A DNA stretch of 64,000 nt from Amoebidium appalachense (Eukaryota > Protista > Ichthyosporea). Where the stretch lies: contig CAVNZM010000009.1 in the NCBI GenBank assembly GCA_963693365.1, forward strand, positions 9,696,081 through 9,760,080, in the 5' to 3' direction. The notes below the pieces were generated by a model. It saw only the letters and a list, made by a program, of their open reading frames with translations, had not been told where the DNA came from and made no database searches. Position numbers and translations under genes: made by a program. Positions within the stretch are counted from its first letter, which is position 1, and each line of letters starts with the position of its first letter. This document shows, in pieces, positions 1 to 64,000 of the stretch.

Positions 1-157
1 TCATCCATCTGCCCGCAGCCCTCTTGCTTGCTTGTTTATGATTGGATATGAAGTCATGACTGTTAGCTATGATAGGAAGATATATTTTGTTGTGTAATAG
101 AGGATTCCCCTTCCTCTCTCTCGGCAACTCTCCTCATGCACTTCACACACTCACACA

Positions 158-334
<177 letters not shown>

Positions 335-408
335 ACACAAACACACACACACACACACACATTCACGCACTTACTCTCTCACTCACACACACACATACAT
401 ATACACAG

Positions 409-613
409 GTAGGAGACGGTGATGCAGACGACGGTACAGGCCGGCATAAGCGCAGCATCTCTCTGTGGACCAGTGAAGAAAAACAGGACTTTATGCGCTA
501 TTTTAGGGTGTGTGGGCGCAACTGGCAGAAACTGGCTGAGGCAATACCCTCAAAGACACAGAACCAAATCAAGAACTACTTCCAAAACTACAGGAACAAG
601 CTCAACCCGGCGC

Positions 614-615
<2 letters not shown>
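409..615 (+). CDS. Exon of a SANT/Myb-domain protein (NCoR/Snt1-like SANT repeat)
   Basis: Translates ...SLWTSEEKQDFMRYFRVCGRNWQKLAEAIPSKTQNQIKNYFQNYRNKLN, a typical SANT/Myb pattern. Flanked by (CA)n...cag acceptor and gtgtgt donor. Confidence 0.85.
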
Positions 616-683
<68 letters not shown>

Positions 684-870
684 ACGTGCATGTGTGTGGT
701 AATGTGTGTAAATGGCAATTTGGCAAACATTTAGGCGCCCGTGTACGCGCACATACACAAGCATGCAATCACGCACGGACGGTTGCATGGATACATGACA
801 CACAACTTTTTCATGTACACCTACAAGCATACATACAGGCACATGCGTGCACATGCACGCACACACTCGC

Positions 871-1804
871 TGTTGTAATACGTAGTATTTACATATTGTA
901 AGATCTTCTCAGTTCGTGTTATGTTTTCATTCATTTACTTAGTGAAAGAGATGTGCTCCTTGTACGTAAATTATGACATCGATCTCCAGTGTATTTGAGT
1001 ACTTGTAATCGTGTTGTGTCGGCTATATTCGTGTGTTTAGATATCGATTACAGCAACTGATTATAGGTACACGAGTCTACCCAGTGAGGGAGAAACGTGT
1101 ACATGTTATGTGTACATGAATATCTTCGGTTATAACTGTGTTTTCATGTTCGTGTTTTCTGTCCTGCTTTCTTTTCTTTTTCCTCTTTCTTCTTCTTTCT
1201 TTTCTCTTTCTTTCTTCTCTTGTTTCCTTTCACATAATTATATTTCTCTCTCACTAATATACGTTGAGTAGATTTATATTACTCGTTATGTTTTGATTGG
1301 TAGAAAAACACTTAGGTTACACTTTAGCTTGTCAGGTATGATTCATAGCTTAGTCAACCACTTTTGTTTTGTGTGTTGCCGTACTATATCCAATCAGTGG
1401 ACTTAGTCAGAAAATGTCTGAGTCTTTGTAGCCGATGATAGGTTAGAAACATCACCTCTTTCCTCGTTACTCTTCACCTCATTTCTTTCTTATAGCTGTG
1501 ACCTATGGTGTGCGTTCCTGTGTCTCCGGATCTATCCGGGAAATAATCAGTTAATTGTGATTGGTTATTTTAGACATAGATCTGATTTCCGACTGGTCGG
1601 AAATCATGTATGGATTTAACTTAAGGGAATTTCAGGTATTTATTCGAGATCAAAATAAATTGAGTTCAGTCGTGTCTAAACATTGATGTCTGTTATGTAC
1701 ACTGCTCCGATCGTTCCGTGTTTTGTTGTTGTGTGTGTCTGTGGTGTTTTCACACTGCACCACTGTGTCTCTGCTTACATCCCAAATACTTATACAATTT
1801 AACA
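871..1804 (+). mobile_element. Solo Copia LTR (family B) in the SANT gene intron
   Basis: TGTTG...TAACA termini and 5-bp TSD CTCGC (866-870, 1805-1809). Sequence appears identical by eye to the LTRs at 31836-32769 and 35038-35962 (reverse strand). Confidence 0.95.
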
Positions 1805-2209
1805 CTCGCACGCGTGTACACACACACACACACATGCGCAGAGACAGAGTTCTCACTGTCCAGCTGCTAAAATCGGAGTTTGCAGGTATATGTTGAACCA
1901 ACCCCCCCCCCCCCCCCCATCTCTCTCGCCCTCTCCATCCTCCCTCGTAATATTATGTTTTCTGTTTGAATGGCTCGATTTCGTAGTTTTGGGACGTTAA
2001 GTTGTATTTGTCCAATGGTGTCTCCTCATCTTTAGCACTCTAATGCATTACCTCCCCCCTCCCCCCTCCCCCCCCCCCTTCCCCTCTTGGCATATAACAA
2101 TAACTAATCACAGCAACTATATACCCCCCCCCCCCCCCCCCCCCCCACACACACACACAGCCCCAACACACACACACGTTCACACTCACACCGTATGTCT
2201 GCATGCACA

Positions 2210-2501
2210 GAGTGGGCCTGGTGATGGTGATGGCCGTGTACGTCGTTGGTCCAAAGTTGCTGCCGGGGACATGTCCATGTGTGGGCCTAGCCCCCCAGCA
2301 TCCCACCCACCACGGCACCTGGGTCCCCCCCTGGCTGGCTGCAAAGAGATGAAAGTCAGCAGCAAGGGATGCCTGCACTGCCTGCTTTGCCGACGGTAGG
2401 TTACGAGTGCATGTGCACCTGTAATATACATGCTCATATACATGTATACACTCACAGAGGGGGAGAGAAGTGGGAGGGAGATAAAGTGAGAGAGTGAGAG
2501 T

Positions 2502-2532
<31 letters not shown>

Positions 2533-3889
2533 GGGAGGGGGGGGGGGGGGAGACAGGGAGGGGGGAAGGGGTGGAAGGGGAAGAGAGAGAAAAAAGGGAT
2601 GAATGCATCCCTCTCCCCCCACACCCACAGACAGACACAGACACGGGAAGCCCACACACACGAATAGATCCAGTTACCAAACACTGCACAGCCATGCATG
2701 CACACATGTGCCGACAACCATTACACAGCCATTAGAGAAGGTCGCATGAAATTTGATGTCAAGGGAGGCAGGGTGGCTGTCTTTTACCTGTTTGTGTTTA
2801 TGGTAGTGGTGGTGGGGTGTGTGTGAGAGTGGGAGGGAGGGAGGGAGGGAGAGAGGGATAGAGAAAGGCGGGTGGGTGGGTGGGTGGGTGGGTGGGTGAG
2901 TGTGTATGTGTATGTGTGTGTATGTATGTGTGTGGGGGGGAGGGGGGGAGGGGAGGGGAGGGGGTGGTCAACAAGGCCGTGTAATGACCACATATTGCTG
3001 AAACCGATGCAGAGACATGCTACACACAGACAGGCGCAGACACATGCACACACCATGCACACACGTGCACTGACACCTTTCTTTTCGGTTCCTGTGTACA
3101 GGACACGGTTGGTGATGAGGGTGAGGGCATGCCTCTGCGTCGCCAACCCTCCATGGTTACTCCCAACGACACACAATACCAGATGGTTTCAACAAAACCA
3201 CGCCCTGTGGCCTATGCCCCATACCGCCCGGTTGTGGAAGGTATGTGCTCGCACTCATTCCTTTCATTTTCCCTCTCCCCCTCATGCACGCAGACACGTA
3301 GACACGACATAGATACCGATTCCTTGTGCTTGTGCCTTACCTTTGCTGTCTTGTTTCATGTCCACCACCCCCACCCCCACCACCCACCACACGCACGTGC
3401 GCAGGCACAGAGACATCGAATTCCCTCTGCCATCCGCATCTTTTTTTCTGTTTCTCCGTCGTTGTAGCTCCACAGTGCATATGCCATAATGAACTGCCAT
3501 CCCCCAATGATGTGATTGGAGGAATATTGTATGGTGTGGTGGCGCCCCCGAGGATACTAGTCTTTATATGCCACTGCTTTTCCAGCTGGTGCTTAACTGT
3601 AAAATGGTGTAGGGACATAGAACAAACAAGGGTGAATGGAGAAGAAATGTAAAGGAGGGATGTGGGGCAATGAGGGAGGGATGCATACCTGCTAAAAAAA
3701 ATACCAGGGGTGGGGGGGGGGAGGGGAAGGGGGGGGGGGGGGGGAGAGGGGGAGGGAGTGAGGGAGGGACGGAGATGGTGGGAGGGAGAGGCGCGTCCTT
3801 CCAGCAGTTATACTGACCCCCCCCCCCCTCCCCCTTGAACATGAACACACACACACACACACACACACGCGCGTGCACACACAAACAGA

Positions 3890-3982
<93 letters not shown>

Positions 3983-4160
3983 CAAGCCATTGGGCCGTCC
4001 GTCTCTGCCCGAAGGCTATTCATCGGATATGGGTGACCGTCCCCTGCCTCACCAATTGCGTCAGGAAAGTTGCCTCGTTCTCTTTTCGGCTTCTGTCTTG
4101 CACACACGGCTTATCTCAAGAGCATCATGAGCTACTCTGTTGGGTAGCTGTTTGTGGTTG
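2210..4160 (+). CDS. Probable downstream exons of the SANT gene (approx. 2210-2395, 3102-3240, 3982-~4160)
   Basis: Non-repetitive blocks between microsatellite introns, bounded by cag and gt. No recognisable domain; phases not fully verified. Confidence 0.4.
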
Positions 4161-4637
4161 ACCGAGGCCATCATTTATATAGTTTCACAGCGATCCGGTC
4201 TACCACATGGTCCAATAGGAAAGTACTTATGTTTTCCATATATAGGATCTTGACAGTATTTAAAGCGGCCACCACGCAGAAGTGGACCCTGTGATTGGTG
4301 AGACCACCCATGTGTACATCAAGGCTTTTCAATATTTTCCTAACTGATCTCCAAAGAAGGATTCCCAACTTCGATGGCCCGGTGGCACGATAAGCGGCAG
4401 CAGTCTGTTTCTTCTCAGAACCACTGTGGGCACGTGAAACTCCGAAGTGGCTGTCCGCCACATAAAGCAAGAACTCTACTTCCATTTACAAAATAGCTAC
4501 ATGTGTATAGAATGCTTGCCATAACATCAATATATAGAGCATGCCATCAAAGATACATGGGGGACAATCTGTTTTGAAAGCCAGAAGCTGATAAATGACA
4601 TCGCACTTTGAAACCTGGAGCTATACAGGGAAACATT

Positions 4638-5297
4638 CTAGTCCCTATCAAACACCATCCCCCCCTCCATGGTAGATTCTGAAAGGAAACCACGTTGTCT
4701 GGCCTTCCAAGCCTCCGGCACCTCCGGATCCTCCAACATCTCCCGCACCCACTCATCACGCAATGCCACTGCCTCCTCCATGGTAGCTATTTTTGATTCA
4801 AAAATTATCTTTTCTTTTGTTTTTGGGTCCCGAAAACGGACGCAGTAGTAGGATGGCCCCTTTCTAAATCTGCGATATTCCACACCCCAGTATTTGCTTT
4901 TGTTTGATTCTTTATGGTTCAGCTTGGCTGTCCACTGTTCCTTTGCCTTTTGCCTCTCCTCCTCGTTATAGTCATACTGCAGGCGGCCCAGGGAAGTATT
5001 TGTGATAATCTTGCGCTTGGTAACACCCTCTTCCATCAAAAAAGTAGCCATTCGGTCGTAAACCACTGCTGCCGCACGAGGATCGTCAAAGTAGCCGAAG
5101 GAGTGTTTAGCAACCTGAACTCTCCATTTCTTGGACCGTCGGTCGAAAAAGATGCCACGACAAATCTTCTCATCTCCCTTACCACTCAAAGTACTGTAGC
5201 ACCTCGAATTCTCAGCTCTCACCATTCCAGTCTTCATACCGACAACCACAGGAACTGCAAAGCCGCAACGAGTGAACACACAATCCTGAGGCACCAC
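4638..5297 (-). CDS. Terminal exon encoding two AP2-like DNA-binding domains
   Basis: RGIFFDRRSKKWRVQV...FGYFDDPRAAAVVYDRMA and SKYWGVEY...YYCVRFRDP...ATMEEAVALRDEW match the AP2 three-strand-plus-helix pattern. A cag acceptor lies directly upstream on the minus strand. Confidence 0.75.
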   Translation of the reverse strand: MVPQDCVFTRCGFAVPVVVGMKTGMVRAENSRCYSTLSGKGDEKICRGIFFDRRSKKWRVQVAKHSFGYFDDPRAAAVVYDRMATFLMEEGVTKRKIITNTSLGRLQYDYNEEERQKAKEQWTAKLNHKESNKSKYWGVEYRRFRKGPSYYCVRFRDPKTKEKIIFESKIATMEEAVALRDEWVREMLEDPEVPEAWKARQRGFLSESTMEGGMVFDRD

Positions 5298-5696
5298 CTG
5301 GTATGAATATCAGTCATGAGTACAAGCAATAGAACGGGATGGAAAACGAAAATAATATTCAGGTTGTGAGTTTAAAATAGGGGGGAATGTGTCACGTATT
5401 TTTTTTAAGAATTGGGCTCTCATTACAACCCTGTCAGGTTCTTCCATCGGCCGAAAAAAATGTGATGACGTCACGTTCCAAACTTAGAGCAGCTGGCCAT
5501 GGTATTTGTCTTGCACGAACACAAACACGCACATACACAAAAAACACACACACACACACACACATGCAAACAATGCCATGTTCTGCCTGTTTTCCTGACA
5601 TTATCTCCCTCTCTCCCCCCTCCCTCCCTCCCCCCTCCCCCCCCCCCCCCCCCCCCAGCACGCACCCACGCATGCACGCACATACACACGCGCACG

Positions 5697-5746
<50 letters not shown>

Positions 5747-6746
5747 CACACATTGCCATGTTCTGCCTGGTTTCCTGACAATATCATGCCCTCCCTCCCT
5801 CCCTCCCTCCCTCCCTCCCTCCCCCCCCCCAGCACGCACTCACGCATGCACGCACATACACACGCACACACACGCACACGCGCACGCATGCGCACGCACG
5901 CGCACGCGCACGCACGCGCACGCGCGCACACGCACGCGCGCACACGCACGCACACACACACGCACGCACACACGGCGTGCACACGCACACACACACACGC
6001 ACACACACACGCACGCACGCACACGCACGCACGCACGCACGCACGCACACGCACACGCACACGCACACGCACACGCACACGCACACGCACACACACCACA
6101 CACCAAACAATACCCGTCACCAAAAAGCACACAAATGCTTGCTATAGGTAGCCACATCCAACTTCCTAATCACAACGAGGGAGCTTACCAAATAACAAAG
6201 GGAGGAAAAATAATGAGTATGAGGGGTGTACCTAGCTCACTTCTCACCAACAGAAGGACACATAATGAGCACATGGGAATAAAGCCAAAGTGCAAATCAA
6301 GGAACATGAGGGGCAGAGATAATCAAAGATTAACGAGAGACGCCAGATTATGAAGTAAATTAAACCAAATGGACTGAGCTGTGAGGAAACACCGACTACT
6401 GTTCAGGGGCCCGAGAGTGGGAGGCTAGCGGAGAGAGTGTGCTTGCGTGTGCGTGACTTTGAAAAGGCAATCGAGTGTCTGCACACATGCTTGTGTACTA
6501 CGGTGTGTGGGGTGCTTGATTGTGTGTGTGGTATCGGTGTGGGTCTGGGTGTGGGGGCATGTGCGTGTGTGTGTATGTGCATGTTTTGGTGTTGTGTGCT
6601 GCCGGTGCCGGTGCCGGTGCCGGTGAGTGAGTGATTGATTGGGTTAGTGTGTGTATGTGTAAGCCAGTGTGTGAGTATTTATGCGCGTTTTTGTGTGCCC
6701 GTTTGTATTCCTTACTTTCTCTCATCTCCCCCGCCTTTTTTTTTTT

Positions 6747-6797
<51 letters not shown>

Positions 6798-7102
6798 TTA
6801 GTCGTGAAAGGGTGTACTCTAGTGGAAACTGCTAAGGTAGCATGAGTGCAATAAAGGAAACCCACTTTCCGCATCTCAGTCCGTGTGGTTTTGCCAGTGT
6901 GCGCGGTTGCAGACACCGATGCAATGGCTGCAAACCCACGCCTGCTCGTGTTCACACCCCATTTGCGTATTTTAGAATCCCAAACGTGCTCCAACGCACT
7001 CTGCATAAAAGCCAAGTTAGCACACCTGCATGGAAAGTTATGTGTATTGCATGAGCGCAAAGTAAAGCCAGACACTGGCAAAAGCTTTTCCATGGCCAGT
7101 GA

Positions 7103-7194
7103 TGTTGGAATACGTCACCATGTATGACAGCAAGAGCCTCGAAGTTTGTATGTGTCCTAGCTTGTTTGTATTCGTGTCTGCTTTCCCTCTTTGT

Positions 7195-7246
<52 letters not shown>

Positions 7247-10200
7247 CCCCCCCCCCCCCCCCCCCGTATCTCTCTCTCCCTTGTTTCTGTGGGCACAGAT
7301 ATCTGTAGATCTGTGCACACCTGGCTCTCTTGCCTGATAAGAACTTATTGTATTTTATTTCTGTTTGCTCTCCTCTGTTTATCTGAGAGGTAGCGTGATT
7401 GGCTAGCCTCACTCGCTGTCTTTCCTTTATTCAAAATGGCTTAGTTTTGTTCTCAAAAGGATGGCTCGCCAATAGTCGCGAGCGAGTACATCTGTAGATT
7501 GTGTTGTGCATTCCTGTCTGTTAATATATGTGTGTTGTGATTGGACAATAGATATATATGGAATTCGGTTTATTGCAAAGTGTCTTCACTTTGAGAGTGT
7601 CGACTATTAGGAAATATATGTATTTAAATAGGTTTCTCTATAGAGACGAACATAAATATATATGTGAGTTAATAGTGACTAGATGTATAATTACTTAATT
7701 TATTTAAGTAAGAGTTTCTACACTTTAGTTTAATCGGAAGTTGGAATGCGTATGCTCTGTCGGAATGTGTTTTTCTATCTTCTGATAGAACCGATTGGTT
7801 TTCCCTCTTTAGTTGTGATAAGGTGATAAGTCGCAAGTACAAAAGGAACCGAGAGCACAATAAAGATTCAGTTGTTGTTTGAAATCTTTTCAATGTCTCG
7901 TGAACAACTCCGATTGCCCTCTCATTAATGTGTTAGTCGTGTTTTACATGACACCTCTGTGCACTCTGCTCCCTCCCACGCTATGGAGCAGTACTGCCAG
8001 TCCAAGGACATCATTCAGGAATTTGCCCCCGTTGACTGCCCCCAACTCAACGGCTTCGTTGAACGTAAGATGAGGGATCTGCAGGAGATCGTTCGGTGCT
8101 TCCTTCATCAGGACAAGGCCGACTCCCTTTCCCCCAAGCTGTGGGGAGCTGCTCTCAAGCATGCTGCCTACATCATCAACGTGACCCCGGCCAGAGCTGC
8201 CAATGGCCGTACACCGTTTGAAATTTTCTACGGTGTCAAGCCTGACATCTCCCACCTGCACGTGTTCGGCTGCCCAGCCTATGTACACGTGTACACGTCC
8301 CTGCATCCAAACGAGACAAGTTGGCCTCTACCGTCAAACTCGGCACCTACGTGGGCTGGGATATCAAAAACAAAGCCCACAAGATCATGAATCTACGTGG
8401 CAACACGGTCAACCTCTACCGCGATGTCGTCTTCGACGAATCACAATTCACCACGGCATCCAATCAGATTTCTGTGCAGGCCACGAATCAGACGACCTCA
8501 ATCGATTCATCCCTGCATTCCGGAAATTCCAATTCCGATGACGATGAAAATCCGTCGGTGATTATCCGTCGTCCCCCCGTCGTGTACCTGCCCCCGTGGC
8601 TCCACCCACCCCCCCCCCCCCACCGGCCAGCAACCCCTGCTGCCGGCCCCTGCCATCAATGACCACGTACCTGGTCATCCCACCCCGGTTCGTCCTGGGT
8701 CTCCGGAGTTCCACTCGGCCCCGTCCAGCCCCGTGTTATCCGACTCCCCCCTCAACACGGCACCCATCCCTGGCTTCCAGGCCCCCATCCCCGACCACCG
8801 AGTGTCTGTCCCAGACACCCCCCCGGCCCCTGAGCCACTCCGTACCGTCCCCCGTCGTTCCTCCCGTCTCTCCTCCCGGCCTGCCATGGCTATGGTGAGC
8901 ATCTCCCGACCCAGCCTTGATGTGTCTCAGCTGCCCCGGTCAATTCAGAAGCTGTGCTCTGGCACCAAGCGTGATGAAGTGGTGACTGCCCTCACTGCCG
9001 AGTACAAGGCTTTCATCGACAAGGACATCTTCGACGTAGTTGAGCCCCCCTCCGATGCCAACATCATCCGATTCAAGTGGATTGTCACGGAGAAGGTCCT
9101 CAACTCTGCTGGTGACACCAAGATCAAGGGTCGTGGTGTGGCCAAGGGTTTCACCCAAGTCTACGGTGTTGACTACGGTGAAAACTCTTCCCCCGTCGTC
9201 ATGTCCTCCTCCGTCCGTGCCCTGCTTGCCCTCGGTGTGCAACAGGACCACGAGATCCATCAACTCGACATCAGCACGGCCTTCCTCAACAGCCCCCTCG
9301 ACGAGACTTTGTACATGGAGCAACCTCCTGGTTTTATCCTCCCTGGCAATGAACACAAAGTCTGGAAACTCAAGAAGGCCCTCTACGGACTCAAGCAGGC
9401 ATCCCTGGCATGGTACGAGTTCTTCAACTCCATTCTCCGGCCCACGGCCTCACCCGTCTCCGTTCCGATCCGTGTGTCTACTTCCGTCAGTTCCCCAACG
9501 GGCACATCATCCGTTCGGGCAACTACGTTGATGATGCCATCATCACCTGCACACGGAACTCCACCATCATGCAGGGGCTTGTTCGTCACATCACGAAGTC
9601 TGCCGAGTGCAAGGTCGGTCTGCCAGACATCTTCCTCGGCACCCAACTGCTGTACACCCGTGACTCCCTCAAGCTGCTGCAGTCCTCCTACATCAAGGAC
9701 ATCATCACCGACTTCAACCTGGTCGATGCCAAGCCTAAGGCCACCCCTATTCCCGTGGGCACCATCATCAACGAGACCTCCCTCTCATCCCTGCCCACCA
9801 CCGTCCCCTACCGTGAACTCCTCGGCCGTCTGCTGTGGGTTGCTCGGTGCTCCCGGCCTGACATCTCGTATGCCATTGGCTACCTCGGCCGATTCAGCTC
9901 CAAGCCCACCAAGACTGCCTGGGAGCTTCTCCTCCGTGTCGTTCGTTACCTGCTCGGCACCATCAACCTCGGCCTCTACTACAAGAAGAAAGCCCCCAAC
10001 AGCAAGGTGCCCATCCTTGAGTGCTACTCGGATTCTGACTTTGCTGGTTGCCCCACCACCCGTCGTTCCACGTCTGGGTACGTCATCCTCCTCGAAGGCT
10101 CCCCCGTCACCTACCACTCCAAGCTGCAGACGATCACTGCAACTTCCACCTGTGAGGCCGAGCTCCTGGCCCTCAATGCTGCCGTGCAAGATGTTGTCTG

Positions 10201-11291
10201 GCACCGTGATCTACTAAAGGAGCTGGGCTACCCCATGACCGAGCCCACCCCAGTGTACTGTGACAATCAGTCCACCATTGCTCTGGTCCACTCCAACACC
10301 ATCAAGCACCGGACCAAGCACATTGCCGTTCGTTACTTCAACACCAAGGACTACATCAACAGTGGGGACGTCACTGTCACCTACATCGACACCAAGAAGA
10401 ACCTGGCCGACATCTTCACCAAGCCTCTGGCTGGTCCGGCCCACGACACACACCGTGCCAACCTCAGTCTCCGTGACTGACCCGTGCACTGGTGTTCATC
10501 ATCGAGTGGTTTCTGAGTAGGTTGGGGCCCTGGACAGCAGTTGACACACCTACGGTGATCAAGATGCCTCCCAACGAAAGTCTACTACTCCTCATCGTTT
10601 CTCTTCATCAGTGGGGACTCAGTCTTCCATCGTCATATGTGTGCATCTTCAGTGGGGATTATTCTCCACCATCCGTCGTTTATTTATATTCATATCCCAC
10701 CATATATATTGGTTTTCTTCTATATTCGACTTTATATATATGTCGAACTGGGATGGCGTCCCAGTATAAATAATTATCTATAGCCATGACGTGCTGGTTG
10801 ACTGCCAGTCTAAACCTAGTCCACGGGATGCACCTTCCCCGTGTCTTAACTGGTTGACCACCAGTCTATAAATCAGTCCACAAGATGTTCATGCCTTGTG
10901 TTTACCTGGGTGGTCCCCAGTATAAACCATTAGCCACCAACACGTCACACATACACTAGTGTTTCCTATATATATATATATATCGCCGATAACCCCCATG
11001 ATTTCTTATTTCGAGTCTTCAGAGGCAACCGTCGTTGTGTGCCTCTTCAGTTTTGATACTCTCCTTCCCACCTCAAGGATCTTCGGTTTGCATCCTCGAG
11101 TGGGGAAACTTGAGTGTGACGGCCCCTCCTGTGTTTGGACCTCATATACCGTCACATCAACAGACACGAGAACACAAACTTCAACCCCTTGAGTGGGGAT
11201 GTTGGAATATGTCACCATGTATGACAGCAAGAGCCTTGAAGTATGTATGTGTCCTAGCTTGTTTGTATTCGTGTCTGCTTTCCCTCTTTGT

Positions 11292-11375
<84 letters not shown>

Positions 11376-12107
11376 CGTATCTCTCTCTCCCTTGTTTCTG
11401 TGGGCACAGATATCTGTAGATCTGTGCACACCTGGCTCTCTTGCCTGATAAGAACTTATTGTATTTTATTTCTGTTTGCTCTCCTCTGTTTATCTGAGAG
11501 GTAGCGTGATTGGCTAGCCTCACTCGCTGTCTTTCCTTTATTTCAAAATGGCTTAGTTTTGTTCTCAAAAGGATGGCTCGCCAATAGTCGCGAGCGAGTA
11601 CATCTGTAGATTGTGTTGTGCATTCCTGTCTGTTAATATATGTGTGTTGTGATTGGACAATAGATATATATGGAATTCGGTTTATTGCAAAGTGTCTTCA
11701 CTTTGAGAGTGTCGACTATTAGGAAATATATGTATTTAAATAGGTTTCTCTATAGAGACGAACATAAATATATAGGTGAGTTAATAGTGACTAGATGTAT
11801 AATTACTTAATTTATTTAAGTAAGAGTTTCTACACTTTAGTTTAATCGGAAGTTGGAATGCGTATGCTCTGTCGGAATGTGTTTTTCTATCTTCTGATAG
11901 AACCGATTGGTTCTCCCTCTTTAGTTGTGATAAGGTGATAAGTCGCAAGTACAAAAGGAACCGAGAGCACAATAAAGATTCAGTTGTTGTTTGAAATCTT
12001 TTCAATGTCTCGTGAACAACTCCGATTGCCCTCTCATTAATGTGTTAGTCGTGTTTTACATGACACCTCTGTGCACTCTGCTCCCTTAGACCCGTACAAA
12101 AACAACA
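7103..12107 (+). mobile_element. Ty1/Copia retrotransposon (family A), internally deleted (no PBS, gag, protease or integrase N-terminus)
   Basis: LTRs at 7103-~7974 (3' end truncated) and 11200-12107 (TG...CA). TSD AGTGA on both sides. PPT TTGAGTGGGGA at 11189-11199. Confidence 0.95.
7975..10480 (+). pseudogene. Copia pol remnant: integrase C-half, RT, RNase H (frameshifted)
   Basis: PQLNGFVER...LWGAAL...TPFEIFYG..PDISHLHVFGC (integrase); QLDISTAFLN, LKKALYGLKQA, YVDD (RT); YSDSDFAG, STCEAE, CDNQS, TKHIAVR, LADIFTK (RNase H). Frame changes near 8330 and 9440. Confidence 0.93.
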
Positions 12108-13726
12108 AGTGACGCCGGTCGAAATAAATGCAAGGTCACAATGTATGCGGAAAAGCTTAAAACACACGCAGAGTGGAGCATATAATAGTCCCGCTTACGT
12201 GCATACACAAACACTTGCGATATGATCGCCTCCTTATCTACATCGAGCTACATCAATACATGCAAAGCACCAAACGACTTACCAAAGGGCTCGGCCGGCA
12301 GAAGGCGTTGTTGGAGATCATTCTTGTGGCAGCAGCAGGCCTTGCGCCCCATGCAAAGCTGGTCATCTTTTGAAAAGTAGAGGCATGGTATACGTTCTCC
12401 CTTAGAAGACCCTGCATTTTTTATTTAGTTTTATTCTATTTTTATTTTTATTTTATATTTATTTCTATATATTTATTATTTTTGATTGGGGGAGAGGGGG
12501 GGGGGGAGGTTGAGGAAAAGACGAGAAGTGGAGGGTAAGGGGTGAGAGATAAGTTGGAGGGGAAGGGGAGGAGGCAACAGAGTGAGGGAATGAGAGCCTT
12601 GTCCATAATATAGGTGCCACAGTGGGAAAACAAAAATAGAGCATTCAATATAAAAACAAAACCTACCAAAAAAAAAGGAACCGATAGCATGCACAGGTTA
12701 GAGCCACTTTAAAACTCGTTAGGGGAAACAAGGGGGAGGAGGGGAGGGGGAGGGGGGGGGGGGGGGGGAGCGAATGGAAGAGGAAACGGGACGAGGGAAG
12801 GGATCTCGCGGGCGAGAGGGAGGTGTGGACGGGTGGGGCAGAGGGAAGGGGGCGAGACTGGTAGGGAAGGAGGGAGAGTTGAAGGTGGGAGGGTGGGAAA
12901 CAGAGAGGGATAGGAAGGAGCGGTGGGGTTATAATGAGAAACACGGTACGAAGTACAATTACACGTCGGAAAACACGTTTGCAGGGCACATGCAAAGGCG
13001 AACATTCAAGTATGCAACATCAGCAACTCACAATGTGCAACATAGCAGAGCCCATCCTCCGGGGGGGGAAGGGGGGGGGGGGGGGTGTTCAAGATCGCGG
13101 CCTGGGGGGGCGGGGGGGGGGGGGGGGGGGGTTACGTAGGCTGAAGCACAGAATATACGGACTGTACAAAATGGAGACACCAATCAATTTGAACTTTCAG
13201 GCGCTGAATTCGGATGAAAGCAGACGAACACATCTCAAGGAACGGAAATCAATTCCACGCGGTTTGCTTGCTTTTCGCAAAACGAACATTTATATATATA
13301 TAGGTACAGGAAAAAACTGTGGAAATTTAGAAAACCGCTTGAATAGTGTGTTCGGGGAGCCATCGAGAAGGAGGGGGGGGGGGGGGGGGGGGGGGGGGGA
13401 GGCTCTTTGACTGCAGGCAGCAAGAATTGCCACTTCATGTAACCCAACCCTGCAATTGTAACCTTGCACATATCCAACACTCAGAAGACCACTTCGGATG
13501 TGCCCAACAACCCACTTGTTTTATAAGAGGAAAGACACACCTGATAGAGTTTTGCCGGTGTGCTGAACATGTTGCCAGCGCAAGGTTGGCCGTCTTTCTT
13601 GCTGCATTTACTCCCCTCCTTACATTGCAGGCGCTCACACACTGGGCCGGAATTGTAGCACTTCCCTTGGTTTTATCCAGTAAATCCTGTCAGCCTGGGA
13701 AGCTAGAACTGATGCACACCGTGGCT

Positions 13727-13990
13727 GTCAGTGCGAGGAAAAAAAGATTGTCGTGGATAGCCCCAAACTTTCTTAAAAATAAACAAAAAAAAATTGTCGT
13801 GGATAGCCCCAACCTTTTTTTTTTTTTTTTTTTCCTTTTGACTTGATTTATTCGACGGAAAGAGATGCAAGTATGCACGGCATACTGAAAGACAATAAAA
13901 ACTTCACGAGTTATCCAGTAACAAGTGCATACTGAGATACCTCACTGTGTGAAAATCATATAAATACTCAATGTGGCGACCAACAGGATT

Positions 13991-14029
<39 letters not shown>

Positions 14030-14101
14030 ACTTACAGCGCCGGCGACTACGGGGCTTGAAGTGTGGGGTTATCCACGATAATCTTTTTTCTTCGCCCTGA
14101 C
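13727..14101. repeat. ~45-bp imperfect inverted repeats flanking ~375 bp (MITE-like)
   Basis: gtcagtgcgaggaaaaaaagattgtcgtggatagccccaaactt at 13727 matches the reverse complement of ~14059-14101. No TSD found. Confidence 0.4.
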
Positions 14102-16391
14102 GTCATGCAACTGACCTGACTGCGACTGAGTCGAAGAAGGAAGGCAGCGAAGAAAAATGGCTGCGGGCTGCGCGAGGAAGGAAGGAAATTCTTTTTCTTT
14201 TGACTGGATTTATTCGACGGAAAGATATGCAAGTATGCACGGAAAATTCGCCTCGTCGACGGATTCGCCTCCTCTTCGACTTCGCGTACACAGATAAGCA
14301 TTGTCATTACTAGCGAGACATTTCTGCTGAGGTAGGAAGGAAAATGAGGCACCACCTCATACGTGTCACGGAGACTACATAGTACATAGTACATACCCAA
14401 ACGCAACCCGTTAAGAGTTTCTACGCGATGTCTTTTCCTTTTTTTTTTTTTTTTCGCCCCCCCGCCGGCTCGCGTAGTCTTTTTTCTTTCCTTTTTTCTT
14501 TCTTTTTTTCCGGGCAATGTCATCAACTGTTCTGCTCTTGACAACGTACTTCCGGTCCCGGGCAGTGTCGTGTCAGTCAGTACATAGCTCTTGTTACCCA
14601 ATTCCCATATTTTGTGGCTAGAACACTTGAAACGTTGGGGCGCTCCCTTTTACCCAAAGAAAAGGTGTTTTTTCCCCACAACACGATACTTGCTGGGCTA
14701 CCCCTCGTGTACCCAACATTGTGTTGTCACAAGAACCTTAAGAGTATATGAAAGAGTGCAAGGCCAAAGGTGCAACAAATTCGACCGTGCTCCCCGTAAC
14801 CACCAAGTGTAACGCCTTCTTCTAGCTGCGTGCCTAGTGAACGGAAGCAATTTTTGACGTTTTCTGGTTTGTGGCTGTTTCTTACTGCAAAAATGCTTCG
14901 TGGGACCCAAGATGTTGTCAAACGTACTCCCCCCGCCCTCCCTTCCCCCCCAATACCCCCCCAATACTCCCTCTTCCACCCCTCCTCCCCTTCTTGTTGC
15001 ATACTATGCATGGGTTATTTTATGTACATTCGAAGGACGTTTTCGGTGGTGAGCTTTTTCAAACCCCTCCCTCCCCCCCCCCCCCCCCCCCCCCCCCCTC
15101 CCTTTCCCAACCACCACCACCACCACCACATCACCACCATTACTAGCCCATCCCACGAGCACCAGCACCAGCACTGAACGGATTGTCGCAAAGGTGTTAG
15201 TTCCCATTTTCTCTACCTGAATTCATCTTGGCTCTCTCTCTTTCTCTGCCTTGGATACCGTTTTTGGTAAGGCTTTGTCTTATTGTATCTGGTTTCTTCT
15301 ATTCACCCTTAGAAATTAACAACTCTACGTAATGGTTTTTAGCCCGATGTCCTACCCCTTACTACGCTGCCTAGCTATCCATACACCCCCCACTTTCTGG
15401 CGCACATGCAACATTTTTCTCTCTCAGCGTCGTGCTTTCCTGCAGTGCACGTTTTTTTCTCCGTTCTCTCTATAAATGCTTTTTTAGGTTCCTAACCTGT
15501 CAATTTAATATCATTTGGCTGTCGAAGGTCCTAACTCTCGTCACAGGCTTCGCAGCAGGCCTGGTTTATCCCGGCAACAGTAGGCTGTACGTGGGTGCTC
15601 AGTTGCTCAAACCTGGTGGTAGCATGTCCACTGCAGCGTTCAGCTCAGGTGAATACGAGAGGGGAGTTATTGTTAGGGTTAGCGGGTTTGGAGAGTGTAT
15701 GTGTCATAAATGCCACAGGCCAACTAACAATCAATGTTGACACGTCAGTTCCGTTGTTGTGCTGTACCTTCTCGTTTTCTTCGCTGACCCCCTTGTGTTG
15801 CATTCTCTTACACAGGACGCACAGACGAAAACAGAGTCTTGATGTACGGAAACCACATCAGATCGATGTTTGGAGAGCCCATCAGACGCAGACTATGGTC
15901 GGACGAAGACCACGTCAGCATAACGGTGAGTGTGTGAGCCCTTTGTAATCTGATGTTGGCTAGCCACACTGTGATCGTGTGCTGGTCTTACTTGGAAGGA
16001 GTTGTTCAGGAAAGTCTTTTTTTTTTTTTTTTGTTGAACTTAATATGCTGGCTATTAATAGTTCGTAGCCACAGGAGGTCGAAGAGCGCACGTCAATGTG
16101 TCAAGCTCCTAATCCCACAATTTGTGGACGGTGTACGCAGGGCTCTGGCACTTCTCATCCCCCGAGGCTGTCGTTGCGAAGGCATTAGCTGGTGAGCATT
16201 TGTTTTGACGCCTCGCTTCCCCTGCATGTTCCGCATGGCAGTTGCACGAAGAGAAAAAAGATACAGCACGCAGTATAGGATGCTCATGCCTCGAGCATAT
16301 AAAAGTAGGCACGAGTTTCTGCATGACACACAATTTATGCACACAACGTGATTCACCGTGCACGTTGCTTTCTTGCACAATTTTAATTTTT

Positions 16392-17157
16392 TGTTACACA
16401 TAGTCGCACGGAGACTCCCATTCCCAATACCCGGCTCTTTCTTCAAGTTTTCTTTGTGCCTTAGCACTATCACAAAGATGTGGGTGCTCTCTCACACAAT
16501 GCCAAGTGCACGTGAACACATACACGTCACAGGGAAACACTATAATCTGGTTCTCACTATCATCTCCTCTGCTTTACTGTGTGTAGAGTGAGTGGCTATA
16601 TAGCTGGCTTTGTTGTCTTTGTGTTTAGGTCGAAATAGGAGGACGCAAGTGAGCCGATCTTTAGACCGTGGCGTTGCATTCCTGTCTATTAATAGGCGTG
16701 TTTTGATTGGACACATTAGATCTGTTTGAATCCTTTTCACATGATGTGTCTTCACTCTGAGAGTGTCGACTGTTAGGAATTGATAGAGACGAATGTAAAC
16801 ACACATGTGAATTAATATTGACAAGTTGGTTGAGTTACTTAATTTCAAAGTTTAAGAAGAGTTTTAAGCTTCTATAGTATTGGAAGTTAGAAAGCGTTTT
16901 CTCGTTGGAATGTATTTGCCCTGTAGTTGAAGGAGCCCGATTGGTTCCCTTCATTTAGGTGAGATGAGATAATGAATGGGCCAGAACCACGGCCAGAACA
17001 GAAAGGCCCGAGAGTGCAATAAACGTTATTTGTTGTTTCAATCTTTCTTCGCAGGCTGTCGTGAACAACTCCGATTGCACTCTCTTTATTGTGTTTGTCG
17101 TGTTTTACAGGACCCCTCTGTGCACTCTGCTTCCCGTAATACCCGTACAAAACAGCA
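16392..17157 (+). mobile_element. Diverged solo LTR related to Copia family A
   Basis: Shares tgtcttcact.tgagagtgtcgact, gtgaacaactccgattgc and ctctgtgcactctgct...cccgtacaaaac with LTR 11200-12107. The 5' boundary is approximate and no clean TSD was found. Confidence 0.75.
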
Positions 17158-17568
17158 GCGAGTGTCCATTGGCAACCCCTAAGCCTTTGGAATGCCGAAA
17201 CCCACATGAATCCTGCCTGATCAGATGACACAACTCCAGGAAATATCCCGTAAGTGTTGCTGTTGTAAACCCCCTTTCCGAGGGCTGCTACGTATCAATA
17301 GATATCATTCCAGCATCACCCGGCTCCCTCCAACGCCACACAAACAGGCAAGTCTAACTTTGCCTGCACGGAATCGATTAGGCATACCATTATGCAACAT
17401 ACTGTCCGAGACTACCTACATAATACTTTAGGTCTAAAAATCCATGAAGTCGATACAACCAATGCAAAGGCGCCCCGTGGGCATATTCACACCAATACAC
17501 TGGCCCTTGAGCACAACGCCTTTCGTCAGCCATTCTGGAGGTAAGGAAGATAAATAAATCTACATTGC

Positions 17569-17703
17569 TCAGTAGTGGCGCCAGTCGTGCAGGTTTGGGG
17601 CCTTGTCAAAGCACAGCAGGATGGTGGGCAGCACCTCGTGCCGCAGCCACATCTGCACCAGCTGCCCCAGCCGCCGCCCAGCCAGGAACAGCGGCTGGCC
17701 CCG

Positions 17704-17704
<1 letters not shown>
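17569..17704 (-). CDS. Isolated GC3-rich terminal exon (RGQPLFLAGRRLGQLVQMWLRHEVLPTILLCFDKAPNLHDWRHY*)
   Basis: Strong coding-like codon bias after a (CA)n tract, but the expected acceptor reads ...acacgg rather than ...acag. Possibly a gene fragment. Confidence 0.4.
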
Positions 17705-17764
<60 letters not shown>

Positions 17765-19014
17765 CCCCGCCCCACCTCCCTCCCCCCTCCCCCCCCCCCC
17801 TGCCTGTGTGTGTGTGTGCGCGCGCGCGTGTGTGCGCGCGTGTTGGAGTGTGTGCACGTGAGCGTGTCAACTATTGCCATGGTGTGTGTGTATGCCTGTT
17901 AAAGGGGAGAGGGGCGTGGGAAGGGGGGGGGGGGGGGGGGGGGGGATGGCTGGGAGAGCAAGTAAGAAATTAAAACTAATGCATAGAATTAAAACATTTG
18001 TAACAGACACGTACATGGTGCCTATGAATGTAGTCTGTTCCCCTTACACCTTCACATGAAAGAATGGCTTTTTTTTTTAGTTTGACGAAGAATGGGTGAG
18101 TGGCTGGGAATAAGGAAGGAAGAGAGAGGGGTGTGGGGGTATGTGTGGGTGGGTGGGAAGCAACTGCAAAAGAGAACGGAATGCCAGGGTCCCTAAATCT
18201 TTTCACGCCTATCTACTAACCCATCCCTCCCTCCCTCCCCCCCCCACCCCCTTCCCCTCCCCCTCCCCCTCTCCCCACCCCCCTCCCAAAAAAACCCACC
18301 CACCCGCACACACACACCCCATCCCCCCATCGACCCACACCACATACTCACACCTCCCTCATCTCCCAGGGAAGGGGGAGGAAGGGGGGGGGGGGGGGGA
18401 GGGGAGGGAGGGGGAGGGGGGGGGGGGGTAGAGAGAAGCAAAAGAAAGAAGAAGTAGAGAGCGAAGGATGGGAGGGAGATGTGTGTATGTTTTTTCTTTT
18501 TTTGGGGGGGGGGGGGGGGGGGGGAGGGGGCAGGGGGAGGAGGGGGGGGGGGGGGAGGGGGGCACACAAACAGGAAAACAAATCAAGAATTGAACACAAC
18601 ATGAACCACCCACCTTCCAGCATGCTTTGTAGGTCGTTCAGACCAACTGTAAAGTATCCTCACGGACACTTCAGTGTAAAATGTATGTGTATGAGTGTAA
18701 ACGGGGTTCACTCTGAACTGGATTTCAGAGGATCGATGCGTGCGTTTATATACGGATGGTCGACCTGGACACACAACTCCCTAGCCGACCAATCATATTA
18801 CAGATTAGTACAGGGCTAGTAATTACTGTGTGTGACTACTTGGTCTCTTGCCGGTTCTAACACTCATATATAATTTTTACTGCTGCATGACTTATGACTT
18901 ACACAGCCCCGAAATATACTCCAAATAAACAGGTACCAGTACTTTTCCTGTTTGTGACTTTGGTTACCAGTTACCTTTCGGAGTGCTGTCTCTCTCACAT
19001 GTGTAACTGCAGGT

Positions 19015-19730
19015 TTACAACGACCACTCATTGCAGCTGGACTTTACCGGGATGCCCGGCTCGACATGACTGGTCGAATATGAGACTCCCCAATCACTTG
19101 GACGCCACTGATTGAAAGCCGTGTCGTAGCCTGCAAATTTGACTCGATAATAAGTGGTTACATGGCCGTTGACTGTAACTACTTTCTTATCCAAAATTTT
19201 CTCTACCGTGGTGTCCATGCCACCTAACTCTGGAATACCGTTATGCTGGGTGTTAGGACACTGAGAAAACGTCGAAAGAGCACGGAAGGCAAATTCGTGG
19301 TAAGCCTTAATGTCGTCGACGTTATACTGGCGAATATCGTGCTCATTCACCGTATGCCGGAGTTTGTATTCAGTACTACCTATCCGGGCTAACACTATAT
19401 ATGGACCCAAGAACCGTGGTCTCCATTTCTTCACGGGGCCACCCTTAGCACGGGTGAAATTCCTAACCAACACCTTACTGCCCACTTTAAAAGTACGGAG
19501 AGGAATGTTAGTGTTAGTGCTGTTAGTAAGAGATTCATGTGCTTGCTCTGTACGTTGCCGTGCCACTTCACGGGCATGCAAAACTCGAGCCAACACCTCC
19601 TCCCTATACTTAGTCCACTCTTCCATACGGAGAGGACCAGAGAAGGCAGGAAGCATACTCACATCTAAGAACTCGGTACACTCCTGACCATGCACAAGAA
19701 AACACGGAGAAAAACCAGTGATAGCATTAG
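19015..19730 (-). pseudogene. Ty3/Gypsy chromovirus integrase C-terminus plus chromodomain remnant
   Basis: SPCFLVHG, FKVGSKVLVRN, KWRPRFLGPYIV (GPY/F motif), then VEKILDKK...YYRVKFAGYD..NQW (chromodomain). Confidence 0.85.
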
Positions 19731-20236
19731 GTCATCAGCAATCTTCACCCCCCATCGGAAACCCCTCTTCGACGTCGACGACGGGTTCGGAGTAGTTTAC
19801 GATACCTGAGTGGCTGCGTTTGGTACCCTCGACATTTTAATGGATGGACAGCTGAAAACCCATCGCCGACGTCGACAAGCATATTACAGGGTAATAAAGA
19901 GGTCCACTGATTTTTCGACCCTCATGTGTATATGCCAACGTCATCATATGGACATGCTGTGCATGCCTTTACACCGTCCATTAACCGAATGTAGCACCTA
20001 TTCCAATGCTATAGACGTGCTATGGACGTCGTAAGCCTGTTCTACGTATGCATACTGTGTAGGCTAACAAGATGCGTATCGTCGACGTCGAAAACAAAGC
20101 ATACTGTGAAGGCGATTCTGAGCATCTTAATATGAGGTTTCCGACGTCCGTAAACTAATAAGAGACGGCGAATTCTGCAATAATAAATATTGTTTTTATA
20201 ATGTTACAGTATAAGTACAATAGTTTTATGTGTATG

Positions 20237-20295
<59 letters not shown>

Positions 20296-20527
20296 GGGTA
20301 AGGGGTGTCCTGTGAATGAAAACATGGTTTAGTTCTAACGTGAAATGTACTAATGTACTACAGAAAACATGTGCTTACCAACTGGAATATTCTACCCCAC
20401 ACACAACCATACACGTATGCATGAGAATGGGAGGGGGGAAGATTAAATAAATAGAAAAAGAAAACAGTATACAAATAATAAACAAACAAATAAATAAATA
20501 AATAATAAATAAGAAAATAAGGATTTA

Positions 20528-20608
20528 GTGGATCCGAACCGCAGTCTTGGGCAAAACTATCCTCCTTCGAGCTACTGCCTTGCCCAGGTACGCCATTCGG
20601 TCACTTCC
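20528..20608 (-). other. tRNA-like Pol III sequence (SINE head or tRNA pseudogene)
   Basis: Minus strand has an A-box-like TGACCGAATGG and B-box-like GGTTCGGATCC, an internal gggcaa/ttgccc stem and a T-rich tail. No full cloverleaf could be built. Confidence 0.35.
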
Positions 20609-21500
20609 GAAAGTATGGGAAACCCGAACACTATTTAGCGTACAATACTTATTAGGTTTTATTTGTGGAAATTATTGACATAAATATTTTTCTGGGTAAA
20701 TACGTAGGATGGGTGTCCGATATCTACAGGCTTCGTTTCATGTTTTAGCAGTTCGCGTTCGGCTGCCCGCATACGGGCACCTATTAGCCGATCAAAACAT
20801 CAGATTCCACAGATCTATGAAAAACTACTCCGGGACGTGTGTTGCCTCTAGGGGGACATCCCCTTGGACGAAAGTGAACCTGCAATGGTTGTAAACCACG
20901 GCAAGCCCCCAGTCATCAATTTATTGATCCGTGAGGTCCATGTGCCCAAAAAACGGGGGAAGGCTTCGCCCCGTGAAAAAACAGCACGTATGTGTGGATC
21001 AATGGGGGTTGTGTGTGGGTGTAGGTGGGTGGGTGAAAAGGAATATATAGCTGTAAGGCTGTGGATGCTAAACACAGAAGATGTGTTTGTAGCTTGCTGA
21101 TCTGCTAAAAACTGTCGTGCTTATATACCTAAGCCTACCGATCTGAACCAATCAAAAATCGATCTAGTGATATGTGAAATCTGATCCGAGCCAATCATAA
21201 CTCGGTCTAGTGATCTGTGGTATCTGATGTTTTGACTGGCTAATAGGTGCCCGTGTGCGGGCAGCCAACCGCTAACTGCTAAAACACGAAATGAAGCCTA
21301 CATGGTTATGTTGGTATCGAACACCCATCCTACGTGTTTACCCAGAAAAATATTTATGTCAATAATTTCCACAAATAAAACCTCTATGAAAAACTACTCC
21401 GGGACGTGTGTTGCCTCTAGGGGGACATCCCCTTGGACGAAAGTGAACCTGCAATGGTTGTAAACCACGGCACGAGAGCAGTATGCTTGCTCCAAAGGTT

Positions 21501-22561
21501 TCACTTAAGAATAGAGGCGAATACACGTGTGGTGGTGGCAGCAATGGAGGCCGGACGAAGTCGGGTATAGATCAGGAAGCAGTCGGAGGACCACCGGCCG
21601 AGTTGTTTGATCCGGGAGTCGTCGACCCCGGCCTCAGCCAGTGCTGTGGCCCCCCCGATGCGGAGGCTGTGTCCGGCAAACCGGGAGGGTGAGAGGCCTG
21701 CCCGGGAGAGGAGGGCACGGAAATCGGCAGAGAAAGCACTCTTGGTGTAGGGGATGCCACCGAGACTGAAGAGGGGGTCGTCGGGTTGACCGGACGTTGT
21801 ATCCAGGAACTGCCGGAGGAGATGGGCTGGGGAGAAGTGGGTGAGGGGCAGGGCAGCTAGGGTGACGTTGACACCTCGGGCCTGTACATCCGTCTTAGAG
21901 GTTGGCAGGTGGAGGGTGGCATGGGACAAAGTACCGGTGGGGGTGTAGCTGAAGGTCACGTCCTTCCGTTTAACGTGACGGGACGGGTCGAAAGAAGTCA
22001 GGGTCTTGGAGGTAAATTCCCCTGAACGGAGGAGACCACAGAAACCGACGATGAGGGCCGTCCATAGCCGGAGATTGGCCGAGGAGGCCTTGGTGGGGCA
22101 CTGGCCGTGGAGTAGGTGGAGGTGGGAGGGGAGGAGGGGTTCCCTGGTGGATGAGCGGGGTCGGATGTTGTGAGAAAGCTGCCATCGGCCTACCCCCCGT
22201 AGGAACCAGGCCAGAGACTTGTCGTGGGGGTAGGGAGCAGGGAGGCCCATGTCGAGGTGGAGCCTGGTGATGGCCGAATTGTAGCCGGTTAAGGAAGAGG
22301 CCTGTACCCCTCGTTGGGCACACCAGGCGAGAAAAAGTTGCACGGTGTGTGGGGAGGCCGGGAGGGAGGACCCGGAGGAGGATTGCAGCCGAGATGCCAC
22401 ACAGAAATCGATGAACACTTTTTGCACCCGGGAGTAAAAGGCCCGAGAGTCGAGGTTGAGACTCAGGGCCTGGCATTCCTGCAGGGTAGTGGTGGCTCGA
22501 AGCAGCTCGGCCGGAGCAAAGTGGGGGGCCAATCTGCCAGTGTTGCTCCGGAACGGGAGAT
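21501..22561 (-). CDS. Tyrosine recombinase (Ngaro Y)
   Basis: Catalytic set LLRSGE, SKTD, GHSLRIGGAT, GRW, IY. Confidence 0.93.
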
Positions 22562-22584
22562 CTGGGGGGGGGGGGGGGGGGGGG

Positions 22585-24206
22585 TTAGCCCAAGGGAAGG
22601 GATAGGAACTCGTGGACCCAGGAGGGGAAGGGGCAGGGCTCCGGTTGCAGGGAAGGTCGGAGTCGTCGGGCCCGGGGAAGTTGGTTACGAGAAATGGCAT
22701 CGGCCAGATGGTTGAGGGGTCCTGGTAGGTAGGATGCCTGTAACGTAAATTGGTATTGCATTTCCATGCGGGTGATGAACCGAATAAGTTTGGCCATCAC
22801 GGGGTGGGGGGAAGACCGGGAGTGCAGGTCAGACACAGCACCCGTGTTGTCGCATAAAATACGGACATGGTGGGTGGACCAGGAGGGGGCCCAGAGGGCC
22901 ACGGCGGCTGCGATGGCCAGGAGTTCGATGACGGAAGAACCGAGTTTACCCTCATGAGCATAGAGGGCTTGGGTGGAGGGGGACCAGGGCATGAAGAACC
23001 ATTGGTCGAGCCAGTGGCCACCTAGACCCACCGATCCGGCAGCATCAGTGGCCAGGGTGGTGTATGTGGGGGGTGTGATGAGGTGCACCCCATTCCATGA
23101 TGTGAGGAACTGGTGCCATTCGGCTATGTCGGCCCGGGCGGCAGCAGTCAGTCGTATGTGGTGGTGGCCGGCAAGGTGTGGGTGGGTCCGGAGAAGGGCC
23201 CATAGGCGCTGGGAGAAGGCCCTCCCGGGGGGAACCAGCTGGGCACACCAGGTGAGTTTGCCGAGGAGGGACTGGAGGTCCCGAATGGTGATGGTGGGCT
23301 TTGGGTGGGAAGTGAGGTCGAGTAGGTCCGAGAGCTTGGAAGCCGGGATTCGTGCCTCCATGGCGATGGAGTCGAATTCGATACCGATGAAGACGACACG
23401 GGTAGCCGGGCCCTGCATCTTGTCTTCGGAGATGGCAATGTGCAGCTCTCGGCAGAGTTGCAGAAAGGTGGATAGGTGACGTTGGCACTGCTGTTGTGTG
23501 GGGGCGACTATAATCCAGTCGTCTACGTAGTGGCGGATGAGGGTAATACCGTGCTGGTGTGCCAGCCACTGTAGGGTGGCCGCGATCCGTTCCCAGATGG
23601 CTGGGCTAGATTTCAGGCCGAAGGGCAGTCTGGTTTCAACGTAAAAATGCCCTTGCCATTTGAATGCCATTAAGTGGTGGTCTTCCGGTCGGATGGGCAT
23701 GTGCCGGAAGGCAGCCTGCACATCTGCCACGGCCATGTAGCAGCCGGGGCCTGCGTCGAGAATGAGTTGGGTGACATCCCGGGCGCGAATGTACTGAAGT
23801 TCGTCGGGGTAGGTGATGCTGTCATTGACACTGCTACCCCGGGGCCAGGAGAGGTGGTGGATTCGACGGTACTTGGGGGGGTTCCCTTTCTTGGTAACGG
23901 CGCCGATGGGGGAGGAACGGTGGACGGGAAATTCGTCAAAGAATTGGGCCGGGGAGAGGGGGCCGCGCAGGTGGCCGAGGGCGACTTCTTTGGCAATATC
24001 CACCGTGATAGCGGCAGCTGCCTCCGGGGTGGTGGGTAGGTTGGGGCCCACCCGAGAGGTGGAGGGGCCGCGATAGCCGATGTCGACGCCGAATTCGACA
24101 TCGTGGAGGAGTTGTGCGGCGAATGGTTGGTCCGGGTAGGAGGCCAGCAGTTCCCGGAGGCGGGAGGTGTCAATGTGGTGCTGGGGCAGCGGGCGGGCCT
24201 CCGGGT
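22585..24206 (-). CDS. Reverse transcriptase-RNase H (Ngaro Y)
   Basis: ADVQAAFRH, LPFGLKSSP, HYVDD; RNase H TDAAG, IELLAI, CDN, NHLADAISR. Start placed at the predicted splice acceptor; the ORF track extends to 24420. Confidence 0.93.
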
Positions 24207-24267
24207 CTGAGCCTCGGGGGAAGGGGTGGTTAGCAAGGGTGGTGTACCCTTGGGGAGATCCCGGCAG

Positions 24268-24305
<38 letters not shown>

Positions 24306-24698
24306 CAGGGCCCCGGGGGGTTAGAGTAGGGCAGCTTGGCCCAAGTGAGGGTTGGCAGGGAGGGCAGCGGGGCCCTGTGCAGGGGAATGTGCCCGAGCAC
24401 GCGGGGGTGTGGGCGGACACAGCGGTAGAAGAAGGGGGGGGGAGGGAGTGCTAGGTGAGTGTAAGGGGGGGGGAGGCTCGTGGGATGGGGGGGGGGGGAG
24501 TAAAATTATGTGCAGTGGCCAGAATAAACGTCTTTGTATAGGGACATTTATTCTTGACGCGCGCGGGCGCCGTAGTTGGCCTGCGAAATTTTGTACTCAG
24601 CCCTATTGGCCCGTTCTCCCGAGCTCCGTTTCCCTGTACTCGTGTGTCCTAGCTCCGAACCCCTATGTTCTAGCTGTGTGTGTGGGTGTGCGCGTAGA

Positions 24699-25869
24699 CT
24701 AGGCATTGTGCTTGCAGTCTTTGCGGGGGTGTGTGCCAGAGCAGAGCGGGCACACGTGGGAGAAGGGGCAGGGCTGCTTAGCGCAGGACCGACCGTTAAT
24801 GTGGAAATTCCTGCAGTGCGTCGCGGGTAGATCCACGGGTCGGGCCGGTTTGGCCGGGCCGGGTTGCGGGCCAGGGCGGTTAGGGGTGTGACCCCCGCCG
24901 GGCTTGTGGGGCGGCTTAAAGCCGTCAAGACCACAGCCGGGCTTGGGGTACATGGGGCAGGCCGCGCTGGGGTGGTCGGGGGAAGCCACAGCGCTGACAT
25001 GCGTCCTGGATGAGCAGGGTGGGTGGCAGGAGGAGATCCTGGTGGAGTTGGGCGAGCAGGTTGGGGCACTCGATCGGAGCCCGACCCTGCTGGTGGGCCA
25101 CGGTGCGGGCGTATACGTCATAGTTGTGGATCTGGGCCCACGGGTATCGGGTGCTGAGGCGAGTGATGTGCTGAGTCCAAAGTACGTCTTTGTCCGTGGG
25201 AAGGCCGAGGTGGTGCTTGGCGGCCATGTAATGGGTCCAAGCTTGGATCCAAATGACGAGTGAACGCAGGGGAACGGGTTTGTCTTGGCGAAAAGTCTCG
25301 ATGCTGCCGTCGTCGGCCATGCGCAGATGCTGACCTTTCTTGGATGGGGCCAGGAGGGCGGCGGGGGTGAACTTATACAGGTCGACGAAACGATTGGCGC
25401 GCAAATCTGCCAGCACATCCGCGGGGGGAAGCGGGAGTGTGCCCGGCTGAATGTCGCCAGTGTTCTCACCTGTGATGGGGGGCGCGGGCAGGGCAGGCAG
25501 GTCAAGGTCAGGGCCGAGATGCAGCCCCGGGGAAACCTCCCCGGGTGTGGAGGGCGCGGCGGGGGGCGCGGGAGGGTCGCGGTTGGTGAGAGCAGCCAGG
25601 ACGCCAGCCATCTGGGTGCTGATGGCGGTGAGGGCGGCCAGGACGGCGTCTTGAGAAGTCATCTGCGGGGACGGCGGGGCCTGAGGGGGGACTTCAGGGG
25701 TGGAGGGGAGAGTAGCCGGCGGGTCCGGGTCCGTGGTGGTATGGGCCGCTGGAGGCGCGTCAGTGTCCGCGGGAGCGTTGGTCAGCCTGTGGCGGAGGTC
25801 GCTGCGGGTCAGGCGCTTAGGTGCCGCGGCAGGGGCGGCGGCTGAGGCCTGGCGCTTTTTCGGCGGCAT
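24699..25869 (-). CDS. Gag-like protein with Cys/His fingers (Ngaro Y), frameshift near 24980
   Basis: MPPKKR start; C-terminal CQRCG..H....C and CRNFH...C....CPFSHVCPLC...H....C, split across two frames. Confidence 0.85.
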
Positions 25870-26474
25870 GCTGACCGGCGTAGGGAAAGATAGGGAGAAT
25901 GAAAAGGAGTGAAAAGGAATATATAGCTGTAAGGCTGTGGATGCTAAACACAGAAGATGTGTTTGTAGCTTGCTGATCTGCTAAAAACTGTCGTGCTTAT
26001 ATACCTAAGCCTACCGATCTGAACCAATCAAAAATCGATCTAGTGATATGTGAAATCTGATCCGAGCCAATCATAACTCGGTCTAGTGATCTGTGGTATC
26101 TGATGTTTTGACTGGCTAATAGGTGCCCGTGTGCGGGCAGCCAACCGCTAACTGCTAAAACACGAAATGAAGCCTACATGGTTATGTTGGTATCGAACAC
26201 CCATCCTACGTGTTTACCCAGAAAAATATTTATGTCAATAATTTCCACAAATAAAACTCACTAGACCGAGTTTGATTGGCTCGGATCAGATTTCACATAT
26301 CACTAGATCGTTTTTGATTGGCTCAGTTCGGTAGCCTTAGGTATATAAGCACGACAGTTTTTAGCAGATCAGCAAGCAACAAACACATCTTCTGTGTTTA
26401 GCACCCACAGCTTTACAGCTATATTTTCTTTTTCACTCTTTTCACTCTCCCTATCTTTCCCTCCGCCGGTCAGC

Positions 26475-27645
26475 ATGCCGCCGAAAAAGCGCCAGGCCTC
26501 AGCCACCGCCCCTGCCGCGGCACCCAAGCGCCTGACCCGCAGCGACCTCCGCCACAGGCTGACCAACGCTCCCGCGGACACTGACGCGCCTCCAGCGGCC
26601 CATACCACCACGGACCCGGACCCGCCGGCTAGTCTCCCCCTCCCCCCCTGAAGTCCCCCCTCAGGCCCCGCCGTCCCCGCAGATGACTTCTCAAGACGCC
26701 GTCCTTGCCGCCCTCACCGCCATCAGCACCCAGATGGCTGGCGTCCTGGCTGCTCTCACCAACCGCGACCCTCCCGCGCCCCCCGCCGCGCCCTCCGCAC
26801 CCGGGGAGGTTTCCCCGGGGCTGCATCTCGGCCCTGACCTAGACCTACCTGCCCTGCCCGCGCCCCCCATCACAGGTGAGAACACTGGCGACATTCAGCC
26901 GGGCACACTCCCGCTTCCCCCCGCGGATGTGCTGGCAGATTTGCGCGCCAATCGTTTCGTCGACCTGTATAAGTTCACCCCCGCCGCCCTCCTGGCCCCA
27001 TCCAAGAAAGGTCAGCATCTGCGCATGGCCGACGACGGCAGCATCGAGACTTTTCGCCAAGACAAACCCGTTCCCCTGCGTTCACTCGTCATTTGGATCC
27101 AAGCTTGGACCCATTACATGGCCGCCAAGCACCACCTCGGCCTCCCCACGGACAAAGACGTACTTTGGACTCAGCACATCACTCGCCTCAGCACCCGATA
27201 CCCGTGGGCCCAGATCCACAACTATGACGTATACGCCCGAACCGTTGCCCACCAGCAGGGTCGGGCCCCGATCGAGTGTCCCAACCTGCTCGCCCAACTC
27301 CACCAGGATCTCCTCCTGCCACCCACTCTGCTCATCCCGGACGCATGTCAGCGCTGTGGCTTCCCCGACCACCCCAGCGCGGCCTGCCCCATGTACCCCA
27401 AGCCCGGCTGTGGTCTTGACGGCTTTAAGCCGCCCCACAAGCCCGGCGGGGGTCAAACCCCTAACCGCCCTGGCCCGCAACCCGGCCCGGCCAAACCGGC
27501 CCGACCCGTGGATCTACCCGCGACGCACTGCAGGAATTTCCACATTAACGGTCGGTCCTGCGCTAAGCAGCCCTGCCCCTTCTCCCACGTGTGCCCGCTC
27601 TGCTCTGGCACACACCCCCGCAAAGACTGCAAGCACAATGCCTAG
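26475..27645 (+). CDS. Gag-like protein (Ngaro X), frameshift near 26630-26650
   Basis: Near-identical to the intact gag at 59770-60939. Two ORFs, 26475-26651 and 26683-27645. Confidence 0.85.
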
Positions 27646-28046
27646 TCTACGCGCACACCCACACAGTGCACACAGCTAGAACATAGGGGTTAGGAGCTAG
27701 GACACACGAGTACAGGGAAACGGAGCTCGGGAGAACGGGCCAATAGGGCTGAGTACAAAATTTTCGCAGGCCAACTACGGCGCCCGCGCGCGTCAAGAAT
27801 AAATGTCCCTACACAAAGACGTTTATTCTGGCCACTGCACATAATTTTACTCCCCCCCCCCCCATCCCACGAGCCTCCCCCCCCCCCTTACACTCACCTA
27901 GCACTCCCTCCCCCCCCTTCTTCTACCTCTGTGTCCGCCCACACCCCCGCGTGCTCGGGCACATTCCCCTGCACAGGGCCCCGCTGCCCTCCCTGCCAAC
28001 CCTCACTCGGGCCCAGCTGCCCTACTCTAACCCCCCCGGGGCCCTG

Positions 28047-28083
<37 letters not shown>

Positions 28084-28144
28084 CTGCCGGGATCTCCCCG
28101 AGGGTGCCCCACCCTTGCTAACCACCCCTTCCCCCGAGGCTCAG

Positions 28145-29766
28145 ACCCGGAGGCCCGCCCGCTGCCCCAGCACCACATTGACACCTCCCGCCTCCGGGAA
28201 CTGCTGGCCTCCTACCCAGACCAATCATTCGCCGCACAACTCCTCCACGATGTCGAATTCGGTGTCGACATCGGCTATCGCGGCCCCTCCACCTCTCGGG
28301 TGGGCCCCAACCTACCCACCACCCCGGAGGCAGCTGCCGCTATCACGGCGGATATTGCCAAAGAGGTCGCCCTCGGCCACCTGCGCGGCCCCCTCTCCCC
28401 GGCCCAATTCTTTGACGAATTTCCGGTCCACCGTTCCTCCCCCATCGGCGCCGTTACCAAGAAAGGGAACCCCCCCAAGTACCGTCGAATCCACCACCTC
28501 TCCTGGCCCCGGGGTAGCAGTGTCAATGACAGCATCACCTACCCCGACGAACTTCAGTACATTCGCGCCCGGGATGTCACCCAGCTCATTCTCGACGCAG
28601 GCCCCGGCTGCTACATGGCCGTGGCAGATGTGCAGGCTGCCTTCCGGCACATGCCCATCCGACCAGAAGACCATCACTTAATGGCATTCAAATGGCAGGG
28701 GCATTTTTACGTTGAAACCAGACTGCCCTTCGGCCTGAAATCTAGCCCAGCCATCTGGGAACGGATCGCGGCCACCCTACAGTGGCTGGCACACCAGCAC
28801 GGTATTACCCTCATCCGCCACTACGTAGACGACTGGATTATAGTCGCCCCCACACAAGAGCAGTGCCAACGTCACCTATCCACCTTCCTGCAACTCTGCC
28901 GAGAGCTGCACATTGCCATCTCCGAAGACAAGATGCAGGGCCCGGCTACCCGTGTCGTCTTCATCGGTATCGAATTCGACTCCATCGCCATGGAGGCACG
29001 AATCCCGGCTTCCAAGCTCTCGGACCTACTCGACCTCACTTCCCACCCAAAGCCCACCATCACCATTCGGGACCTCCAGTCCCTCCTCGGCAAACTCACC
29101 TGGTGTGCCCAGCTGGTTCCCCCCGGGAGGGCCTTCTCCCAGCGCCTATGGGCCCTTCTCCGGACCCACCCACACCTTGCCGGCCACCACCACATACGAC
29201 TGACTGCTGCCGCCCGGGCCGACATAGCCGAATGGCACCAGTTCCTCACATCATGGAATGGGGTGCACCTCATCACACCCCCCACATACACCACCCTGGC
29301 CACCGATGCTGCCGGATCGGTGGGTCTAGGAGGCCACTGGCTCGACCAATGGTTCTTCATGCCCTGGTCCCCCTCCACCCAAGCCCTCTATGCTCATGAG
29401 GGTAAACTCGGTTCTTCCGTCATCGAACTCCTGGCCATCGCAGCCGCCGTGGCCCTCTGGGCCCCCTCCTGGTCCACCCACCATGTCCGTATTTTATGCG
29501 ACAACACGGGTGCTGTGTCTGACCTGCACTCCCGGTCTTCCCCCCACCCCGTGATGGCCAAACTTATTCGGTTCATCACCCGCATGGAAATGCAATACCA
29601 ATTTACGTTACAGGCATCCTACCTACCAGGACCCCTCAACCATCTGGCCGATGCCATTTCTCGTAACCAACTTCCCCGGGCCCGACGACTCCGACCTTCC
29701 CTGCAACCGGAGCCCTGCCCCTTCCCCTCCTGGGTCCACGAGTTCCTATCCCTTCCCTTGGGCTAA
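28145..29766 (+). CDS. Reverse transcriptase-RNase H (Ngaro X)
   Basis: Same motifs as copy Y. The ORF track gives 27931-29766 with no ATG start; start placed at the predicted acceptor. Confidence 0.93.
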
Positions 29767-29794
29767 CCCCCCCCCCCCCCCCCCCCCCCCCCAG

Positions 29795-30855
29795 ATCTCC
29801 CGTTCCGGAGCAACGCTGGCAGATTGGCCCCCCACTTTGCTCCGGCCGAGCTGCTTCGAGCCACCACTACCCTGCAGGAATGCCAGGCCCTGAGTCTCAA
29901 CCTCGACTCTCGGGCCTTTTACTCCCGGGTGCAAAAAGTGTTCATCGATTTCTGTGTGGCATCTCGGCTGCAATCCTCCTCCGGGTCCTCCCTCCCGGCC
30001 TCCCCACACACCGTGCAACTTTTTCTCGCCTGGTGTGCCCAACGAGGGGTACAGGCCTCTTCCTTAACCGGCTACAATTCGGCCATCACCAGGCTCCACC
30101 TCGACATGGGCCTCCCTGCTCCCTACCCCCACGACAAGTCTCTGGCCTGGTTCCTACGGGGGGTGGGCAGATGGCAGCTTTCTCACAACATCCGACCCCG
30201 CTCATCCACCAGGGAACCCCTCCTGCCCTCCCACCTCAGCCTACTCCATGGCCAGTGCCCCACCAAGGCCTCCTCGGCCAATCTCCGGCTATGGACGGCC
30301 CTCATCGTCGGTTTCTGTGGTCTCCTCCGTTCAGGGGAATTTACCTCCAAGACCCTGACTTCTTTCGACCCGTCCCGTCACGTTAAACGGAAGGACGTGA
30401 CCTTCAGCTACACCCCCACCGGTACTTTGTCCCATGCCACCCTCCACCTGCCAACCTCTAAGACGGATGTACAGGCCCGAGGTGTCAACGTCACTCTAGC
30501 TGCCCTGCCCCTCACCCACTTCTCCCCAGCCCATCTCCTCCGGCAGTTCCTGGATACAACGTCCGGTCAACCCGACGACCCCCTCTTCAGTCTCGGTGGC
30601 ATCCCCTACACCAAGAGTGCTTTCTCTGCCGACTTCCGTGCCCTCCTCTCCCGGGCAGGCCTCTCACCCTCCCGGTTTGCCGGACACAGCCTCCGCATCG
30701 GGGGGGCCACAGCACTGGCTGAGGCCGGGGTCGACGACTCCCGGATCAAACAACTCGGCAGGTGGTCCTCCGACTGTTTCCTGATCTATACCCGACTTCG
30801 TCCGGCCTCCATTGCTGCCACTACCACACGTGTATTCGCCTCTATTCTTAAGTGA
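29795..30855 (+). CDS. Tyrosine recombinase (Ngaro X)
   Basis: R-K-HxxR-W-Y motifs. Begins after CTAAC-(C)n-CAG. Confidence 0.93.
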
Positions 30856-31835
30856 AACCTTTGGAGCAAGCATACTGCTCTCGTGCCGTGGTTTACAACC
30901 ATTGCAGGTTCACTTTCGTCCAAGGGGATGTCCCCCTAGAGGCAACACACGTCCCGGAGTAGTTTTCATAGAGGTTTTATTTGTGGAAATTATTGACATA
31001 AATATTTTTCTGGGTAAACACGTAGGATGGGTGTCCGATATCAACATAACCATGTAGGCTTCGTTTCATGTTTTAGCAGTTCGCGTTCGGCTGCCCGCAT
31101 ACGGGCACCTATTAGCCGATCAAAACATCAGATTCCACAGATCACTAGACCGAGTTTGATTGGCTCAGGATCAGATTTCACATAACACTAGATCGGTTTT
31201 GATTGGCTCAGTTCGGTAGCCTTAGGTATATAAGCACGACAGTTTTTAGCAGATCAGCAAGCAACAAACACATCTTCTGTGTTTAGCACCTACAGCTTTA
31301 CAGCTATATTTTCTTTTTCACCCACCCACCTACACCCTACACTCAACCCCCATTGATCCCCACATACGTGCTGTTTTTTCACGGGGCGAAGACTTCCCCC
31401 GTTTTTTGGGCACAAGGACCTCACGGATCAATAAATTGATGACTGGGGGCCTGCCGTGGTTTACAACCATTGCAGGTTCACTTTCGTCCAAGGGGATGTC
31501 CCCCTAGAGGCAACACACGTCCCGGAGTAGTTTTCATAGATTATTATTATTATTATTCCTTATTTGCGTGGACGACGTCTATGGAAAAGAGGAAGTGCAT
31601 ACCCACCCACCAAAAAAGAACAAAAGAAAATCCACCAACCACAGATATGAAATATGGAATATGAATTGATTTCAGAAGACTTTCTCCCGAAACGGCGACA
31701 CCGCATGCACAGCAATCATCGGTTACGACCCATGTGCACGTACTTGTTCACAAGGAACTCCTCCTTTCCTCCTGCGGGTACTGGAAGGGGATGCGTGGAA
31801 AATTCCCAATATCGTTTCAACGTCCACAACGTTGT

Positions 31836-34800
31836 TGTTAAATTGTATAAGTATTTGGGATGTAAGCAGAGACACAGTGGTGCAGTGTGAAAACACCACA
31901 GACACACACAACAACAAAACACGGAACGATCGGAGCAGTGTACACAACAGACATCAATGTTTAGACACGACTGAACTCAATTTATTTTGATCTCGAATAA
32001 ATACCTGAAATTCCCTTAAGTTAAATCCATACATGATTTCCGACCAGTCGGAAATCAGATCTATGTCTAAAATAACCAATCACAATTAACTGATTATTTC
32101 CCGGATAGATCCGGAGACACAGGAACGCACACCATAGGTCACAGCTATAAGAAAGAAATGAGGTGAAGAGTAACGAGGAAAGAGGTGATGTTTCTAACCT
32201 ATCATCGGCTACAAAGACTCAGACATTTTCTGACTAAGTCCACTGATTGGATATAGTACGGCAACACACAAAACAAAAGTGGTTGACTAAGCTATGAATC
32301 ATACCTGACAAGCTAAAGTGTAACCTAAGTGTTTTTCTACCAATCAAAACATAACGAGTAATATAAATCTACTCAACGTATATTAGTGAGAGAGAAATAT
32401 AATTATGTGAAAGGAAACAAGAGAAGAAAGAAAGAGAAAAGAAAGAAGAAGAAAGAGGAAAAAGAAAAGAAAGCAGGACAGAAAACACGAACATGAAAAC
32501 ACAGTTATAACCGAAGATATTCATGTACACATAACATGTACACGTTTCTCCCTCACTGGGTAGACTCGTGTACCTATAATCAGTTGCTGTAATCGATATC
32601 TAAACACACGAATATAGCCGACACAACACGATTACAAGTACTCAAATACACTGGAGATCGATGTCATAATTTACGTACAAGGAGCACATCTCTTTCACTA
32701 AGTAAATGAATGAAAACATAACACGAACTGAGAAGATCTTACAATATGTAAATACTACGTATTACAACATCCCCACTCAAGACTTTGAAGTTTGTGTTAT
32801 CATATCCCCACTGAACTAGTGAAATCTCCCCACTTGAGAACAGAAACGGAAAAAAAAAAATTAAAGTGTGGACTTTTCCGGGGGGGGGGGGGGGGGGGAG
32901 AAGGGGGGGGGGGAGGGGGGGGGGGGGGGGAAGGGGGGGGGGAAGGGGGGGGGAAGGGGGGGGGGGAGGGGGGGGGAAGGAACCGGGGCAAAAACAACGA
33001 ATATATATAACGTGTATAGTCGGGGTTTGATTAACTGGGTGTTAAACCAGTGAAAGATAGAGTAGAGTCGCGGTACAGGTCAAACCTTATATATAAACCC
33101 TAAGTGGGCATACCCACAAAGGCAATACATATGAAATAATGATTATGATAAAGTAAGGAGTAAACATTAGAAAATCACTCTTGAAGTAGGTCGGGTCAAT
33201 CCACAATATCCGGTAAACAAAGTCGAGCACAATGGTGGACATGACTCGGGCCGGGGAGGGGTTTGGTGAGGATGTCAGCTAAGTTGTGGGCTGACTCAAC
33301 GTAGTGGACAACCACGTCCCCACTGGCAATGTAGTCCTTGGTGTTGTGATACCGGACGGCAATGTGTTTGGTACGGTGCTTGATGCCGGTGGAGTTGACG
33401 ATGGCAATGGTCGACTGGTTGTCACAGTACACCGGAGTCGGAGCAAGCATGGGACAGCCGAGTTCCTTGAAGAGGTCACGGACCCAAGCAACTTCTTGGG
33501 TGCCAGCATTGAGAGCAATCAGCTCAGCTTCAGTGGTGCTGGTGGCCGTGATGGGCTGGAGCTTGGAGTACCAGATGATAGGCATACCAGCAAACTCGAT
33601 AATGTAGCCGGTGGTAGACTTCTTGCTGTCGGCACAACCAGCAAAGTCAGCATCCGTGTAGCATTCGAGTATGGGGGACTGGGTGGCCGAGTACTTGTAG
33701 TCAATGCCAAGGTCAATGGTGCCGAGCAGGTACCGGGCCACACGACGGAGAAGGTCCCAGTGAGTCTTGCCGGGGTTGGTGCTGAACCGACCAAGGAAGC
33801 CGATGGCATAGGCAATGTCGGGACGTGTGCACCGTGCCACCCAGAGGAGACGGCCGAGTAACTCACGGTAGGGCACGGTGAACGGTTGGGGGGGGCAGTC
33901 AGCCAGGGAGACGGTGGTGCCTGCAGGGATGGGGGTAGACTTGGACTTGGCATCGGTGAGGTTGAAGTCGTGGATGATATCCATGATGTAAGACCTCTGG
34001 TGCATGTGGAGGTGATGGGGATCAGAGTGATTAAAGTCAACACCGAGCATACGGTCAAATGGACTCATACGACAGCTGGCCATCTTGCTGATGTGGGCAG
34101 CCAGGTCACTGGCAGCAGTAGAACCCCGGGTGTTGGTGATGGTGGAGTCGTCGACGTAGTTACCAGCCCGAACCACATCGTTGTTGGGGAAGAACCGGAG
34201 GTAGATGCACGGGTCGGTCTTAGTACGGGTCAGGCCATGGGCAAGAAGAATGCCGTCGAGGAAGTCGTACCAAGCCTTGGAGGCTTGCTTGAGGCCGTAC
34301 AGGGCTTTCTTGAGTCTCCAGACCTTGCCAAGTGTGGCCATGGTGATGAATCCCGGGGGTTGTTTCATGTAGATGGTCTCGGTGAGTAGGCTGTTGAGAA
34401 AGGCCGTAGACACGTCGAGTTGATGGATGTCATGACCTTCAACAACGGCCAGAGCTAGGATGGCACGGAGAGCAGCCGGACGGATGACAGGGCTCTCAAT
34501 CAACTCATAGTCAACACCGTATTGCTGACTGAAGCCTTGAGCAACACCACGTGCCTTGATCTTGGTGTCACCAGCCGAGTTGAGAGTTTTCTCGGAGACA
34601 ATCCACTTGAAGCCGACGATGTTAGCACCAGGGGGAGGGTCAACAAGTTCAAAGATGTCTTTGTCGACGAAGGCTTGATACTCAGCAGTCAGGGCTGACT
34701 TGACCTGGTCACCATTGGGTCCGGAACACAGTTGACGGACAAGTTTGGGTAGTTGGTCGATGTTGATGGGGGGACCGGGGGGGACTGGGAGGGTGGTGGT

Positions 34801-35962
34801 GGCTTGAAGTCCAACCTTGCCCTGGAGACGGGCAGAACGACGGGGTGCAGGAACCGGGGGAGGTGGAGACGATGGGGGGGGAACTTGGAAGTTCGGAAGT
34901 GCAGGGGGGGCAACCTCCGGGCTGGACGGGGCCGAGTGGAAGTGGTCGGGGGAGCCGGGTCGGATGGGTGTGACGTTGCCAGGGGCAGGATGAGGGTCGG
35001 CAGGCTGGACGGGCACGGGGGCAGGGGGGGCCGGTGGGTATAAGTATTTGGGATGTAAGCAGAGACACAGTGGTGCAGTGTGAAAACACCACAGACACAC
35101 ACAACAACAAAACACGGAACGATCGGAGCAGTGTACACAACAGACATCAATGTTTAGACACGACTGAACTCAATTTATTTTGATCTCGAATAAATACCTG
35201 AAATTCCCTTAAGTTAAATCCATACATGATTTCCGACCAGTCGGAAATCAGATCTATGTCTAAAATAACCAATCACAATTAACTGATTATTTCCCGGATA
35301 GATCCGGAGACACAGGAACGCACACCATAGGTCACAGCTATAAGAAAGAAATGAGGTGAAGAGTAACGAGGAAAGAGGTGATGTTTCTAACCTATCATCG
35401 GCTACAAAGACTCAGACATTTTCTGACTAAGTCCACTGATTGGATATAGTACGGCAACACACAAAACAAAAGTGGTTGACTAAGCTATGAATCATACCTG
35501 ACAAGCTAAAGTGTAACCTAAGTGTTTTTCTACCAATCAAAACATAACGAGTAATATAAATCTACTCAACGTATATTAGTGAGAGAGAAATATAATTATG
35601 TGAAAGGAAACAAGAGAAGAAAGAAAGAGAAAAGAAAGAAGAAGAAAGAGGAAAAAGAAAAGAAAGCAGGACAGAAAACACGAACATGAAAACACAGTTA
35701 TAACCGAAGATATTCATGTACACATAACATGTACACGTTTCTCCCTCACTGGGTAGACTCGTGTACCTATAATCAGTTGCTGTAATCGATATCTAAACAC
35801 ACGAATATAGCCGACACAACACGATTACAAGTACTCAAATACACTGGAGATCGATGTCATAATTTACGTACAAGGAGCACATCTCTTTCACTAAGTAAAT
35901 GAATGAAAACATAACACGAACTGAGAAGATCTTACAATATGTAAATACTACGTATTACAACA
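31836..35962 (-). mobile_element. Ty1/Copia retrotransposon (family B), internally deleted, inserted in the last Plavaka exon
   Basis: 3' LTR 31836-32769; 5' LTR 35038-35962 lacking its last ~9 bp; PPT TTGAGTGGGGA; TSD gttgt/gtcgt (1 mismatch). The host frame IPRYD|VVDVETI rejoins across it. Confidence 0.93.
33196..35037 (-). CDS. Copia RT-RNase H (uninterrupted), fused directly to the 5' LTR
   Basis: QLDVSTAFLN, KKALYGLKQA, NYVDD, YTDADFAG, TEAE, CDNQS, LADILTK. No gag, protease or integrase core. Confidence 0.92.
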   Translation of the reverse strand, partial: PPAPPAPVPVQPADPHPAPGNVTPIRPGSPDHFHSAPSSPEVAPPALPNFQVPPPSSPPPPVPAPRRSARLQGKVGLQATTTLPVPPGPPINIDQLPKLVRQLCSGPNGDQVKSALTAEYQAFVDKDIFELVDPPPGANIVGFKWIVSEKTLNSAGDTKIKARGVAQGFSQQYGVDYELIESPVIRPAALRAILALAVVEGHDIHQLDVSTAFLNSLLTETIYMKQPPGFITMATLGKVWRLKKALYGLKQASKAWYDFLDGILLAHGLTRTKTDPCIYLRFFPNNDVVRAGNYVDDSTITNTRGSTAASDLAAHISKMASCRMSPFDRMLGVDFNHSDPHHLHMHQRSYIMDIIHDFNLTDAKSKSTPIPAGTTVSLADCPPQPFTVPYRELLGRLLWVARCTRPDIAYAIGFLGRFSTNPGKTHWDLLRRVARYLLGTIDLGIDYKYSATQSPILECYTDADFAGCADSKKSTTGYIIEFAGMPIIWYSKLQPITATSTTEAELIALNAGTQEVAWVRDLFKELGCPMLAPTPVYCDNQSTIAIVNSTGIKHRTKHIAVRYHNTKDYIASGDVVVHYVESAHNLADILTKPLPGPSHVHHCARLCLPDIVD

Positions 35963-36667
35963 GTCGTACCTTGGTATCCGCTGCACGTTTGTACCCACCA
36001 TCTCCCAAGACAGTCTGCCACATCCTGTGTGCTGGTCCGGCTGTTTGCGCTCCACATAGTATCGGACGAACGCTAACTTATGGTCCAGGGTCTCGTTTCC
36101 TTCGGGTGACAAGGTCTGGCACACGAAAAGAAGCACCAACTTTGAGTAGTACTTAACGTCCTCACCCGCCTCGTCCGCTCCTCCCGCAATGACGACGTTG
36201 TCGTACCGATCCCGAGGGCCATAGAATGAATCGCACGCAACAACCCTGACCCAATGACTGGCGTCCGATTCCCCATCATCCAAACGTATGTAGCAGCTGT
36301 TGTATGGGGTCATTTTCTGGGAGCTGGGCACAGGAAGGGTGTGTCTAGCAACCCCACCTTGTTCGACCCCCCCCAGGTACAGTTGCAACTGTAGGGGGAG
36401 ATACTTGAGGCACGCACCACGGTCGGTTGACAAAATCTTGTGAGGCGCGTACGAGCCGTGCGGGTTAAAAAACTTGTCCAATTCACCCAGCCACATAGCG
36501 GATTTGTGCTGTGGTCCGGACATCTGGGCCACCTCAACCGACTTCTGCAGGGGTGCATCCGCTGCAACCACCGGTGCAGGCTCAGGGAGGAGCTCGTCGT
36601 GTGCATCTGCCTCGTACAGCTCTTCCACCGTCAAATCCGGAAGCTCGTCAAGCACAACAACACGGGG

Positions 36668-36760
36668 TTCCTCCTTTTCCTGCAGTGCATCCCAAATAGC
36701 CCTGCGCAGATCCATGGCATCGAATCGACGTACCTTCACTGCAACCTGCATGTGTGCATG

Positions 36761-36801
<41 letters not shown>

Positions 36802-37094
36802 GGGGGTGGGGGGGAGGGGGGGGGGGGGGGGGGGGGGGGGGTGGCGTTATAATGTAAGGATGGGTACCTGACGTACCCAAGGCACCTTATGTATGTGCAT
36901 AGCTCCCTCTTTCAACATATGCTAGTGTATGTTACGACGTCAGGTCTATCATATATTTCTTATGCATTATACCTCGTGAAGCCCTCCTATGTATCCGTAT
37001 AGTTCCTCCTTTTCCTGCAGTGCATCCCAAATAGCCCTGCGCAGATCCATGGCATCGAATCGACGTACCTTCACTGCAACCTGCATGTGTGCAT

Positions 37095-37138
<44 letters not shown>

Positions 37139-37329
37139 GGTGGGGGGGGAGGGGGGGGGGGGGGGGGGGGCCGTTATGCATGTAAGGATGGGTACCTGAC
37201 GTACCAAAGGCACCTTATGTATGTGCATAGCTCCCTCTTTCAACATATGCTAGTGTATGTTACGACGTCAGGTCTATTATATATTTCTTATGCATTATAC
37301 CTCGTGAAGCCCTCCTATGTATCCGTATA
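36668..37329. repeat. ~330-bp tandem duplication of an intron/exon junction of the Plavaka gene
   Basis: 36668-37000 repeats at 37002-37329, including the acceptor and VAVKVRRFDAMDLRRAIWDALQEKEE. Confidence 0.85.
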
Positions 37330-37857
37330 CAACATCTTAATGTGAAATGTGATTGTTTTTATGTTTTTCAAAAAAAAAAAAAAAAAAAAGACAGAAAAAA
37401 ATGGGGGAGGGGGAGGGGGCGAGGGGCAGGGGGGGGGGTTTCCAATTACATACACACACCTGCAAGATGAAGGTAGAGTTTTTGTTGGTCATTCGATACG
37501 GCATTTTGCAGTAGTGTTTGTGAGCACGCTCCCAGCTCTCCGCCGTCTCCACCGGACCAAACAGGCGGTAGTCGTCAGAATAATGCACACCAGCATGGAA
37601 CTTTGCCGTTTTGAGTTGGTTCTTTGTGGAATCTTTGAAGCACTCGTGCGCTGCCTTGCCAAACCTGTGTTCGCAATATGTGGTTAGTTTTGATTTCACC
37701 CTCGAATAGGATGTACTACTGTAGTGGTTGAATGTTTGCACAGGGAGCACCGTCCGAGTAAACCTGTAGTGATAGTAAGACATGTAAAATCTGGGAGGTG
37801 CGAGTGCGTTTCTGGATAGGGGTGGTAGGTTGGGTGTGTGCCGTGTGTGTTTGTCAC

Positions 37858-37917
<60 letters not shown>

Positions 37918-39127
37918 GGGTGGGTGGGTGGGTGGGTGTGTGTGTGTGGGGGGGGGGGGGGGGGGGGGGGATACATACGTCTTGTACCGCTCGGTCATGT
38001 CGTCAAGTGACACCTCAGTGTACTCACGACCTGTCACCATGCTGTACCACTCATTCCATGTAACAAACACTCTTGACGCTTTGGCGTTGGCGGTCGGGTT
38101 GTTTGGGATTAGATCCCGTACAACAAATGGAATGACCTGAGGTAGTGGTTTGGGGTGTTCAAGTGGAGGTGTGTGTGTGGGTGTGTGTTTAGTTGTGGGC
38201 AGGGGGGGGGGGGGGGGGAGAGATCAGCACGGGCAGGCAACAGTACAATGTGCAGCACACGTGCGTGTGTTCATCATACAGTGTAGCATACAACGGCAAT
38301 AAACAGAGGGTACGTGCAGGTATACACCTGACCATGATGATGCTATCGACTTACTTTACAGCATGCACACACCAGGTTACGTTGCAATGATGAAACGTGG
38401 TACCCCTTTCTCGTTTGCAGAACATCATGTACTTCAACAAGTTACTAGTACCTTCATGATGTCCCTGTATTCATTGGCCCGCATGAATGACAGGTCGGAC
38501 ACGTTGCCAGAGAAATGGCGTAGGCCACTGTAGCGAGCCATCTCATTGAACCGCCGGTCAAATTCCCGAATGATGTTTGCAGCGGCGGAGTCTGCTACGG
38601 TCCCCTCCCCGTGTGTCTGCTCACACACATACTTGACGTAGTGCTTGTACTCAATCATCATCTGCTTGAACACGCCGCTGTCACCTTGGTGCATGCGCTC
38701 AATGGTGACACCCCATATCCACATGAATCCGGGGAAGTCGACGCAGGCGTTGTCATCGAAATCCGCCAGAGAGCTCATCTTCAACAGGTGTGTTGCTGTT
38801 GCCTTCGAGCCCGCATTGCCTTGGCACAATTCATCCACCTTCTGTCGAATGGCCGCTACGTGGTCCTCATGGTTCATGGGACAGGTTTCCCAAACCTTGT
38901 ACAGATTCTCGCTGGTTACCCGGCACTTGTGGCATGGATGGGCCGTGGCCACCCCCCCCCTATGTAAAAAATAAGTGTATGCTTTGTCAGTAGAAGCCAT
39001 GAACACGTTGTCGGTCCACTCAATATGGCATTTCGATTGCACACTCAAGCTGTCGTCGACGTCCATATGACGTACACAAGTATATGAATATCCACATTTC
39101 CGTCTATGTAAACAGTCTTCCCCGACG

Positions 39128-40052
39128 TGTTAAATTATATAAGTATTTGGTACGGAAGCAGAGACACAGTGGTGCAGTGTGAAAACACCACAGACACACA
39201 CAACAACAAAACACGGAACGATCGGAGCAGTGTACACAACAGACATCAATGTTTAGACACGACTGAACTGAATTTATTCTGATCTTCGAATAAATACCTG
39301 AAATTCCTCTAAGTCCAATCCTTACATGATTTCCGACCAGTCGGAAATCAGATCTATCTCTAATAGAAACCAATCACTAAGAACCAATTGCTTTCAGAGA
39401 GATCCGGTACGCGGAGACGTACACGATAGGACACAGACACTAGTTAAGATCAACTCGTGTCATCATCAAGGAAGTTCTAACCTATGACATACTGCAAAGA
39501 CTCAGACATATCACAATTAACCTTGATGATTGGTTAAAGCCCGGCAACACATGAAAACTAAAGTGAATTAATGAAGTCTAAACACACATGCTATTCTAAG
39601 TGTAGCCTAAGTGTGTTACCGTCCAATGAACACGTATTAAGTAACACAAATCTACCTAACATATATTAGTAGAAAAGAAATACGATTATACACATGAAGA
39701 CAAGGAGAGAAAGAAAAGAAAATAAGGAAGGAGAAAGAGGAAGGAAAAGAGAGCACAGATCAACAAACAAGATAGTAATAGCATAATTATAACCAGAGAT
39801 ATTTATGTACACACGAACATGTACACGTCTCTCCCTGAGTGGGTGGATCCGTGTACACACATATAAATATTCTAATCGATATTACAACACACGATTAAAG
39901 CCGATACAACACGATTACAAGTATACAAGCATATCGGAGATCGATGCTACACTTTACATAATAGGAGTGTGGCATATACACTAAGCATATGAACTGAAAC
40001 ATAACACAAACTGAGAAGATCTTACCATATGTAAATACTACGTATTACAACA
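39128..40052 (-). mobile_element. Solo Copia LTR, diverged subfamily of family B
   Basis: Same termini as family B, perfect TSD CGACG (39123-39127, 40053-40057), middle diverged. Confidence 0.93.
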
Positions 40053-40057
40053 CGACG

Positions 40058-40670
40058 TGTGTGAATGTTCCTGCCCCCATATTGGGCACCCCCCACCTCC
40101 CCCACAACCTATAACGTGCATTTTATGCTTGCCCCATATCCCCTTCACACCCATACCCAGTGTTTTGGTACTGACATGATCCTCGCAAACAGTCCTTTTT
40201 TTCTCGTAAATATTGGTATATCTCGTGCCCGGTTTGTCCAAAACCAACGGGAACGGGTGCAAAAGATGCCCCAGGGCATGGCCCTGCTTTTTGCAAAATG
40301 GTGTTGTCCCCCAATGAATCCCCACACATCTATTAACGGTCGGGTGGACCCCCCTTGCCCCCACTATATATATTTTACGCAAAAATCGACAATTTCGGCT
40401 ATCTAAACAGGCTTACCCCGTTGTGTGTGAGTGTTCCTGCCCCAATATTCGGCACCCCACACATCCCCTACAACCCTAAACGTGCATTTTATCCTTGTCC
40501 CACACCTCCTTCACACCCATACCCAGTGGTTTTGGTGCATACATGTGTAGCGCAAAAGCACCCTTTTTCACGTAATTCTTGTTATATCACAGGCCCGGTG
40601 TGTCCAAAACCAACGGGAACGGGTGCAAAGGATGCCCCAGGGCATGGCCCTGCTTTGTGCAAAATGGTGT
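40058..40670. repeat. Diverged direct duplication (~40058-40305 vs ~40424-40670) in a Plavaka intron
   Basis: Shared tgttcctgcccc, cacacccatacccagtg, ccaacgggaacgggtgcaaa.gatgccccagggcatggccctgc blocks. Confidence 0.75.
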
Positions 40671-41670
40671 TACCTTAAGGGCCTCTCTCATGATCCAGTC
40701 GCCGTCCATGACACTTGTATACACACGTTTTCCTTCTGCATCCGTGGGGAACTCAACCTTGTACGAGATTGCACCTTTCCCCTGCAGAGACGGATGCAGC
40801 AGAATACGTTGCAGACAGTCGTCCAGGGGTCGCCACATGATTTCCGTTTTGTTAACTCCAGGTAGAGACAGGTCCACCTCCATTCGGGAGAAAGGCTGTA
40901 TGTGTGTGTGTTCAAGTATGGTGGTGGTGGTGTTGGGGGGGGGGGAGGGGAGGGGGGGGGGATGGGGGGGAGGGGGTGGGGGGGGGGGGGGGGGTAAGTA
41001 AGACGACAGAGAGCTTGCATTTGATATCAACAGCAATGCATGTATATGATGCAGAACCGTACCCCGTAGGGTTCGGAATACGAAAGTTTAACAGTGTGGT
41101 GGGCTCTGTGGTATGGTAAACGAGAGACCCTGGAGAGGGGGAGGGGGGGGGGGGGGGGGGGGCTAATATTATCAAAGAGGCTGGAAATACGGTAACGTAA
41201 TAAGACTATCACAATGTGTGTGAGTGAGGAGGATGTGTGGGGGGGGGGGGGGGGGGGGGGGGGGTTGGAGGGGGGGGGGGGGGGGGGGGCACATGTGGCA
41301 ACATTATAACACATTGAATGCCGGGGGTTACGTGACAGAAGCACATGCATAATACATCATACTTTGATTTTATAATGATGTGCAGCAGCATGCACTTCAT
41401 TGTACAACATCAACTGAGCAATGTAGTTGTAGTACATACCAGACCAGGAATTAGGTCAGCCTTGGCAAGGACCTTGTCCACCTTCTTGGGAAGTAACATG
41501 GACGCATCCAAGAATTCGTCCTGCAAGATCCCCAACAGACAGTTTGCAGCACCGTTGGACACGTGGAAGTCGTGGATGTAGTGGGCCAATTCAGCCTGGA
41601 TGGTGGTGGTGGTGGGGGGGGGGGGGGGGGGGGGGGGGGGGGAGAGGGGGGGGGGGGGAGGGGGGGGGGG

Positions 41671-41707
<37 letters not shown>

Positions 41708-42023
41708 CGGTTATTCGACAAAGTTTGTGGGGGGAATGGTGAATGTGCCCCTGGAGTACGAGGGTCACACGAAAAAAACACAACGTTGTAGCTCGAATAG
41801 AACCCCCCTTGTAGCATAGTATATGTACATGGGGTTTACGCTGTTTACTCGAGGCAAAGAGAACCAGTCTCAGGTATGGGGGGGGGGTTTGCTCAGAATA
41901 TCCCCTCAGCGGTATATCATGATCACGTACATAGATGTCGGGTGGTGACTATATATCAGGGTTTACTTTCTCTACGAGACACCATAAAGACTATAAGGAG
42001 AAATCAATTAGTTGGGGTTCCCC

Positions 42024-42062
<39 letters not shown>

Positions 42063-42094
42063 GGGCTCCCCTCGGGACACTCGGTATCAGCTGG

Positions 42095-42171
<77 letters not shown>

Positions 42172-42369
42172 TGTGTGTGTGTGCGCGTGCGCTATAATTT
42201 TGTAGTGATGTGTTTCTCAAGCCAATCAATACATCTAATAAACAGGTCGTAGTTACGCGTGTTTAGTATAAAATCAAGGATGTTGTAATTTACAGGTAGG
42301 CTATCTTTCTGGGTGTCTGTTGTGAATGTGACGTGTGTGTGTTGCGGTATTATGTGGTCTATCAAACTA

Positions 42370-43375
42370 CATGTGTTACTTACGCATTCTTGGTTTTTTC
42401 AATAACTACCCACAGAACAGCCTCTAGCACGAGAAATTTACCAAAACGTTTGTGGGGGGGATGGTGAATGTGCCCCTGGAGTACGAGGGTCACACGAAAA
42501 AAACACAACGTTGTAGCTCGAATAGAACCCCCCTTGTAGCATAGTATATGTACATGTGTTACTTACGCATTCTTGGTTTTTTCAATAACTACCCACAGAA
42601 CAGCCGCTAGCACGAGAAATTTACCACAACGTTTGTGGGGGGGATGGTGAATGTGCCCTTGGAGTACGAGGGTCACACGAAAAAAACACAACGTTGTAGC
42701 TCGTATAGAACCCCCCTTGTAGCATAGTACATGTACATATGTTACTTACACATTCTTGGTTTTTTCAATAACTACCCACAGAACAGCCTCTAGCACGAAA
42801 AATTTACCACAAAGTTTGTGGGGGGGATGGTGAATGTGCCCCTGGAGCACGAGGGTCACACCAAAAAAACACAACGTTGTAGCTCGTATAGAACCCCCCT
42901 TGTAGCATAGTATGTGTACATATGTTACCTAGATCTAGACATTATTGGTTTTTCAATAACTACTCACAGAACAGCCTCTAGCACGAGAACTTTACCACAA
43001 CGTTTATGGGGGGGATGGTAAATGTGCCCCTGGAGTATGAGGGTCACACGAAAAAAACACAACGTTGTAGCTCGAATAGAACCCCCCCTGTAGCATAGTA
43101 TATGTCCATGTGTTACTTACACATTATTGGTTTTTCAATAACTACCCACAGAACAGCCTCTAGCACGAGAAATTTAGCAAACCGTATATGGGGGGGATGG
43201 TGAATGTGCCCCTGGAGTACGAGGGTCACACGAAAAAAACACAAGGTTGTAGCTCGAATAGAACCCCCCTTGTAGCATAGTATATGTACATATGTTACTT
43301 GCACATTATTGGTTTTTTCAATAACTACCCATAGAACAGCTTCTGGCACGAGAAATTTACCACAAAGTTTATGGG
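42370..43375. repeat. Tandem array of a ~183-bp unit (~5.5 copies) in Plavaka intron 1; partial unit at ~41720-41830
   Basis: The cacagaacag motif recurs at 42411, 42594, 42777, 42965, 43147 and 43330. Confidence 0.95.
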
Positions 43376-43517
43376 CAGTCTATTGGTGTGTGCATTTATT
43401 ATATTTTCAACAGTATAATCATCAACACTGTAGTAGTACAGGACCGACCGACAGCCCCTCCCCCCCCCCCCCCCCCCCGCCCTCCCCCCCCCCCCCCCCC
43501 CCCCCCACACACACACA

Positions 43518-43656
<139 letters not shown>

Positions 43657-44390
43657 ACACACACACACACACAAACGGTTATTGGCTCATACATATTTGT
43701 ACTAATCTGTCGAGCATCGAGAAAGGACCGAGCGCACATACGATTCCTAATCAATGTCTGTACAACGGACGTCACAATCCTACCGTAAAGTGCACGAAGC
43801 ATGCCTCGAGAGGAAGGTGGATTTGTGAAGTGTACGAATCGGAAGGTAATAAGACCACAAACCTCAGCTTTGTTTGCAAAAGGGTAGTTTGGATCCTCCT
43901 TCAGGCACGTGATGAACTCACTGACGCCTTTTATATACGCCTTCTGCCCATCGGGGACGTTTAATGTAGACAGAGGCGAGTCGATGTCATCCTCGAACGC
44001 CACCTGGTGTGCCTGGTGTGCCCGCACCTTGTCCCTCATTTCCCTGTATGCATTGCCGTCCCTTAAAAACTCCAGGTGGTGTGTACATTCTGGTGGTGTT
44101 GCGTCCTCGTCACCACTATCTGAATTTTCCGCTGTGTCCTCCCCGCTATCACCGCCCGGCAGGTCGTCGGCTTCGGCGTCATCCTCACCCTCTTCCATAC
44201 CGCTAGCGGGGCCATCACGCTGCATGTCATCATTCTGCTGCGCCCGTGCTGTGCTGCGTGTACGCCGCTGGTCAGTTGCACGTTCCAAGAGCATGGTCTC
44301 CGCAGAAACTTGGTGAGCAAACGAGCGGTGGGATTCCATTGCCCCGCGGTTCGCGAACAGCATGGCGCATCCCGGACAGATAACCCTCAT

Positions 44391-45355
44391 TTTCCACTGC
44401 GTGGGTGCACATGTGTCCTGTGCAAGCAGTTAGTAACCCCTCGTCGACACGTCGGGTGGACGCTGGCAACTGGTGATGTCGCAAACAGATCATTGCCTGT
44501 GCCGATTGGCTCAAAATCATTGTTTTCGCGCCGTCGCACCCACGCCATGGCCATGGTAACAGTGGACTATGCATGGAGTATTGGCTATCATGAGGTATGT
44601 ACCAATATTTATTATTTAATAAATGAAAGAATTTTTATAGTTAGGTATAATTTTTTTTTCAATATAACATTATCTCCTGCTGAAGTTCATTGTTTGACCA
44701 ATTATCACATATAGAGGTACGCCATGTGGGCGCCGTTTCATTGGCCGATGCAACCATTGTACAGTGGTGTGCCTATTTTCATGCATAGTGATATAACAGT
44801 AGTGTTTACATCAGTATTTCCATAATTGAGTATAATAATTTTAATTTTACAGTTGCGCACACGTTTTCTACTATTACTCCTTTGCAACTACGCCTATATA
44901 ATATTTCAGTTATATTTTTGGGTCGCCTCAACGCGCGAAACGGATTGGTTGGGCATCACATGTTCGCGCGGGCGTTGTGTGCGGTACATGTGCTTCGCAA
45001 TACACCATTTAACATGTGGTCACATTATTTACATGATTTTAATACTAATAATATTGTTTTTTATTTACCCGAAACCTTTTTACTTTCTATGTTAATATTA
45101 TTACATATTGTGTCATGTCACACACCCAAAGGCCTCTAAAACGAACCATATTCATTGGCGATACATCACGAAATGAAAATGGCCGGCGGAATTATGCGTG
45201 ATAGTCGCGATCATTGGTTGGCGAGGACCAATGAAACATTTTTACAGATTGGAATGCATCCATCCATTTCATGCACGCTCTGATTGCCATCGAATACGCT
45301 CACGTTGCCCTTTCAAGAGGCCTGTAGAAGCACCGTAGTTTTTGAAGTGGGGAAG
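44391..45355. promoter_or_regulatory. Putative bidirectional promoter between Plavaka and JmjC genes
   Basis: Divergent ATGs at 44390 (-) and 45356 (+). AT-rich spacer with many ATTGG/CCAAT boxes. Confidence 0.5.
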
Positions 45356-48300
45356 ATGACCAAGGGCGTGGGCAGTAAGGCTTCGAGCAAGTCAACCACA
45401 AACAACGGTAGCCGCAAAAGCCCCCGAAAGGCCAGTCAGGGCAGTAGCAACGCCGGCAGCAAAGAGGGCAGTAAAGTGGTTGTGCCCGGTAAGGGTACTG
45501 GGGGTACTGGCCTGAAGGCACCGAAGCCACAGGTGAAGGTACGCAGCAAGGCTGAGCAGAATGCCCAGCGCATCATGCAGGGCATTGACACGACACCTGC
45601 ATCCTACCGGCCGCGCAAAAAAGGTGAGGGGTGCTTACTGTTAGTGTTTGTGACGTACTTGGGTGCCCATATAAGTAGCAGTGTGAAAGCTTTTCCTGTT
45701 CAGTTTACCGTTGTTGCCATGTAGTCGGCATAACACGTTTCGCTGGTCACGTAGAAGATGCGGGTCTCCCAGCAGCAAGCATTCTCGTTTGTGGTTACAA
45801 AGTTTGGTTCGTGCATCCACCATGGCAATACCCACGCATCCTCGAACTTGCCCGCCAAGGCATCCCTGGATTGGCATGCGAGAATCCTTTGCAGCACAAG
45901 TGTTTTCTTCCCCTCTCTGTTTCGTTTCTCATATCACAGGGACTAGCCCCTGAGGTTGTTGTTCAGGGCCCAGGAGACCTTATTCAAACAACACCGCTTG
46001 CACTGCACTATGGGTTTCAGTGCGGGCCAAACGTATCGTTTGCGGTGAACACTGCCACAAAGAAGTGGTTAAACCGCTTGGGAGAATACGAGGCGTGTAG
46101 CTGCTGGGAGCATTTCATGCCCGACGTCCCAAAGATGATTCGTGCGTTTCACTCAGTTCAACAGCACAATTTGCCCGTTGCTTGTGGTGCATTCCCCCCC
46201 CCCCCCCCCCCCCCCCGTCCCGCCCGCACCAGCGCAACCACCTAGTGATAGGGTATTACGGCATGAAAAGTTTACGTTTTGACCTATAGTGTACACGCTG
46301 TGCACCACCGCAACCACTTAGTCATACCGTATTACGACATGAAAAGTTTAGGGGTCGACCCATAGTGTACACTGTGCTTCAAGTTATATTCAGTTTTTGT
46401 TTTGTACACTGTGCGTGTATATGTGTCCTTGCAGGTCATTTACAGTCCCGACTTATGCGATGATGGTGTGTGATTGGTGAATCTTTGTCTGTTTTTGCGT
46501 GCAATGTTTCATAAGCAACCCCTCACCCTCACAACATAGATCCTCCTCCTGAGCCGGACTTCGGCAGCAACAGTTCGGAGAGCGACTATGCGCCCGGGGG
46601 AAGCGAGTCGGAGGAGTCGGAGGAGTCTGAGGAGACGACCCCCAAGGGCGACAACAAGAAGTCCCGCCCCAAGAAGCAGGGCCCGCCGGCGGACGATGCG
46701 GTCCTCAGCGACCCCCTGAGGATGACCTATTACAGGGTCATCCACTCCGAAAGGTATGTGTGTGTGTTTGTTATGTGAATCATGTTGTTGTTATGTATAA
46801 TATGGTGTTGGTAATGTGTTTTGTGTTAACAATGTGTGTGCTTGTTATGTGAATCATGTTTGTGTTATGCCAATATGGTGTTGGTATTGTGTTTTGTGTT
46901 AACACTGTATTACTCTGCCGGCATTTGGTATGGTATGGTTTGGTGAGGTAGTGCCCCCCTGTATTGTCAAGTTGGGCTGTCCTTTTTTTTTTTGGCCTCA
47001 TACACATACACACAGCTCTTGTTACTCTTCTGTCAAGGGATTAGCATATGTCTAGTTTAGTTAGGTTGGGAGCTTCTTAGAAATCCGTATATTAGTTTGC
47101 TTGTTTTGACTTTTGTTTATGTTCGCTTGCTGCTCTTTTATACTCCTTTTCTTTCCCCCCTGCCCCCCCCCCCCCTCCCCCCCCCCAAAAAAAACAAAAA
47201 ACAAAAAACAAAAACAAAAAAACACACACACACACACACACACACACCCACCCCACCACCTCTCACCACCAACATTCACCCACATCAAACCCCCTAATGC
47301 GAAATCTAATAACAATATACCGAACCAGCATACATACATGCACGTGTGGATGGACACACGATCACAAAACATTTCTGGAAACAAAATGTAACCATTAAAA
47401 CCATGAATTTACCACAGATTCGAGTTTCTGCCTGCCGACAAGCGGTTCTCAACCATGAAGGGTATCCCCGACGAGGAGATGCGCCTGGCCCTCAAGGCCC
47501 GCGGCATCGTCATCGACGAGGCCGGCAACCGCAAGACTGGTGCAAGCGGTGGGAAGGCCAGCACCGGCTCGGCCAAGCGCGGGGGGGCAACGTCAGACGA
47601 CGAAGCTCTCACCGGTCCAAACCGTCGACAAACTGGTATGTAAATTGTTGTAACACAAGAGTTTACTTACTGAGAATTTGTTGAAGCCTTGTGGTTCATA
47701 AAAGTCAACATACATCATGCCGACCTCTTAGGAATCCTCGTAATGTCCGTGCGGTCCCTGGCAATAGATCCTTATATGATATCATCTCGAGTATTTTCTG
47801 ACATTCCATGAATGTCTTAATTGGGTTGACGACATCTTATGAATCCTCGTAATATCTGTACGATCCCTCCAATAGATCCTTATATGACATCGTCTCGAGT
47901 ATTTTTTGACATTCCAATAATATCTTAACTGGGTCAGCGACATTAAATTCATCATATACATTAATCGTATAATATCGAAGGTGCCTTGTCTTGTTTTGTG
48001 TTAACACACCATCACCCCATGCATCCAAGGGGAAATTGTGTGTACCCTGTGTTGGATAACGGCAGTAAGCACACAACATACGGTGTGCGACAAACTTACA
48101 CCAATATGATTTGCCCTATGCAGTTCGAATTCACCGAGGGGCTGTCCAAGTCCCATCCCATCTTTCAAGTGATGGCGATGAAGTTCCCGTTCTCCAACGA
48201 GGGCCAGAGCAACATCCCCGTGTGCAACGCGTTCCTGGAGTGCATCAACCTGACGAACCGGAGCTTGTACGCCACCCTGTCGGGGGAGGGTATCGAAGAC

Positions 48301-50148
48301 TGGGTTCAGCTGCTGAGCAGGTGCGCCAGGGGCTCCCGGGCCCAGAAAGTTGTCTCCATCATCCGTGCAGGGCTCACCGCGTGCAAGTCAGAGGTGAACC
48401 GGGGCATGCACACCGCCATGCGCAGCTACATTGTGCCAGGGACAAACCAAGATGTATGTGATGACTTTTTTCCCACACCGTCTGCATGTCGTGAATCTGC
48501 TTGGGTTTTGCTCATGGCTGAATCATCTTGCAATTCATGATCGATATGTTGGCAGCTTGATGATTGTGTCTTCAAATGACAAAGGGTAACAATAAAGACA
48601 GGTTTTTTCATACGGGTTTGCATACAAACTGCAACAGGTGCCGTGAGACTCACAACTAATCCCCCCCCCCCCCCCCCCCTCCCCCCCCCCCACAAACACA
48701 CAATACACATACACACACCTGCACACACAGGCACATTTACATGTAACACGCACACACACGCACACACACACTCTCACACACGATGCACATGTTACACAGC
48801 ACTATAGTGGTTTTAATTTGCACTTCCACAAACACATTAGGGTTTTATTTGTGGAAATTATTGACATAAATATTTTTCTGGGTAAACACGTAGGATGGGT
48901 GTCCGATATCAACAGGCTTCGTTTCATGTTTTAGCAGTTCGCGTTCGGCTGCCCGCATACGGGCACCTATTAGCCGATCAAAGCATCAGATTCCACAGAT
49001 CACTAGACCGAGTTTGATTGGCTCAGGATAAGATTTCACATAACACTAGATCGGTTTTGATTGGCTCAGTTCGGCAGCCTTAGGTATATAAGCACGACAG
49101 TTTTTAGCAGATCAGCAAGCAACAACACATCCTCTGTGTTTAGCACCTACAGCTTTACAGCTATATTTTCTTTTTCTTTTCTTCTCCCTATCTTTCCCTA
49201 CGCCGGTCAGCATGCCGCCGAAAAAGCGCCAGGCCTCAGCCGCCGCCCCTACCGCGGCACCTAAGCGCCTAACCCGCAGCGACCTCCGCCACAGGCTGAC
49301 CAACGCATCACTCGCCTCAGCACCCGATACCCGTGGACCCAGATCCACAACTATGACGTATACGCCCGAACCGTTGCCCACCAACAGGGTCGGGCTCCGA
49401 TCGAGTGTCCCAACCTGCTCGCCCAACTCCACCAGGATCTCCTCCTGCCACCCACTCTGCTCATCCCGGACGCATGTCAGCGTTGCGGCTTCCCCGACCA
49501 CCCCAGCGCGGCCTGCCCCATGTACCCCAAGCCCGGCTGTGGTCTTGATGGTTTCGAGCCCCCCCACAAGCCCGGCGGGGGACAAACCCCCAACCGACCC
49601 GGCCCGCAACCCGGCCCGGCACCACCGGCCCGACCCGTGGATCTACCCGCAACACACTGCAGGAATTTCCACAACGGTCGGTCCTGCGCTAAGCAGCCCT
49701 GCCCCTTCTCCCACGTGTGCCCGCTCTGCTCTGGCACACACCCCCGCAAAGACTGCAAGCACAATGCCTAGTCTACGCGCACACCCACACCCACAGATAG
49801 AACATAGGGGCTAGGAGCTAGGTTACACGGGTCCAAGGACACGGAGCTCGGGAAAAACGGGGCACTAGGGCTGAGTAACATTTTTCGCAGGCCAACTACG
49901 GCGCCCGCGCGCGCCAAGAATAAATGTCCCTACACAAAGACGTTATTCTGGCCACTGCACATAAATTTACTCCCCCCCATCCCACGAGCCTCCCCCCCTT
50001 ACACTCACCTAGCGCTCCCTCCCTTCTTCTAACTCTGTGTACGCCCACACCCGCGCGTGCTCGGGCATCCCCTGCACAGGGCCCCGCTGCCCTCCCTGCA
50101 AACCCTCCCTCGGGCCCAGCTGCCCTACTCTAACCCCCCGGGGCCCTG

Positions 50149-50185
<37 letters not shown>

Positions 50186-50613
50186 ATGCCGGGATCTCCC
50201 CGAGGGTGCCCCACCCTTGCTAACCACCCCTTCCCCCGAGGCTCAGCCCCGGTGGCCCGCCCGCTGCCCCAGCACCACGTTGACACCTCCCGCCTCTGGG
50301 AGCTGCTGGCCCCCCTACCCAGCCCAATCATTCGCCGCGCAGCTCCTCCGTAACCAACTTCCCCGGACCCGACGACTCCGACCTTACCTGCAACCGGAGC
50401 CCTGCCCCTTCCCCTTCTGGGTCCACAAGTTCCTATCCCTTCCCCTGGGCTCACCCCCCCCCCCCCCCCCCCCCAGATCTCCCCTTCCGGAGCAACGCTG
50501 GCCGATTGGCCCCCCACTTTGCTCCGGCCGAGCTGCTTCGTGCCACCACTACCCTGCAGGAATGCCAGGCCCTGAGTCTCAACCTCGACTCTCGGGCCTT
50601 TTACTCCAGGGTA

Positions 50614-50652
<39 letters not shown>

Positions 50653-53630
50653 GTTCATCGATTTTTGTGTGGCATCTCGGCTGCAATCCTCCGCCGGGTC
50701 CTCCCTCCCGGCCTCCCCCCACACCGTGCAGCTTTTTTCTCGCCTGGTGTGCCCAACGAGGGGTACAGGCCTCTTCCTTGGCCGGCTACAATTCAGCCAT
50801 CACCAGACTCCACCTCGACATGGGCCTCCCTGCTCCCTACCCCCACGACAAGTCTCTGGCCTGGTTCTTCCGAGGGGTGGGCAGATGGCAGCTTTCTCAC
50901 AACATCCGACCCCGATCATCCACCAGGGAGCCCCTCCTGCCCTCCCACCTTAGCCTACTCCATGACCAGTGCCCCACCAAGGCCTCCTCGGCTAATCTAC
51001 GGCTATGGACGGCCCTCATCGTCGGTTTCTGTGGTCTCCTCCGTTCGGGGGAATTTACCTCCAAAACCCTGACTTCCTTTGACCCGTCCCGTCACGTTAA
51101 ACGGAAAGACGTGACCTTCACCTACACCCCCACCGGTACTTTGTCCCATGCCACCCTCCACCTGCCAACCTCTAAGACGGATGTACAGGCCCGAGGTGTC
51201 AACGTCACTCTAGCTGCCCTGCCCCTCACCCACTTCTCCCCAGCCCATCTCCTCCGGCAGTTCCTGGATACAACGTCCGGTCAACCCAACGACCCCCTCT
51301 TCAGTCTCGGTGGCATCCCCTACACCAAGAGTGCTTTCTCTGCCGACAAGCATACTGCTCTCGTGCCGTGGTTTACAACCATTGCAGGTTCACTTTCGTC
51401 CAAGGGGATGTCCCCCTAGAGGCAACACACGTCCCGGAGTAGTTTTCATAGAGGTTTTATTTGTGGAAATTATTGACATAAATATTTTTCTGGGTAAACA
51501 CGTAGGATGGGTGTCCGATATCAACAGGCTTCGTTTCATGTTTTAGCAGTTCGCGTTCGGCTGCCCGCATACGGGCACCTATTAGCCGATCAAAGCATCA
51601 GATTCCACAGATCACTAGACCGAGTTTGATTGGCTCAGGATAAGATTTCACATAACACTAGATCGGTTTTGATTGGCTCAGTTCGGCAGCCTTAGGTATA
51701 TAAGCACGACAGTTTTTAGCAGATCAGCAAGCAACAACACATCCTCTGTGTTTAGCACCTACAGCTTTACAGCTATATTTTCTTTTTCACCCACCCACCT
51801 ACACCCTACACTCAACCCCCATTGATCCCCACATACGTGCTGTTTTTTCACGGGGCGAAGACTTCCCCCGTTTTTTTTGGGCACAAGGACCTCACGGATC
51901 AATAAATTGATGACTGGGGGCTTGCCGTGGTTTACAACCATTGCAGGTTCACTTTCGTCCAAGGGGATGTCCCCCTAGAGGCAACACACGTCCCGGAGTA
52001 GTTTTCATAGATGCATACATACACAGCTGTTCCAGGTTGCACCGGTCAACTCCGCAGACCTTGCCGAGTTGGCCGAGCAGATCAAGTTTCGCCGCACGAC
52101 TTGGGAGGGCTACATGGCGGTGCACCAGACCAACGGCCTGCCCTGCGGCCGCAAGTACAGCGTGGACCCCGTAACCGGCAACCCGTGGGGCAACTCGTCG
52201 CTCTACCGCATCATGTGCCTGGCCCCCATCAACGGGTCATTGATCAAGGAGCGCCTCGGCAAGTTCAAGACCCTCAACGTGGGTCCCCCCCCCCCCCCCC
52301 CCCCCCCCCCTTGAGAAACTCATTCTCTTCGGAGGTGTAGGAGCACCCCTAGTGATGGGATCTGGCTAACTGTTCCTTGCTTTGCATATTCCTTGCCGAG
52401 AGATTTGTTTCTGTTTCTTTTTCCTTTTTTTTTCCCGTTAATTTTTTTTTTTTTTTCTTACCTTTTTTTTTTTTTGTGCAAGTGGGTCCCCCCCCCCCCC
52501 CCCCCCCCCCCCCTCCTCCCCCAAAGAATGTACGCATCAATATGCAGACATGATTTAGCCACACCCAAACCTGACCCTCTGAAGGTGGGCGGCCCAGCAA
52601 CTTCTTTACCACATATTGTTATACAGTGTACCTTCAACCTTATGTTGGTGTAAATTCTCATCAACCATCCCCCCTCCCCCCCCCCCCCCCCCTCCTCCTT
52701 TCTCAACGTCTCGCACACCTCCCCTATTACACACACACCACTCCCCATTCACACACGCACACACACACACACACACACATACACTTGCACACACACACTC
52801 ACACACAGAAATTCCAGAAGGAGTTGCCCGACTTGTTCAGCTTCATGCTGCACACGTTCGAGTGTGGGTTGCGTGACCCTGTCGCGCACAAGTCGGGCAC
52901 CCACATCAAGTGGTCCGCTGTGGTGTACCACGCCGACCAGCCAGACTACGAGGGCGGGGCCCACCCGGCAGAGATAGCAAGGGTAAGTTTTTTGTGCAAC
53001 TATCCGAACGTGTTCGGATGATCTGATCAGCACTATGATGTACTCGAGTGTGTGTTTTTGTGTTCATTAGATGCTAATAACATGTCTTCATGGGTCATTG
53101 TTTCTAAACGATGCTCTTCAGGTGGTCTACTAGATGTTCCCACATACTTGTAATATGGGATTTATATGGACATAAGGACAGTCTTGTGTATATCAGTCTT
53201 TGAGTTTCCGAGGTATGCGTGTTAGAGCTGTGACCTTGACTATGTCAAATACATATAATAATGTTCTCATAACTACACTTCATATTCCCCCACTAACCCC
53301 CCCCCCCCCCCCCCCTAGAACGTCAAAAACTGGGACAAGATCTCCAAGGCCCGTGCCGATGCGGTGAAAGATCTGGACCTGGCGGATGACTACAAGGCCA
53401 ACAAGAACGCCAAGCAGCAGGACGCTGCAAAGGAGAGGGGCCCCAAGTCTGTCAAGCGGACTAGGGAAGACGTCGACGACAGCAGCGAGGCCCAGGGCGG
53501 TGGCCTAAGCAAGAAGGGCAAGAGTACGGTTGGGTCGCCGGTAGCCCCGGCCCCGGCTCCCAACCAGCAAGGTGATGAAGAGGGTGGTGAGGAGGAAAAT
53601 GGGGGGGTTGAGGGAGGGGGGATGGCGTGA
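45356..53630 (+). CDS. 9-exon gene: basic N-terminus, KDM4-like JmjC domain, uncharacterised C-terminal region
   Basis: Phase-consistent exons 45356-45623, 45725(or 45704)-46186, 46540-46753, 47418-47635, 48030-48064, 48124-48453, 52027-52278, 52809-52982, 53319-53630. The exon 2 donor (GTGCAT) is weak. Confidence 0.7.
45725..46186 (+). CDS. KDM4/JMJD2-like JmjC catalytic core
   Basis: RFAGHVEDAGL...GYKVWFVHPP...CENPLQHK...VVQGPGDLIQTTPLALHYGFQCGPNVSFAVNTATKKW...CSC aligns by eye with KDM4 (FAWHTED, KSWY, CEAFLRHK, TQEAGEF, YHAGFNHGFN, NFATRRW, CSC). Confidence 0.88.
47731..47943. repeat. Two tandem copies of a ~110-bp unit in an intron
   Basis: gaatcctcgtaat...caatagatccttatatga...tctcgagtatttt.tgacattcca occurs twice. 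Confidence 0.8.
48841..52011 (+). mobile_element. Ngaro copy W, non-autonomous (three internal deletions), in intron 6 of the JmjC gene
   Basis: All four repeats A1/B1/A2/B2 are intact. Deletions near 49305 (gag), 50349 (nearly all RT/RH) and 51347 (YR C-terminus). Poly-A expansion at ~50615-50650. Confidence 0.93.
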
Positions 53631-53764
53631 AGGGCGATGAGAAGGTGGAGGAGGAATTGGATGAAGAAAATGGGGAAGGGGGGCAAACTTTGAAGCGTGA
53701 GAGATCTGAGAGTGAGGAGGAGAGCGAGGATGAGGAAGGAGGGACATCAGCAAACTTCCCGGCG

Positions 53765-54911
53765 GTATTGCCAATATTGTGAGGCTATTATCTATTGCCA
53801 ATATCGTAAAAATATCAGATTAATACTGAAGTAATATCAATTATCCATTGCCAATGTATTGCGAGTAGAGATTTTCTGTGGTAGAGACGCTATAGAAGTG
53901 TAATAGAACTGTAATATTGACGTAATATCGGCAACATATTTTGACATTATTGTCATACCATGCCGGGTCTACCACCAATAACTATATACCGTATGAGTAA
54001 TGTACTGGCAATATCTCAAAACGCGTGTAGGTGTGCCTATTAACAATACAAGTTCGATATTGTCAATGTATTTATTCGGTATTATACTATTGCTTGCGGA
54101 GTATTGTCAATAAGTTATGAATATATAAAATGTAGGATAATTTTGTGTCAAATTATGGTATTGTCCAACGTGGCAAGACTATTGCCACTATATTATGAAT
54201 GTATTATTCCTGACCATTTTGGGTTATTGGCAATATACCCAACACATATGTCCCATATGGCCGATACAAACATAACGTCGCTATTGGTTATAGGGTTGTG
54301 ATATGCTTATAATAGGGTCTCAATACGGTCCAAATGTATTGCCAATGTATCCGTCACAATATCAAGACTATTATGCACCTATTATCAATAGGTAAAAGCA
54401 ACCGAAAATATGGGGCGTGTATTTTATTGCCAATATATTGGTACAATATTGGGGATGAAAGAACAGGTCACTTTACCTATGTAGTTGCAATATTGTGAAT
54501 GACTTGCCAACACATGTTCAACAAACATGTTCGGAGTGTAGTCCTTGTATGCACAGTACATTGCTAATACCGTGGTATTAGGGTGGACATATACTGACAT
54601 TATGTAGATCATAACCTACCCATATCACATCCATATTAGTAGGACATAAACATGATATAGCAAGAAAACTTTTATCCTATTGCGAATATCTAAGGCACAA
54701 GTGGTATTGGCAATGTCACGAATACATCTATAATACTGTCACCAATACGGACACAGCTAAGGACACCATATATTGGTTATAGTCTCAGTATATACTGCCA
54801 GTATGTTCGAATGCGAACAAATCATTACGTAGGAGGTACTATCAATATACTACCAGTACCTGTACGATATACACACGTCATATACAATACATTTGCAGTA
54901 TAATATGGGTG
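53765..54911. repeat. AT-rich region with a dispersed TATTGCCAAT-like motif in both orientations (subterminal-repeat-like)
   Basis: gtattgccaat, ctattgccaat, cattgccaat, tattgtcaat, tattggcaat recur many times. Confidence 0.55.
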
Positions 54912-55152
54912 CATTTCCGTACCAAGATTGAGAAGGGCAACGGCCATAACAAGTGGTCCTCACGTTTTTAGCACCTCAAAATATAAAAGTTCTTTGTTTT
55001 GAATACTGTTCCTGGGGAGGATGTTCCCGTGGTCCGTGGTACAAACGTCACCGAACGTCCTACCATTAAACTTTTCACCAGCCTACATCCTGTGTAAGCG
55101 GTAGGGTATAAAACTTGAAGTAGCATAAAGGATAATACAGGAAAGTAATGAC

Positions 55153-55199
<47 letters not shown>

Positions 55200-55475
55200 C
55201 CCAACCCAACCCTAAAAAAAATATAAAAAAAACCTGGAGGAATAGAGTAAAAATTCTGAAATGCAAATCTAAGAGAACTCGCAGTCCCTACACACGTCCC
55301 CGAGACGCATCAAAGTTTACAGCATCCCCCCCCTCCTCCCCCTCCATTTTGTTTTAGTCCTATGTCTTTATGCCCCCTTGTTACTTGCAATACTTTTCTT
55401 TCTTCGAAACATCCCTCACTCCCCTCACCCCCTTCCCCCCCAAACCCATCACCACGGACGCTGCCAGTGTAACCA

Positions 55476-55588
<113 letters not shown>

Positions 55589-55809
55589 CCACCCACCCAT
55601 GCATACACGCACACACACAAACTTCCCCTTCTTCCTCTCAACTCTCTACCCTCTTTTACGTTTCACTGTGTGTTTCCTCTCTCGTTCTAGCACCAGTTTT
55701 GCTAACCGTTACAAACTTCACCTACTCTTGTTCAAGCCTCGACTGGTTGCTGAAATCACCTCCTTTCCTTGTCCTTTCATGACCCCCCCCCACCCCCTCC
55801 TCTCCCCCC

Positions 55810-55843
<34 letters not shown>

Positions 55844-56139
55844 CTTCCCGACTGAAGCCTTAGTCTGTACTGAATAATCTCTGTCTTGTGACCCACCCTC
55901 TCGTCCTTCACCCCCCTCCCCCCCCCCCCCCCCCCCCCCCCCCCCTTCTTCCTGCCCGGTTCCCCCCATACCTGTTCGCCTCGATTACTTGCAGTATTTC
56001 TTCTTATCCCTCCCCGATAACTATTAATTTTTTTTCCCTCTTCTCCCATTGATCCTGTTTTGGTCCTGTGTCCCTCTATTCCAATGTCCTTTGCGATGCT
56101 TTGCTTCTTTGGCTGCCACCCTCGAATGCACACATCATC

Positions 56140-56177
<38 letters not shown>

Positions 56178-56339
56178 TTCCCTCTCGTTCCAGCGCCGGT
56201 TTTACCCATTATGGACTTAACCTGCTTTTGCTCAAGCCTCCACATGTCTGAAATTCTACCCCTTTCTCTCGTACTCTTTACCACCCCCCCCCCCCCCCCC
56301 TCTTGTCCTCCTACTACCCCTCTCCCCCCAAAAAAACAC

Positions 56340-56351
56340 ACACGCACACAG

Positions 56352-56385
<34 letters not shown>

Positions 56386-56526
56386 AACACACACAGCATT
56401 CGACACCGTCCAATCTTGTTCTCACCAAGGCATCCACATGCTCGCACACAATGCAAAAACATACACTCCAAAAACATGCACTCACACACACGCACGCACA
56501 TGCACACCGGGACACACACACACACC

Positions 56527-56600
<74 letters not shown>

Positions 56601-56837
56601 ACACACACACGACGTACACAGACATGCTCACACACACAAACACACAACACACACACACACACATACAGAGAGACACACACACATATGCACACACACGGTG
56701 CATTTCCTCCCCTCCCCTTCCCTCTCCACAGAGCACACACACACACACACGTGCACACATGCACACACACGGTACATCCCCCCCCCCCCCCCCCCCCCCC
56801 TTCCCTCTCAACTAAGCACATACACACACACATACAT

Positions 56838-56888
<51 letters not shown>

Positions 56889-57032
56889 CACACATGCACA
56901 CATGCACGGACACGAATCCCCCCCCTTGCCCTTCCCTCTCCACCGAGCACATGCACACATGCACAGACATGCACATACACACACACACCACACACGACGC
57001 ACACAGACATGCACACACAGACAAACACACAA

Positions 57033-57094
<62 letters not shown>

Positions 57095-57558
57095 CACACG
57101 GTGCATTTCCCCCCTCCCCTTCCCTCTCCACAGAGCACACACACACACACGTGCACACATGCACACACACGGTGCATCCCCCCTCTCCCCCCCTTCCCTT
57201 TCAACTGAGCACATACACACACACAGACATACACACACACACAACATACACAGACATCCACACATCAGACACAGACACGCATACACACACACACACACAC
57301 ACATGCACATATGCACACACAGACACACACACATGCACATGTACACTCACACATGCACACACGCACACACGCAAACACGCACATACACACACACATACAG
57401 TTATGCACACACACACACAGTCTTCTCTCTCTCTTTCTCTCCCTCCCTCCCTCCCCTCCCTCCCCCCCCTCCCTCCCCCCATCCCTCCCCCTCCCTCCCT
57501 CCCTCCCTCCCTCCCTCCCTCCCTCCCTCCCTCCCTCCCTCCCTCCCTCCCTCCCTCC

Positions 57559-57603
<45 letters not shown>

Positions 57604-57860
57604 ACACACATGCACATGCACATGCACATGCACATGCACATGCACACTCACATATGCACTCACACACACACGCAAACACACACACACACACACACACACA
57701 TACAGACATGCACACTCTCTCTCTTTCTCTCTTTCTCTCCCTCCCTCCCCCTCCCTCCCTCCCCCCCCCTCCCTCCCTCCCTCCCTCCCAACCCTCCCTC
57801 CCTCCCTCCCTCACACATACACACATACACACACGTACACACGTACACACGTACACATAT
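56340..57860. repeat. Compound (CA)n/(CCCT)n microsatellite block with internal duplications
   Basis: Recurring cacacacggtgcat...cccttccctctccacagagcac units within (CA)n. Confidence 0.85.
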
Positions 57861-58209
57861 AACCCTCTCTTCTCTTATGTAGTATCGTAGGAACGCTGGA
57901 CAAAGGTACTACACGGGTGTTGGTTGGATGATGACAGTACATGTACCAGTGGGATAGATGCTGTTTACTCCAGGCAATGTACCAGTGTGTCGATTGATTT
58001 AGCTAATATTAGATCTATGTTTAGCTGTGTGTTGTTTTTTCTCCTTTTTGTATTTAAGGCCTGGCCGGCCTCATAAAATGCTATCTAATCTTACTCGAGA
58101 TCGAGCTTTTTTGGCCTTGAAGGCCGATCTTAATAAAGTACTGTGAATGTGTCCCCTGATGAGGGACTCTAGTCGATATATCTGCAAAACGACCCCCCCC
58201 CCCCCCCCT

Positions 58210-58252
<43 letters not shown>

Positions 58253-58479
58253 AAAACAAACAAAAAAGAAAGAAAAAAAGAGCGAGAGAATCCTTGTTTC
58301 TCGTATGTTACCAGCACGTAAGCAAGTATTTTATTCATTCACAATACATTGTTAGGTATGTGTAGTATATTATGGTGTTATTATTTTTTGGTTTACAATA
58401 TGGTGTCCACATTCCCAATATATCGTTATTGTCGACCAACTACTATGGTAGTGTAATGCTATGATGACAATTTGTGCAT

Positions 58480-59380
58480 GCGTTACTTATAAGCATCGGG
58501 TTTTTTCACTAACTACCCACAGAGTAGCTTCTAGCACGATAAATTCACCACAAATTATAAGGGGAGATGGTGAATGTGCCCTTGGAGTACGAGGGCCACA
58601 CGAAAAAAACACAACGTTGTAGCTCGAATAGAACCCCCCTTGTAGCATAGTATATGTACATGTGTTACTTACACATTATTGGTTTTTTCAATAACTACCC
58701 ACAGAACAGCTTCTAGCACGAGACATTTACCACACAGTTTATGGGGGGGATGGTGAATGTGCCCCTGGAGTACGAGGGTCACACGAAAAAAACACAACGT
58801 TGTAGCTCGAATAGAACCCCCCTTGTGGCATAATATATGTACATGTGTTACTTACACATTATTGGTTATTTCAATAACTACCCACAGAACAGCCTCTCGC
58901 ACGAGATATTTACCACAAAGTTTATGGGGGGGATAGTGAATGTGCCCCTGGAGTACGAGAGTCACACGAAAAAAACACAACGTTGTAGCTCGAATAGAAC
59001 CCCCCTTGTAGCATAATATATGTATATGTGTTACCTAGACATTATTGGTTTTTTCAATAACTACCCACAGAACAGCTTCTAGCACGAGACATTTACCACA
59101 CAGTTTATGGGGGGGATGTTGAATGTGCCCCTGGAGTACGAGGGTCACACAAAAAAAACACAACGTTGTAGCTCGAATAGAACCCCCCTTGTAGCTGATA
59201 ATATATGTACATGTGTTACTTACACATTATTGGTTTTTTCGATAACTACCCACAGAACAGCTTCTAGCACGAGACATTTACCACACAGTTTATGGGGGGG
59301 ATGGTGAATGTGCCCTTGGAGTACGAGGGTCACACGAAAAAAACACAACGTTGTAGCTCGTATAGAACCCCCCTTGTAGC
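58480..59380. repeat. Second array of the ~183-bp unit (~5 copies), truncated by Ngaro Z insertion
   Basis: Same unit and orientation as 42370-43375. Ends at ccccttgtagc|ggtttt. Confidence 0.95.
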
Positions 59381-59769
59381 GGTTTTATTTGTGGAAATTA
59401 TTGACATAAATATTTTTCTGGGTAAACACGTAGGATGGGTGTTCGATACCAACATAACCATGTAGGCTTCATTTCGTGTTTTAGCAGTTAGCGGTTGGCT
59501 GCCCGCACACGGGCACCTATTAGCCAGTCAAAACATCAGATACCACAGATCACTAGACCGAGTTATGATTGGCTCGGATCAGATTTCACATATCACTAGA
59601 TCGATTTTTGATTGGTTCAGATCGGTAGGCTTAGGTATATAAGCACGACAGTTTTTAGCAGATCAGCAAGCTACAAACACATCTTCTGTGTTTAGCATCC
59701 ACAGCCTTACAGCTATATATTCCTTTTCATTCCTTTTCATTCTCCCTATCTTTCCCTACGCCGGTCAGC

Positions 59770-60939
59770 ATGCCGCCGAAAAAGCGCCCGGCCTCAGCCG
59801 CCGCCCCTGCCGCGGCACCTAAGCGCCTGACCCGCAGCGACCTCCGCCACAGGCTGACCAACGCTCCCGCGGACACTGACGCGCCTCCAGCGGCCCATAC
59901 CACCACGGACCCGGACCCGCCGGCTACTCTCCCCTCCACCCCTGAAGTCCCCCCTCAGGCCCCGCCGTCCCCGCAGATGACTTCTCAAGACGCCGTCCTG
60001 GCCGCCCTCACCGCCATCAGCACCCAGATGGCTGGCGTCCTGGCTGCTCTCACCAACCGCGACCCTCCCGCGCCCCCCGCCGCGCCCTCCACACCCGGGG
60101 AGGTTTCCCCGGGGCTGCATCTCGGCCCTGACCTTGACCTGCCTGCCCTGCCCGCGCCCCCCATCACAGGTGAGAACACTGGCGACATTCAGCCGGGCAC
60201 ACTCCCGCTTCCCCCCGCGGATGTGCTGGCAGATTTGCGCGCCAATCGTTTCGTCGACCTGTATAAGTTCACCCCCGCCGCCCTCCTGGCCCCATCCAAG
60301 AAAGGTCAGCATCTGCGCATGGCCGACGACGGCAGCATCGAGACTTTTCGCCAAGACAAACCCGTTCCCCTGCGTTCACTCGTCATTTGGATCCAAGCTT
60401 GGACCCATTACATGGCCGCCAAGCGCCACCTCGGCCTTCCCACGGACAAAGACGTACTTTGGACTCAGCACATCACTCGCCTCAGCACCCGATACCCGTG
60501 GGCCCAGATCCACAACTATGACGTATACGCCCGCACCGTGGCCCACCAGCAGGGTCGGGCTCCGATCGAGTGCCCCAACCTGCTCGCCCAACTCCACCAG
60601 GATCTCCTCCTGCCACCCACCCTGCTCATCCAGGACGCATGTCAGCGCTGTGGCTTCCCCGACCACCCCAGCGCGGCCTGCCCCATGTACCCCAAGCCCG
60701 GCTGTGGTCTTGACGGCTTTAAGCCGCCCCACAAACCCGGCGGGGGTCACACCCCTAACCGCCCTGGCCCGCAACCCGGCCCGGCCAAACCGGCCCGACC
60801 CGTAGATCTACCCGCGACGCACTGCAGGAATTTCCACATTAACGGTCGGTCCTGCGCTAAGCAGCCCTGCCCCTTCTCCCACGTGTGCCCGCTCTGCTCT
60901 GGCACACACCCCCGCAAAGACTGCAAGCACAATGCCTAG
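59770..60939 (+). CDS. Intact Gag-like protein (Ngaro Z), 389 aa
   Basis: MPPKKR NLS-like start, C-terminal CCHC- and CCCH-like fingers. Confidence 0.9.
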   Translation: MPPKKRPASAAAPAAAPKRLTRSDLRHRLTNAPADTDAPPAAHTTTDPDPPATLPSTPEVPPQAPPSPQMTSQDAVLAALTAISTQMAGVLAALTNRDPPAPPAAPSTPGEVSPGLHLGPDLDLPALPAPPITGENTGDIQPGTLPLPPADVLADLRANRFVDLYKFTPAALLAPSKKGQHLRMADDGSIETFRQDKPVPLRSLVIWIQAWTHYMAAKRHLGLPTDKDVLWTQHITRLSTRYPWAQIHNYDVYARTVAHQQGRAPIECPNLLAQLHQDLLLPPTLLIQDACQRCGFPDHPSAACPMYPKPGCGLDGFKPPHKPGGGHTPNRPGPQPGPAKPARPVDLPATHCRNFHINGRSCAKQPCPFSHVCPLCSGTHPRKDCKHNA

Positions 60940-61334
60940 TCTACGCGCACACCCACACACACAGCTAGAACATAGGGGTTCGGAGCTAGGACACACGAGT
61001 ACAGGGAAACGGAGCTCGGGAGAACGGGCCAATAGGGCTGAGTACAAAATTTCGCAGGCCAACTACGGCGCCCGCGCGCGTCAAGAATAAATGTCCCTAT
61101 ACAAAGACGTTTATTCTGGCCACTGCACATAATTTTACTCCCCCCCCCCCCCCATCCCACGAGCCTCCCCCCCTTACACTCACCTAGCACTCCCTCCCCC
61201 CCCCCCTTCTTCTACCGCTGTGTCCGCCCACACCCCCGCGTGCTCGGGCACATTCCCCTGCACAGGGCCCCGCTGCCCTCCCTGCCAACCCTCACTTGGG
61301 CCAAGCTGCCCTACTCTAACCCCCCGGGGCCCTG

Positions 61335-61380
<46 letters not shown>

Positions 61381-61442
61381 CTGCCGGGATCTCCCCAAGG
61401 GTACACCACCCTTGCTAACCACCCCCTTCCCCCGAGGCTCAG

Positions 61443-63064
61443 ACCCGGAGGCCCGCCCGCTGCCCCAGCACCACATTGACACCTCCCGCCTCCGGGAACT
61501 GCTGGCCTCCTACCCGGACCAACCATTCGCCGCACAACTCCTCCACGATGTCGAATTCGGCGTCGACATCGGCTATCGCGGCCCCTCCACCTCTCGGGTG
61601 GGCCCCAACCTACCCACCACCCCGGAGGCAGCTGCCGCTATCACGGTGGATATTGCCAAAGAAGTCGCCCTCGGCCACCTGCGCGGCCCCCTCTCCCCGG
61701 CCCAATTCTTTGACGAATTTCCCGTCCACCGTTCCTCCCCCATCGGCGCCGTTACCAAGAAAGGGAACCCCCCCAGGTACCGTCGAATCCACCACCTCTC
61801 CTGGCCCCGGGGTAGCAGTGTCAATGACAGCATCACCTACCCCGACGAACTTCAGTACATTCGCGCCCGGGATGTCACCCAACTCATTCTCGACGCAGGC
61901 CCCGGCTGCTACATGGCCGTGGCAGATGTGCAGGCTGCCTTCCGGCACATGCCCATCCGACCGGAAGACCACCACTTAATGGCATTCAAATGGCAAGGGC
62001 ATTTTTACGTTGAAACCAGACTGCCCTTCGGCCTGAAATCTAGCCCAGCCATCTGGGAACGGATCGCGGCCACCCTACAGTGGCTGGCACACCAGCACGG
62101 TATTACCCTCATCCGCCACTACGTAGACGACTGGATTATAGTCGCCCCCACACAACAGCAGTGCCAACGTCACCTATCCACCTTTCTGCAACTCTGCCGA
62201 GAGCTGCACATTGCCATCTCCGAAGACAAGATGCAGGGCCCGGCTACCCGTGTCGTCTTCATCGGTATCGAATTCGACTCCATCGCCATGGAGGCACGAA
62301 TCCCGGCTTCCAAGCTCTCGGACCTACTCGACCTCACTTCCCACCCAAAGCCCACCATCACCATTCGGGACCTCCAGTCCCTCCTCGGCAAACTCACCTG
62401 GTGTGCCCAGCTGGTTCCCCCCGGGAGGGCCTTCTCCCAGCGCCTATGGGCCCTTCTCCGGACCCACCCACACCTTGCCGGCCACCACCACATACGACTG
62501 ACTGCTGCCGCCCGGGCCGACATAGCCGAATGGCACCAGTTCCTCACATCATGGAATGGGGTGCACCTCATCACACCCCCCACATACACCACCCTGGCCA
62601 CTGATGCTGCCGGATCGGTGGGTCTAGGTGGCCACTGGCTCGACCAATGGTTCTTCATGCCCTGGTCCCCCTCCACCCAAGCCCTCTATGCTCATGAGGG
62701 TAAACTCGGTTCTTCCGTCATCGAACTCCTGGCCATCGCAGCCGCCGTGGCCCTCTGGGCCCCCTCCTGGTCCACCCTCCATGTCCGTATTTTATGCGAC
62801 AACACGGGTGCTGTGTCTGACCTGCACTCCCGGTCTTCCCCCCACCCCGTGATGGCCAAACTTGTTCGGTTCATCACCCGCATGGAAATGCAATACCAAT
62901 TTACGTTACAGGCATCCTACCTACCAGGACCCCTCAACCATCTGGCCGATGCCATTTCTCGTAACCAACTTCCCCGGGCCCGACGACTCCGACCTTCCCT
63001 GCAACCGGAGCCCTGCCCCTTCCCCTCCTGGGTCCACGAGTTCCTATCCCTTCCCTTGGGCTAA
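61443..63064 (+). CDS. Reverse transcriptase-RNase H (Ngaro Z)
   Basis: YVDD and RNase H motifs. Start at the predicted acceptor. Confidence 0.93.
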
Positions 63065-63094
63065 CACCCCCCCCCCCCCCCCCCCCCCCCCCAG

Positions 63095-64000
63095 ATCTCC
63101 CGTTCCGGAGCAACACTGGCAGATTGGCCCCCCACTTTGCTCCGGCCGAGCTGCTTCGAGCCACCACTACCCTGCAGGAATGCCAGGCCCTGAGTCTCAA
63201 CCTCGACTCTCGGGCCTTTTACTCCCGGGTGCAAAAAGTGTTCATCGATTTCTGTGTGGCATCTCGGCTGCAATCCTCCTCCGGGTCCTCCCTCCCGGCC
63301 TCCCCACACACCGTGCAACTTTTTCTCGCCTGGTGTGCCCAACGAGGGGTACAGGCCTCTTCCTTAACCGGCTACAATTCGGCCATCACCAGGCTCCACC
63401 TCGACATGGGCCTCCCTGCTCCCTACCCCCACGACAAGTCTCTGGCCTGGTTCCTACGGGGGGTGGGCCGATGGCAGCTTTCTCACAACATCCGACCCCG
63501 CTCATCCACCAGGGAACCCCTCCTCCCCTCCCACCTCCACCTACTCCACGGCCAGTGCCCCACCAAGGCCTCCTCGGCCAATCTCCGGCTATGGACGGCC
63601 CTCATCGTCGGTTTCTGTGGTCTCCTCCGTTCAGGGGAATTTACCTCCAAGACCCTGACTTCTTTCGACCCGTCCCGTCACGTTAAACGGAAGGACGTGA
63701 CCTTCAGCTACACCCCCACCGGTACTTTGTCCCATGCCACCCTCCACCTGCCAACCTCTAAGACGGATGTACAGGCCCGAGGTGTCAACGTCACCCTAGC
63801 TGCCCTGCCCCTCACCCACTTCTCCCCAGCCCATCTCCTCCGGCAGTTCCTGGATACAACGTCCGGTCAACCCGACGACCCCCTCTTCAGTCTCGGTGGC
63901 ATCCCCTACACCAAGAGTGCTTTCTCTGCCGATTTCCGTGCCCTCCTCTCCCGGGCAGGCCTCTCACCCTCCCGGTTTGCCGGACACAGCCTCCGCATCG
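63095..64000 (+). CDS. Tyrosine recombinase (Ngaro Z), partial
   Basis: Near-identical to the X and Y YR sequences. Truncated by the window end. Confidence 0.9.

What the first reader, a model, noticed from the sequence alone, without database searches (positions are those of the whole stretch)
59770..63095. Ngaro RT and YR appear to be expressed by alternative splicing from one donor in gag
Seen: neither the RT/RH nor the YR frame has a usable ATG start. Gag has a strong donor ACAG|GTGAGA after base 1 of codon 134 (60169; X 26875; Y 25470). RT is preceded by CTAAC-pyrimidines-(GAG)..CAG (61415-61442) and YR by CTAAC-(C)n-CAG (63061-63094), the same acceptor style as the intron ending at 53318. 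Both acceptors are phase 1, so each splice restores an Asp codon and fuses the 133-aa MPPKKR leader in frame (..PIT-D-PEARPL.. and ..PIT-D-LPFRS..). Poly-C length differences that scramble the frames between copies X, Y and Z fall upstream of these acceptors, while the downstream frames stay intact. Inference: one promoter gives unspliced Gag/genomic RNA, GagN-RT/RH and GagN-YR, all sharing an NLS-like leader. I do not know of this being described for Ngaro elements.
Basis: partly seen in the sequence, partly recalled or inferred. Interest (0 to 1): 0.8.

Follow-up and report, generated by a model that had tools for sequence, protein, structure and literature searches.

The report
Ngaro retrotransposon with spliced gag fusions
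A young jumping gene has reverse-transcriptase and recombinase genes with no usable start codon, and it likely makes both enzymes by splicing the front of its gag gene onto each of them, a route that sequence and distant relatives support but that RNA has not yet shown.

Summary
This is a young Ngaro-type tyrosine-recombinase retrotransposon with four copies in the window. The donor after 60169 and the acceptors at 61442 (or 61436) and 63094 are real, all phase 1, and in frame. The first in-frame ATGs would cut off the RT N-terminus and four recombinase helices. Gag and RT lie 503 nt apart, and frame offsets differ among all three full copies, so frameshifting is unlikely. New support: a 32%-identical family has the same 9-mer donor, same phase, the same 27 codons above the Gag core; a fungal-looking relative has one at 25. 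A 53%-identical relative has its RT stop in a branch motif, then 45 AG-free bases. Limits: an RNA run holds one unspliced contig across the donor and no junction. Distant relatives show no RT acceptor. The poly-C 'scrambling' argument is only partly right. A second donor (60304) and a third acceptor (61265) also fit. I found no published description for Ngaro/DIRS in ten searches; key reviews were not read. The scan noted similar splice plans in other genomes. Verdict: splicing likely (about 0.65 for the full model), unproven.

The parts
59381..59729 (+). A1 split direct repeat (349 bp), likely the promoter; TATATAA at 59636-59642
59770..60169 (+). Leader: 133 codons + 1 base, Pro/Ala-rich, basic N-terminus; predicted shared first exon
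   Evidence: Gag homology starts about 10 aa after it
60167..60175 (+). Best donor, CAG|GTGAGA, phase 1; the only 8/9 site in 59660-63094
   Evidence: same 9-mer, phase and offset in L021 and L023
60302..60310 (+). Second candidate donor AAG|GTCAGC (7/9), also phase 1
59770..60939 (+). gag ORF, 389 aa, with C-terminal Cys/His fingers; intact only in copy Z
60940..61442 (+). 503-nt gag-RT spacer with stops, indels and C-runs of 14, 11 and 42; AATAAA at 61086-61091 in all four copies; further phase-1 CAG at 61265
61415..61442 (+). RT acceptor: CTAAC, pyrimidines, GAG (61436), CAG (61442); both phase 1
61443..63064 (+). RT/RNase H frame (539 aa), no methyltransferase seen, first Met at residue 157
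63061..63094 (+). YR acceptor: CTAAC containing the RT stop, C26, AG; phase 1
   Evidence: parallel arrangement decoded in P0001/P0100
63095..64000 (+). Cre-like tyrosine recombinase frame (runs off the window; complete in X and Y)
26258..31541 (+). Copy X; the first part of its A1 lies at 20655-20815; +1 in the leader
20813..26257 (-). Copy Y, complete: A1 26257-25909, B1 21472-21383, A2 21381-21033, 129-nt spacer, B2 20903-20814; +1 in gag after the donor
48841..52012 (+). Copy W, internally deleted: no donor, both acceptor regions kept, deletions not at splice sites

Best explanation
This Ngaro-type retrotransposon likely makes one transcript from its A1 repeat, which unspliced would give Gag and the genomic RNA, and which the host spliceosome likely joins from the donor after 60169 to 61442 (or 61436) for a leader-RT/RNase H fusion and to 63094 for a leader-recombinase fusion. 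Shown: the sites, their phases, the open frames, the missing start codons, and the conserved donor position in relatives. Inferred: use of the sites, the single promoter, a nuclear-targeting role for the leader, and possible shortening of gag mRNA at the AATAAA in the spacer. The donor-to-YR splice looks older than the donor-to-RT splice, since distant relatives keep the donor but have gag overlapping RT.
For: (1) No usable start. The RT first Met lies after the fingers motif matched to Ty3 RT. The YR first Met at 104 would drop helices 16-32, 36-55, 70-82 and 87-103 of a pLDDT 90.9 Cre-like model. (2) No recoding route: gag ends 48-248 nt before the RT frame opens, further stops follow the gag stop, and the gag-RT and RT-YR offsets take all three values among Z, X and Y. 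(3) Sites sit at domain edges: YR homology to P0100 starts right after the acceptor, RT homology 10 aa after it, the Gag core about 10 aa after the donor. (4) Null: 1 of 2000. (5) L021 and L023 (RT 32% identical to the window, 83% to each other, counted as one lineage) have CAG|GTGAGA in phase 1, 27 codons above the Gag-core anchor as here, their only 8/9 gag donor (null 20 of 5000). L001 has a 7/9 phase-1 donor at 25 codons (null 54 of 5000). (6) P0001 (RT, 53%) and P0100 (YR, 54%) overlap in two frames, the only fit among 11880 pairs. Decoded, the RT stop lies in YTRAC, the next 45 nt cannot hold AG and are 85% pyrimidine at fixed positions (0 of 874 overlapping coding windows of the same proteins are AG-free), and the first possible AG is phase 1 and gives Asp. 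(7) The host splices an AG|GTGAGG donor in a near-identical transcript of the neighbour gene.
Against: RNA run X1 (shown to be RNA by GT..AG joints) has one 668-nt contig, 60046-60713, depth 16, that crosses the donor unspliced, and no joint at the donor is listed. The model expects unspliced RNA, but this is all the RNA shows. 0 of 4 distant loci with the RT 5' region in view (L001, L002, L021, L023) have a branch + pyrimidine + phase-1 acceptor above RT. L002 has no donor at the homologous offset (its best is at 2 codons), and donor-compatible Gly pairs are not enriched at offset 27 in distant Gag proteins (2 of 39). Stops fall in YTRAC by chance 16-25% of the time, and C-rich spacers are AG-poor by composition. 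The RT frame stays in register over 61200-61320 in three copies. The YR frame is -1 to RT in Z and in 5 of 5 relatives, which also fits a frameshift.
Confidence: 0.65

Rival explanations
1. Splicing, but with other sites: donor 60304, the upstream RT acceptor at 61265, or splicing used only for YR while RT is reached another way.
For: 60304 is 7/9 and phase 1. The CAG at 61265 is phase 1 in the stretch that stays in register in Z, X and Y. Distant relatives keep the donor but show no RT acceptor.
Against: 60304 lies inside the conserved Gag core and is weaker. 61265 has no CTAAC in Z, X or Y and would put a 33-42-nt C homopolymer in coding sequence. The conserved donor is 60169.
Confidence: 0.15
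2. Internal promoters or internal initiation at near-cognate codons: GTG near 61221 for RT, and CTG 23 codons above the YR exon, where the 53% relative has ATG.
For: The GTG is in the RT frame in Z, X and Y. P0100 begins at an ATG at the same offset as Z's in-frame CTG. CCAAT and TATA-like words occur in Z's spacer.
Against: The CTG is in frame only in Z (X has 10 open codons). The ATG/CTG overlaps a conserved RT Trp codon. The promoter-like words are altered in X or W. The agreement of register is about a 1-in-9 event.
Confidence: 0.12
3. Recoding at the RT-YR border (-1 frameshift or stop read-through) gives an RT-YR fusion, as assumed for elements with overlapping ORFs.
For: YR is -1 to RT in Z and in 5 of 5 relatives, and in frame with RT in X. 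Long C-run lengths may be assembly errors that hide one true register.
Against: Offsets differ in all three copies, and Z differs from X by a non-C base as well. It cannot explain RT, which does not overlap gag here.
Confidence: 0.08

Closest known systems
Ngaro tyrosine-recombinase retrotransposons (order DIRS)
   Same: gag, RT/RH, YR on one strand; no methyltransferase; split direct repeats A1...B1 A2 B2; Cre-like YR (definitions from passages of PMC3783388, PMC8547959, PMC13465315).
   Different: gag and RT are 503 nt apart, RT and YR do not overlap in coding terms, a 129-nt unique segment lies between A2 and B2, and splice signals flank the start-less ORFs. Passage searches found no occurrence of 'splic' in PMC3783388, PMC8547959, PMC3266345 or PMC9210276.
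Murine leukemia virus SD' RNA (P50/P60), passages of PMC10496198
   Same: A donor inside gag joined to a downstream acceptor gives a Gag N-terminus fused in frame to a pol-derived domain.
   Different: There it is an accessory protein with part of integrase and one acceptor. Here it would be the only route to both whole enzymes, with two acceptors, in a non-LTR-type YR element.
Avian retrovirus env/src and foamy virus pol mRNAs (recalled, no call)
   Same: One 5' donor with alternative acceptors; polymerase made from a spliced RNA (foamy virus).
   Different: Only a few gag codons or none are kept there; here 133 codons would head both enzymes.

Membership tests
Ngaro | ORF order gag, RT/RH, YR on the same strand | tested here: met
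Ngaro | Split direct repeats A1 ... B1 A2 B2 | tested here: met
   Copy Y: A 349 bp and B 90 bp, each pair 100% identical; a 129-nt segment separates A2 from B2
Ngaro | No methyltransferase after RT/RH | tested here: met
   The frame ends shortly after the RNase H motifs; Pfam finds only RT families at E up to 1
Ngaro | Catalytic tyrosine recombinase | tested here: met
   R178, H297, R300, Y331 invariant in 48 sequences; PF00589 above cut-off in X and Y; Cre fold, E 1.5e-13
Ngaro | RT groups with named Ngaro references in a tree | not tested
   No named Ngaro, PAT or DIRS reference sequences were among the tool results
DIRS1-like | Inverted terminal repeats with ICR, and a methyltransferase | tested here: not met
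   Repeats are direct; the inverted matches come from nesting of Y in X's A1
PAT-like | Methyltransferase domain | tested here: not met
VIPER-like | YR placed before RT/RH (order recalled; PMC6681497 passages consistent) | tested here: not met
   YR follows RT/RH
Alternatively spliced retroelement | Spliced junctions in RNA | tested here: inconclusive
   One unspliced contig across the donor, no junction listed, contigs only

The most novel reading that the evidence does not exclude
A splice donor just above the Gag core is an ancient feature of many Ngaro elements and is the general route to their start-less recombinase, as with retroviral env. This family has gone further and also makes its reverse transcriptase by splicing, so one Gag leader heads all three proteins and no ribosomal frameshift is needed.
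Probability: 0.4. Interest if true: 0.82.

Novelty: new variant of a known kind. Interest (0 to 1): 0.64.

Why it matters
How YR retrotransposons express downstream ORFs that lack a start codon is not explained in the papers I could read, and automated gene callers fail on them (passage in PMC8547959). This element names exact junctions, so the question can be tested by RT-PCR or by mining existing reads. If the donor is as conserved as L021, L023 and L001 suggest, the same test applies to animal and fungal Ngaro families, their RT and YR proteins are mis-annotated at the N-terminus, and the elements must balance spliced mRNAs against an unspliced genome as retroviruses do.

Tried and rejected
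No whole genome is held, so copy number and other families could not be surveyed. The run search listed no holder on record as RNA; X1 and X8 were later shown to be RNA by GT..AG joints. X1 has no cover at 61184-61811 or 62911-63224, so neither acceptor could be read; the tool skips the C-runs there; X8 covers only the A repeat and X9 nothing. X1's YR contig is W-type (2 differences from W, 29 from Z), so it says little about intact copies. Run X7 (kind not on record) shows only deletion joints (59912>60687, 61507>62960) and no processed, intron-less copy. The joints 50475>53288-53297 are poly-C artefacts. No close Gag relative was found, so the donor could not be checked in the 53% relative. 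Viral contigs gave no RT relative and 15 recombinase loci without RT. The first prokaryote-genome scan was empty. L005's gag could not be aligned and was left out of the donor count; L003 and L004 lack gag. L022's RT stop lies in CTGAC with a phase-1 CAG 15 nt on, but that CAG falls inside the first YR helix, so I do not count it; L002 and L004 stops are not in YTRAC. The spacer ATG at 61091 is closed by a stop after 13 codons. W's deletions are not at splice sites. The protein atlas did not answer. The kangaroo paper is not held. The term search of PMC5009743 returned nothing for any term and is uninformative.

Full report
What is there. The window is repeat-rich, intron-bearing eukaryotic DNA; no genome is held and I did not identify the host. 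It holds four copies of one element: Z (59381 to the window end), X (26258-31541), Y (26257-20813, minus strand, inserted in X's A1 repeat) and a deleted copy W (48841-52012). Z differs from X at 75 and from Y at 20 substituted sites over about 4.4 kb. Y has A1, the ORFs, B1, A2, a 129-nt segment and B2, with each repeat pair 100% identical. The ORFs are a 389-aa Gag with distant relatives (44 hits; fingers aligned), a 539-aa RT/RNase H (PF00078; Ty3 RT best in PDB) and a Cre-like recombinase with intact R-H-R-Y residues. No methyltransferase is seen. By structure this is Ngaro; tree placement was not tested.

The observation. Of all GT sites from 59660 to 63094 only two reach 7/9 of the consensus: 60169 (8/9) and 60304 (7/9), both phase 1. 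Resampling the element gave acceptor motifs in both boundary windows with matching phase in 1 of 2000 runs. The same scan finds four such motifs in Z against a null mean of 1.4; two of them (59890, and 60169 itself) play no part in the model. The windows were drawn around the observed sites and are justified by where homology starts.

Why a special route is needed. The first in-frame Met is residue 157 of RT and residue 104 of YR. The latter would remove four confidently modelled helices of the N-terminal domain. Gag ends 48-248 nt before the RT frame opens, another stop follows in the gag frame, and the offsets gag-RT (1, 0, 2) and RT-YR (2, 0, 1) differ in Z, X and Y. The sites also mark domain edges: the Gag core starts about 10 aa after the donor, RT homology 10 aa after its acceptor, and YR homology right after its acceptor.

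X has a +1 in the leader and Y a +1 in gag, both in C-runs, so indels are not confined to the proposed introns and some may be assembly errors. Upstream of the RT acceptor the indels cancel, leaving 61200-61320 in register in Z, X and Y but not W. That is about a 1-in-9 event, and it leaves a GTG start and a further phase-1 CAG at 61265 as alternatives. The intron ending at 53318 is not RNA-verified.

Relatives: donor. Three contigs of one family, labelled as a Mariprofundus MAG and probably eukaryotic contamination, have RT 32-35% identical to the window's. L021 and L023, 83% identical to each other, both carry CAG|GTGAGA in phase 1 exactly 27 codons above the Gag-core anchor, as here. It is their only 8/9 donor in gag (null 20 of 5000 within three codons). 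L001 has a 7/9 phase-1 donor at 25 codons (null 54 of 5000). L002 has none there; its best donor is phase 1 at 2 codons. That is 2 of 3 independent lineages with an alignable gag; L005 was dropped as unalignable. A protein-only check of distant Gags showed no enrichment (2 of 39 at offset 27), so the donor is not universal at that spot.

Relatives: acceptors. P0001 (RT, 53%) and P0100 (YR, 54%) fit as overlapping frames over 13 codons, the only fit of 8 or more codons among 11880 pairs. The two frames fix part of the DNA. The RT stop lies in YTRAC, the following 15 codons cannot contain AG and are 85% pyrimidine where fixed (0 of 874 overlapping coding windows of these proteins are AG-free), and the first possible AG is phase 1 and gives Asp. 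Whether that base really is A is unknown without the DNA. The same relative has an in-frame ATG where Z has CTG, which feeds a rival, and stops fall in YTRAC by chance 16-25% of the time. For RT, 0 of 4 distant loci show a convincing phase-1 acceptor; in three of them (L002, L021, L023) gag overlaps RT. YR is -1 to RT in 5 of 5 relatives, and each of the four with DNA has some phase-1 YAG above YR, none strong.

RNA. No holder was on record as RNA. Laying X1, X8 and X2 on 44500-54900 showed GT..AG joints in a near-identical transcript of the neighbour gene (45623>46540 in X1 and X8; 46753>47418 in X8), so X1 and X8 are RNA, and the host uses an AG|GTGAGG donor. On the element, X1 has one contig crossing the donor unspliced (60046-60713, depth 16) and no joint is listed. 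These are contigs, which drop rare forms, and DNA of a multicopy element may contribute. The RNA neither shows nor excludes the splices.

Mechanism. Most likely a single RNA from A1 stays unspliced for Gag and the genome and is spliced from 60169 to give leader-RT/RH and leader-YR (0.65). An AATAAA 146-152 nt after the gag stop in all four copies could end a gag-only RNA; this is untested. The basic N-terminus recurs in distant Gags and L002 also begins MPPKKR, but nuclear targeting is an inference. Rivals: other splice sites or YR only (0.15), internal starts (0.12), recoding (0.08).

Literature. Ten searches listed no paper describing spliced expression of Ngaro or DIRS ORFs. I read term-matched passages only, no supplements, of PMC7192593 (splicing concerns the marker intron), PMC4157794, PMC3783388, PMC8547959, PMC3266345, PMC9210276, PMC9341512, PMC6681497, PMC5633606, PMC8226300, PMC10496198, PMC12477816 (its TE annotation supplement was not read and may bear on this) and PMC13465315. 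PMC5009743 gave no passages. Duncan 2002 is not held. Goodwin and Poulter 2004, Poulter and Butler 2015 and Repbase notes were not read and could already mention spliced ESTs. The closest documented analogue is MLV SD'; the avian and foamy virus cases are recalled.

Earlier scan notes. Six notes on other genomes propose related splice plans in YR retrotransposons; of the lines shown, none reports RNA proof. There were none for this genome or sequence. They are unchecked leads, not evidence.

Verdict. A real feature in an ordinary Ngaro element, with a likely undescribed expression route. New variant of a known kind, interest 0.64.

Noticed in passing
window 20655-31541: Copy Y sits in opposite orientation inside the A1 repeat of copy X. 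No target duplication is evident, and the three right ends seen all read ...TTTTCATA followed by GAT.
   Followed up: partly
window 49105>51420 (and loose end at 59658): RNA runs X1 (depth 231) and X8 (15) hold a non-canonical joint from just after the TATA region of repeat A to the last 30 nt of repeat B, suggesting a transcribed miniature A-B derivative.
   Followed up: no
window 61086-61091; X, Y, W equivalents; A2-B2 segment: AATAAA after the gag stop in all four copies, and a second AATAAA in the segment between A2 and B2. X1's last listed gag-side contig ends at 61093.
   Followed up: partly
window 60130-60175: The donor site also reads as an acceptor (CTGAC, pyrimidines, CAG|GT), like a recursive splice site, but no upstream donor of 7/9 or better exists in the element.
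   Followed up: partly
window 45357-53630: Multi-exon gene interrupted by copy W. A close paralog is highly represented and spliced in X1 and X8 but diverges after 47621.
   Followed up: partly
window 860-1805, 7104-11400, 31836-35963, 39127-40063: Copia-type RT frames (PF07727) and long terminal-repeat-like segments, including one inside an apparent intron of a Myb-like host gene (label by eye) at 409-4067.
   Followed up: no
window 42368-43375 and 58470-59380: Arrays of a roughly 183-bp tandem repeat; copy Z is inserted at the end of the second array.
   Followed up: no
L021, L022, L023: Ngaro-like contigs lie in a bacterial MAG record, probably eukaryotic contamination.
   Followed up: partly
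window 50615-50650: Copy W has a 36-nt poly-A expansion in YR, and the YR contig in RNA run X1 is of the W type.
   Followed up: partly
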